This document shows positions 1 through 64,000 of a DNA stretch of 64,000 nt, in pieces. Under the pieces are notes generated by a model, which did not search any database, had not been told where the DNA came from, and saw only the letters and a list, made by a program, of their open reading frames with translations. Made by a program: the position numbers and the translations under genes. This DNA is from Marsupella aquatica (taxonomy: Eukaryota; Plantae; Marchantiophyta): NCBI GenBank assembly GCA_973895155.1, contig OZ316894.1, positions 26,335,240-26,399,239 of the forward strand. The letters run 5' to 3'. The stretch's first letter is position 1; each line of letters opens with the position of its first letter.

Positions 1-599
1 GGAACACTTCACACTGAGATGGATGTTTTCTCGTTTTAGGACAACATAGGATTCATTGCTGAAATGCGTGGATGACGCCTGTTGTTGCTGTCTTCTTGTT
101 GGCGATGAACGGGCCCTCGCTTGTTCGCCCACTACGCGTGTATCCTTTTGCAGATCAGCAACCCGAGTGCCCGGATGGGATTTTGCGGTCAGTTGAGTAG
201 ATATATCGTCGTGTCAATGTGGGGCTATGTGTGAAACATTAAACTTTTACGAGCGGAGGATCTCATCAGGACATTGGAATATGTCCACTATGTACGACCG
301 CGGTGATAGTATGTGACGTAGCGGGAGATTGATAGGTGTTGCCATTGACAACCACCCCGAAGCATTTACATCACATTATGTGGTTTTGTAACGATTCAGC
401 TGCTTCATTTATGACTTGTTCTGCTGGTCCATTATCATTAAACTTGAAGATGCCGCCGCTTCAAATTTCCTGTCTCTGTACACGTCCGACCTTGGATTCT
501 ATTACCATGGAAGGAAAACGGCATAGTTTCGAAGCACTTTGGCCAGCAGCGATCTCTCACCTTCATATCTTTGGTAAGCCTCCTGGCTCTGTTGTAAGT

Positions 600-1860
600 G
601 GGATGGTACCGAGGCAGTGTACCTTTCTGCAGGGCCTATGCCCTCTGCCTGTCTTAAAAATTGGCGTTGGGAGGCCAACAGCACGGCTACGAAGTACCTG
701 GGCGTTTTTCCTGACCCTATGCTAGTGCGTCCCGGGGCGAAATTGGGCCAGCTGCGACCTCATTGCCAGTCACCGTCGTGGGTCACTTGGTGGTCAGCAT
801 GTTGTACATACCAGGCGTTGTGGGCTGGTTCTCCTGTGGAACTGACGGTGCCAGAAAAAGAGAACAGTCGATGACTAGATTCATTTGGGCTGAGCAGAAC
901 GACAAGGCCAGGCATAGAGGTGATATCGCGACTAGTTCTAAGCCCAAGGATAAAGGTGGTCTTTGTATTCTGTCTTACGTTTGAGAGTCTCGGGCGTTTG
1001 GCCGACATGACAGGTTTGGGCTATCAGTGAAAGGCAAGCATCCCTTACAGAGGACTCTTCGTCAGACTATACTTTGGCTCTCCTCTCCTTACAGAAGTGG
1101 GACGTTGATGATCATACCTGGGTTTTACAGAGGTGCTGGACGCTGCCATCTCGACCTCTCTCTGCTGGGTTTTACAGAGGTGCGTCAACATTTGTTTGGC
1201 TCGGAATTTCTAAAACAACAATTTGGTACCCTCTCGACCTGCTAATGTTGATGTTGCTCAAGTTCATCACAGCAACTCACTTCGGGTATGGTAGTAACCC
1301 ACAGGGTGAGTGGAATTGCATGGGGGACCATCTTAGACGAGCAGTATTGTATTGTGCAGCGGCAGGATGGCCCGCATTTGATCCAGCCTCGGACCTGCCG
1401 TGCTGCTGATGAGAAGCGCACCTCCAACACTCCCGATCTCTCGTGTTCATGTGCCTTAGCAAGATTTCAACACTACGGTTTGGAAATTTCATCTCAGAAC
1501 GTCTTTGTTGATCTCCAGATGGCCACCGGACACACCCCTATTCGGAAGCATGTACTTCACCGTGTTTGCTGCAACTCGAGCTTCTGCCACTTCGTTCTCC
1601 AACCCATTCCTCTTGGTAGGTTCTGCTGGTAGGGATACGACGACACTGGCATTCATGAAGCACATTACCATGGCTCGGCAATACCACTGGAAGGATGGCC
1701 ATGATTTATTTGACACCAACGCGTTCCACCATAGAATTCACCTTAAATATAGTAACGTCCTCTTTGCGGGGCACTGTAGTCCATCTAGCCCCGTAGAAAT
1801 GAGAGCTTTAGCTCGAGTTTTGAGAGGCTGCTATTGCCCACAACGCTTTGAATTATATTA
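600..1860 (+). mobile_element. Degenerate non-LTR (LINE/L1-like) retrotransposon remnant, RT C-terminal region
   Basis: Broken frames carry plant L1 ORF2 motifs: KYLGVF (~690) and RFIWAE...KPKDKGGLCIL (~875-970, the FxW...PKxxGGLG block). There are many stops and frameshifts. Boundaries are approximate. Confidence 0.65.
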
Positions 1861-4379
1861 AGCCTCAGAGTTTATTTTACTTTTTCATATAGTAAAGTAC
1901 TGAGAAGTTTGATAAAGTGCGAACCCTAATCTTGTTTGTGCATTTTTCTCCATGAAATGCACTGAATATTGCATAGAGGAATATAAGGAAAGGCATCAAG
2001 GAGTCAAATGAATTTTTGGAACTCATTGCGGCATAAGGAGTCGAGGGAGACTAATTTTCTGAGCGGCAAAATTCATGGCTTTGCAATGAGAGGCAGCATG
2101 AACTGGGAGGTAATTGCCAGTTCGTACACAAAATGTGGAAACGATGGAGCTTCGAAGTGAGTATATGGAAGATTATCTGAGATAAAGTTGTATCCTTTGA
2201 TTATACTTGACAAATTGGACCTACACATTGGATTAATCTAGGACTGACGAGGATTATTTTGTATTTCTTCGTCCACTTAACGAATGAGAAAGAATAATGG
2301 TACATTGTTTGGTTGGTCAGAGCTGATGTGTTGTGGATGCTTCTTGTCAACAGTGAGAACCTACCCATTGGATTCCTCTGGAGGACAGTCAAGAGGTCTA
2401 GTTTGTATTTAGTCGTCTACACGACAAAACAGAAGGAAAATGATTAAAGGGGTTGGTTGATGAGAACTTGGGGTGTTGTGACCCACAACCTTTGAAGTCC
2501 CCTGAACTACCACTGAACTCACCATAAGCATAACACATAGGACAACAAGTTTTCTCATTTTTGACCTGAAATGTCACACTTGTATCATACACTTTGGTAC
2601 ACAGAGTGGGCCAAAGACTGTCACTCCTCAACTCCCTACTCGCACGAAGGATAGTTTTCTCATTAGAAGTCCCAGAGAGGCGTTGGCTAGTTAATGAACA
2701 GCCGAACTTCAATTGGAATAACTCTTCACATTTGGGTAGAAGTACTCATCGTTAAGATACTCACACAGGTCCAAAGACCAACCTTCAAATTTAATCGATA
2801 AATGTCACCTTGTTTTGTAAATGCTCTCACCAATGACAAATATTTCGAACTCGACTGAACATATGCTGTCATTCTTTTCTTCGAGTCCCATAAGCAAGGA
2901 AAGGTGCACCTGTTAAGGATTTAATCATGACATCTAGTTTCGTTTCTCTTACTTCCCTCCACCGTTCTTTCCACTCGCAGCAGGAGATTTGAATCATACG
3001 AATCGGAAGGAAGAGCTATTAGGGATTTGTCAACTACACAAAAGTGGAATTACTACTTTCTGTCTGCCCTTCTATGCTATAAGGGGCTATGAGGAACCGG
3101 CTCAACAATCTGAAAGGGTTCTCCACATTCCAAGCATTCTGCAATCACCTCACCGGGACAGTTCTGTGGCTGGCGGCTTGCTAACTTCTCATCTTCTTTT
3201 TTCAGAGGTTTCCCATCTTCTTGATGCCTACTTGACAGCTTAGCGGTGTCTTGTTGAACATGCTGTTTCCTGGGGAGTTTGTGTTTCTCATCTTCATTTT
3301 GTGGTTTCAGGTGTTTGTGTAGGAGTTTGAATTTCTTGTCTGACTGTACATGCTGCTTTTCCAGTACTTCGGACGGGCTGGAAGAATAATATGAAGAGTA
3401 CATTATAAGTTTTTAGCAACGGTTCAAATCACTGTATTTAAAACATCCAAAGTTCAAAGTCCGTGCGTAGTACGTCATGAATGGGATGTTCGAACTTCAC
3501 TCTAAACAACAGAGTCTACCACTATCACCAGTTCGCTTTGGTTATTTGCACTGTTTCCGAGCAGTGGGACAATTCTTTCATATCAGAGAACTGGCCAGAA
3601 AACCAGGATCTACCCTCCGAGTTAGCTAGAGTTGCCCTGGCAAGCATTTCTTTAGTTAATTATATTATGCAATGAAGTGTGGATCTTTAGTTCATATCAA
3701 TGTTTGCTTAGATAATGATAAACGTAAAACACTATGTACATGAAAACCAATGCATTTTCTACCCGGAAAGAGATGAAATCCCACACGGCTCTTATTCAAT
3801 TTTCACTTCATAGTGGGGCTGAGAGCGGGTTTGGGGAGAGGGAAGTGGGGATGAAGAGCATAATTTGCGCCCAAGGAAGGCTCTTAGAGAAAGGATGTCC
3901 CTAAGACGGACCGAATCGGAAACAAAGCCAAGGGGTAGAAAAGCAATTGAAACGACTTCGGGAGCATGAGTTGAAGGCAAGCTGCAACAGAGGAAGTGAT
4001 ATAACACTTGAAGCACTATCCAGGAATCGACTGACTTGATCGAATATTTCATCACACAACCATGCTTTGAAATCCGATTGAAGACTTGAAGATAAATCAG
4101 AGTGAAATTCTTCGGCAATGAGCAGAGGATATTGTATAGAATCTCTAATGCCCCAAAGAACCTCGATTGCACAGTTGATCTTATTCAGGTCCTAACTGGA
4201 AGCTAGTTGGTTCAAATCATCTAAGGCTAAACTATCAACCATAAACGAAAGAGCACAGCAATGGCTGTTATCCACAGACTAATGTGCATTTAGGAACGAG
4301 ATCGACCGGTTCTATGGAAGGAGTTCATGACCAAACTCAGAGCCCTTAGACAGCCTCATTGTGGAAAAAGTCAGATTGC

Positions 4380-5543
4380 CTACATCGTGGCTTCTTTTTC
4401 TTGAATTTCTTTAAGCAACTGTTGCTTCAGCTGCTTGGCCTCCCTCTCAAGCGTTATATTATCCACCTGAGAATTTCCGGGGACCATGATTTAGAAACAA
4501 AGTCATTTGACGAAACAGTGCTACTGAATCTTGCTGAAAAGGACAGACTTCCTCTAAACAAGGCGAGATACATTCAATCAGAAAAAAATCATACCTAATC
4601 CAAGTCAAGGAGGACACAATTCGAAGAAAGGATGTGAGAACTTGAGGATAAAAATGCTGATAAAAACGAGGGACCGTCTTGCTACGAAACTAGGTGATTC
4701 AATCAAATATCTGTCACGTAAATTCCCGCTAGAATTCAAATCGGAGATTAATGGGGATGACCCGGCTTCGTCTCAAAGGCTATGCAATTAGGAGCAAGAC
4801 AGTGTTGCCTGTCAACGACGATTGCTGCAGACTCTACATTTTACCACAACAGATCTAGACAGTAACATATGTGCCCTCTTTCACATCCAATCAAGAAAGG
4901 TGACTCGTTTCTAAGTGGACAGCGTGGTACTGTGTGAGCGAGGACAAATGGTCGATTACGACATTGCTCATCACCAACTGAAATCCAGTCCGCATCTTAT
5001 AATCTATTTCAATGGCAGAGGACAGGAACGTACAATTCCTTTGATGGGGTCAACCGACCAACCCTAAGACTCAACTATTGCTGCTTGCTGACCGATGCAA
5101 TGTAAACCTGCGACGCCTCCTGTTAAAAACCTAATTAGGCGGAAACTTTCTAGTTCTGTTAACACTGTGAGCCCTCCCCCTTCACCATGTAGCACAAATT
5201 CCACCCATCCATCACTCAGGGCCTGCCTCCGTGAATTAGAGATACCATTCAGGAGAAAGGCACGATCGCTTAACACTCCAATCTACCCAGAAGTTGGAAA
5301 CACGGAGGCAGAGGAAGCAATAATATTACTCTCTCAAGCAAACCAGTCAGGCAGGCAGATCAGGCGGAAGCACCCAAAAGAAACGTGAAGAGAACGAAAC
5401 GAAAATTGGGAACAAACGAAAGGCGAAGAAAACTTCACATTTGCTTCGCGCCGCTCCGCCATCCAGACGACGAGATTGTCCAATGCTTTGACCCCGACAT
5501 AGGTACCCGCACAAAGCCCCACGAACGTGAAGATGCGCACCAT
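4380..5543 (-). CDS. Two-exon small single-pass membrane protein, 63 aa: MVRIFTFVGLCAGTYVGVKALDNLVVWMAERREAN|VDNITLEREAKQLKQQLLKEIQEKEATM; resembles the conserved plant At1g67785-like family
   Basis: Exon 1 is 5543-5439, followed by a GT donor (gtgaag). Exon 2 is 4466-4380, preceded by a ctcag acceptor and ending in TAG; the join is phase 0. The protein has a hydrophobic N-terminal helix and a charged helical tail. Length and the MV..F...D.+.VW+A pattern match my recollection of the 63-aa Arabidopsis protein (not database-checked). Confidence 0.75.
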
Positions 5544-5854
5544 TGCGCACGCCTGCGATTGCCTCCTCCTCCGGATTGATTGCTTCGCCCCTGGAGATGA
5601 GGTGATCCGTGGAACACCCTGATTCTAACGAAAGTTCTCCGAGTTGTCAAATAATGAAATCCGTGGAACACCCACCACTGGGTCGAAAATTTTATTCCAC
5701 CCTTTAACCACTATCAGTCCTCAGGATGGTCGAGAGCAGAGCGTACTTGCAGGGAATGTACGTACTTGCAGGGAATGTATGTACCTTACCTTTAGTGACA
5801 ATCAGGTTCCCTCAATTAATAAATAAATATTGAATTTTGTGACTTGCCACCCAT

Positions 5855-6390
5855 AAGAGAGGGAGAGAGGACCACCTCCAGAGCATGACCTGACCCAATG
5901 AGAGAGAGAGAGAGAGAGAGGACCACCTCCAGCATGCTCCTCTGCAGGGTAACCACAAGGGGGTAACCACAAGGGGGTAATGCTAAGGGATTCATCACAC
6001 CCCAGACCAGGAGGGAGAGAGGACCCATCTAACAGAATAGAGGATCAAATTCGGAACATGTTCCTCTGTAGGGTAGCCACCAGGGGGTCATACTCAGGGA
6101 TCCCATAGGGACTCAGACCAGGAGGGAGAGAGGCCCCATTTGACAGAGGATGCATTTAAAAATTCTTGTTAAATCTGTTTTAAATAAATACGGTACGAGA
6201 CGTTTACGTTTACCCAATATTTTCCACAAACCCCTTTGAGATGAATAATCTTTGCTGTGTGTTCTTTCCTCTGTTCTATCAGGATTAGTTTCCTGAATGT
6301 ATTCCAATTTCTTGTTTATTGATTATTCTCTTGATCAATTTAGTGTCAAATGAGAGCATGTGCCTCTGTAAGATAGCCACAAGGGACTCT
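5855..6390. repeat. Cluster of short imperfect direct repeats, probably a decayed non-autonomous TE
   Basis: gagagaggaccacctccag x2, cagaccaggagggagagagg(a/c)cccat x2, catg(t/c)tcctctg(t/c)agggta(a/g)ccac x3 and a (GA)n tract. Confidence 0.5.
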
Positions 6391-7483
6391 GGTTCAATGT
6401 CTCCCCCTTCTGGCCAACTGACTATGGCTAGTTGGTTAATAAATTAAATCTTGAAAATTTGAGTAAATGAGACTTTTTAGGCCATGTTTGTGAAACTGGG
6501 AAAAAAACAAAATCAGTGGTTTAGTGAGTTTTTAGTTTCTATTTGTTGTACTGGGGACTTTTGCAGGGGACTCAGGCTTTCTGGCTCCCCTGGTTTTTTC
6601 TGGGGTCTCTTGCCTTTTGGACACTCCTGGTTAAACCTTTGGTTTTTAGCAATGCGATGTATATATATATATAAACCAGTGATTATATTAGAACTATTCT
6701 TAGCATGTATCATAGTTTTCACTGCAAAAATTGATATTTGGAGAAACTCTTTAGGCCATTAAGCTTACACTAAAAATGTAAAGGTTTTGTGCATGTGCAA
6801 ACCTGATTGTCCCTACGCTGGTCAAGGGCTCTGGCTGCCCCATAATGGGCTTAAGCATTGACAATGTGTCAATGTACATATGCTCTGGGCATACGGGAGA
6901 GACCATAAATTTATGTTAAGGTCAGGTCTATTTTATGTCCATCACAAACAGCACAGAAACCTCAACAGACTCTATCCGTACAGAGCACAAACAGGACTCA
7001 CCCACATCATGCAGTGATGCCATCTTCATGCACAAAGAGCCATTAAGCAGGGTATAAACTGTTGCGCAACATACATAAAATGAAATGACATCTGATGACG
7101 TGACAGTAGTTGATTGGGTGTAAAATACTTTAGGTCAACTACTGACCTTAATGGTAAGTTAACTTCCATGACCATCCAAAAGCTATATCCTAATATCCGA
7201 GTGAAGCCCACCCAATATTTAGGGCAACATATCCCTGGAATTAAAGTCATTTTAATTTGCCATTGCCTGGCTGTCCTCCGAGGTTATCCTCACCCGCCGT
7301 CCACTGGCTTCTGCCCAAACCGTGCGTGATGATATCAAGTAAATAGTAGGAATTTGTAGCCCATCAGGTTGTGGGTGTTGTGGTAGACCATCTGTGTGGG
7401 GAGGTGGAGGTAGAACCCCACTGTGGGGGGCACATTGTTTTTTACACAAACCCCACCCAAAAGTGGGGTTCAAATGAACCTTT

Positions 7484-7891
7484 TGACATCTAGAGGGAAA
7501 CTATTTCATTTTCATTTTTGCGGGGAGCAGATGGACTTGGACAGGCAGCGGACAGTCCAAAAGCTAGGGACTTGCCAGGGACTTGTATTGCTGAATCACC
7601 CAACAATGAACAAGACAACAACAATGTTTTACTGGCTGTTACTTAGTTTAAGGGTGAGCAATGCAATTTTATGTGGCTCTAGACTTCCACTCAAACCTTG
7701 CCGTGTAGGTATCTTATTACTAAGGTTCCATATATATCTCCACCATTTGTAAGTTTCTATGGTGGCACTGCTGGAAGGTAATGTCTTAAAAGCATTCAGG
7801 GGGTCAGCACTTGTCTGAGGCCCGAATCTGCTTGATTTTATCTGATGCATTTGCTGTAATCACCACAGCCCAATTTTTTAAAATGGTAACA
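7484..7891 (-). repeat. Putative 3' LTR (~408 bp) of a Gypsy-like element
   Basis: On the minus strand a polypurine tract (GGGAGGAGAC, 7901-7892) directly precedes TGTTACCATTTT. The segment ends in ...TAGATGTCA (TG...CA) and contains a TATA-like gatatatat. No partner LTR was found, so the distal end is inferred. Confidence 0.55.
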
Positions 7892-9030
7892 GTCTCCTCC
7901 CAAATCCAACAAACAATTTAACATCTATCTATCTAATCAGGTATCTAATAGATCACAATCAAAAGATAGGATAAGGTCTATTGTCTAAAGTGAAGCCTCT
8001 TGACCATGACTTTGAGTGCATTGCTACAGTTGGGATGGAACTGGAATTTGCACAATGGTGCCATCTATATACAAGCAAATAAAGCTTGGGCAATCAATCA
8101 AAAATCTCATGTAGTTTGCTATGAAGAACCAAAAACACACTTAAAGGTCTTCAAACTCGGTATTCGTTCCCGTAAAGAACAAGTTGGGGTTGGTTTGATA
8201 CATAAAAACACAAATGAGAGTTTAAGAACTCTCTTTAACACATAGTAATCAGAATTGATTACTTTAATAAGGTATTTTGAAGATCGCTCCACAGCGGTGA
8301 GTAGTTTTCAATGATAACTCAGCATCAGGTAACCATAAATTAATGAAAAAGGAATGATTAACAAAACACAAGAGAAAATAATCTCAAAGTACGCTAAGGG
8401 AGTCTGGAATAGACCAAGGTTACTCCTTAGACATAAGTCAAAATGAAAAAACTTAAGGATTCAAATCCACGTTTGCTTTTCAGATCTAAACTGCTTACTA
8501 GAGTACCTTTTAAAATGTCGTCAGCATGTCTTATCCTTTCTTTCTAAGTGGTACTCAGATAAGATCTAAAAGAGTGGCTACTTCAACATTTAGATGGTAC
8601 TAAGCAACATGAAAGAAAATCCATCAATTTCAATGAGACTTAAACTCAATGAGTTAACTTTAAGAACTCAGGAGATTGCAATGAGTCACCAACAAGGAAT
8701 CTGTCATCACAACTCAAAAGATTTGCACAAAAAGAATTTTACTTCCTATGATTTATTCAAAGAATTAAACCACAAGAAGGAGGAAAGTCTTCTCCTGGTG
8801 TCAAGCTTGATCTCGAACTCTTAACATTCATGTCAACTGGCAGAACACCAAGGAAAGGCAAAAATTGCTAGACTTTACCATACTTCTACACTAGTGGTGG
8901 AGGGGTCTTATAGTAAAATCCTACAGGGTAAGAGGTCATAGGGTCGAAGAGACATGCCTCTTCATACTCCTCAAAAAGTCAAAACAGCGATTCAGTAAGT
9001 GAAAAGCCGGGAAATGGCTAAGTAAGAACC

Positions 9031-9091
9031 CGTAAAAGCGTAAAAGCGTAAAGACGTAATCGCGTAAAAGCGTAAAAACGTAAAGGCGTAA
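9031..9091 (+). repeat. Array of 8 CGTAA motifs downstream of the accessory ORF
   Basis: cgtaaaagcgtaaaagcgtaaagacgtaatcgcgtaaaagcgtaaaaacgtaaaggcgtaa. Confidence 0.9.
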
Positions 9092-9309
9092 TCTGGTGAA
9101 TGCGGTAGACTTAAAGACTTACCGAATTCAACTATTTTTAACTTTCTACTCCTGGCTCGGAAAATTCTGAAATTTTGCCAGTAGGTTTTCCTAGGTACAG
9201 GCTACACACTAAATAAGTTTCATAGCTTTTAAAGCTCTATAACACATTTTGAAAAATAGGGAAAGATGCACTATTCTTAAAACTTAACTAAAAAGACTTA
9301 GATTTTGCC

Positions 9310-11739
9310 TCAAGCTTGTTGTCGGATATCTTCTGGTTCGAGTAGCTCCACGAGGGTAACAGTCCGAGCTTGAGTAACTTCCATCAGCTCAGCCTGGCGT
9401 GGGGATCCTCGAGAGTAGGGTAGGCATCTCAATTGCCTTTCAGGATACATCAGGGGCATTCTTCTCCTTAGATAACATATGTCTATTCGACGAGCTTCTC
9501 TATATATCCCAATCACGTCATAATTATTGCAAGTAGCAGCATATACTTGGGGATAATGGTATAGAAATTCATCAGAGTTCAGCATCCTGGAATAGAAAGG
9601 GTGAAGCCTCCATTTGACATCTCTGAAATACCGATTGAAGTTGGCCAGAGTTTGAGAGGTGACATTGTTCCAGATTCTCTGTTTCTCAGCTAATGAACTG
9701 GTTGAAACAAGGGTAACCTTGGGCTCTCGAGGAAGGTAAGCGTTCTGGGGAGAAGTAGATTTCTTACTCTGCATGAGAAAAGAAACCACAAAATCTAGGG
9801 CATAAGCTGCCAAATTTCCAAAATATGCCAGAACTAAATCTGAATCCTCCACCTCCACATCTCCTTGAAGTAGCATCACAGCAAGAATGGGTCGGAAATA
9901 GAGAGAGTCAGTCCAGAACTCATCGAATTGTGCCATCTCCAGTCTGGAAGTTCCAAAACACCTGAGGTCGAAGATATAACTGGCCTCTGTCTTCTTGAGA
10001 TAGTAGTATTTCCAAAATTCTCCAACCGGTGGTCTGTTGGCCTGCATAATCTTACAGGTCTCCACATACCTGTGCACTTGGGACTCGGGATGTCTCGGGT
10101 ATCTACTCTCGATGGTGGCATTCCGAGGTGTTTGAGTAGATGAAGTGACAACTGCTACTAAGTTTGGATTGGATCTTAAGGCAGTATCAACATCTTCAAA
10201 TCCCTGCCTTGGGGATGACTCAAGAGAATTATCATAAGATCTATAAGTTTCACCATCTGAGGGTGGATCAGAGTCTTCAGGTAGATCTTCTCTGTCAAAA
10301 GGGTGCTCATATTGTGACCGATTGTAGGTGGGTCCTTCTGTGGGTTCGTAGTTGGAATCAGGGCTGTAAGGTTGTGAACCTAGGCTAGAAGTAGGACTAG
10401 CAGTTGGACATTGTTGGACCAAGTTGCGGACCACAGATGCTATCTGTCGAGGTTCACACTGTAGTAGTTCTAACAAGTCATCCACAATAGCCACACAGCT
10501 GATACTATCTGTTATTGGAATGGGCTCACTTGTTTCTAGGGGAGGGGGGTGTACAGTGATAGGAGTACAGATCACAAACTCCATTGGTGCTGGTTCTCTT
10601 GGGGGAGAGGTTATTCTGACAGGGCTTAGCTGATCATGAAATGGTGATCCCAAACTAACAGCCTCCATTCTCAAATTATTAACAGCATCATATAGTCCAT
10701 CATCACTACAACTGAGGAGAGATATCAACTTATCAATAAGCTGCTGATTCGACTCTGCCTTCGAAGGAGTGGACCTGGTGGTCTCATGAGGAGCAGCATC
10801 AGTTGGTGTAGCATCATCGTCTTGTTGATGAATGCTCCTTACTTCTTCAGCTTCTAGTGGATCTGCATCCATAGTCCGGCTAGGGAAATTCTCATTACTT
10901 ATTGATTGGCAAACAACTTCCCTGTTATGCATAGGAGAATGTGTAGGGATTTCTAATGAAGTATCCTCCATAGGAACATCAGCATTCTCCTCAACGTTCT
11001 GATCATTCGAATTCAATGGGGTGACATGTACAATGTCCTCCATAGGAATTTCTTCTTCAATACCCAAGTCAATCAGGAGTAACCCCCTCTCTGTCTCTTC
11101 CTCCAGATATAAACAGTCATGAGTATAATAGAGCTGAGAGAGATAATTCTGTAAGCAAGTGGTCCTCCCTGCTTCCAAGCTCCTTACTTGATCCTTCATT
11201 ACATTAAACAGAAGTAGGGCCCAATTTACTTTTATAGCTCCACTATGAGCAGCTACAATGGTGTTAGCCAAGGCCACAGGACAGAGAGTTGGCTTTTTTG
11301 GATGAAGAATGGGTACCAGAAATTCCATGAGCACTCTCAATTCAGGATAAGTACACTGGGACAAGTTCCAACCATTCTTGGCATTTCGAGTTCCTGAGAA
11401 GTATGGAGCAGATAAGTCCTGCTTCTTGGAATATAACGCCTCTCCTTCTGACGGGCATCCAAAGGCGTAAGCAATTTGCTCAACAGTCCACAGGCTGGGG
11501 TGAGCTCGAATCGTTTGCCTGAATTCAATCGGGATGATAGTCCCCTTCACAAAATCTTGCAAGTAGGAGTCGAGCTCGACATTCCAGGGGATCCTGAGCA
11601 AGCGCTCCAATCCTAAGTGCTGTAAAGAGTCTTGTAAATTAGAAAGACTATCAGGCGCTCGTGGTATGCGAGCTGCCACTACTTTTGAGACTGCTAGAGC
11701 TTCAGTTTGATACTGTTCCTCAGCACCCAGGTTCGCCAT
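9310..11739 (-). CDS. Intronless ~809-aa TE accessory protein, starting MANLGAEEQ
   Basis: The ORF is uninterrupted. Its N-terminal domain (LLRIPW...TIRAHP..WT...F..TRNAKNGW...C...FLVPILHPKKP...NTIVAA...VNW...YLSQLY) resembles retrotransposon-associated bryophyte hypothetical proteins (PMD/Transposase_28-like; inference). It has an acidic, Pro/Ser-rich middle and a second aromatic-rich C-terminal domain. The track's 12087 start is a non-ATG read-through across the upstream motif array. Confidence 0.7.
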   Translation of the reverse strand: MANLGAEEQYQTEALAVSKVVAARIPRAPDSLSNLQDSLQHLGLERLLRIPWNVELDSYLQDFVKGTIIPIEFRQTIRAHPSLWTVEQIAYAFGCPSEGEALYSKKQDLSAPYFSGTRNAKNGWNLSQCTYPELRVLMEFLVPILHPKKPTLCPVALANTIVAAHSGAIKVNWALLLFNVMKDQVRSLEAGRTTCLQNYLSQLYYTHDCLYLEEETERGLLLIDLGIEEEIPMEDIVHVTPLNSNDQNVEENADVPMEDTSLEIPTHSPMHNREVVCQSISNENFPSRTMDADPLEAEEVRSIHQQDDDATPTDAAPHETTRSTPSKAESNQQLIDKLISLLSCSDDGLYDAVNNLRMEAVSLGSPFHDQLSPVRITSPPREPAPMEFVICTPITVHPPPLETSEPIPITDSISCVAIVDDLLELLQCEPRQIASVVRNLVQQCPTASPTSSLGSQPYSPDSNYEPTEGPTYNRSQYEHPFDREDLPEDSDPPSDGETYRSYDNSLESSPRQGFEDVDTALRSNPNLVAVVTSSTQTPRNATIESRYPRHPESQVHRYVETCKIMQANRPPVGEFWKYYYLKKTEASYIFDLRCFGTSRLEMAQFDEFWTDSLYFRPILAVMLLQGDVEVEDSDLVLAYFGNLAAYALDFVVSFLMQSKKSTSPQNAYLPREPKVTLVSTSSLAEKQRIWNNVTSQTLANFNRYFRDVKWRLHPFYSRMLNSDEFLYHYPQVYAATCNNYDVIGIYREARRIDICYLRRRMPLMYPERQLRCLPYSRGSPRQAELMEVTQARTVTLVELLEPEDIRQQA

Positions 11740-11909
11740 AGCTGCAACGGTGATTTGCTTGCTGCGAAGGTTGCTTTCGAAGAGAAAGAGCAAGTGAATA
11801 GGGGTGGTGAAAATACAGGAGTGAGCGCCTGAACTCTGTGCTTGATTCCTATCAAGGTATGAAGTCCCCAATCCGTTTCTAAGTCCCGTTGCGAAGTTAG
11901 CCGTAGCGC

Positions 11910-12000
11910 CGTAACGTGAACTTTCCTTAAACGCGTAAGGCGTAAGCCGTAATCCCGTATTGGCGTAAACTCTTAACAGCGTAAACCCGTAAACCCGTAA
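11910..12000 (+). repeat. Array of 8 CGTAA motifs (plus variants) upstream of the accessory ORF
   Basis: cgtaacg...gcgtaaggcgtaagccgtaatcccgtattggcgtaaac...gcgtaaacccgtaaacccgtaa. The orientation matches the 9031 array but the spacers differ. Confidence 0.9.
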
Positions 12001-14407
12001 CACTTGGCATTTTAACAGCAACAGCAGGCTTAAATACTGTAAAAAGTTTAAATTTTTCAGTAATTTCAGGTTTTCGGTATTACCCAATACTCACAATCAA
12101 GCTAGTCCATGAAATTCTCTGTGATTTCACAAATTTCAAGATCTTACGTGACACTGAAAACATTCAAGTATTCTGCAAACTATGCGAACAGTGTGTGTCA
12201 ATAGTGGCATTCACACCCAACTCTTGTTATATACAATAGATAGATGCTAACTATTACAATCAATCATAATCATTGCATCCATATATAATATTCAATCCTG
12301 GTGCATATCCATAACCTTGCAATAAAAGTCTCCAAGAGATATGGGAAAACTCTTGTGGTCGATAAGAGTGTTTTTTGGATTTACATGTGGACCAATAGAA
12401 ATGTAAAAATGCGACGAGTGACATGACCCATTATGCCACCCTTCATGTAAACTAACTTTTGCCAATATTCCAAAACCCTGAGTATATCTAATATCTAGTT
12501 GTCTTAGCCCATGATTACTTCTAAACAAATTGTAAACTTTCTGCTAAAATGGATAGATTGTACTCTTGGGTTGATCAGACATGGAACGGTCTAATTCTAT
12601 ATTAATGTACCGTCCCAGGGTTTCTGTCACCTCTTTCGTCTCTCCTTTGAGCACGCCTCAGGCCTCCACAAGCCACTGTCTGCTAAGATCTTATTGTCCA
12701 AGATTTGTCATATTCACATTGAGTAACTAAAATCACCCCAGGCATGTACCTTGCAACATTAGTCTATTCTAGAATAAACTGGGTGGCTATACCTAGGTGG
12801 GTTGTCAGAAATTAAGGCTCTATCGTGAAGTCACAAGTGAACAAAGGTGGGCATCTATGATAATGCTAATGATAAACAAACAGACATATAGCACCGTACC
12901 AATCATTCTCGCCCAGATCATTCCGCTCCCATGGACTTTCATGTTTGCTGAAATGCTTGGATATACTTTGCAACCCGGTTAGAGTACAGCAAAACCCTCT
13001 TTTCTACTCTTATACAGTACATGTTACAAACCCGGTTACAAAGTTGAGTCACTCAATTCAGTGACCTACATATTTCCAAAGTTGTACTGTACTCACAAAT
13101 TTCTGACATGAGAAATTTGTAGGTCACTAAATTCTAAATGCAATTGGACCATACTAGGCGTTTCCCTTGAGATCAAAGCTAAATACTCAAAAGTTTTGGA
13201 AGTGCAAAGTTTGGGTGGTGAATAATGGACTAATCTTTAGAAATTTATGATTCTCAGTCTCTGATCCTCATGAAAACTAGAGAAACTAGCTAGATATATT
13301 GGTTGTAAAGACCTTTCCAAGATGCTTTTAAGGAGAATGATAGAGCAAATTCTGGCTGGATATCAAAGGATGTATTGAAGGTCAAACTCTGGTGTTGACA
13401 ATTGTTGGAAGCGAGAACTCGGCAACGAGTGAAAGTTTCAAAGGTGTCGCACTCCATGGGGGTTGCATGGTTAAGTTCAAGGGCTCGGTCCATGGGAGCA
13501 TCTATTTCAACACATAATTGGTTTTTACATCTTTTGATAGAGGGGGAAGGGGAGGATTTACAAAAATTCTCAAGAAAATTGCATTTTTCAACATTTACCC
13601 GACACATTGTAGTGTGAGAAACTTGATCAAATTTAGAAAATAATACATGAAAAATTTAATCGGGAAGTGTTTCTTATATGTAGGATGTTCATCCTAGAAC
13701 AGTAATCAGTTTCTGCTTTGTACCAATGGAAGAGTCTCTTAACTCCCCCTGTATATCCAAAGAAACATCACTTCTAGAATGATTTTCCCATATCAGGGTT
13801 GCAAAAAATCGTTATGAACATTTCTAACAACAGTTTGATGTCATGGGAGCCTTTTTTCAGACCGTTCAATTTGAAAGCCATGATATTTTAATAGAAGCAA
13901 AAAGAAATTTGACTAGGAAATAGCTACAACTTCTAAATATTAACTTAGTTAGTAAAGTTTTCATGAGTTGTAATACATCAAGGAGATATTTTCACAACTA
14001 TCTGGGTGTGGGAGTTCACTTTCAAAATATACACCCTAGTATCTTATCCACACACTAGAATATCAGTTCCCCCCAGCCAATCATAGGTTTGTGAATTGCC
14101 ATCCGGCCGGAAGAAATCCTGACTGTTTGCTGAAAAACTTTTTTGATTTCTGTCATGTTTGATCGACCAAAAACACCTCCTTGTGTGCCCTTGACCTTGC
14201 GCAGTTGCCATTCATGCCTTGCCCTAGCTAACTGTGCAAGGCACGTACATTAGCTCGTGGATAAGGTAGTTTGGAAGTCCATAAATATTCAATATCAGGA
14301 AACATGGGGCATTCTTTAATTATGAGATCGGGTATGAGATAGGTGAATGGGCCACAAGAGAAGGATGATTACAATGTGAGACAATCTAAGACTAATATAT
14401 TAATATA

Positions 14408-14860
14408 TCAAACTGCCAAAAAACAAAGGGCACCCAACCAGGACACATGATAACACAAGCAAAAGTCCCAATCAAAGGGAGGCAACCAAAAGCTCCCACA
14501 AGTTCAAAGGACCCACGCAGAAGCCTTGTACAACAACAACAGGAAACATAAGAACCTAAACCCTACCTATCTGCAAATAGAAGCGCCTGGTAAAACTCCA
14601 GTGTGAACTACAAAGGGGGGTCAAGGAAAGGAATCCCACTAGAGTACATAGGGGGTCCAGCAAAGAAATACTACTAGAGTACAAAGAGAGTACATAGGGG
14701 GTCAAGCAATGGAAATCCCACTCGAGTACATAGGGGGGGGGGGGGGGGTCAAGCAAAGAAATACGACTAGATCGAGTACATAGGGGGGTGCAAACAATGG
14801 AATCTGACTACTGTAGAGTCCCTACCACCTTCTGCCTCCCTTTGGTTTTTGGCAGTTTGA
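14408..14860. mobile_element. MITE-like element with ~23-bp TIRs and internal tandem repeats
   Basis: The ends tcaaactgccaaaaaacaaaggg and ccctttggtttttggcagtttga are reverse complements with 1 mismatch. gagtacatagggg..tcaagcaa is repeated ~4x inside. No clear TSD. Confidence 0.7.
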
Positions 14861-15143
14861 AGTTATATAGAATAGAGAATTCCTGAGCCCCTGAGAGACA
14901 GACGAGATGCTTCAGGTGATGTGTCTTCTGTTTCTACTCGAATTGAACGACTTTGAACATTTTTGTGTAATTGCTGGAAGCGCTGGTTACAACTTCCAGA
15001 ATATCTTACAAGGAGGATTCATGACTTCAGGTTTGATGCTGTCTTCTTATTACAGTGTAATAGGACAGTACATAGATCCGTTTCCAGTTTCCAGCCCAAG
15101 AGCACCTGCAAGACGACATAGACGAGGAGCCAGCGGGATTCTC

Positions 15144-15261
15144 GAGGACTCGAAATGGAATGCAGCCCGAAGAGTGCGAAATCAGGCAGACAGGTTACCT
15201 TGAGGACTCGGAATGGAATGCATCCCGAAGAGTGTGAAATCAGGCAGGCTGGTGACCTTGC
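15144..15261. repeat. 58-bp tandem duplication
   Basis: gaggactcg(a/g)aatggaatgca(g/t)cccgaagagtg(c/t)gaaatcaggcag... x2. Confidence 0.85.
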
Positions 15262-16420
15262 TGCTCCAAGCGACGGACCTGCACATAGGCGTGGAGCGAC
15301 AACGTAATAATTGTGCGATCACGTGGAACTGTACTCTCTCTCGCTGAAAACAATCTCCTGCTGGCCTTGCCGTCGAGAGAAAGCGAAGTGACTCAGTGAG
15401 GGAGCGACCGAGGCTGGCCGGGGAGATCAGGGCTAGCTGAGATTTTCTGAGCTTCTGTCATCAGTTGTGTGAGTGCCTCACAGGGAATTATGCAGCATGC
15501 ACGGTAATGAAGATTTGGGTTGACGAAAACCGAAGCGGCAAAGGCGGAATTTCTAGTTATGGCCGGTGAACGAAAGTCAGTCGGAAGTCGATCACTGTAG
15601 GAAGGTACGGTAGTCAAGACTAGCAGGTTCCATTTCAAGGAACGAGGATGCGGTGGGGAAGACGGAAAGTTGACGTCTAGCAATCGGAGCCGGAAGCGGA
15701 GCCCTGCAGTGCGCATTCCGGCTGGCACGAGGATCTACACTGATCCCTGTCGTCAGGCTATGTACATTCTACTAATGCTCGAGTTGTGAGAGATTCCTCC
15801 TCGCCAGAAGCAAGGAAGCGAGTGTAGGAGATGCCTATACATCAAATGTGTTTTCAGTTAATGAAGCCGCTGACGTGACTGTGTGATACCCTTCGATCAG
15901 AGCGCTGGAAACTTTGACCGTTCATTTATCCGACATGTGTCTATCCAAACTGGCTAGCTTGCTATCAATGATGGCGCCTGCTGAGAGATGAGACTAGTAA
16001 GTTTCTACTGTTTTGCAATACCAGTCCATTTTACGTCGGTCGGCTTTCGCGTTTCCTTCTATCATGTCTATGGATCACTGTGGCAAGCTCACTCGTGTTC
16101 TGAAACGTAGAGTTCAATTGTAGGAATGAAATTGACTATATGTGGTCCTTATTTCTATATTTCATGCCCCAGCCCAGCTAGTCTGAGCAAGCTGGTCTGA
16201 GCATTGTGTTCAAGTTCCAGGACTTTTGCTCCCGCTTTTGCTTCGGCGAGCTCGCGGGACCCATTTTTAATCGAGTGGGCACTTTATCGTGGGGTTTTTG
16301 CACAGATCTGCAATCACAAGTGTTGACGTACTGCATGCGAATTGCTTTTGGGAAGGCTGGGATTCCCTCAAGCGTGGACGCAGCAGCCGTATTGAGCTGC
16401 CAGGGGCTGGCTCAGTAACG

Positions 16421-19213
16421 ATGGTCAACGATAAATCAATAAGAGGTCTGACTGGCTCCAGGAATTGGCATGGAACCGCGCATGGATCTAGCGACGAGAA
16501 CCTGAGATGCGGACATTACCTCCTTCTGTTGCTCCTGGTCCCCACACTCTCCTCTGTGTTCCACTTCTGCGATGCTGCGAACAGCATTGCGACTGACACT
16601 TCAGCTTTGTTAGTTTTCAAGCAGTTTGCCGACCCAGGTGGCAATGTGCTGATCTCGTGGGATAATAAGACTAGTCAGAGTCTTTGTACCAGCTGGAAGG
16701 GGATTAAGTGCAACGCGAAAGCGACAAGAGTAGTAGCGGTCAATTTGTCTGGCTTTCAGCTCTCAGGTACCTTCAATAAGGGCACTTTGAGCAACTTGAG
16801 TCAGCTAAAAAATTTGGATGTTTCCAAGAACAACTTCCAAGGATCGATGCCAGATGATCTCGGAAATCTCCTACATCTGCAGCAGCTGCTGGCGGTGAAT
16901 GCTCGATTCTCGGGCTCCTTCCCGAATTCCTTGGCCAATAGCACCAGACTAACTATAATGAGCTTGGCCGGCAATAAGTTTTCGGGACGGATTCCAGATC
17001 TTAATGGGCAGAGTGCAATGCTTTCTCTGGACTTCAGCTCAAACACTTTTTCAGAAAGTATACCTGCGCTGCCACCGATTGTTCAGAACGTTAGTCTGAG
17101 TAACAACCTTTTGAAGGGCAGGATTCCTTCCTCGTTTCCCTCCAGCCTGATAAATCTAGATTTGAGTAACAACCAGTTGTCAGGATCGACTCCTCCAAGC
17201 TTAGTAAATGTCCCACATGTTTCTCTTAATGGAAATACGCAGTTGTGTGGACGTGGTACTCCAAATCCATGTCCAGGCGCCAGGCGGGCCCTGGCGTTGG
17301 CCCTTGGCCCGGTCCCAGCTCCTGCGCCACTCCCAGGGAAACACAAGAAGTTTAGCACAAAGGCAATAATTGTCTTAGTCATAGTTGATATCATAGGGGT
17401 CTTGCTGCTAGGTGGTGGACTTCTCTTGTACTTATCAAAGGTCGCCTCATTCAAGAACTTTTTTCAAATTTTCGCCGCCAAGGAAACCCCTGTCAAGCCA
17501 CCATCCCCAGCAGATCCGTCAGGAACGGGAGGAATGATTCCTGAAAACGAAAAAGCCGAACTAATTTTCGTCGACGAATCTACACACGATTTCGAGTTGG
17601 AAGAGCTGCTCCGTGCATCCGCGGAGATATTGGGAAAAGGCAGCTTAGGGACGACGTACAAAGCCCGTCTGGACAACGGACATATGGTTGCTGTGAAAAG
17701 GCTGAAGGACGTCAAGGAGATGCCCAAGAAGGATTTTGAAACAACGATGAATGCTTTGGGACAATTGAACCATCCAAATCTTCTTCCACTAAGAGCCTAC
17801 TACTACACCGAAGAGGAGAAGCTTCTCGTGTACGACTACATGTATAATGGAAGTTTAGCTTCCGTTCTTCACGGTAAGTACATGAACATTATCTTGCTAG
17901 ATCTTGTACGTAGGTCACCGCATTTAAAAAATCGTTGTGTGTCACTGGCTACTCTCACCTCGCACGAAATTCTAACCGTCCATACACTTGGAGTAAGTTA
18001 AACTTTGTGTTCCTTCTGAATACCGAGTGTAGTTAGAACAGTCAGGAGCTTCAGGTTAGAGTTCAGTCTAGCTAGATTTCTGACATATATTACACTAGGC
18101 GATAACCTGACCCGTGATTTCAATACTCGCAGTCTATTTCTGCTCCTTCTTCTGACCTGTGTTTTTGAACCGAAGGTGCTGGGAGAGAAGAAATCTCATT
18201 CCCCTGGGACAGCCGACTGCAAGTTGCCTACGAAGTGGCACTGGGACTAAGTTTTCTGCATCAGACCTTCCCACCGCAGACGATTCCTCATCAAAACTTG
18301 AAGTCGTCTAATGTTATCATTGGCAACAACTATGAGGCGTACTTAGCGGACTTTTGTCTCGTGCCTCTAATGCCTCCACGTATAGCTGCCCAAGGGATGA
18401 CAGGTTACGGAGCTCCAGAATACAATCGCTCCAGAAAACGATCGGAGAAGGCGGACATCTACAGCTACGGTGTTCTGCTTCTAGAACTCTTGACGGGTAC
18501 GTGCGTCTCTCTTTTGAATTCCTACTTGTGTCCTACCATTCATAACGAGCTGGAATTAATGTGCTCATTATAAATAAGCTCGGTCAGAATAACTACACTA
18601 ATACTGCATTCGTCCTTTGATAATACGGTAGAATGGCCACTAACATTTCATGGTTGACGGCACGCATTTATTGTATTTATCTCAGCGTCAACTCCTAGGA
18701 CTCTCCTTCACTGATTCAGGGTAGATTAGTTAATTAGGGCCCTATTGCCAACTTTGACTATCAACTTCCACACTAAGTCTGCATTTGACGCTAATTAGTA
18801 CCCATGAAAGGTACCGATGAGGGAAAGTTGACCTGATCGATAGTGTGTCCTGTTTTCGTGTATTTTCAGGCAGGAAGCCCACACATGCATCTTATCCGGA
18901 TGGTATTGACTTGCCAAAATTTGTGAAAGGAGCTGTGAGAGAGGAATGGACTGTAGAGGTCTTCGACTTGCAGCTAAAGACCAGTAGGGATGGCGATGGA
19001 GAGATGGTGACAGTCCTACAGATTGCAATGAGATGTGTGGACGAAGATCCGGATCAGCGCCCATCATTATCACAAATATTGAAAGTCCTTGAGAACTTGA
19101 AACAGGCCAAAGCAGCTTACATGGATCCTTCGCAATCTGGCGACTTTAGCAGTGGTCAATCTGATGCCAGAGAAGTACATCTTGATCATGATTCCGCTTC
19201 TTTCTCTCGTTGA
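16421..19213 (+). CDS. Leucine-rich repeat receptor-like kinase, LRR-III/PRK-like atypical (pseudo)kinase; exons 16421-17873, 18176-18496, 18870-19213
   Basis: Signal-like hydrophobic stretch, LRRNT (W...C.W.GI.C), plant LRRs, GN..LCG cap and a TM helix. The juxtamembrane reads FELEELLRASAEILGKGSLGTTYKA, followed by VAVKRL. The catalytic loop is HQNLKSSN with DFC. The C-lobe has VREEWTVEVFD. GT-AG introns keep the frame. Confidence 0.93.
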
Positions 19214-20899
19214 ATTGGGAACGCTTTCGAATGTTGGAGCATCATAGCGATAAGTACAACCTCGCAGTACCCGGTAATGGTGACTTCTATATGGATAGAT
19301 TTTGACGACTGGCGCGTGGGGTTTTGCGAACTTCTTCGGCCAGCTGAATGTTGCGAAATCAGACATCACATTAGTGCAAAGCCGCAAGAATTTGACTTAT
19401 TATATTCTTGTACAACAAATTTTATATTTAGATTTTGGCAATCTATTGTGCACTGCGTCAGATTATCTGAGCTGCCAGTGTACCTTATCTGAACTTGAGG
19501 AGTAGCGACAACGAGTACAAATTATACTTTCTTCACTCTACAGCGGAATCCAAAACAATCCCGCTCGAGGTACTGCTCGAGGTATTTCTAATCCCTGATG
19601 AAGTTGCTGTTAAGCAATCTCTTGGCGGGTCTCTTGAATGGGATAATTCGATTCTAGAAAGAATTTCTTTGTACCCATAGGTACGAGGAGAAACTGACAT
19701 TGATTAATCCTGTATGGAGAACCGATCATGATCTTGCATTTTTCTATGGTCTTTGTGTTAGAAATAGTCTACCTTCCAAGTTAGTGGGCTAAATTAAAGC
19801 TTGAGGTTCGGGGTTTGCTTTCACTCCGCGAGGAGCACATAAGATTTGAGTATTATGTACACGTATCAAAGGTATGTTAAGCACACAATCCGAAGCGGGG
19901 AGCTAGGTTCAAGTTTATATCAGTTTGATGGAGATTTCAAGTGTCCATGATCGATCAGTATAAAATCTAGATCGATCTAACGGGCGGGAGACTACAGAGA
20001 AAGAATGAGTTTAGTAGGTAAAGTGGTTGTCTCTTGTAATGGTCAAAAGAAACCACATGGTCGTCGTAGCTACAGGAGGCATGCGAGACTTTACTTTGCT
20101 CGTGCATGTTACTCTCATACAATTCCAACATCCCCTCTCGAGCAGGATCTAATAGTAGGCATTCTTACAGTCTGGGCGCACTAGCGATCATCGAGAGACC
20201 CTAGTTTGGCAGAGCAACAGTGACGCTGGCGAGGGTTAAGTGCGCTTCTTTAATTTTGAAGCGTTGCTGCTTCTGTTCTGTCTTGTTTAGCTTGATACCT
20301 CTGTTCTCAAGGTACATATGTGACCCCTGGAGAGAGTTCTCTGACTGATCAGGGAGAAACTCGGTAATGTCAGTGGAAGCAGATGCACGTCAGCCAGAGA
20401 ACGACAGTTTGGCCCCGTCGAAGCATCCACATGGAGTGGAGAAGATTAAAGCAGACGAGCCGATGCTGCCGAATGCTATGGACATGGACAGTGCCTCCAT
20501 TAAATGCCAGTGATGCCACCTCCCGGATGATTGACAATGTATTCCACTGAAGTGATAGGCATAGATTCTATGTAGTAATTAGGGATAGATAGGACCGTGG
20601 TATCAATGATTCTTGGGAACTGTGTGCTCAAATCTCTGGCTATACTTTCAAGCAGTTGTTAGTCGCAGAGGCGTATTGGCTACAATGTATGTGCATAGGA
20701 ATGTTTCCCAATGTGTTCCTATCACGTGAATAAAATATTCTGTTTCCTTCTAAGGTTCCTCCCGTGGCTTGACTCCTAATCGCTCTCGATGCGTTTCACC
20801 TTGAATACCTGGGAGCAGATAGTCCAGATTTCTGCTCCAGGTTGATCATGAGTGGATATATACTTCAAACAGATTTCCCCTCTAGTTTAGACGGGCTCA

Positions 20900-22800
20900 C
20901 GAATGAAGTGATGTTGTATCTTATAAATTCCAACGAAATCATACTCCTTGCATGAACCACGTTCAGCAAGTTTGATGGATCCAATGTTGTAACAATGAAG
21001 GTGAGCATCCTCACTGAACAGTGGATGTCGCAGCCTTCGACTGAGATCAAAGAGAACGACGGGGTATTTACATTCCAGGGGATCACGTAGAGGACCTCTA
21101 CAGAGGATCTGACAGTTAAATAGAATGGGTGACAGAGGATCTCGCAGAGGATCTGTTGAGAAGCTCTCCAAAATTCTGCTGGAGCTGGATCTTCATAAGG
21201 CGTACGACCCTGTATCCCTACCCTGAGCTGGGACACTATGTCTGCAATGAACATTCATCGCATGTCATTGCTTTAGTGACAGCACTTGAATGTGCAGGGA
21301 GCTGATTCTAAAGCCCATGTAAACGGACTTTTCACTCAAAGCTATTCCACTGGAAAGAGGTGTCGATCAGGTAAGAATGTCCGTTGGCGCCACTTTTGTT
21401 TGCTCTTGTGATTCAACCATTGATGGCGGTGTTGGATGCCTATCTTTAGAAGGGTCGCTGGAAGGGCATTGTTGTATATATCAACTTTTGCTGACGACGC
21501 GGGTCTGCTCTTCCACAAGTCGGACAGCGAATTCCTGGCTGCTAAGGATGTCAGGTGTCCGGTGCCAAGCTTAATCGGCAGAAGTCCACGATCATCCCAT
21601 TGCAGCTTGTCAATCGACTCCAGCGTGTTATCATCAAATGGGCTGCAAAATTGCTCTGGAGGGAGAAGTTATTCAATATTTAAAGTGCCCATTTTGCCTA
21701 AATACCACTCCACAACAAAAGATGGAATTTCTTCTAGACAAAGTCCACAAGAAGATTCGACATTGGTCCCATCGCATTCTCTTTTCATTGCCAGTTCGGC
21801 GGGCCGGGCAGTCCGGTGATTTTGTTAAAGCACGTCCTTAGTGCCATTACTGTTTATCACTTAATGACGTTGTCCTTATTGTAAGAAGGATACGCCAGAT
21901 TGGAAGGTCTCTGTCGACAGTTTTCTACGGGTTCGAATGAGGATGGGTCGTGCAAGAAGGCTTGAGTTGCTTGGGAGGAAATTGCCAGACCAAGCACTGT
22001 AGGTGGTCGTGGAATTCTGCTTTAATTTTGAGCTCACAGCCCCAAAATGATTGCGTTTCTTACCTCAACTCCCTGCAAGCCGCCGATCGCCCTTGGGTCC
22101 AGATGGTTCTGATCGACATTTGAGGCATGGACTAAGAAGAAACTAGCCATGGGTCTCCTGGTGAAGCCTTACTCTTTTCTCCTGAGCTGCAATTGCACCA
22201 CGCTCCGACCTTACGAGTTTAGTTCACGGCTGGAAACAGCTACTCATCGTGTACGTTTCGATTTGAATGAAATTAGCATCCCGGGACATCTTTCGATCAA
22301 AGTAAGCAACTTCTTCGGTTATTGGGAAGTACTATCATGGAGGATCTCGAAAGTGGGTCGAAAGTGGGATTGTCTAGACGGATGGAAAGATCTTACGACG
22401 GGCGCAACTCTTCTTAAAACACTCGTGCTACGTTAGTGAATGCTTACCAATGGTAATAGCAGACTTCAGTGCAGCACCGGGTTGACGACAGATCAATTGG
22501 GACATAGTGAAGGGTTTCTCAAAACGGAGTTTTTCAAAACTACCTAACGGCTTCCTGTGGACGCGAATGCTTGTCTCCCCCACTAAATATGGAGTATGAA
22601 CAGATCAACCGTGAGTGGAGTTTGGCAGCTTCCTTTTGGACGCCGCTCTCGACATCTCTATGGGGATCTTGCTTGCATTACAAATCACGCGTAATTGTTT
22701 GGAGGGTAGTGCAGTAGAGTTTCCATACTAATCATGTAGTCTTGAAATAGCGCACAACTGAATTTGTCAACGTAATGCAAGACGACGATTTATCTAATAA
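20900..22800 (+). mobile_element. Degenerate LINE (L1-like) reverse transcriptase remnant
   Basis: Frameshifted RT motifs appear in the expected order: LDLHKAYD (~21190), HVNG..T..IPLERGV.QG.CPLAPLLF (~21320-21400), FADDAGL (~21490), then the FxWG...W..+...K..GG.G region (~21920-22010). Confidence 0.75.
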
Positions 22801-23269
22801 AGGGGGATTGAAACTTGTATGGGGAAATGTACCTAGTAAAGGAAGATTGAAAATTGTATCCATTACAAGAAATAGGGCTGCAATTTGTCTGTTTTTTCCA
22901 TGTGTGCGATGTGCGACTTTAGTTCACAAGGGTATAATAAGGCAAAAGCATTATTTACCTATCCTAGTTACCCTATGTTGGGCCCCTTGTTTTCTGACAT
23001 GTGTACATGTTTTTCTGTCAAACTTAGACCACCTCAAGAGGTGGTCTAAAATAATGGACCAAGTCTATGTTTCTATTGAGGGTCTTGTATTTATTATATC
23101 CAGGCCTGCCACATTTTGGCTCATGCATTTTAACTTTAGTGTATGCAACTAGTCCATTGGTCTCTTTTAATTGGATGGACATACACAGAGTTCCCCTTTG
23201 TCTTGTAAAACCCCTCTAAAATGGGTGACAGCAATTGAGGATGAGTGTGTACTATCTAGAGAGAAGTCA

Positions 23270-23616
23270 TGTTAGGATTAACTCTTAGGTCTAGAGTTAC
23301 AATTGTTCCGCATTTAGGGCTAACTTTAGTTGCAGACTAGGTTAGATATGTTGCACACACACTATACCCAAGGGGTGTTTGCTTGGATAGAGTGAACTCA
23401 AAGTCATTGTTACGGAGCCAATTGAGAGAAAGGGAGAGCTTGTGTAGCTATGGATGCTTCGTATATATGGTCGGTCGGCTTAAAGTGCAATAAAACTCTT
23501 GTGTGTTCCCGTTGAAGTAGCTTTATGTGGAGATGAACCATGTATCTCTCTATGTTGACTACTTGATCATTGGATGGTTACGGGCATGCTGTTGTGAATA
23601 TCGTCAACGCTCAACA
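23270..23616 (+). repeat. Isolated LTR of the same family as the Copia at 37827-44504, in opposite orientation and older
   Basis: TGTTAGGATT...GCTCAACA is a diverged reverse complement of the 345-bp Copia LTR. There is no matching TSD. A degenerate PBS-like tggtattcgagc follows a few bp downstream. Confidence 0.85.
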
Positions 23617-26611
23617 CTGTAGATGGTATTCGAGCTAGAGACACATCTACTCTTGGGAGTGGAAAGGGAAATGGACATGGTGATATGCTCACCCACCATT
23701 TAATTATGAGCAAAGCTCAGGCACTCAGGTTACTATATTAGTTATAATTGCCAATGAACAAAATAATAAAGTCATCCATCATTTATTTATGAGCAAAGCT
23801 CAGGCATTTAAGTTACTGTATTAGTTATAACCGCCAATGAACAAAAAAATGTCAAACCAAGAGACAGGATCCTGAGATAGGAGACCCAATATAGGGAAAA
23901 AAACACAGGAAGACAAGACCCAATATAGGGGAAAAAAACACAGGAAGACCAAAGAGCAAGAGGCACAAGCCCTGCACAGGCCTTCCACACTATGGCAAAG
24001 GAAGCAAAGCCCTATTGAGCAGTAAAATGAAAACTAGTCTGGTGAAGCTCCACAGTAGACCACAAAGGAGAGTGAGAAAAATTAAAGGAATTTTGTTCTC
24101 TCATTCTTTTCATCAATACAAGTCCTCCGGCCTGTGGCTCTGATTGTTGTGTATCACCATTGGAATTGCAGGAGAATGGCGTCCGCATGTTGGATTGGGA
24201 ATGCCCTAAACCACAGATTACATGATATTTGAGGCAAAAGGATGGAGTCTGTTGGTAAGACATTGATAGCAATGAAAGGCTTAGAAATCCCCAAGCTAGG
24301 AACCAATCAAGTCATTGGTGCATGGATGCATTCGGGTAGCAGAATCAAACATACTTGTGATAGATTAAGTACTAGACAGGTGTTACCATTAAACCAAGGT
24401 ATTTCTATGGTATTTCTACTTGCATGCAGGTCCCTTCTTGCCCAAACCCTCACTATTATGGGTCTTAAAGCATGTAAATAGGCAGGGAAATAGGGTGTAA
24501 GGTTAGGGTTTGAGGTATTGGGGGGATGCCCGGAAATTGTGCATCCCTGTGACAACATATGGTGTGCTGTGAATACTCAGTGATTTATACAGATTATTAT
24601 TCTGAGGTTATCATAGTGTGGGGCCTGGGCCTGGGCCTGCCATGAATGCTTGCAAGTCTACACCGCTTTATTCCGCTCCTCCAAGCTGCAATTGCACAGG
24701 GAACACCTTCAAAACATGACCACTGTGACCCGCTTGCTTGAGGCTTGTCCCGTTGAATCTGAAGACTATTGATAGCCTGAGCAACGCTGCAAGTATTGGC
24801 AACAACTCTGGCCTGTAAAAATAAAACTCATTTATGTATGATGGGTAGGTGAAGAGACTCTTGCTTGGAAGCAGCCTGTCCCCACACGCATGTGGGGTTG
24901 CAATCTGCCTAATGTGAGAGCTACAGTATGTCTCTCCTCTTGTGACCTGCCCAATTTGGATTGATGTGCCCATATGTCTCATTAAGTTGCAGCCCCATCT
25001 TGCAAAATAGTGTCCAAAAAGTGAACGCTGTGCCTCACATGTCAAATGTGACCACCAAATGTTGCTAATTTTTTCTTCTACATCTAAACCTGACCCTATA
25101 GTTCTGATCAATTTGTCCTTGTCAAAACAGACGACAACTTGGAGACCTACATTTGGTCAAACTCTAATAAAAGCGTATAGATTTATTTTTATTGTTTTTT
25201 TTAGAAGATTTATAATATGTTTGGAAAGTCATTCACCTATGACCTGGGACGTCAAGTCCCCAAGTGGTGGACTCCTACTTCAGTATCAAGTACCCTGTTG
25301 AGTCTTTGATTTACTAATAATCAAAATAATATTGGTTTCATTTTAGATATGTTTAGATATGTTCCAGATGCCAAAAGACATTTCTCAACGACATTTCTCA
25401 ACGACATTTGCCTTCAACAATTAGTGACTTTTCACTCTTAAGGGACAGTTCAGTTCTTGGTAGTGGGAAGTATGGGACCAACATTTAAGTAGCCAAAACT
25501 CCATATTATCATTATTCTGCTATACACTTCATTTCAGGGTTGATTCTTTTGGGCAGAGTCATGATGCTCTTTTGATAGACTAGCCCTGATTACGCGTTCT
25601 TTGAACGTGAATAGCGGGGAGTACAATAAAAATGTCACCAAAATATATTCCTTATTCACATATTTTGAAGGTTAATGAAATGATAAAAAAATTATCATGC
25701 ATATCATCATTTTAATAATCAGACATAACATACCATAGTACTCTTTCCTATGCACATCCCTAGTTTTCTATCCTACATCCCACTTATGCACATATAATAT
25801 GGTGGGGCCATAGAGATCAGTTTTTACTATAAATAGAAATCATAACAAAAAGTAGTCATGATTATCATTTGACATGACATATATCATAGACATCAGTTTT
25901 CTCATCATTCCACGTGATGTGCCATGGAGTTAGGGTCTAGAGGCTTCACTCTAGAAGCCTAGGCCCCAACTCTAGCTTGTAGTTGCAGATTTATAAGTAA
26001 GATTTGAGTAGGCTTCTTTTATGGATAGGCCATGAGTTCTTGCAAAGGTAGCTTTGGGAAATTGAAGGTCTGGGAAATCAACAGGCCTGGGGTCTGTTGA
26101 AGAGGTCCTAACACAAGCACTGAAGGATTCATGCGCTTAGGTTGGTTGGTTCCATCCTCCTTTGAAGGCTTCCAATTGGATGCATGTTGTTTTATGCTAA
26201 TTTCTAGCCCGATGCTAGTGTGTTGCACTATTTTCATAAATTGTGGTCATGTTGTCATTGTGAAATCGATATTGTTCGGAAGGATGGCACAAGTGAGCAC
26301 AAGATGGGTGATGGCACGGGTGAGGGAGGGCCTGCATCAGGGCAAGGCACAGGCAGGGGAGAGAGGAAGGGCATCCCACAATGGAGGTGCAGGCCACTAC
26401 ACAGAGGGCACAAGGGGAGGACCCGGGGGAGGAGGGGTTTTGGCCAATTGAACAGTGCAGAGAATCCAAATTTTCAGTGGACGGTCACAATTAGTTCCTA
26501 CCTTTACACCAACAGACAATCCTGCCAGAAATGCGGGGCTCCATATTACAGCACTTGAATTTTATGTGAAGGTGAGTAAGAAGCGGGAGAAAGTCTGCAG
26601 AGAGCCAGGAA

Positions 26612-26865
26612 CAGAGTTTTTTTTAGTGGCTTAGGTTTGCCAAATTCCACCTCCCCAAAAATCTGTTGCCACTTTTGGCAAAAATTTGCAACTATTTATT
26701 TGTCTCGTTAGCCAGTGTTCCACCTAATCACAGGCCCCATTAGCCAGAATCTAACGGTCAACCTTTAATCTAGGGATATCTGATGGTCAGAAAATTAATA
26801 GGGAATCTTTTGAGCATCTTCTCCTTCACACACCATACATTGGCCACTGAGGCAAAATGGTAAGA
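26612..26865 (-). mobile_element. Partial copy of the hAT-MITE family (homologous to 62289-62569)
   Basis: It is reverse-complement similar to the 62.3-kb MITE over ~230 bp (gccaaaagtgg, gattctggctaatggggcctg, gatgctcaaaagatt). One terminus (CAGAGTTTTTTTTAG) is present and the other is missing. Confidence 0.7.
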
Positions 26866-26908
26866 GGGTCAGAAGGCTATCTAGAATTGTGTTCAATCGT
26901 CAAACCAA

Positions 26909-26910
<2 letters not shown>

Positions 26911-26951
<41 letters not shown>

Positions 26952-27190
26952 GCTTGACATAGATGTTCAAGTATATGAATGATCATTCTCCAGTATCGTC
27001 CTTTCCCAAATTTGTCTTGTCCAAAATTACACTGCTCTTTAAAATTAATTATGATTATTCTCAGATATTGTTCCTTCCCAAATTTATCTTGTCAAAGAGT
27101 ACAAGGCTCTTTAAAACTAAATATGATCATTCTTAAATATTGCTCATCCCAAGTTTGTCTTGTCAAAAAGTACACCGCTCTTCAAAATAA
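26911..27190. repeat. (TA)19 microsatellite followed by three ~72-bp tandem units
   Basis: (ta)n spans 26911-26948. The unit atgat(c/t)attct...cccaa(a/g)ttt(g/a)tcttgtc...tac...gctctt occurs x3. Confidence 0.8.
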
Positions 27191-27391
27191 AGATAGTACT
27201 ACGTATCCAATAAGGTCTTCTTCAGAGTGCATTATGGGATATAGTGCCCCAAAAAATAAGAGCTTCAGCTCAAGTTTGTGGGGCTACTATTGCCCATAAT
27301 GCTTCAAAACAAGACCTTACTACTAGCCATAATGTTCCAGAAAGAGGACCAAACTACACTGAAAGGCAACTTAGTAAAAGCAACGAGTAGC

Positions 27392-27512
27392 CGTAAATCC
27401 TGTCAGGAGAAGAGGTTACCTGTGTGTAACCATTTCTACAGGGGCCTGCTATAGTCATAATCTGGTGTCCTGAAAAGTTGAGCCGGTAACCTCTTTCCGG
27501 GCAGGAGTTACG
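27392..27512. repeat. Short foldback / MITE-like hairpin
   Basis: The arms cgtaaatcctgtcaggagaagaggttacc and ggtaacctctttccgggcaggagttacg are imperfect reverse complements. Confidence 0.65.
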
Positions 27513-27517
27513 TACAC

Positions 27518-27667
27518 TAATGCAGGGCAGGGCTGGGGTTATAGGCTGTAACCTACTCCCGGAATATTCAAAGAAGCTTCTTTTCATATTCCGGACGCCG
27601 GTCAGTTTCTTTTCATATTCCGGACGCAGGGTTACAGCCTAGTAACCCTGCGCCCAGACCTGCATTA
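27518..27667. mobile_element. Small foldback MITE with TAA/TTA termini (Tourist-like)
   Basis: The arms are taatgcagggcagggctggggttataggctgtaacc and ggttacagcctagtaaccctgcgcccagacctgcatta. There is an internal duplication of ttcttttcatattccggacgc. Confidence 0.65.
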
Positions 27668-28406
27668 CCCTATACATAGTGCTCCAGAAAGAGGACCTTA
27701 CTACACTTAATGCCTAAGAGATTTTTATTTTCTCTAAGTTCAGTAAAAGCAATGAAGAGTCTTCCTAAGGAGGTGATCCATATCTTGACAGGGGCATTAT
27801 GCTCCCATAATGGAAGAAAAATCACGAAGGGCATTATTAAGATGCAAGTATCATACAGTATCGCAACCCATCCCTCTATCCAAGTCTTGTAGTCCCCTCC
27901 TCCTGTTATGTGATCCACTCTTCGACCGAGAAATCCTGCCACGACATTCTCTACTTTCCTCCCTATCCTGTACATTGCAGGTGAACCTGTGGGTGGCGTT
28001 GCCCATCGCAATGTTCTGATTCTCGGTCACATACATTCGTCGGAGTATCCGTCTTCTCCTGTAGCTCTCGAGGTTTTATGCTCTTCAACTCCTGCTTGAG
28101 TGGCCTCTGAAGACTGAGAAATTTCCAAGGCTGGACCAGTGGAGCTCCTTCCTGGTGAGCCGAGCTGAGCTGATTGAATGTCGATAATAAGTGGGTACAT
28201 TTGTGGCTTCGTTGGAGAAGAGGGTGCATTAGCAACTTTAGGACATTGCCGTGGAAGGACGGAGGCTTAAGTGTTCCACTGCGTACAGGGGGGTAGGGAC
28301 CCTATCGTAGGGGAGAAATAGCAGGATGGGAATACCTCTGTGAGCGGTGTTGGAGTCGTTGGTATATTTTAGTTCATCTCGTGGGAAGGTTGAGAAGCGG
28401 ATAACA

Positions 28407-31400
28407 ATGGCTCTGGCCGCTCATGCAGTGTCTGCATGTTGCCCTGCTCTACCGCCCAGCAGAGGAGCAACCCAGGTGCGAAATGGGTCCCGTAACCGGG
28501 CAAGCTTTTGGGGACAGAAACTCAAAGCTGGCAACCACACTGTAACCGGTGAGTTCCGATGTCTTTCCTTGAACGTTCTATATCCCACCTAGCGTCCTTC
28601 TCTTTGCGATTGTATGAAATTGTTTGTTGTTTTGAGGCTGATTTCAAATTGCAGGTTGTCGTTGGCCTGTTTTTGAGCAAGGAAGCTGTTCAGAATTGCT
28701 CAGTGTTTGTTAATTTCCAACTATGTTGCAAATTTTGCTGATGTATTTGTTAATTCACAAGCAGTCTGTTTGAATAGTAAGTTTACAGGGGCCTGTTTAG
28801 AATTTCTTGTGACTTTGTTAATCTCTATGAATCGCTCGTGGTCTGTTATTGTAAGGAGGCTGCATGGAATGGCTGGTGGGTTCGTTAGTTTACAGGGAGG
28901 CAGGCTAGAATTGCGTCATTTCTTTGGCTTTTGTAGCTTGAAAGGAGTCGTCTCCTATCCCGACAATTGGATTTGCTGCCTGCTTCTGAAATAGGATAAG
29001 AGGATATAAAGCTTTATTATTGCCTCTTATAATTTGGTAACATCCGTAGTTCAATAGCTTCAGCCATCGAGCCAAACTTTTATAGATCAGAACGCATCAT
29101 GAATGGGTCTCGTCGTGGAGCGTTGATGCACAGCCACTGTGAAGATCATCAACAGAGCACCCGTAGCGACCATCGAGGACGAGAGAACAGAATTGCCGCT
29201 GCCGAGTGCTGGACTTACCTCCTTGGGGACAGATGAAGAATTGGCGCAACGAATTCTTTCTGGAGAATTCTCCGTTGAATCCGGCCGGTGAAATTTCCAC
29301 CCCCATTCTATTACCAACACAGATTCACATTCAAGGAAGAGGTGCACCGTGAAGGAAATTCTGGTGTAGTCCATTAGGTGATAGAGAGACGGGCTGTGAT
29401 TACTTTATGTGACCCGTCATGTCTACACAGAGGGTAGGGTTTAGGGTGAAATTAGGCTTCATTTAGACCACAGAAGCGTTTTACATAGCTACTGTTTGGC
29501 TTTTGATGGATACTTCTATTCGTTTTGGTATAATACTACTATTTTTATTTGGATCTAAGTCTATTTTCTCGGCAGTATATGGCATTTCACTTTGCTACAA
29601 TTGGACCATTGATTAAGACAATCTGTAGCGATGGTAACTTTCCCCCAAAAGATCTTTTCGATGGTTAGAGAATTGCGTGACTGCAATCTGACTAGTGACT
29701 AGTGACTCGTCATTCGTGCAGAGATGATATATTTTCAAGAATTCGTCAAACTATTGCAAGGGCTGGACCGTTAGGACGATCGCTTGCATTGTCTCTGGCA
29801 AAGATTGAGAGGGATATGAGAGCTGAGAAGGCCAAGAAGCTGCCTGAAGCGACAGGGGATGTGACGAAAATTGTGGGCCAACCCTTTTTTGTTCCTTTGT
29901 TTGCGCTCTTTCAGACATATGGTGGAATTTTTCGGTTGTCATTTGGACCAAAGGTACGGTAGTTCTAGATGGCATGCTTTAAGTATCGTTTTTCCAACTT
30001 CGCAGTTGGGAAATTCGGTGCGGAGGAAATAGTCTTATGTGCATTTTGTGTACGATGTTGGGACCTGTGTGCCAAATGTGGGGAGCACAGAGATGACTTA
30101 CTAACTAGTCCGTTTGTTTATATGCGAAGTCCTTTGTCGTTGTCTCGGATGACGGGATAGCCAAACGCATTCTGAAGGACAACGCAAAAAGTTATTCTAA
30201 GGTGACTGGCCTCAAATTTGCAGAAAGTTTTTTTCGTGCCAGGAACTGTCTGACAGTAATGGAGTAGGCAGGGAATTCAGATTCGTGCGGTGTGATTTTA
30301 ATGGCTGTCTCGTTGAACCAGGATGATAGTGAAAGTTGAGTCGACCATAACGTTTGATTGATTCACTTGATAATAATACAGGGAATACTGGCGGAGATCC
30401 TCGAGTTTGTCATGGGAACAGGTCTCATACCTGCAGATGGGGAAGTTTGGAAACGACGTCGACGAGCTATTGTTCCTTCTTTACATAAAAAGGTGCATAC
30501 CGTGAGTTCCTAGAGGCTTTTGAAGGAAAAGGGATATGTGCACTAAATGGGTAATGTAAGCAAAATCTGCGATTTTAACCAATTCCCATGGGAGTAGACG
30601 AGAGCAATGATCAACTAGATCTTGGAGTAAAATGTTGGGTCTGAAGTGGATTCTGTTCTATCAGTATGTTACAGCAATGTTGCGCCTCTTCGGTCAGTGT
30701 TCCGATAGTCTCTGTGACAAACTATGCACTGCCGCCAACAATGGGGAGGAAGTTGAAATGGAAGGGCTATTTTCGCGCTTGACTCTGGACGTTATTGGAA
30801 AAGCAGTTTTCAACTACGATTTCAATTCCCTTCAAGTTGATACGGGGATTGTGGAGGTACATACTTGGGTTGACTTGTTGCTGATCGAGTCTTTATGCTG
30901 AAACGGTTGCTGTTACTAGTGGATCTGGTATACTCAGTCTATTGCCAGTCGTGTATTTGAGAGGCAGAATTGACCTAGCCGGTTGTATAACTCACACATG
31001 TCTCTATCGAGCAGGCTGTTTACGTCGCCTTGAGGGAAGCTGAGGCTCGAAGTACATCTGTTATTCCCTATTGGAACGTCCCCATTTTGGCAGCAATTGA
31101 TCCCAGACAGCGAAAAGTAGCTCAAGCTCTCAAGCTTATCAATGACACATTAGATGTCCTTATTGCGAAGTGCCAGGTTTGTTCCTGCTTTGACTGCATT
31201 GCATGAATGTCTGCGAATTAACCGATAGTCCTACTTTCAACTCTGTCGAGTGTGCCCTGACATTTTCAAGACAGCCCGTACCATGGCCTTCAGGTGACTG
31301 CAATTAATGGTTACAATTGTACTAATGGACTCATGAACAACTTTTTTCAGGAAATTGTGAATGAAGAAGATATAGAATTTGGTGAAGAGTATATGAGTGA

Positions 31401-34101
31401 GCGTGACCCAAGCATCCTGCACTTCTTGTTGGCAGCTGGTGATGAAGTAACTACACCATGCCTATCTCCGTGTTGTGATCTATCCTTACTTGGAAGAATT
31501 GTATCGTGCCGGGAAGTTCTCGTAAGAGGATTGCCTCTGTTACTTGTACGTTGCTCTTGACGTGTCATCTTGATTTGAAGTCTCATGCCATTCTCAAAAT
31601 GTCAGAACGCCTTTGCAGGTGACATCCAAACAGCTTCGGGACGACCTCATGACAATGTTGATAGCAGGACATGAAACTTCAGCAGCAGTACTAACTTGGA
31701 CATTCTATCTGCTTGCCTTGGTATGACGGATCACTTTTGCAACTTGCACTTTCTCGGCTGCTTCCTTTGCTCTTGTAAATGGTACCGTAATTTGATGTTT
31801 GCTACCTCAAGCATTAGTCTTGTGCATAACTACGCCTTGCCAAAGCACTCACTAAAGACGGACTTGAACTGAGAAAACTATGGATTGGTTTTGTTGATTG
31901 GTTTTGTTGAAAACTCATATCAAACGGATGAAAATTTGTTGAATCGTATGTAAAATATTGTAAAACGTATGTTAATCTATGTGCGTTATGTGAATATTAT
32001 GGAAATTACATGTCTAGGGACGCATTTTCGGATAAGTAGGCATTTTCTGGCAGATCCTGAGTGATGACTCAAGCGAAGGACTCCAAGAAATTTCTGTGTC
32101 AGATTTTACGTCTCGAGGTTAAGTCAAAGTTAAATTCTGGACGTTTCTCATCTTTCGCAATTTTCGCGTATGTTTCGCAGAATCCTACTGCTACTGCCAA
32201 GCTTCAGATGGAGGTAGAAGTTTTCTACTACTCATGTCATGTTTTCTCAAAAATATTCTCAAGCTGAAGGTAGCTCTGCTGTCCGTCCTCAACAATTCAT
32301 TTCAATGCGTAGTTACTGTCGCATCCAGTGTCCTACCTGTGTCTGAGACATTTTCTGTTTTCTACTGAACAGGTAGACTCTGTGTTGAGCGACCGTAAAC
32401 CAACAATTGAGGATATGAAGAACTTGAGATATACAACCAATGTTATCAACGAGGTAAATTGCCTAATTTGAACCAGTAAGGAAGGTACCCCACTGGTTGT
32501 CACCGACTGCCCTTGTTTACTACATTGTCAAGTCCATAATCTGAAGTTTTCTCTGATTGGCAGTCAATGCGGCTTTATCCGCAGCCACCAGTGCTGATCC
32601 GGCGGTCTTTAGAGGATGACATGCTCGGCAAATATCACGTCAAAAAGTAAGGAAAACATAACTTAGCGATCTGTGATACCAACTGTGGTGGCTTTTATCT
32701 TGGAAAAACATTGTCTTGCGCGGCTTAGCATCTATCAGGGAAAATAAATATGTACAGAAAGTTGGTTTGGTGAATTACGCCTTGTCTCTAAATTCCTTCA
32801 GGCTGATAGTGGAGCTGCTGTTGTAACAGGGGTGAAGACATATTCATTTCCACCTGGAACCTTCACCGGTCACCGCAGCTGTGGGAAGGAGCTGATGAGT
32901 TTAGGCCAGATCGTTGGGATTCATACCCAGCTGCTGAGGCCTCACAAGATTTCAGGTAACATAATTTGCAGAAATCAGTTATTTGACTCGCGTATTTGTT
33001 GTGCAATAATCCTCTCGACACTTCATTCCAGGAATCGTTCATCTCAGATCCGGTTGACTGTCTGTCTCGTATGGTGGTCTTTGAGCCTGCCTATTGACAA
33101 CCAGATCACCTTTCAATCTTGTTTACTTGCCAAGAGATTATTAAATCTGTTATATCATCATTTTTGTAGCAAGGAAATACCATCACAATGGTGTTAGAAA
33201 GAAAGTTTGTAGATCGATTTTCGTAGGTCGTGTAGAGTGAAGATCCTCTGGTCGTTCTCCCACAGGTTTTTACCTTTTGGAGGGGGCCCGCGAAAGTGCG
33301 TTGGTGATGTTTTTGCTACATTTGAGGTACGTTGCCTACTTTTTTTCGTAGACACCCTGTTGGGCTCCGTTCTTGAAATACATGACTTTTTGAAAATGTA
33401 TATACCTCTCAACAAGCCTACCCATTGATGCAACAGGTTGTTAGTCCTTCAGATTCTGACACCTCATCTAAGGGAGGTGGTTTCAGGGATTTGGGGCGAT
33501 TATAGTTCAATTCCGGGGTGCATTTAAAATTCTCCTATTTTATGTTATCTCTTGATTGTCACCAACTGATGTTCCTCTTGCTGGAGTCCTTTGGTGTCTC
33601 GGTTGTGAGGTTCTGTTCGTCTAAATATATTTGATGTATTATGGGTTGGTAACTGATGGACGGAGCAAATGTGCTCTTCTGTTTTAATTGCAGACTGTCA
33701 CGGCTTTAGCCATGCTTGTCCGTCGATTTGACTTCGAGCTTGCACCTGGGGCACCACCTGTAAGTTGAAAAACTGAATGCATATAAGTTTTCTAACGGTG
33801 ACCACCTTGCCAAAATGCGTCATTGAATAGCAATTCTGAGACATTGCTCGGTTTTGTAATTCATTAGGTCGAATCCTGTGCACCCTCAAAAATGGCTTTT
33901 TGGGAACATGAGCATCTCTTTTCCTCAGGATTGGAAAATCTAACCAGATGTACCTTGAACTCTTATCAGGTAACAATGACAACTGGAGCAACCATTCATA
34001 CCGCCAATGGCTTACACATGTTAGTAACCCACAGAACGAAAGTCCCGGTCATCCCAGTGACAGACCCGCCAGCAAGTGGGTCACTATCGCTGGTTCCTTA
34101 A
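28407..34101 (+). CDS. CYP97A: Cytochrome P450 CYP97A (LUT5-like carotenoid beta-ring hydroxylase), plastid-targeted, 16 exons
   Basis: A transit-peptide-like exon 1 (28407-28548) is followed by 29134-29287, 29722-29953, 30130-30201 and further exons. The translation includes [109 protein letters not shown], the heme motif [14 protein letters not shown], and [13 protein letters not shown]. Confidence 0.95.
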
Positions 34102-34939
34102 GCCCAGAATACCGACACTCATGTGGGCCCAAAACAAAAACTACATCATCATAACAAGTGTAGGATCGGTTACATATCACAACTAGGGTCTTGGTAGAAC
34201 CTGGTAGGAGAGAGTTGTTGTACATAATTATGATTCCTAACTCGGGATGACCTGGTTACTAGTGGAACGAATATAAGTTTTGATCTGTCTCGGAACTGCA
34301 GTTTTTAAGCTGCATTATTCTTTACTGTCATCGTGTAATAAAAGTCCACTTCAGTACGAGTGGGCTGCCACACTTGCCCAGTAGAACGACGCAAGTCCAG
34401 TAACTTGTGGGCGGAGCTGTCTCGGTCAGACCTCAGTGACATTTGATTTGACACAAGTGAAGGTCGTTTGACTTGCGGGAGTGTGACTGAGGGATTTACA
34501 ATGCTCCTTCAACGAGTTTTGATTCATGTTATCTATCAGAGGTGACGACGACAAATACGATACTTTAGAAAACACTGCCCACTCATTGGTGACTCAGAGA
34601 GCGAATATTTCCAGGAGTGCTGTAAATCCCAGAGACCTAAGTAACTTCACAAAGGTCTTGGTAATCTGAGTTCTCTAGACATAGATATTGCTCCGAAGTG
34701 CTCAGGGGCCTTCATATCAACCACTTCTCCATACAATTTTCCACTCTTTGGCGTCAGCAGTTCCCTGGGCCCGTAAGTACTTCCTTTTTCATGATGAGAA
34801 CCAAATCTAACCCTCATCAAGTGAATCCCAACCGTCATCCCAAACTGACCCCCTTCCCAAGCTTACCCATATCCTTGGCTCTGATTTCAGTTGCCGAAGC
34901 CTTCACAGTTTTGGCTTGTTGGTTATCTTCCGGATCTGT

Positions 34940-35635
34940 GAAAGAAGGGTGAGAATCTTCATGCACACTGACTGGTGCAGAAACCCATTTGAAAAAAGCT
35001 TTACTAAGCACTTCAGCATCGGATACATTCTTACCTGCAGAGGCATTTGAATCCAGTTTTTTAAAACCTAACAGATGTATTTGAATCCAGTTTTCTAAAA
35101 CCTAACAGATGTTCAGCCAAAACGTCAACCAGGGGAGCTCCCGTGACTTCTCAAATTGCGAAATCGACAGCATAGACAGTGGTGCTCAACTCTTGGGGAA
35201 TAACTTCTGCAAAGATGGGATCATTTGTGGCGGGAAAATTCCAAGCCATGAGCAAAGCCCAGTGGAAATATGGTAAGTCCTTATAGCCAGAAGAAATGAG
35301 TGTCTTTCGGGGATACCTGTAGCCAAGGCAATTCACATTGCTGCACTAAACTGCGAGCACAAAATACGGCCTTTGTTTGGTGACCATCCAGCTGCTTCAT
35401 CACCCACCCAGCTACCAAAAACAGAACCTACAGCTCTACGAACTGACTGTTATCAATGCCACCATGAGCGCAGCGGCACTGTGACTGAACCCGATCAGTT
35501 CTATCCGAGGGTGACGAACACCAATGCATTCCGTGGCATACTTCCAACAACTCCTTGGGTGACAAAAATCTGAAAAGCGTTCACTTTCAACACAATCTTA
35601 GCTCCTTGATGAAATTCTTGCAAATTACGTGACTG
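34940..35635 (-). pseudogene. Decayed fragment of a plant MFS transporter (UNE2/At1g78130-like, spinster-related)
   Basis: Across frameshifts it reads AKIVLKVNAFQIFVTQGVVGSMP.NAL.F...ELIGFSH...VGSVFGSWVGD...PNKGRILCSQFS...AWNFPATNDPIFAEVIPQELSTTVYAVD...APLVDVLAEHL...DAEVLSKA. It contains stops and a 33-bp tandem duplication. Confidence 0.75.
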
Positions 35636-35740
35636 TAAGGCACATCAGAGTACGTAAATCACCCCCTCCCTAATTCAGAATCGATCCAAGGTGGCCGAAT
35701 TCTCTTCTGTCCTCGTGAAGTAGGCAATCGAATTGTCGTG

Positions 35741-35880
35741 CACATCAGAATCTCCCATTCACCTACCCTCAAACTCAAAATGGATTGAAGGAGGCGAAAT
35801 GCTCTTGTGTCACATCAGAATCTCCCATTCACCTACCCTCAAACTCAAAATGGATTGAAGGGGGCTAAATGCTCTTGTGT
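35741..35880. repeat. ~70-bp tandem duplication
   Basis: cacatcagaatctcccattcacctaccctcaaactcaaaatggattgaagg...aaatgctcttgtgt x2. Confidence 0.85.
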
Positions 35881-36334
35881 CCTCGTGAAAGCTGGCTGAC
35901 TCACTTGTGCCCTCAAACGCTATCAGCATTCACGTTGTTGTGCCGTTGTGTCTCGGCGACAGGCTGTCAGTTCGATGCTGCTGCCAAGAGACAAACTATT
36001 GATCACGCAATCTCATACTGCGATCTTGCTAAACGAAATGTGCACTCGTACGAGCACGGAATGAAACAGAAACGAAAAGCTGAGAATCTTACTAAAATTA
36101 ACACATGTCAGTACGATTCGAGGTGGCCGACAAGGCCGTGACTGCAAAGGAGTCATTGCGTAAGCAACTGGATTTGCTTTACGAACGGGCGGACTACAAG
36201 AGTACGATCGACGTAGAACGACGAAAACCCACTTTCCGTTGTGAAGCCCACTTTGCAGTCACCCAGTAAAATTGTCACTAGTGTCACGACTGCGTGCCAA
36301 GTAAACGGACAGAGGCCTAGAAGAGGTACCAAGT

Positions 36335-36811
36335 TCAATCCCCCTTATTATAAGTGTTTTGAAATTCACTCCTCCAATTACAAGGGTTGTGAAGGATATG
36401 CCAATGAGGGTATACGGTTGTGAAGTTCCCCCCTCCAATTACAAGGGTTGGGAAAGGTATGTGTGTGTGGGTATGTGTGGGTATAGGGTTGTGAAGTTCC
36501 CCCTCCAATTACAGGGGTTGCTAAGGGTATGTGTATGTATGTGCGTGCGAGTATGTGTGGATGTAGGGTTGTGAAGTTCCCCCCTCCAATTACAAGGGTT
36601 GTGAAGTGTATAAATATGTGTGTGTGGGTATGTGTGTGTGGGTGGGGTTAGTGGTGAGAGTCATGGTTTCTCCTCCGCCCCTGTCTACTGTAGTTAGTTT
36701 TGGGGCCTTGGTTTAACTCTCTCTCCTTCCTAGTCTGGGTTTTTGTCGGATCCTCGGGTGTGACCCCCTTAGTGCCCCTCCAGTTACAAGGGTTGTGAAG
36801 GGTATGTGTGT

Positions 36812-36842
<31 letters not shown>

Positions 36843-36970
36843 GCAGGGGGGGGGTTGTGTTAGTGGTGGGCGTCATGGTTTCTCCTCAGCCCCTGGCTAC
36901 GGTAGTTAGCTTGGGGCCCTGGTTTAATTCTCTCTCCCTCCTAGTCTGGGTCTTTGTCGGATCCTTGGGT
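36335..36970. repeat. Compound tandem array with GT microsatellite spacers and a poly-G tract
   Basis: gtgaagttccccctccaattacaagggtt occurs ~5x, separated by (GT)n-like spacers. A ~115-bp block is duplicated (36645-36760 and 36857-36970). Confidence 0.8.
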
Positions 36971-37826
36971 ATGATGTATATTGTCTATCTTGTGTTAGAT
37001 GGGTCTGCTTTTAGTTTCAAGACAAACAAACAAAAAATGGACAGAAACTTAGTGTCATCACAATGGTGTCAAATACAGGTCATTTTAGCAATGAAACTGT
37101 AAAGATTATATCTTTTGCAGCAGTCTATCCAAGCCTTCCCGTCAGCCAATTTTTTCTTGTTTTTCCAAATTAGCCAAAGGTCATTTTAGCGAGGGAACTG
37201 CAAAGAGTATACCAAGCAAATTGCATCTTTTGCAGCAGTCTATCCAAGCCTCCCAACTTGCCATTTTTCCTAGTTTTTTAACAGTAGCCAAGGTGTCCAC
37301 TAGCTCTAGAAGGACATGAACTCTACAAGGAAAGGCCTTTGGCTTAGTTATTCAGTAGGGATAGTCAATTATCTAGTATTTTCTAGTGGTTTATAGTAGT
37401 TTCTGGCTAATCCTCCCCCACCATGGATTTGGTGGTGGTGAATGGGAATATTTCAAATTTTAGCCCTACTACCATGGCTAGCCTGTTTTTTGAAAGGAGG
37501 TTCTTGGCAACTAGTTTGGGGACCCCATCTCCCTATAGAGATTCTTAAATTCGATGAGAGACAAGTACTTGGAAATATTTTTTTAAATGTTATATCAAAG
37601 TTATGTGCAGGGTCATATGCCTTGTTACATGAGTCCTATTGACCACCTATGATTATGCATGTGAACAAAACATGTGGGATTATGGAGCAACTTGGAAGAG
37701 AAGGAATTTGCATCTTGGTATTAGTTCTCATCACGCTTCTCCCTGATTTTGAATTGCTTTTACCTTCATGATCATTGAAGTTAATCTTAATTGTCTAAAT
37801 CAACTTCAATCATATATCCTTTCCAT

Positions 37827-38171
37827 TGTTGAGCATCGACGACAATCGCAACGGCAAGCCCATGAACCATCCAACGCACAAGAGTCAACACAGAGAGATA
37901 CGTGGTTCACCTCCACATGAGGCTACGTCCACGAGAACACACAAGAGCTTTACTGCACTCTAGGTCGACCGGCCATACCAAACATCCACAACACAAGCTC
38001 TCTCTATCTCTCAACTAGCTCCGTAAGAATGAGCCTGAGTTCCACCTCTCCAAGCAAACACCACTTGGTTATAGAGTGTGCACAGCATGACTAACCTAAC
38101 CAAGTCTGCAACTAAGGTTAGCCTTAACTACGGTACAGTCGTAACTCTAGACCTAAGAGTAAATCCTAACA
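37827..38171 (-). repeat. Copia 3' LTR
   Basis: 345-bp direct repeat of 44161-44504. PPT (rev-comp AGTCAAGGGGGAGAT) is adjacent from 38172. Confidence 0.95.
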
Positions 38172-38834
38172 ATCTCCCCCTTGACTCTGGTCTAGGGAGG
38201 GTAAAGACTGCACCCTATATAATTGCTCAGCGGGAAGTTCTGGAAAGAAAAACCAAACTGGTTTTTCCCTCTTTATAAGAGAGTAGACCAGAACTAAGTC
38301 GTAGCCTATACAAGGAATGAGCAAGAGCATATCTCAGTATCTACACAAATATTAAGTAACCCTACTTGTGAGGCAATTGCAAAACCTTGTCGTGTTCATA
38401 CATATCGCTACACAACATACATCGCTTGTCACATACATCCAGACATAGTCACACTGCCACATCACAAACACAAGAGAATGGAATACAAGTGGAACTCATG
38501 TCCACACATGTCCAAAACCCACAATAATCTCCATACAATCGGCACAACGATCCCGGTCAACAATACCCCATCGATCCCGCACCGATCCGATCACACACGT
38601 ATGTCAAGCCAACGCACCTTGCTACTCAAGGAATCCACGTTACACAAGCGGAGCTCACAGCCATCATAGCCACTCAAGCTCCTCTCTCTCCAAGGCTCAA
38701 CATTGAAAGATGACCTTTCAATGCCTCACAAGTGAGAAGTACCCTCTCACACAAACCTGACGGAACCTTATCGGCTCCAATAGCACTCATACCAAATGTA
38801 CATACTCTAATAGCACGATATACTACTACACTAC

Positions 38835-41800
38835 TCAGAATGGTGTGACAACTTGCAACGCATCACGATGTCTAAAAAAACTCTCCAAAGGAATCACTTT
38901 GGTAAAAGCGTCAGCCGGGTTGAGTTTACTGTCAATCTTAACCCTAAACTGATTATCAAACACAGCCTGCCTGATAAAATAGTACTTGACATCGATGTGC
39001 TTCACTCTGCTGTCCATTACCTGGTTCACAGCAAGATGGAGCGCACTCTGACTATCACGATGGAGCTTCACATTCCCCTGTGGCAATCCCATCTCAATGA
39101 TAAGTCTATCCAACCAAATCGCTTCCTTTGCTGCTTCCGCTGCTGCAACATACTCCGCTTCTATAGTAGACTGAGCAATACACTTCTGCAGAGTAGACCT
39201 CCAACTTATGCATCCACCTCCTAATGTGAACACATAACCTGTTGTTGACCTCCTACGATCCAGATCCTGTGCACAGTCAGCATCTACATAGCCCATCAAT
39301 GATCTAGCATTATCAGCATATGCATCAAACAATAGACCATGATCCACGGTACCCTTCAAGTACCGAATAATTCACTTCACTGCTTCCCAGTGTACCTTCC
39401 CTGGATTCGACATGTACTTGCTCACCTTGCCCATAGCCATGGCAAAATCAGGTCTAGTGCAAGTCATCAAATACATGAGACTCCCCACTGCCTTGTCATA
39501 AGGAACCTTTGACATCAGCCCCTTCTCTGTCTCATCCGTAGGACAAAAAGCTGATGACAACTTGAAGTGTGGAGCCAACGGGGTACTCACTGGCTTACTA
39601 TCCCCCATGTTGAACCTTGCAATTATCTTCCTCGCATAACTGCTCTGCGTCAACCATAGCTTACCAGCCTCCAAGTCCCTAGTGATCTCCATACCCAAAA
39701 TCCTCTTAGCTGGCCCTAAGTCCTTCATCTTAAACTTTGCACTTAATTAGTAGTGCCTTGAGCTTAACAATCTCAGACCTATCCTTGGCCGCAATAAGCA
39801 TGTCATCCACATAAAGTACTAAAACAATGAACCCGAAGACAACATTCTTCACCGGTTTAAGATACACACAAGGGTCAAACACACTCCTGTGAAAGCCTTG
39901 TGCACAAATCCAATCATCAAACCGCTTATTCCACTGTCTTGGTGACTGCTTCAACCCGTACAAAGATCTCAACAATCTGCAAACCAAATCCTCTTGCCCT
40001 CTCTTCAGAAAACCTAGCGGCTGTCTCATGAAGATCACCTCTTCCAAGGTGCCATAGAGGAAGGCTGTGACAACATCCATCTGATCTAGCAGTAGACCAA
40101 ACATTACAACAAGCACACACAATAGCCGTATTTTTGAGTACTTAGCAACTAGTGAGAAGACCTCATTGTAATCCACACTTTTTTCCTGTGTGAATCCCTT
40201 GGCTACCAACCTAGCCTTGTAGACCTTCGATCCACCTCCCGTGGATTGATCCTTCAGCTTGTATATCCACTTGTTGTTCCTCAGGCAGCTTGACAAGCTC
40301 CCAAGTTTTGTTGTCCTTCAGTGACTGCATCTCTGTTTGCATTGCTGCAGTCCACTCTTGCTTCTCCTTAGAAGCACTTGCCTCATGAAATGAAGAAGGT
40401 TCCCCTTCTTCTAGTATCAACGCATCACCCTCATCTTCAGTAACAAAATCCTCCTCTTACAACTGAGATGAATCAACCCACTATCCATACCTTGGTGGAG
40501 CGTGTACAGTGCGACCAGATGTTCTTCTAGCCGATGACTCCGGTTGATCTGCGTTAGCTGGTACAATTTGAAGCTCAGCAGCATCCACTTGATGCTCAGC
40601 AGCATCAACAAACTCCTCTGGTTCCTGTGGCACAGGAACCAGCTCCATAATTGGAGCAACTTCTTCTCTCCGGTCATGCACCTCATGACCAATCTCCCCC
40701 TCAACGAGATCCGGGATAGGAGATTTTCTTTTGTCAGTACGGAAGACCTGAGTATTCTCCCCCTCCTTCAATAATCTGGATTCGTTGAAGGAAACATCCT
40801 TACTAACAACCAGCTTACAGGCAATAGGATCCCATAGCCTATAGGCTTTCACACCACTCTGGTACCCAAGAAAAACACATTTCTTGGAGGTAGGATCCAA
40901 CTTGGTCCTATTCTGCTTTGGTGTGAGAGCATATGCATAACTTCCAAAAACTACCAAGCCATGATAGTCTGCTTGCCACTTATAGCGCATCTCAAACGGC
41001 TTTTTGAAATTGATAGCACTAGAAGGAGAAAGATTTACCAAATAAGTTGCAGTATTGACAGCTTCTGCCCAAAATTCTTGTGGTAAACTGGATTGGCTCA
41101 ACATACTTCGTGATCGCTCCAATAGTGGCCGATTGAGCCTCTCAGCGACACCATTCTGTTGCGGAGTATAAACTATGGTGAGATGATGAGTTATCCCCTG
41201 TTCTGAATAGTACTCTTCAAATTCCATTGAAGTGTACTCCCCGCCGTTGTCTGACCTCAGACTCTTCACCCTTGTATCCAAACACTTGACCGTGTTTCCA
41301 ATCTGATTCTCCATCTGGGCCTTCCACTTCTTAAAAATGGATAAGACATCAGACTTATGCGTCATGAAATAAATTCACACAAATCTTGAGTAATCGTCAA
41401 TAAATGATACATAGTATAACTTTCCAGAGTGTGAGGGAGTCGAGGATGGACCCCAGTCGAGGATGGACCCCATACGTCACTATGTATGTACTCAAGAACC
41501 GTCTTGGAACGATGTGTTCCAACACCAAAAGCACGACGATGCTGCTTTCCAAGAATGCAATGCTCACAGAACTCTAATTTACTAGATTGCAAATTAGAAA
41601 TGAGTCCATTCTTCTGTAAGATAGCCAAACACTTCTCACTCATGTGGCCTAGCCATGAATGCCACAGATGAGTCATCTCCTCGTGAGACTTGGTTATATT
41701 GGCCTCTCCACATACAGTATTGCCCTGCAACACATACAAATTCTTCTGTCTGTTCCCCTTCAAGATCACTGTCTCTCCCGACCTGACTTGAAGTTCACCA

Positions 41801-43145
41801 TCAATAACGCTCCATTGATGACCATTTGAATCCAACACACCCAATGAGATCAGATTCTTACGCATGCCAGGTACATACCTGACTCCGGACACTGTGCGCA
41901 CAGTGCCATCAAATATTTGAATCTTCACAGACCCAATACCCTCAATTTGACAGGAGTGATCATTTCTCATCAGAACTACACCGTTTGAAACAGAGTAAGA
42001 ACTGAAAAACTCTCGAATGTAACAAATGTGAAAAGAGCAAGCACAATCAAGAATCCACACATCATCTGCTCTCCTAGATGACGTGCACAGGGCATACCCC
42101 TAGCTTCATAATACATACTCATCATTGAGTAAATCAGCATCTCCATCAGCCCTAGCCACATTTGCCGATGAAGATTCAGATGCCTTTCCCTTACAGTCTC
42201 GCTTGAAGTGTCCAACTTGGTTGCACTTCCAACATGTCACATGCCTTCTCTGAGGGGATTTGCCTCTGGACTTAGATCTGGATTTAGATCTAAACTGGGT
42301 TCTATGGTCCCCAGTTGGTCGCTGCATACTCCTCCCACGGTTAACATTGAGGGCAGCACCAGAGGATGAAGGCTGTGATGTGATGTGCACTTCTGCTGAA
42401 GATCATCACTAAGCAAAGAACTTACCACGTCATTGTATGAAATGGTATCCCTATCACGATGCAACAACACCCGTGATAGGGATTGGTAAGATGGAGGCAA
42501 TGAACTGAGAAGCTGCAGAGCCTTCGTCTCATCATTCAAAGTCTCCCCAAGGTTTTCCAAGTCAACGACCATGTCGTTGAAAGCATCCACATGGTCCTGC
42601 AACTTCATACCGGATTCTTTCATCCTGAAACTCATCAGTTTATAGGAAGTATAGAGCCGGTTCGACAACTTCTTGCGATGATATTTGCTCTGCAATTCCG
42701 CAAATAAGGACATGCAGTCCTTATGTGCACCCAACTGCTTGATGATGGGAGGCATGAGATAGAGTGTAACACACCACACTCCCTGCTCCAGCATGCGGTC
42801 CTATTATTTCTCATCAACATCGTCTTCACGAGGGCTTAGCAGTTGGCCCATCCCTGAAGCATAGAGCACTCCCTTCACCTGCTTCTCCTAGAGCAAGTAG
42901 TCAGATCGCCCATCATACTTTGTCACTTCATACTTGGGTCCCCCAAGCTTGAATGTACCCATCTTCTTCTTTGGCACTACCGTGAGCTCCGGTAGTAGAA
43001 CAGCTTCCTCCACCACTCGTCGCACCGGTGATGGTGCCGGTGTCACGTGCTCTTCCTCCTGCTCCTCTCTCTCCACCTCAAACCGCCGCGATGATCCTCG
43101 TGCTTCAAGTTCCACGTCTTCAAAAATCTCCTCTGAATCACTCAT
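38835..43145 (-). pseudogene. Copia gag-pol polyprotein, frameshifted
   Basis: Gag/UBN2 region, zinc knuckle CWKCNQVGHFKRDC, protease WILDCACSFH, GAG-pre-integrase LWH..LGHMS, integrase LRSDNGGEY...TPQQNGVAER, RT KARLVAKGFTQ...YVDDML, and RNase H GYVDAD...RSTTGY...KHIDVKY. It is split over at least 7 ORFs. Confidence 0.95.
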
Positions 43146-44146
43146 ATGAGAAAATCACGAAAAAATGACGTTTTTCACAACTTCTCAAAAAACTCAAAAC
43201 TAATCACCGCTGCGTAGCCCACGAGGCTAGGAGTCCACGAGGCTCCCCCTGGTCACATCGGATAGCTCTTGGAGCGAAGCGCCCTCGGGTCGCCCTTGGA
43301 GCGAGGCTCCCTTTAAGTCGCCCTCTAAAACCCTATTGCTACAAAAATCCCGCCGCAATTCCCGGACAAAGTTACTGTTCACTAACTTTGTCATTTTCCT
43401 TGTGCCCTAGGTCGCCGTCGCACCTCACCTCTCCGCGGTGCGCAAAGTTGCCGTAGGAAACACAATTTGCCAACATCCAACATTGCTTGTTGCTGCCAAT
43501 TCCACGAGTAAAAATGATGATCGCCGATGGGGAAAAGTTGCCGAATTGCACCGGCATAATCTGCGAGCTCAGTAGAGAAAAAATCTTCCGTCGTGTCACA
43601 TTCACTCCGCGTCAAGTGCCAATCCCGGACTCAAAATGACCGTCTTGACGCGATCAAAACATTGAGCCATAGCATTTTGCGTTTCTTCCTCCAAGATGGA
43701 CGTGACGACGAGTAACCCGGTTCAGATGAAAACAAGCTCCATAGCCTGTGAAAAAATCTGAACGTCTCCTTCACTCGTCATGACGCACTCGGTAACCATT
43801 CGACAGCAACTCAACTACCAAAATGAACAGCTCGCTTTAACCTCCAACATGAACTATAACATGCGACGCCTCCTGCACCGCACAACTCAAACCATTGAAA
43901 AAATGATCTCTGGTTTCTCCCCTGAAATACCGTCGAACACAAAAAAACTCCAGATCGACGCAAACTTTGATTCCTCCGCACCACGGATACCGATCAGCGA
44001 GTTCTAACCACCGTTAGAAAGACCTCTCACTAATCTATCCGTTCAGCCACACACATTCAAGTTTCATGCGACGAAACTCTGAATGTAACACCGACAATGA
44101 ACGCTGGAAAACCGTCACAAAAAAGACCTCGTCACCTCCTAGGCAT

Positions 44147-44158
44147 GCTCTGATACCA
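44147..44158 (-). promoter_or_regulatory. Primer-binding site complementary to tRNA-iMet
   Basis: gctctgatacca is the reverse complement of TGGTATCAGAGC and lies 2 bp inside the 5' LTR. Confidence 0.9.
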
Positions 44159-44160
44159 AT

Positions 44161-44504
44161 TGTTGAGCATCGACAACAATCGCAACGGCAAGCCCATGAA
44201 CCATCCAACGCACAAGAGTCAACACATAGAGATACGTGGTTCACCTCCACATGAGGCTACGTCCACGGGAACACACAATAGCTTTACTGCACTCTAGGCC
44301 GACCGGCCATACCAAGCATCCACAGCACAAGCTCTCTCTATCTCTCAACTAGCTCCGTAAGAATGAGCTTGAGTTCCACCTCTCCAAGCAAACACCACTT
44401 GGTTATAGAGTGTGCACAGCATGACTAACTAACCAAGTCTGCAACTAAGGTTAGCCTTAACTACGGTACAGTCATAACTCTAGACCTAAGAGTAAATCCT
44501 AACA
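44161..44504 (-). repeat. Copia 5' LTR
   Basis: 344-bp repeat of 37827-38171, followed by the TSD tccat. Confidence 0.95.
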
Positions 44505-46935
44505 TCCATGTGGCCAGTCATGATTTATCTCCTACTTATTTTCAAATCATTATCTAATTATGAACCCAACCCAAACATTCCAATACAGGAATGTCATTTC
44601 CCTATTCTTTTTTCATTCCTTTCAATTTTATTGTCCATAACTTGGAAGTTTGAGTTCAAATGGCACTCAACCCATTTCTCAAACTTATAAGAACCAAATG
44701 GGTTGAGGGCCCATAGTCTTGTTGGTAATGAAAAAATCTGCCAATGTTAGATTCATTTTCAATGCTATGATTGTCTAAAATGCCGCCAAAAGTGTTCAGC
44801 ACAAGAGGTTCATTGAGAGATGAGTGGGAAACAAGATCATGATTTTCTTAATTTCTGCTGGTTTTGAATGAGCATCAAGTTCGTACATTTTGTCAAATAC
44901 CAAGTAAATCATGAGTTAAATTCCAAATTTTCTAGGTTTCCAATGAGCCTCAGATTGACAAATTTTGTCAAGTTCCAAATGAGTTTTTGAATTTTCTTTT
45001 GTCTTTCCAATGAGTGACAATAATAAATTTTGATCATGAGTTCATGAATTCTTAGCTTTCCAACATTGAGTCTGACATTGACAAATTTCATGACAGATTT
45101 TGTCACGGTACTAATTAAAGAGATCATGAGGTTTTCAATTTCTCTAGCTTTCTAATGTGTGACATTGAGAGTATTTGTAAATAATTAGAGAGATCATGAG
45201 TATCCAAATTTCTCTAGCTTTCCAATGTACCTAACATTGATAGATTTTGTCAAGTACTAAGATGACCATGAGTTTCTAGTTTTGCTCTAGCTTTCCAGTG
45301 AGTGTGACATTGAGAGATTTTATCAAGGCAATACTAAAGAGGTCAAGAGTTTCTAAATCTCGATCTTGAGCATTCCAATGAATCTATTGACAGATTTCAC
45401 CAAGTACTAAGGAAATTGATTATTTAGTTTTACAATGTGGAGCCAAAGGGGTTCTAACTATGTACATATATTTTTGTTGATTGGTTTTTTCAAATTTGCA
45501 AACAATTAAAAAGTACAAGCGTTTTTATGTAAAACATTGATATATCATTGACAACACGTCATAATGGTAACTTTGTTTTACTAAATTGTTTGTTGTTCTA
45601 GAATTTATCTTTCTGTTTTTTTATCCTTTTATTATTACCGAGTATAACTGTTTTTTGTTGCCTTGCATCAAACACAAACTGTTGTGTTTGCTCCTTGTTG
45701 AAAATATCATTGTTCCTGTTTGTGAGTGAAACTGATGATGTGGCTCAACATGGTGCTACAAATTTTGGAAGGAGCTTCCCATGGGGTCCGTAAATATTTG
45801 GTCAGAAAGAGCAAATATCCAGGCAAATAAACTCACCGGCAGTCCATGAGAGCTTCAACTTGACTCCCTTCAGAGGGTTGTAGAACAAAATGGCATCACC
45901 AAAACAAACAAAAAATTGAACCCTTCTATGTTTCTATAGTCATCTCGTTCTAAGAGCACACTGGATGTATGCACTTGACCAAAGTTTGCATGACATGATA
46001 AATGCAAGATTGTGGAATTGTGCACTTATCCATAAGAATTCCCATGTGCAATGGGCTCCTTTGTCCGAGGACATTAACATGACTCTCACCCTGAAATGTG
46101 TGTCCCTGCCCTAAAACATGATCCCCTATTCCATAAGTGCAATTCTTACTCTACCAAACATGCATGCACTTAACAGTAAGTTTAAATTGATGGAATAGTG
46201 CGCTTACCCAATAATTGTTCATGTACACTCATCAAACTTAAGGTTTGCACCTTTATAAATATAGTTTAGCAAAATATGTTTGGCCTGTTTGAACATACTA
46301 AAAGTGCAAAAAATGCAATCTCCACAAGGAACAAGGGAACATGGAAGACTTGCAGCTAGCCAAGGCTTGTACTTATAGAGTGTGCACTATAGAGAACCAA
46401 CTGTTATTCTGAAGTTCAAGTGTGAACAAATATTTTGTCAGGCCAGTAGTTTTTAATACTAGTGTGATTGTGGCATGAATAACATCACAGGGTTCTTTCT
46501 ATCGACATAAATTTTGGTGGGGCCCTAGAGTATGGTCTAGAGGCTTCTCATTGCAATTTATTAATAAGATGTATATAGTACACCTGCATCAAGGGCCTTG
46601 TGGTCTATGATGCCCAAGCATAAAGGGCTACAACATAAGTTTTGAGGGGCTTTTATTGCTCTCAATGCCTTTGTACCCATTAATCCCTCAAAGATTTTCT
46701 TCTCTTATTTTTCTTTTTTTTCACTCTTGGAGACTAGATACAAGCTAGTATTTTATTTTCTTTACAGACCCCCATGGGAAACTCCTTCCAAAATTTCTAG
46801 CACCACGTGGAGCCAAGTTATGAGTTTCATTCACAAACAAGAACAATGATGTTTTCAACAAGGAGCAAACACAACAGTTCGTGTTTGATGCAAGGCAACA
46901 AAAAACAGTTATACCTGGTAACAATAAAAAGATAA

Positions 46936-48110
46936 TTAATCCGTGGACCTCTATGTTTTTTTAGAGGCTGTTATCTAGAAACTGAAGCCTAGATGGACCT
47001 CCAAATCTAAAGAAAAAAAATTCAAAAATGGACAAGTCAATGTTTGACGCTTGAAACAGTTGCCAAACTTACCAAGGCAACCATAATTAACATCAATCAC
47101 AAAACCAGCTGCAATGTGAACTACTATTTAATGTGTGGGTAACTTAATTGCCCACTTTGGCAAAACGATGCTCGCTGGTTTCCTCCACGGTATCGACTAT
47201 CGAAGGGATGTTGGATGCACTCGAGTTGCATTGAAAGTAATCACTTTTCAATTCTTACACGCAGATAGACGAAAAGAGAGAAGTCATCGGTGTCATCAAA
47301 TCACTAACTTTGCATAATTGTTTAAGACAAAAAAATTCATGGAAACAAATCTCCAATTATGGAATTCAGAATTGATCGAAAGCTAGAGAAAGCTAAAGAA
47401 ATTTAGAAACTCATGACCACTTTAGTACTTGATAAAATCTTCCAATGTCACACTCATTGGAAAGCTAGAGAACTTTGGAAACTTATAATCTCCTCAGAAC
47501 TCAACTAAATGCAATGTTAAGTTCATTAAAAAGCTAAAGAAATTCTAAAATTCATAATATTCTTAGTACCCGATAAAATCTGTCAATTTTAGGTTCATTC
47601 TCATCGAAGGGGTCAACATTTCAGGGGTTGTACAACATAAATTTTTATTTCACGTTAGAGATTACAAAATCATGGGTAAAATTTATTTTTCAAATTACTT
47701 ACTCAATTCTTATCGAATGGTGACAATGCTGAGCTCATTAGGACCGTCTCTTCAAGATCTTTCAAACGCCATATTATACGTGAGTTTTCATTATGATTTG
47801 ACTTAGCAATGTCAAATCAAAAATTGCTGTCGGGAAAACTTTATGTTTTGAATAAAATCAAAATGTAAATAAAACTGTTACTGGGAGCAGTTTTACCTCA
47901 ATCATTTTGTCTTTTGATTTGCATGTCAGTTTTTTTACATTCTTTTTTATGGCATGGCGTCCCAGTTTTTACAGCAAAGTTGCCACAAACACGAATGCAA
48001 AAGTTAATTTTATCCAAAAACAAGTCTCTTCCTGTTTGAAGCATGTCATGATGATGTGGCGCGCTGTGAAGCCAGGAATTTTGGAAAGGACCCCTAATAG
48101 GGGTTCCTAA
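46936..48110 (+). mobile_element. Family copy C (~1.17 kb) inserted in copy B at TAA
   Basis: gaTAA|ttaatccgtggacc...ggacccctaataggggttccTAA|aaaatac. It is a close direct-repeat homolog of copy E. Confidence 0.75.
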
Positions 48111-49045
48111 AAAATACAAGGGCAAAGTCTAGAACAACAAACAATTAGATAAAACAAAGTTACCATTATGATGTGTTGTCATCAGTGTTTTATATCAAAA
48201 TGCTTGTATTTTTTAATTTTTTGCAAGTTTGAAACAACCAATTGACAAAAATGTAAATTATTAGAACCCCTTTGGCTCTACACTATGAGAATAATTAGTC
48301 CATGGACCCCTTGTTGATCCGAGGAATGGATGTCTGATCAAGTAATTCTCTCGTCACGGTTAGAGAAAGTCATCTCCTTGTTCAGCGGCTTGGATCCTCT
48401 TGGATTTAATTGGCCATCCCAATCCTAGCTCGGCTGATGTTGTAAGAATAACAAATGTTGTAGTGAGTGGAAGCTTGGTTATGTAGGCTTGCAAGGAAAT
48501 CAATTTGCCACTACATATTCGTGTGGAACGTTCCATGTGCGATTTTAAACTACTTGTGTGACATGGTTTCTCCATCCATTTGATAGAAAAAATTTAGATC
48601 AGAGGTACATTTTTGTAGTTAGGATGTGCATTCTTGTGCAATAATTGTTTGTCTTATGTACGTTAGATCTTTAGTTGATTTGATCAAGTGCTTTGAAAGA
48701 GACTAAACCTATCCTTAAAGGTCGTGCATCTTTTTGTGCAAGTTTAGACTAAAAAACATCTAGCCCTGAAATCGCAACCCGGCTTGAATTGTTCGCATCC
48801 CTCCAAGCTCACTCTGTACACAGGTTGATGCCAAATGCAGCCTCTATGTCAAAGAAACAAACATTGACCAGTCTCCCCCTTACACCATAGCTTTCTTAAA
48901 TAAAAAACTACAATCCTTCATGTGAAGTGATGGCTCCTTCATTTTGTGCGTTGTTCCCACTGAATCGACAAACGCTCTTTCGCCAACAGCTGAATGTTAT
49001 CCTCCAATCTGTCTTATGATAGTAATGTTCAATGTAACTCACAAA

Positions 49046-50185
49046 TTAATCCGTGGACCCCCATGTTATTTGAGAGACAGTTATCTAGAAATTGAGCCTA
49101 GATGGACCTCCAAATCTAAAGAAAAAAATTCAGAAATGGACAAGTCACTGTTTGACAATTGAAATAGTTGCCAAGGCAACCATAATTAACATCAATTGCA
49201 AAACCAACTGCAATGTGAACTAATGTTTAATGTCAGGGTAGCTTAATTGCCCAATTAAGCAAAACGGTGCTCGATAGCTTCCTCCACGGTACCGAAGGGA
49301 TGCTAGATGCACTCAAGTTGCATCGAAAGTAATCATTTTCAATTCCTACACGTAGATAGACGAAGAGAGAGAAGTCATCGGTGTCATCAAATCACTAACT
49401 TTGCATAATCATTTAAGACAAAATTTCATGGAAACAAATCTCCAATTGTGGAATTCGGAACTAATCGAAAGCTAGAGAAATTTAGAAACTCATGACCACT
49501 TTAGTACTTGATAAAATCTCCTAATGTTACACTCATTGGAAAGCTAAAGAACATTGGAAACTTACAATCTCCTCAAAACTCAACGAAATCTATCAATGTT
49601 AAGTTCATTAAAAAACTAAAGAAATTCTAAAATTCATAATCTCCTTAGTACTTGATAAAATCTGTCAATTTTAGGTTCATTCTCATGGAAGGGGTCAACA
49701 TTTAAGGGGTTGTACAACAAAGATTTCTATTCACGTTAGAGATTATAAAATCACGGGTAAATTTAACTTTTCAAATTTCTTACTCAATTCTTACCGAATG
49801 ATGACAATGTTGAGCTCATCAGGACCCTCTCTTCAAGATCTTTCTAATGCCATATTACATGTGAGTTTTCATTATGATTTGACTCAACAATGTCAAATCA
49901 AAAATTGTTACCGGGAAATTTTGTATGTTTTAAATAAAATCAAAATGTAAATAAAACCGTTATTTGGAGTAGTTTTACCTCAATCTTTTTGTCTTTTGAT
50001 TTACATGTCAATTTTTTACATTCTTTTTTACGGCGTCCCAGTTTTTACAGCAAACTTGCCACAAACATGAATGCAAAAGTTAATTTTGTCCAAAAACAAG
50101 TCTCTTCCTGTTTGCAACATGCCATGATGATGTGGCACTCCGTGGAGCCAGGGAATTTTGCAAAGGACCTAATGGGGGCCCGTAA
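49046..50185 (+). mobile_element. Family copy E (~1.14 kb)
   Basis: ttaatccgtggacccccatg...atgggggcccgtaa. It is colinear with copy C over its full length. Confidence 0.75.
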
Positions 50186-50889
50186 CAATCAATCAGGAAT
50201 GGTAAAAATAAGATTTCTCCAATGTGTAAGCAAAAACCGTCAAAAAACTCAATTCCTCCACATTCAACCTTCCGTTTGATAAATTTCCTCTATCTTTTGA
50301 GTGTTCTATCTCATTTGTACAAGCACACACCAAGACCATCGGGAGACTCAAACCCGTCAGTTACCGCCTTGCTGAAAAATTGATTTTACTTCATTACACA
50401 CACATTCCTTGGATGAACATGGGGTCCACAGATTAATTTATATAGTTTAAAGGGAAAGAGAGGTTAGGTTTCCAAAAGTTTTTTAATTTTTTGGATCATA
50501 TCTAAATAATGCAATGTCCAACAAAATAAACAAAAATAAATGCATGATGCCAATTGGACAAAGTGGTCTAGAAATTGGAGAAAGAGAGTGCCTATGGTTG
50601 GAGGTGTACTGATATAATTGGTTAATTATGCAAGTTACAAAAATCTTGGGGATGTTTCAAAATCTTATGTAAAGAAGGTGTATTTGCAACTGCCTGGGGA
50701 GGACCAAGGTAATTTGGGGGTGTTATACAATGGCCTGACTAGAATTGCACAATCATGTAAACAAACAGCAGCTGCATGCAGTATACTGTGGACTCTCCCA
50801 TTGGGTCACTTGATTCCTCATACCATAATAAACCACATTATTTTTCTATATCACTAATGTTGTTCCTTCTACTTATCCAGGTGCAACGT

Positions 50890-51445
50890 TTTGATGTACA
50901 ACTACCTGAATGCTATGCCACTTGAGCATGTTGGATTCTGGATGAATGTGAATCTTGTTTGGGTTTTGTCTTGAGTTGGCATCAGTCCAAGTTTTACCAC
51001 CATTCACGGAGACATCAACACGCTCTATGCCACACCCTCCTCCAATCAATGCATCGCCACTAATCTTAACCTGAAGTTCATCACCCATTGCTCCATGATC
51101 AATATAGTGATTCCATTCATCCACGATATACAATATAGCATTGAAAACGGCCATTTTATCCTCCGAACCTATAGTAGATTTGTTTTTCATAATGGCCATG
51201 TCACCTATGGAGGGAATGCTTTTGTTAATGGACTCCTAGATTGGAGACCTGTACAATTCATTCATTCTCTGATGAGTGGAACTAGGGAAATGAGGATCCT
51301 TCTACAGTGCTTGATCTGAATTCAATAACTACCTTGGATGCAATAGAACAGTAAGATAAACTAAGAAGCAAAAAGCAAGACCAGAATTTCCAAAGACTGA
51401 CCTGTGCACAGAGGAGTCCTCCTTGCACCGATCTTTGTGTAAACA
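50890..51445 (-). pseudogene. Captured sulfite oxidase (Mo-co dimerisation domain) exon fragments
   Basis: After an AG acceptor, the exon starting at 51070 reads VKISGDALIGGGCGIERVDVSVNGGKTWTDA, matching plant SO VSGYAxSGGGRGIERVDVSxDGGKTW. Upstream remnants DRCKE and a DFPVQ-like exon end with a GT donor lie near 51400-51440. Confidence 0.75.
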
Positions 51446-54417
51446 TGACAACGTCAGCTGAGCTTGAATCACAAAATTATAAGTCAATGCATCTTTCAAA
51501 TTGGTAACATGAGGCTTAGATCGTCTGGGCACACGATCACAAAAAAAGCTAATTGCTGGCAAATGGAGCACAGGCATGGAATTTTACCAATATCTTGAGA
51601 TGGGGCATCAAAAGCTCAAGGAGTAGCAAGTGTGTCGTGCATTGGATGACAATATGGCACCCTACTGCTATGGTAGTATGACTCAACAGCTCAAGGTAGT
51701 TATTATTAAGTAGTTATGCAACTTATTTTTCACTGGTAAACACTAACATATTTGTTTTTGGTGAAATGAATTATGTGTTTCAATCAAAATTTTGGAATGA
51801 ATAACTAAAAAGGTTATAAGTGAAACTTTTAGTTATTTCATTCTTTGTATTTTTAATTTTCTTACTTCCTCTTTTGACGGCATGGCATCCCAGTTTTTAC
51901 GCAAAAACTGTCGCAAACATGATGGAGGGCAGTTATTGGACTCACAAATACGAATATTCTTGTTTGCTGCGGGTGCTGCTGACATGGTGCGCTCATGTGC
52001 CAGGGAGTTTGCAAGGAACCCCTCATGGGGGTCCATAAATGATCAATCTCCTTACTACTTGATGAAATCTGTCAATGTTAGATTCATTGGAAAGCTTGAG
52101 AGTTTTAGAAACTCTTGACCTCGCTAGTACTGCTTTGATAAAATCTTTCAATCTCACATTCATTGGAAAGCTAGAGAAAATTAGAAACTCATAATCTCCT
52201 TAGTATTTGACAAAATCTATCAATGTTAGGTTGATTGGAAAGCTAAAGAAATTGAAAAACTCATCATCTCCTTAGTACTTGACAAACTCTTTTAATGTTA
52301 TATTCATTGGAAAGCTAGAGAAATTTGTAAACTCATGATCCCTCTAGTACGGGACAAATATTCCCAATGTCACACATTAGAAAGCTAGAGAGATTGAAAA
52401 ACTCATGATCTCGTTAGTATTTGAGAATATCTAACATGAAATTTGTCAATGTCCGACTCAATGTTAGAAAGCTAGAAGAATTCATCTCCTTAGAACTTGA
52501 CAAAATTTATTAATGTCACACTCATTGGAAAGGCAGAGAAATTTAAAAACTTATTTGGAACTTGACCATTTGTTCATTGGAAACCTAGAAAATTTGGTAT
52601 TTAACTCATGATTTCCTTGCTATTTGACAAATTGTACCAATGTGATGCTCATTCAAAACCAACAGAAATTAAGAAGATTATTATCTTGTTTCTCACTCAT
52701 CTCTCAATGAACCTTTTGTGCTAAACACTTAGAGGCATTTTAGAAAATCATAACATTGAGAATGAATCTAACATTGGCAGATTTTTTCATTACAAATGAG
52801 ATCATAGGCCCTCAACCCATTTGGTTCCTATAAGTTTGAGAATGGCTGAAGGCTATTTGGACTCAAACTTCCAAGTTACCTACAATAAAATGTTGAGAGG
52901 AATGAAAAAAAGAATTTGGAAATGACCATCCCATATTGGAATGTTTGGGTTGGGTTCATAAGTAGACAATGATTGGAGACAAGTAGGAGATAAATCATGA
53001 CATATAAAGGATCTACGATTGAAATTGATTTAAACAATTAGCTTCAATGATCATGAATACAAACAATTCAAAATTAGGGAGAAGTAGGGATGAGCACTTA
53101 TACCGAGATGCAAATTCCTTCTCTTCCAAGTTGCCCCATGATCCCACATGTTTTGTTCACATAATAGGTGGTCATGCAGAACTCATGCAACAAGGCATAT
53201 GACCTCGCACATAACTTAGATACAACACTTAAAAAAATAAAATTTCCAAGGACTTGTCTCTCATTGAATTTAAGAATCTCTATAGGGAGATGGGGTCCAC
53301 AAACTAATTACCAAGATACAAGTTCTGGACAAATCTCAAAATGTCTTTACATTGCCTATGATGGGCATTCTCCTCAAGTATGTAGTGGTGTCCTGTTTAC
53401 AAGGCATTGTGGGATATAATGCTGAAAAAACAGAGATGTTCATGGCTAGTTTTGAGTACATATTATTGCTTGTAATGCTGGGAAAGAGCACCTTAATACT
53501 CTTAATGGTCTGAGAGATTTTTGTTTTTACTAAGTGTGGTAAAATTAGAGGAGAATCTTCCAAAAGAGGTGATCCAAATCTTGGCCAAGCATTCTTCTCC
53601 AAGAGCGCACTGAAATATACAAAGATAAAAATCACTCAGGTTATTAAGGGTGACTTTACAAGATGTTGGGGGCACTTTCAACTTCTTTTGTTATCCAAGA
53701 TGTGATAAGGGCCATCTATTGGGGAGAAATTGTTCACTTTACAAACAATTGGGGGCCATTTCCTTCTAAATGCGGTTGATCTTACATGAACTGCGGTCCA
53801 ACTGTTGCTTATATGGATCACAGCTTTGTCCCAAATTTTAGACCACATCTATGAGAGGTCTTGTCAGAGCAAGGAGCACCCTAGCCAAAGAACTTTAGGG
53901 TGGAGAGTGTCCGCAACTTGTCTCCTAGCAAATTTTTTCTAGCACAATTTGCTACACTATGTTTTACTAGAAGTTGAGTGCCATAAAATGATTCCAAACT
54001 CTATTCCCAACTCTCCTATACAGCATCTCTTACAGTTACTAGGTTGGTCTATTTGGTCTATTGTAACGCTATGCGGACCAAACCCAATAAATTAAAACAA
54101 AAAAAAGACAAGTGAGAAAAAAGACAACCCCAATGGATTATTGTAAGGTTATTCAGTTGTGGCCTTATTGGGTTTTTTGGTTGTTGTATACCGGATGCTC
54201 TATAGCGCTTTGACTGAATACAAAATTCATCCGTGAGTTCTCCAAGATCTAATGATTGGTATCCAACGGTGCCTATTTCAGGAGGTACTGAAAAACCCCA
54301 TTGGATCTCCTTTTTGACATATCATCCCTACCATATCCACTCATCCATCCAGTAAAAATATAAAAAGAAAACTCTTTGTGCTACATGTAATGTATACACA
54401 AAGCAAATAGCGTACAC

Positions 54418-54653
54418 CAGCATATTTTTTAAGGTTTCTTGTTTTTAGCAGATGTGGCTAATGTCACTCTAAGGGATAGATGCTAGGAATATTCGGGATC
54501 AGTTTTTAGTGATTATATCCTGACCATCAAATATCCCTAGATTTACGGAAAACCATTGGATTCTAGCAAATGGGGTCTAGCCAAAAGAGACTAACACTTT
54601 TTGGGGAGGGTGAATTTGGCACAAATTCAAATCCACACCTAAAAAATAAGCTG
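54418..54653. mobile_element. hAT-family MITE (236 bp)
   Basis: TIRs are CAGCATATTTTTTA and TAAAAAATAAGCTG, flanked by a perfect 8-bp TSD GCGTACAC (54410-54417 and 54654-54661). Confidence 0.85.
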
Positions 54654-54831
54654 GCGTACACCATAGGAGATGCTCGTGGCCCCAGGTGACTATCTTTAGG
54701 ATGTCAAATAAGTAATACATTAGCTTGAATGGTAAAATACCATCAAACTGGCCATGAGCCACATGAGGCATGAGGCGTAGCCAAAGAATAGAAACATTAT
54801 TTTACGCGGGAACCTGGAAGTCAGAGTATAC

Positions 54832-55019
54832 TAGAGTAGAGTATTCTAGAGTAGAGTAGAGTAGAGTAGAGTAGAGTAGACACTACTGGCATCTCCCAGC
54901 TGGGAGGGGGGAAGGGAGGAGCTCGGCAGGTTCAAACTCAAGAGTACAGTAGTGAGTAGAGGAGAGTGCAATCTTGTGACTCGATCTTGTGACTCGTGTG
55001 TGTGTGTGTGTGTGTGTGT
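54832..55019. repeat. (AGAGT)n and (GT)n microsatellites in the EBS/SHL upstream region
   Basis: tagagtagag... spans ~54832-54880 and (gt)12 spans ~54996-55019. Confidence 0.85.
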
Positions 55020-55728
55020 AAGTTTCAGGCCATTAATCTCTAGCTGTTCTGCTTTGCTTTGCTCTTCGCGGTCCAGTTTAGGGGTTCGCTCCTCCGTCCC
55101 GCCGTGTCTGAGTTACTCCTGATTCCTGCCCAGAGCGCCCTCCGGCTATGGTGTAATAATGCTATGCTAAGCCCTTCACTGCAGTGTGTAGAGTAGTAGA
55201 TTGGTTTGTTTTGTTGCTGCCTCGACTGGGTTTTGGTCTCATGATCGCCCTTCTCGTGATAACGTCGGGACGGCGTGGGAAAGGAGGATCCGTGAGTTGA
55301 GAGACGGATGCAGGGAAAAAGGTGGGTGATGAAAGTGCGAGGCGGATGAGGGGATGCTAGTGAAGTGAAGTGAGGCGAAGGCGGGCTAGGGGAGGATTTA
55401 GGGTGCAATGCAAGGCGAGAAGATTGTGCTGCAGCGATGGCGATTTGTAGAAGTTTACTGCTGCTGTAGAGCGTGATCCGTGATCTTCTTTCGTCCCTGT
55501 GGCCGTTGAGGAGGGAGGGACGGGGTTAGAGCAGGTAGAAGAAGGTGATGGAGGAGGAGAGGAGATCGGCCGCTGGATTTGTGGTTTTAAATAGAGAGAG
55601 GACGTTGGTTACGACGGTGCTTTGATGCTGCCCATTGGGGGATGCGCGGGTTGTCGCGAAGGTGGTAGAAGTACTAATAGTGTCGTCTGCGGTGTCTATA
55701 GCAGTGCAATAGCAGGGGTTGGTCATTC

Positions 55729-57797
55729 ATGGCAAGGAAGCGAGCAAGGCGTTCTATCGAGTCTTTCCAGGTCGCCAGCACGGGCAAGGTGATCAGTGGT
55801 ACGTACAAATGCCTGTTCATACCTCATGCATGTACTTTCTGCTTCGTCGCTTTTCTTTACTGATTGCGTTGGTCTACTTTCCTTTCCCTTTGATTTTATG
55901 AGCGTTGGTACATTTTCCTGGCCGTCGTTCTTCCTGCCTTCAAAGACGTCCGCCGCGCTGGACGTGCGTTGAGAGTTGGGTAGGACAGAATTTTTTAAAG
56001 ATCTGTCCCGTCTCGTTTCTTTGTAAATCTTGGAATCATACGAGATTGTCACCCTCTTGCTCTCGTCAGTCACAAAAACACTTGAAATTGTTCCTCAACT
56101 TATGTTGATGCTATTGCAGCCCGATGGGTGTAATCCCGAGCTCCTGCATTGCCATCATTCTATCAGAAATGGTCTTCTCTGCTCCTGTTAGTGACTTTCG
56201 TATTGACTGTCCCCCACACTTCATCGTTGCGGAAACCTCTTTGCAGCACTTGTGACAACTTTGTATTGTTCAATCCAAGCAGGGCTTTTAGAAGTACAGG
56301 ACTTGGTTCATGCATTGACCTACCGATATGGTGTCCGCTCTTGCCATGAACGGTCGCTCTTATTTGTTTTGGTTTCAACCCACTACAATGTCTAGCGCTG
56401 GACTTCACCACGAACCTTCGAACGTTTTCTTGCTGTTCGTGAAGTTCTTGGGGCTCTAGTTTTGCTTGAGTGGGTGCCCTGACGTTGTCTAGGTTTTCTC
56501 AAAATCTTGCAGCGGGCGAATGTGTCATATTACGTCCTCCTGATCCTACGACGCCACCGTATATCGCCAAGGTGGAGCGAATTGAAGTGGACAACACTGA
56601 GACGGCTGTGCTCGTGGTTCGATGGTACTACAGGCCTGAGGAGTCCGTCGGTGGGAGAAGGGAGTTTCACGGATCGAAGGAGTTGTTTCTGTCCGACCAT
56701 TACGACGAATGCAGCCCGGAGGCTGTGGAATCTAAGTGCATTGTACACACATTCAAAGAATATACCAGGCTTGAAAATGTGGGAGTGGAGGATTTCTTCT
56801 GTCGGTTTGAGTACAAGGCTGCTGCTGGGACCTTCTCTCCCGATCGCGTTGCTGTGTAAGTACGCATAATTTCAATGTCCACCAGGTTTTTGGATGTAAT
56901 GACCACGTCGATGAGTTGTGGGTTGTGCGTCGAAGAGATTAAATTCTTGAATGATCTAAGAGGTTCGCAGTTCATCTTAAGCGACGATCAGAAGAAAGAT
57001 GTGCCTTGACGAATAATTGCAATCAGGGGATATATAGCTCGACGTAGTACGTGATCATGTCTTGTCCTCTAACGTTGCCCATTCTGAGGGAGCCAAAGTC
57101 CGTAATCCAGGTTTGGTGAGGTCGATTCCCTTGCTTTTGGCTGAGCTCGTTACCAAGTTTCGTGTCTATTTAAGCCTGCATCTTGCACAGTGATCACGTA
57201 GACTCCTTTCGTTCCGGGGTGCGCCTGCCCATGACCACTTGTGTCCCATCAAGGTTGTGCATTTGTCCATGTGAGGTCTTCACCTTTTACAGAGCGCAGC
57301 AAATTTTCAATGTATCAGTCGTGTTTCATTTGCAGAGGAATTGGCTTGCACCTTACTGTACACAGTTTGACTGGCTTTCGGAGTGGTGTCATTTGTGTTC
57401 CTTTGCAGTTTCTCATATATACTAGCAGATTTGCTAAAGTTCCATGTTCTCTCCATTTTTTCTGTGGGTGCAGGTATTGTGAATGTGAGATGCCGTACAA
57501 TCCTGACGATTTGATGGTGCAATGTGAACAATGCAAAGACTGGTGAGCGCACTAGCATCCCACCTGCTTTAGACATTGATAGTTTGTACCATTGTTGTAT
57601 TCGTGATACACTCATTACCAAAGATTGGATGGTAGCGTTTGGTACGTGTGAAGTAAGTTGTGATGGATGATTTGTGCAGGTTTCATCCGCGATGCATCAA
57701 AAGAACAGCTGAGGAAATAAAAAGCATGGGTTCTTTTGTCTGTCCCGATTGCACGCAAAATGGGGGTTCCAATGGTCATCATAACGAAGGGGCATAA
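55729..57797 (+). CDS. EBS: BAH-PHD chromatin reader of the EBS/SHL family; exons 55729-55798, 56513-56855, 57474-57542, 57680-57797
   Basis: The spliced translation is [15 protein letters not shown]...AGECVILRP...PPYIAKVE...[29 protein letters not shown]...[47 protein letters not shown]...FVCPDC. All introns are GT-AG and in frame. EBS versus SHL orthology cannot be resolved by eye. Confidence 0.93.
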
Positions 57798-60466
57798 GTT
57801 GTAGAATAACTAGGCTTGCAGTTTTGACTCATATTATAGCGGGTTCCAACCCTTAAACTATCAACCACTTGTCATAGCAAGAGAATACTGCTGGCCTCCC
57901 AGAAGGCTACTGGTAGGCTGTCGTGCGTAACAAACGAGCTCTTTCAGACTCTTGGACTAGCACATGTAGAGTAGATATGATAGTCCTTGGCTGAGGAGAT
58001 ATTTTTCTGTCAAGCTTTACTGGTTGAAAGATGAAAAGATACCAGTCGGCCACACTTATTAGTTAGATGTCTCCGTTCAGATTCCATTTACCTGCGGTTC
58101 ACGGGTAGATTGTCTCCCAGTTGCATAGGGTGCATAGACGAAAGACCCAATGTCAATGGTTTTTGAAAGGCGAAGATGAGTTTCCCTGTACATAATTCTT
58201 GGTGCCAAAGATTCGTCGTAGAGATGTGTTCGGATTTGAGGTCGGGACAACTCTCTAACCTAAGGTCGAAAAGGGGAGAGATTAAGTAGCACAATAGGCT
58301 CATCATAATGTGCCTTAGCTCAAATTAAAAGTGCTTCTCTCATGAAATGTACCACCCTTGTATATCTTCCTCAAAAGTTTGATCACAGCAGATTTAGTTT
58401 AGACTCTTGAGCATCATTTCCAGTCTATGGTACTGAAACTTTCACTTTATCCCGAGTTTCTTATTTACCGTGATTCCTTGTCCGATAAAGACTTACGAGT
58501 AGGCTAAAGGAACGTGCGCAGCAGGAAGAAGTTATTTCTAAGACGGTGAAATTTGTGTAATTGCTGGATTATTATATTAAGGCGTCGAGTAATGTGACAA
58601 GCCGCTGAGAAGTATCGATGTGCATTCAGCATTAGTCCATGAAGCTGCTGCACTACTTAAAGAGGAGAAAGCAGAGATTCAACACGAGACCATGGTCCTG
58701 CGGCGCGAGGTAGAGAGGAGAAAGCAATGACTCAGCACGAGCCCATGGATCTGTGGCGCGAGGTAGAGACGAGAAGGCAAAGATTCCGAGGTTCTCTTGG
58801 CCAGGAACTTTAGAACGCATGGCTTCGAAATGTACATTGACAGAGTGGATGCTAGATCGAGAAGTGATGAGATTGCCATCACTTCAGAGTCACCCCGTGA
58901 TTCTAAGGCAATACATTGCCAAACTTTGCGAGAAACCGCCATTCGTTGTGGTAGGCAAGCAGGATACCAATTTCACTGTCTTCGTTCAATCCTTCGTCAT
59001 CACCAATTGTATATGCTTGGGGCCATTGAAATTGGTGGCGTCCCTAGCCACCAGGGAATTTCTCTAGCAGCAGAGAATTTGAAAATTTGTAACTATTTCC
59101 TCCTTCTCCATCCATGTAACAAAGCTAACATCAAGGACAATCTTGTGCACACTTAACTTTGTTGCTTTGAAACATCCAAACTGAAATTCATTCAAAAAGG
59201 CAGAGTACAACAGGGTGGCCCACAAAATTGGGGACAACACCGATGGGGGACCAGAGGTCAAAGTGCCAAGAGCCAGGGAGGCCGGAGGCTAGACCTCAAC
59301 AAAGAGGGAGCTAACCACGATGCTCAACTACTGTAGGTGGAGCAACACACTCTTAAAGACCTGCCAGTGAAACAGCCCGGGGCCACCCGGTGGTTCCGAG
59401 ACCAAAAGGGACTCATCAATCTAACTGCAGAAGAGACCACTACCTTGCAAAAAACCTACTAATCATGGAGTTCTTGGGGGCACTGGAGGGAGCTGCAGAA
59501 GACAATCTCGGGCACACTTCAACTCTCCTAGCCATTTTCACTGCACTGACCGCACTCACCAAATAACCGTAACTTAGCTCTTCCACTCAGCATTGTGGCC
59601 ATCAGAGAAAGCTCATTCCATGTGCTCATTAGTGGAAACTCATTCCATATGAAAATTACTAACAATTGAACTTGATAAAATATGTGAGTTGTGTTTGAGT
59701 TTTGAATTCCAAGATGTTCTTATGAGTACTACTATGGTGAACCTCTACCTACATCAATACCACTTATTATAAGAGATCCATATTTCTATACGTGTATCCT
59801 ATCTACGATCTGGAAATTTAGTTTTTGTATATACCTGGTATTTGGAAAAAAACCAGGTCAATACCATACCTTGCCTGTCAAAATCGTCCGTTCTCCCTTT
59901 ACCCAGGTGATATAGAGACAACCTTGTACCACTCCCATGCCTTCCATCATTGTACTTCACTTCTTTTTGCTGAAGGGAGTGTGGGCCTTCCCTTATTCCT
60001 GTAGTTCCTTTTTCAGTCAAAAACTCCTGAACGCTACGTTTCGAGCTGACAATCCTCCAGGGATGTAACGCAACCTGCCAAAACATAAATGCATTTTATT
60101 CCCTGAAAAGCAGACTGATCCAATCTGGATGAAAGAAAAATGATCAGAAATCAATAACTCAGCTGGAGTTAGCGCATATGATCAATGTCCACCAACAATA
60201 CCTGCCTACGATGGAGTCCTTCCTGCCCCCAAACTTGAGTTTCCAGAAAATCTATTCGGCGAGCTCGCCGTACAATGGAACCAGAAGAGCAGAAGTTCAA
60301 CTTTGAAGGTCTGCCTTGCCGACCTTCAGAGAGACTTTGATTTTAGCCATCAACAGGAGCTGTCAACATGTTCCGGAATTCGTGGAGGGATGGAACGTCA
60401 CGCCAGAGTCTCGATCACGCTCTTCGAGAAACAACATATTTCTTGGATGGCATGAATTGGATTGAA

Positions 60467-62080
60467 TCAAATTCGCCTGTACACTGCTCGATAGACTCGT
60501 CCTCCGTTAGCCTCAACGTGAGCTTCACGCTCACTGGGTACTCCCAGAGGATTCTCCTCAACCCATCCCTCCGAGTCACGATTCAGAAGGGAAACATCAT
60601 CCCCAGCATCCCCGGCAGCAACCTGAAGGGAGCTCCCAAGATGCTCATCAAACTCCGCTCTCATGTCTAAGGCAACTTCCTTAACGTCAGACTGGACGAA
60701 AATTCCCCCACCAGGCTTAAGGTGATAGATAACGGCATGAACCAGCTCCTTCTGCACAATCCTCCTCTTCCGATGCTTCCTCTTGAATTGAGGGTCGGGG
60801 CAGAGAATGGACACGTACGCCAACGGGCCGGGATAAGTGGCCAGCAAAGATTTGAAAGCCATGGTCGCATTGGCGGTGACGAAGTGCACGTTACCGCTCA
60901 GATTGAGCTCCTCCGACCACAGCTTCGCTCGGTCCACGAGCCGCTCTCGAATATCCAACCCTGAAGAAAATGTCAATAATCATGACAGTAAGGTTTGATT
61001 TCGGAAGCGAAGGTGTGGGTTGTTTGGTGAAACGAAGATAGCTTCCAAGAAATCTTTGACATAACACACAGGAAAACCACTTCGAGTTGCGCTAACCTTG
61101 AACGTTCGCCCAGCAAGTAACGTTTAATTCCTGAGATTGGAATGTAGAAGTACTAGATAAACTAAAGAAGCTCTGCCCGAAATCATTGGAAACAAGGTGT
61201 AGAGGAAAGCAACGACCGACGGAACAGAGGCACACAATTTATAAAGAATTCAGGTTTCTTTTGCAATAGAGGACGTAGAGGTGTTGCTCAACCAAAGACA
61301 CTCTCGCCGAAATGATTACCAAAAAAATGCTTAGAAAGATCACTTAGCAAGTCAGATTAATTCTGGAATTGAAGATGTAAACTTATTGAGTGTCCAGCAG
61401 ACTCTTTTGTCAGAATCATGAGCAGAATGTCAAGGACTTACTTTGGATTGCACTAATCTATTAAATTCAGTAAGCGTAACATGCTTGACATCGGATGCGA
61501 TGCGTAAATTGTGTTTCATGCTCCAAAAACTCTTTTGCCGGGATTATTAAAGACACGATGTAAGAAAATGCGTTGAATTCAACTGACCTAAAAAGTTCTG
61601 AGTTCCTCCTCTCCGCTTGGCGAGGACCATGAGGAGCCGGCCCGGCCCACACCCAATGTCCACCATGAGCGGCAAAGAGCAATCCGCGAACACAGTCTCC
61701 CACTTCACGGGTGCGAGAGGCGCGACCAAACTCGCCTTGAGAGGGTTCACGTGCTGCCGGACGCGCACCCCTCCTACCATCTCCTGGATCGCTGGCAGCT
61801 CCAGCTCCGCGAACACTTCTCGCAGCAGCTTCGGGCTCTGCTTCTCAGGCTTCTTCCTCACCTCCGTCGAAACCGACATTGATGTCGAGTTCACAGCTTC
61901 ACAACCACATGATGTGGTGGAGATCGAAATTGATTTCTGCCACCGGGGAGAAATGACGAACGAAGATGTTAGTGACGACAAAGGCGATAAATTCATGAGC
62001 TCTGAGCTGCAGATGAGATTTCGGGCCCGAGCCCACATCAATGCTTCGCTTCCTGCTGCTCGAAAGACGAGCGACGCCAT
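60467..62080 (-). CDS. trmB: tRNA (guanine-N7)-methyltransferase, TrmB-like, with organellar transit peptide; exons 62080-61588 and 60960-60467
   Basis: A Ser-rich N-terminal presequence precedes RVRQHVNPL, the SAM motif VDIGCGPGR, NFLG|LDIR across a GT-AG intron, CPDPQFKRKHRKRR, FVQSDV and NPLGVPSERE. Confidence 0.92.
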
Positions 62081-62288
62081 GATTCCAGATCGGGGCAATG
62101 CGAGGGAGATGAGCGATGCCACGGAAGCAGCAACGCCGATGGCATTGGAATAATAGACGTTGCTGTTCAGCCAAACAGTGCAGTACTGAGATTTTTTAGT
62201 GAAATAGTTGGAGGGAGAGTCAGAAACGAGGAAAATGATGTTTCCATGGACCGATCCCGTGAAACATGCAACCACCATGGACGGTGAC

Positions 62289-62569
62289 CAGCATATTTTT
62301 TAAAGTATTTTACTTTTTTGCCAGAGTGGCGAATGGACAGAGTGTGTGAAGGGAAAAGATGCTCAAAAGATTTTTTATTCAATTGTTTTACTCACCTTCA
62401 GATCTCCCTAGATTTAAGGCTGATGGTTAGATTCTGGCTAATGGGGCCTGAAATTAGATGGAACACTGTCTAATGAGACAGAAAAATAGTGGCCAATATT
62501 TGCCAAAAGTGGGGAAAGATTGTTTGGGAGGTGAAATTTGGCTCATTTTTGCCACTTAAAAAAACACTG
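62289..62569. mobile_element. hAT-family MITE (281 bp) in the trmB promoter region
   Basis: Termini are CAGCATATTTTTTAA and TTAAAAAAACACTG, with a perfect 8-bp TSD ACGGTGAC (62281-62288 and 62570-62577). It shares the 5' TIR with 54418-54653. Confidence 0.85.
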
Positions 62570-64000
62570 ACGGTGACGCCTTCAACTCATGCTCATTGAA
62601 AACCTACTAGTTTCCAAACAGATTTCATCACCAAAGTTGTGGGTGAACTTCTTGGCTTGTTGACTGTGGTCTTTTGGGGGCCTTCTTCCTCCCTTTATTG
62701 AGTTGCTTTGCCTTAAAAGGACTCTGGTACAAAGGTTTTGTTTTTTGGCAGTGTGTTGCATACTTCAACATGAGGAATTTGACGCCCAGTGGTGGATGAC
62801 AAGGTTGGTCTTTGAAAGCTCCATGGACCACATTTACAAAAATTTAAGTCTAATTGTAATAACTTGATATTCATAAATTCCAATATTTGTAGTTTGGGGG
62901 ATATGTTGGAAGTTTGGGCGATATGTTGGAGGAGTAGCTAAGCTAGGCTTTTATCAAAGTGACAGTGAATGTTTGGCCATTTTGGTTGATTTCCAATTAT
63001 CAATTAATGTAGAGGGGTAAATTTCATTAGATAAATTTTAATTGTGCTCCATGGAGCACTGTGTCCAACATGGTGGTCTATCCCGGCTTAAGCTTTTCAA
63101 AATGAGGGGACTCAAACCTCAAAATTTGATGGACCTTAAGTTATTAGTTAAGGTTACTGACATAAAACAATATAAGCTACCATATTCATAATACCTCACA
63201 TTTTGTGATAAAGATCAGTCATATGCCATGGCCATAGGTCACTGTAGAGGCTAATGGAAAAACATTAAATAATCCTGTGAAAGAATTATGACCATTTGAA
63301 ACTATGAAGCTTTGGGACTCCCCAATATCTCCATTGATATCTAACACATATACTCTTCTTTCTAGATTAGGTAGCTTTGCGTTTGCCTCTTGTATAGAGT
63401 TTGGTGTTTGTCCCTTTCTACCTCAATGCTTTCCTTTCATTCTACTTTGTTTTGCCCTATGTCATAGATGATCACCACTTCTTTCTTGGGCTTGGCTAAT
63501 GTTGTTTGGAAAGGTATTTCTAATAAACTTAATATCTCTACATGGTTCACAAAGATTAGTCGTCTGTAAGAATTAGTGTTACTGAACGTTGTTCATGAGT
63601 TAAAATTAACACTAATTTTTGTTGGTTATGCACAATTTTTTTTTTTCACTTTTTCACTCTTCACTTTTTTCACTTTCTCAAGAAAATGGGTGATCTGGAG
63701 TCCAAAGTCACACTAATTCTTGTCTTTATTTTATACTGCTTTTTCCACTTTTTGTCCAAAGTGACATTAATCCATGTGAGCCGAATCAGTGTTAGAACGG
63801 AATCAGTGTTAGAAACACTGATTTATGAGTAGGGCCCATAACCTTATTCACTCGAAATAGTACCAGTAACACTACTTGTCATGAACATTGTTTGGCTGAA
63901 AATTTAAAAGTCGTGAATATGTAAACAGCAAAGCTTGACTTTCAATTCTCCCTTGATATCTAATGGAATAGCTCTTCTTGGGCTAGTTAGAAAATATTGT

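Follow-up and report, generated by a model that had tools for sequence, protein, structure and literature searches.

A CGTAA-array-flanked accessory ORF in a probable LTR-retrotransposon remnant of a liverwort: a candidate VANC-like protein-plus-motif module

Architecture of the locus and its parent element

The window analysed here, a 64-kb stretch of 64,000 nucleotides from the liverwort Marsupella aquatica, contains a high-copy unit dominated by one long open reading frame (ORF) with an array of short CGTAA words on either side. The features considered below, in window positions, are:

8110..12165, minus strand: high-copy unit of about 4.05 kb, an orphan LTR-type remnant containing the 809-aa ORF, delimited from the depth profile
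8110..8115, minus strand: LTR-type 3' end, ...ACTACA on the sense strand, at a repeat boundary; the same hexamer terminates the LTR of the homologous locus L002
8908..8913, minus strand: TATA-like CTATAA, a candidate LTR promoter from its sequence, about 120 bp downstream of array B
9031..9091, plus strand: array B, eight (G/A/C)CGTAA with an exact 8-bp period, 219-279 bp past the ORF stop
9092..9520, no strand: stretch with retained CpG next to array B, on its ORF-facing side
9310..11739, minus strand: accessory ORF, 809 aa, uninterrupted, with a 67% identical full-length homologue (P0001)
9313..10134, minus strand: C-domain, aa 536-809, conserved and helical in the model and homologue comparison, without a recognised fold
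10135..11049, minus strand: linker, aa 231-535, acidic, P/S/T-rich and variable by sequence and homologue comparison
11050..11739, minus strand: N-domain, aa 1-230, with a predicted VANC21-like fold and Transposase_32/ATHILA-like language-model features
11431..11909, no strand: stretch with retained CpG that covers the 5' UTR and roughly the initial 100 codons
11902..12000, plus strand: array A, eight CGTAA with CGTAG and CGTAT variants, 171-261 bp upstream of the ATG

The left border of the unit is sharp: summed contig depth in runs X1/X3/X6 rises from 618/655/38 in bin 8055-8105 to 38,369/52,421/2,423 in bin 8106-8156, a 60- to 80-fold step at 8106-8110 in all three runs, and an LTR terminus ending in CA (8110) lies at this boundary. 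The right border is bracketed only to about 12140-12170, with an X1 contig of depth 82 starting at 12140 and the depth down to 97/85/0/0 by 12423-12839. A scan of 7000-14500 recovered no PBS behind the 8110 end (at most 11 of 18 positions agree with the PBS of L002), and no PPT was found between the ORF stop and array B. Likewise, tblastn with the L002 gag and pol queries over 5000-17000 gave no gag or pol near the ORF, the 64-kb window holds no second LTR copy, no TG..CA pair with a target-site duplication uses 8110, the search for such pairs yielding only ones at chance level, and none of the 22 flanking frames of at least 60 aa encodes a transposase. The absence of gag-pol, PBS and PPT from this copy is consistent with an orphan LTR or a truncated copy.

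The parentage of the unit is indicated by L002, a complete Ty3/gypsy element in which the homologue of the ORF is the extra ORF, encoded in sense between pol and the LTR. Its domains are ordered RVT_1, RT_RNaseH, Integrase_H2C2 and rve, with a gag-like frame, called by eye, at 8171-10852, and with the PPT at 6560-6570, the TG start at 6574, the CA end at 7564 and the PBS at 7576 (all in L002 coordinates). A single RNase H region together with a sense 3' extra ORF is compatible with, while not diagnostic of, the Athila clade (OTA non-chromovirus). Thus, the original prediction of an intact retroelement accessory ORF of about 809 aa is borne out, and the window unit is likely an orphan piece of a high-copy Ty3/gypsy LTR retrotransposon; its description as an LTR-element remnant stands on the LTR-type end at 8110 and the L002 homologue, with just one LTR-type end demonstrable. 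Because no PPT separates the stop from array B, the ORF might lie inside the LTR. In X1 the ORF and the central portion of the LTR-like part have similar summed depths, as would fit such a position; X3 behaves differently, and contig depth does not equal copy number. The region from the stop to the LTR end fails to align with its L002 counterpart (score 34; shuffles up to 42), and the LTR comparison therefore draws on layout plus the shared end hexamer.

CG-containing words on an 8-bp register

The two eight-copy arrays had been predicted at these distances from the ATG and the stop and in the same orientation, and were recovered as such. Since every array CGTAA is on the plus strand, the word reads TTACG on the sense strand of the ORF; across the element 18 of the 19 CGTAA share one strand. 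All seven intervals of array B are exactly 8 bp, and array A has its eight CGTAA at 11910-12000 with intervals of 24, 7, 7, 16, 16, 8 and 8, i.e. an 8-bp register apart from two steps of 7 bp. The filler between the words varies in letters and keeps its length, so that the "different spacers" originally noted differ in letters and are held in length to the register. The best cluster contains 8 CGTAA per 100 bp, as against at most 2 in 60 first-order Markov simulations of the whole window, while the window total shows no enrichment (68 vs 55.8 +/- 7.3 expected). The two arrays can be aligned with each other at 72-76%.

A reading of the arrays as RNA hairpins was ruled out, folding being no better than that of shuffles for either array B (z 0.76) or array A (198 of 200 shuffles fold equally well or better).

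Among copies of the unit the arrays are the most variable stretch, with a depth about one-fifth to one-half of that of the flanks. Diverged contigs span array B in X1 and X6, and in others it is replaced or different: the deepest X6 contigs have other sequence at the array position, and in one X3 contig a 20-base CG-free stretch replaces 9051-9124.

A new observation is that both homologous loci examined also carry CG-word arrays on the common 8-bp register, built from differing words: RCGCTA at L002 and YYCGAG at L001. CG pairs at multiples of 8 bp number 61 of 178 in the window element (z 8.5), 66 of 192 in L002 (z 9.4) and 20 of 41 in L001 (z 6.7), whereas z lies between -2.5 and 1.2 in six control regions of the window. 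On both strands together, the window element, L002 and L001 contain 19, 2 and 0 CGTAA and 2, 21 and 0 CGCTA, respectively; TCGAG is not exclusive to L001 (12, 8 and 12). The N-domains of the three ORFs are only 37-43% identical, and dense same-orientation arrays differing between families are present at all three loci, the number on which word-protein co-variation rests. The arrays are upstream of the ATG and upstream of the TATA-like box in the window element. L002 carries arrays in its leader and LTR, within the coding sequences of pol and the extra ORF and, in degenerate form, ahead of that ORF; the L002 arrays have 16-24-bp higher-order blocks in common. Different words on one 8-bp register are poorly explained by a single host factor such as NAC. 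The shared period could itself descend from one ancestral tandem repeat.

The encoded protein and its predicted folds

Relative to P0001, both terminal domains are better conserved (77% for the N-domain, 76% for the C-domain) than the linker between them (52%). Of the 24 variant sites listed for the ORF, 13 fall on third codon positions (P 0.03; best-supported 40 of 1,326 rows). No RNA record was listed as containing the sequence, a result without bearing on expression. A HMMER scan gave 328 matches at E <= 0.001, of which 150 are listed; word-index protein searches recovered only P0001 or two short proteins. In viral contigs, none of the 21 pattern matches of one search and none of the 49 of another proved to be relatives; in metagenome contigs 2 of 79 did. 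The ORF has no Pfam match at E <= 1, DUF1985 and PMD included, and thus none above the curated cut-offs for Transposase_32, ATHILA ORF1 or PMD. Of 50 aligned family members searched at E <= 0.1, none matches DUF1985 or PMD and one matches Transposase_32 (PF20167; E 0.005). Nothing significant came from searches of PDB sequences. Language-model (ESM) features place the N-domain closest to Transposase_32 (0.91) and ATHILA (0.91; 17% of the members of the ATHILA cluster), a score resting on 156-168 of 256 shared features and to be taken as a lead only.

The N-domain is modelled with a pLDDT of 94.7. Among 48,161 chains its best structural match is VANC21 in the VANC21-DNA complex (Z 7.2, rmsd 4.2 A, 198 of 230 residues, model range 10-230, 9% identity), with a second comparison giving Z 7.7 over 202 aligned residues; these values are middling, Z 7-8 being, according to the search tool, the usual top score for models without a clear match. 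The runner-up chain has Z 4.4 over 59 residues. In Foldseek, VANC21 is the sole listed row with a TMq of 0.37 (the rest <= 0.16), at a non-significant E of 2.1. The C-domain gave no usable match in PDB Foldseek (E 0.67), VIA (Z 3.7), the viral set (E 0.86) or the ESM atlas (best 0.86), which does not amount to proof of a new fold. Thus, of the two folded domains put forward for such searches, one ranks VANC21 first and the other is without a usable match, and the "PMD-type" affinity suggested earlier draws on structure, with none of its support coming from Pfam. VANC had been proposed as the analogue ahead of any fold modelling.

CpG retention, a candidate module and known systems

With the arrays excluded and the borders taken from the by-eye limits of the original prediction, CpG o/e is 0.68 (P 0.006) in the 9092-9520 patch, partly through Arg codons and codon junctions, and 0.76 (P 5.5e-5) in the 11431-11909 patch, which includes synonymous NCG codons (6/26 vs 5/187, P 6e-4). 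The element background stands at 0.29 and the repeats of the host genome near 0.2-0.3; the scarcity of CpG noted by eye in the ORF middle (0.24) and in the 8000-8900 region (0.35 at 8000-9030) was confirmed. In fixed 400-bp flanks, the CpG richness claimed for the surroundings of both arrays is found on the ORF-facing sides (0.61 and 0.73) and fails on the outer sides (0.26 and 0.35). Beside four of the five L002 arrays o/e is 0.33-0.78, against 0.07-0.11 in its pol, gag and distal LTR, and the array inside pol has no halo (0.06 and 0.12). Hypomethylation caused by the arrays is therefore not established, the halo being one-sided here and absent at the L002 pol array. Both the window element and L002 retain CpG most strongly at the ORF 5' end, and promoter-type CpG retention at this end explains much of the excess. 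CWG shows no depletion in the element (o/e 0.89-1.57), and non-CG decay is therefore uninformative.

We consider the chances evenly balanced that an LTR retrotransposon here carries a VANC-like module, protein plus motif, specific to its family. The predicted VANC-like N-domain would bind the element's own CGTAA arrays, perhaps with one protein loaded per 8-bp step and cooperatively along the register. The bound protein would then shield the ORF promoter and the LTR promoter from silencing, through exclusion of methylation, recruitment of an eraser or simple transactivation, with the C-domain speculatively serving as an effector or oligomerisation module. Word and protein would co-evolve, such that each family rescues only itself. 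This reading is favoured by VANC21 topping the ranking of the modelled fold, well above the next row, by the 8-bp periodicity of CG pairs at all three loci as opposed to the control regions, by words that differ between relatives, by the strand bias of CGTAA, by arrays ahead of the ATG and the TATA-like box, by domains better conserved than the linker and by the third-position variants. The analogy originally drawn retains the accessory ORF, this top match and the family-specific words, while its CpG halo proved one-sided or absent. Against it weigh the middling Z, the 9% identity, the Foldseek E of 2.1 and the missing DUF1985/PMD Pfam match; the one-sided CpG excess, the haloless L002 pol array and arrays that are the least conserved part among copies; and TCGAG being shared by all three loci, with VANC words CpG-free and mainly non-coding.

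The arrays might instead be enhancers for host transcription factors, for which the NAC CGT[AG] core and a bZIP half-site are candidate sites, with the ORF an ordinary Athila-type extra ORF doing an unrelated job and CpGs surviving at unmethylated active promoters. The promoter-like positions of the arrays and the peak of CpG retention at the ORF 5' end in both elements suit this view, as does the frequency of tandem arrays in the non-coding DNA of non-chromoviruses (PMC6317226). However, three words on one register would demand three host factors obeying one spacing rule, the L002 word is also found inside pol and the ORF, and the element's own ORF has a domain whose predicted fold is like that of a sequence-specific DNA binder; we deem this account unlikely. 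The same fold and word evidence would equally serve a protein that binds its own arrays without anti-silencing, tethering cDNA or the intasome to chromatin, marking family DNA for its own enzymes or repressing the element. The haloless pol array and one-sided window halo agree with such a role, and PMD proteins act in silencing too, MAIN/MAIL1 mutants releasing it (PMC5418596). We hold it to be quite unlikely, given the concentration of arrays at promoter-like sites, the CpG contrast between the flanks of four of the five L002 arrays and its pol, gag and distal LTR, and an anti-silencing factor as the nearest solved structure. Finally, the arrays may be neutral by-products of an ancestral 8-bp tandem unit, which slippage and template switching at the reverse-transcription stage would have copied to new sites and made uniform. 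While the alignability of arrays A and B, the higher-order blocks of L002 and the variability or replacement of arrays among copies point this way, the CG core has been retained in a genome with CpG-poor repeats, the filler conserves length and not letters, and a single word occupies all sites of an element, coding DNA included, making this explanation distinctly improbable.

A broader version of the VANC-like module reading is offered tentatively, as more doubtful than probable: LTR retrotransposons of non-seed plants might use a family-private, VANC-type anti-silencing code, in which a VANC-fold protein would polymerise along an 8-bp grid set by a CpG-cored word, forming a physical shield against methylation over the promoters, word and protein would diverge jointly, and relocation of the gene inside the LTR would let orphan LTRs supply it in trans. 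On this version the VANC/PMD fold would have been a retrotransposon counter-defence long predating VANDAL, and Athila-type extra ORFs would gain a function. Should the module reading itself hold, LTR retrotransposons, which dominate the repeats of plant genomes, would possess family-specific counter-silencing, the VANC fold would exceed dicot Mutator elements in age and spread, and the three protein-word pairs under one spacing rule could serve as compact means of protecting transgenes from silencing. No function is assigned to plant Ty3/gypsy extra ORFs in the reports cited (PMC7264820, PMC6317226), and a 2026 paper treats a role of Athila extra ORFs in shaping methylation as open (PMC12844716). 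In the literature cited here, the sequence-specific anti-silencing factors (VANC, TnpA, AtMu1 transposase) all belong to DNA transposons, and retrotransposon homologues may be mentioned in the VANC21 structure work, Sasaki 2022 EMBO J and the supplements of the PMD paper.

The closest known counterparts are VANC21 and VANC6 of Arabidopsis VANDAL elements (PMC5735166; PDB 9LNJ/9LNK), which like the window ORF are accessory proteins with conserved domains and a variable linker, their core fold being alike by prediction only. VANC targets are same-orientation, high-density motifs (PMC5735166), and VANC words are likewise short, dense, on the same strand and different between relatives. However, VANC is described as MuDR-encoded and dicot-specific (PMC13547354), in Mutator-like (VANDAL) DNA transposons, whereas the window ORF belongs to a liverwort unit with an LTR-type end and a Ty3/gypsy homologue. 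VANC words are of 8-9 bp, CpG-free and mainly in non-coding DNA, in contrast to a CpG-cored word of 5-6 bp that recurs on a fixed 8-bp grid, and VANC has a DUF1985 domain, whereas the window ORF is without a DUF1985/DUF287 Pfam match. Extra ORFs of non-chromovirus OTA Ty3/gypsy elements include Athila ORF1 (PF03078), Transposase_32 (PF20167) and the Ogre PMD (PF10536), to which neither a function nor a cognate DNA motif is assigned in the accounts consulted (PMC6317226, PMC7264820, PMC11728184). The L002 homologue shares their sense 3' position between pol and the LTR, whereas the window ORF may sit inside the LTR and has a C-domain without a recognised fold. Among PMD proteins, the PMD-A clades are Gypsy-encoded, and PMD-C, reported to be structurally similar to the DUF1985 domain of VANC, acts at specific motifs against Polycomb silencing; PMD-C proteins are angiosperm host genes acting at promoter motifs, their direct DNA binding being stated as still to be demonstrated, in contrast with a phased 8-bp array located within the very element that encodes the protein. 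Foamy virus Tas binds both the LTR and the internal promoter. Its likeness to the window ORF is one of logic only, with an accessory gene 3' of pol and a second promoter region that could respond along with the LTR (PMC7828637); the foamy virus is an animal retrovirus, and no kinship in sequence or fold is expected. Fast-evolving repeats in the cis-regulatory part of LTRs resemble the window arrays in type of location; those repeats form hairpins and attract siRNAs, whereas the window arrays are direct repeats accompanied by an encoded candidate reader.

The accessory frame and its flanking arrays

The original prediction of an uninterrupted frame of about 809 residues was borne out: the minus-strand ORF at 9310-11739 runs unbroken through 809 codons. 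CGTAA shows no overall enrichment in the window (68 occurrences against 55.8 +/- 7.3 expected), and 16 of the 68 are grouped in two plus-strand clusters, array B past the stop and array A upstream of the ATG. The densest CGTAA cluster in 60 Markov simulations held 2 per 100 bp, and the two predicted same-orientation arrays thus stand. Split into 8-mers, both hold to an 8-bp register, the filler units being equal in length but made of other letters, and across the units CGTA is near-invariant, with variation at the flanking positions. The spacers, predicted to differ, vary in their letters, whereas their length is fixed to the register. RNA folding of neither array was better than that of its own shuffles.

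Features of the window
6116-6322, minus: ribosomal protein S15 fragment (Pfam E 1.9e-8), likely a plastid DNA insertion; surroundings AT-rich, with high contig depth
9031-9091, plus: array B, eight CGTAA, all intervals 8 bp
9310-11739, minus: accessory ORF
11910-12000, plus: array A, CGTAA intervals 24, 7, 7, 16, 16, 8 and 8 bp
14408-14860: MITE-like, 23-bp inverted repeats (96%) flanking ~35/46-bp tandem units; depth raised
16421-18001, plus: LRR receptor-like kinase first exon
37825-44504, minus: degenerate Ty1/copia element, LTRs ~350 bp and 97-99% identical, gag-pol broken; CpG-rich at 43000-44000
44500-53300: remnant of a foldback or CACTA-like DNA transposon, with nested inverted and direct repeats of 70-72-bp tandem units; CpG very low

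With the arrays left out, CpG o/e is 0.68 at 9092-9520 (P 0.006) and 0.76 at 11431-11909 (P 5.5e-5), both stretches having the borders of the original prediction, against 0.29 in the remainder of the element. Fixed 400-bp flanks give 0.61 and 0.73 on the ORF-facing sides versus 0.26 and 0.35 on the outer sides; hence, CpG retention near both arrays holds as predicted, but only on the side of each that faces the ORF. At the ORF 5' end the excess includes synonymous NCG codons (6/26 vs 5/187, P 6e-4) and therefore reflects more than protein constraint, while at the 3' end CpGs fall in Arg codons (6/12, not significant) and codon junctions (3/7, P 0.03). Since CpG o/e across the window is 0.5-1.1 in gene-rich parts and ~0.1-0.4 in repeats, the patches look like often-unmethylated DNA.

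The ORF lies in a high-copy element. Summed public-contig depth, taken from four of the six listed runs across the region and from three runs at the left edge, reaches thousands to tens of thousands at ~8100-12100 (X1, X3) and is mostly in the tens in the unique flanks. The left edge is abrupt, from 618/655/38 in bin 8055-8105 to 38,369/52,421/2,423 in bin 8106-8156 (three runs), and coincides with position 8110, where ...ACTACA closes the sense strand. On the other side, the boundary is bracketed near 12140-12170. As no TSD, PBS, PPT, second LTR or gag/pol was found at this copy, it is an orphan, which would be a ~4-kb solo-type LTR enclosing the gene or else the 3' half of an element with an eroded PPT. 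The evidence leans towards the former in that no purine tract lies between the stop and array B. At 8131, run X1 contains some contigs that carry the distal LTR-like sequence of the element but run on into another PBS-like stretch, rich in G, which may be the 5' LTR junction of a sister family. In contig comparison, copies of the element differ most in the arrays: array B has about one fifth to one half of the flanking depth and is bridged by diverged contigs in X1 and X6, the deepest X6 contigs have different sequence there, one X3 contig has most of it replaced, and one contig each of X5 and X1 carries extra array units.

Homologous loci and the shared register

One metagenome scan yielded two relatives among 79 pattern matches, the contigs L001 and L002. 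L002 is a complete Ty3/gypsy unit of 10,852 bp (123-bp terminal overlap) in the order RT-RH-INT, homologous ORF in sense, PPT, LTR (TG at 6574 to ...ACTACA at 7564), PBS and gag-like frame. Its ORF is 39% identical to the window ORF over the best segment, the stop-to-LTR-end distance is about 1.1 kb (1.2 kb in the window element), and in both an array lies 220-360 bp past the stop. PPT-like tracts lie on either side of the extra ORF (3757-3767 and 6560-6570), and TG comes 3 bases after the latter only. Losing this second tract would shift the LTR start upstream and enclose the gene within the LTR, and giant gene-bearing LTRs may arise in this way.

Arrays of the homologous loci
L002, 637-699: RCGCTA, in pol (pol/protease region)
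L002, 5068-5130: RCGCTA, inside the extra ORF
L002, 6740-6810: RCGCTA, LTR
L002, 7992-8030: RCGCTA, leader
L002, before the ATG: degenerate RCGCTA
L001, before the start and inside the extra ORF (1409-1472): YYCGAG

CGTAA is nearly missing from L002. Coding DNA also holds arrays, both in L002 (637-699, 5068-5130) and in L001 (1409-1472). In L002 the array in pol lacks a CpG halo (flanks 0.06/0.12), whereas the other four have flank o/e of 0.33-0.78 vs 0.07-0.11 in pol and gag. Against 300 density-preserving shuffles, CG pairs at multiples of 8 score z 8.5 in the window element, 9.4 in L002 and 6.7 in L001; six control regions at period 8 give z -2.5 to 1.2, and at period 7 the z of one control rises to 3.9. 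The N-domains (aa 1-230 in the window ORF) of the three ORFs are 37-43% identical to one another, and the common 8-bp period may be inherited. On the proposed check for co-variation of motif and ORF clade, three words on one register are seen at three loci (n=3); TCGAG is frequent in the window element too and not exclusive to L001.

The encoded protein and its predicted action

HMMER against 1.84 billion representatives recovered 328 relatives at E <= 0.001. Among the 150 listed, many of them fragments, most match aa 15-230, about a dozen match the C-domain (aa 536-809), and only P0001 and P0040 match both; identity to P0001 is 77% in the N-domain, 52% in the linker and 76% in the C-domain. 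Calypogeia fissa is the annotated source of two homologues, the two among 20 proteins looked up to which an organism name was attached, and a liverwort is therefore the probable host. In different relatives (P0006/P0155, P0014-P0084) the N-domain is fused to unrelated C-terminal parts (helical, coiled-coil-like by eye, or a tail rich in W/H/C), which suggests modular swapping of effector domains.

A Pfam search of the ORF gave no match, and the language-model neighbours of the N-domain are the Transposase_32 and ATHILA clusters (0.91). The N-domain model is confident (pLDDT 94.7, 125 sequences), and of 48,161 solved chains the one that it matches best is VANC21 bound to target DNA (Z 7.2 and rmsd 4.2 A, with 198 residues aligned in the range 10-230), the next row having Z 4.4 over 59 residues. 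Comparison with 9LNJ gives Z 7.7 over 202 aligned residues, and Foldseek places VANC21 11th (E 2.1), yet with the top listed TM-score (0.37 vs 0.16 or less). By the search tool's own caution, Z 7-8 is common for models without a clear match; the VANC21 match is weightier as it covers the whole domain, stands alone and concerns a family named beforehand. Of the two domains proposed for fold comparison, the N-domain may point to VANC21; the C-domain model (pLDDT 80.9, 14 sequences) had no match in structure searches.

As the most likely reading, we propose that the N-domain would recognise the word of its own family and load at 8-bp steps along arrays positioned at the ORF and LTR promoters, that the loaded protein would hold both promoters active against host silencing, and that word and protein would drift together. 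We consider this proposal about evenly poised between right and wrong, its binding, cooperativity and silencing outcome being inferred. That the arrays are instead enhancers for host factors appears unlikely; self-binding of the protein to the arrays for another purpose is slightly less likely, and neutral tandem repeats are the least probable explanation.

Comparison with known systems

VANC21 targets dense YAGTATTAY arrays in one orientation, VANC6 recognises other words, and each demethylates its cognate copies (PMC5735166); VANC is reported as dicot-specific and structurally homologous to MAIN (PMC13547354). PMD-C shows similarity to DUF1985 and has its action at motifs (bioRxiv 2024.09.27.615353), PMD-A in angiosperms is Gypsy-encoded (PMC5418596), and self-activation extends to other DNA transposons through TnpA and AtMu1 (10.64898/2026.08.24.746577). 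Extra ORFs without known function are described in PMC7264820, PMC6317226, PMC11728184 and PMC12844716; further related literature includes PMC4728375, PMC7828637 and PMC8756742. Among the papers listed by literature searches, no title or abstract opening describes an LTR retrotransposon that combines a protein of the VANC fold with arrays cognate to it. In its layout and its predicted fold the window locus parallels the VANC/VANDAL system without being a VANDAL itself; what this analysis adds is the swap of words on a conserved 8-bp grid.
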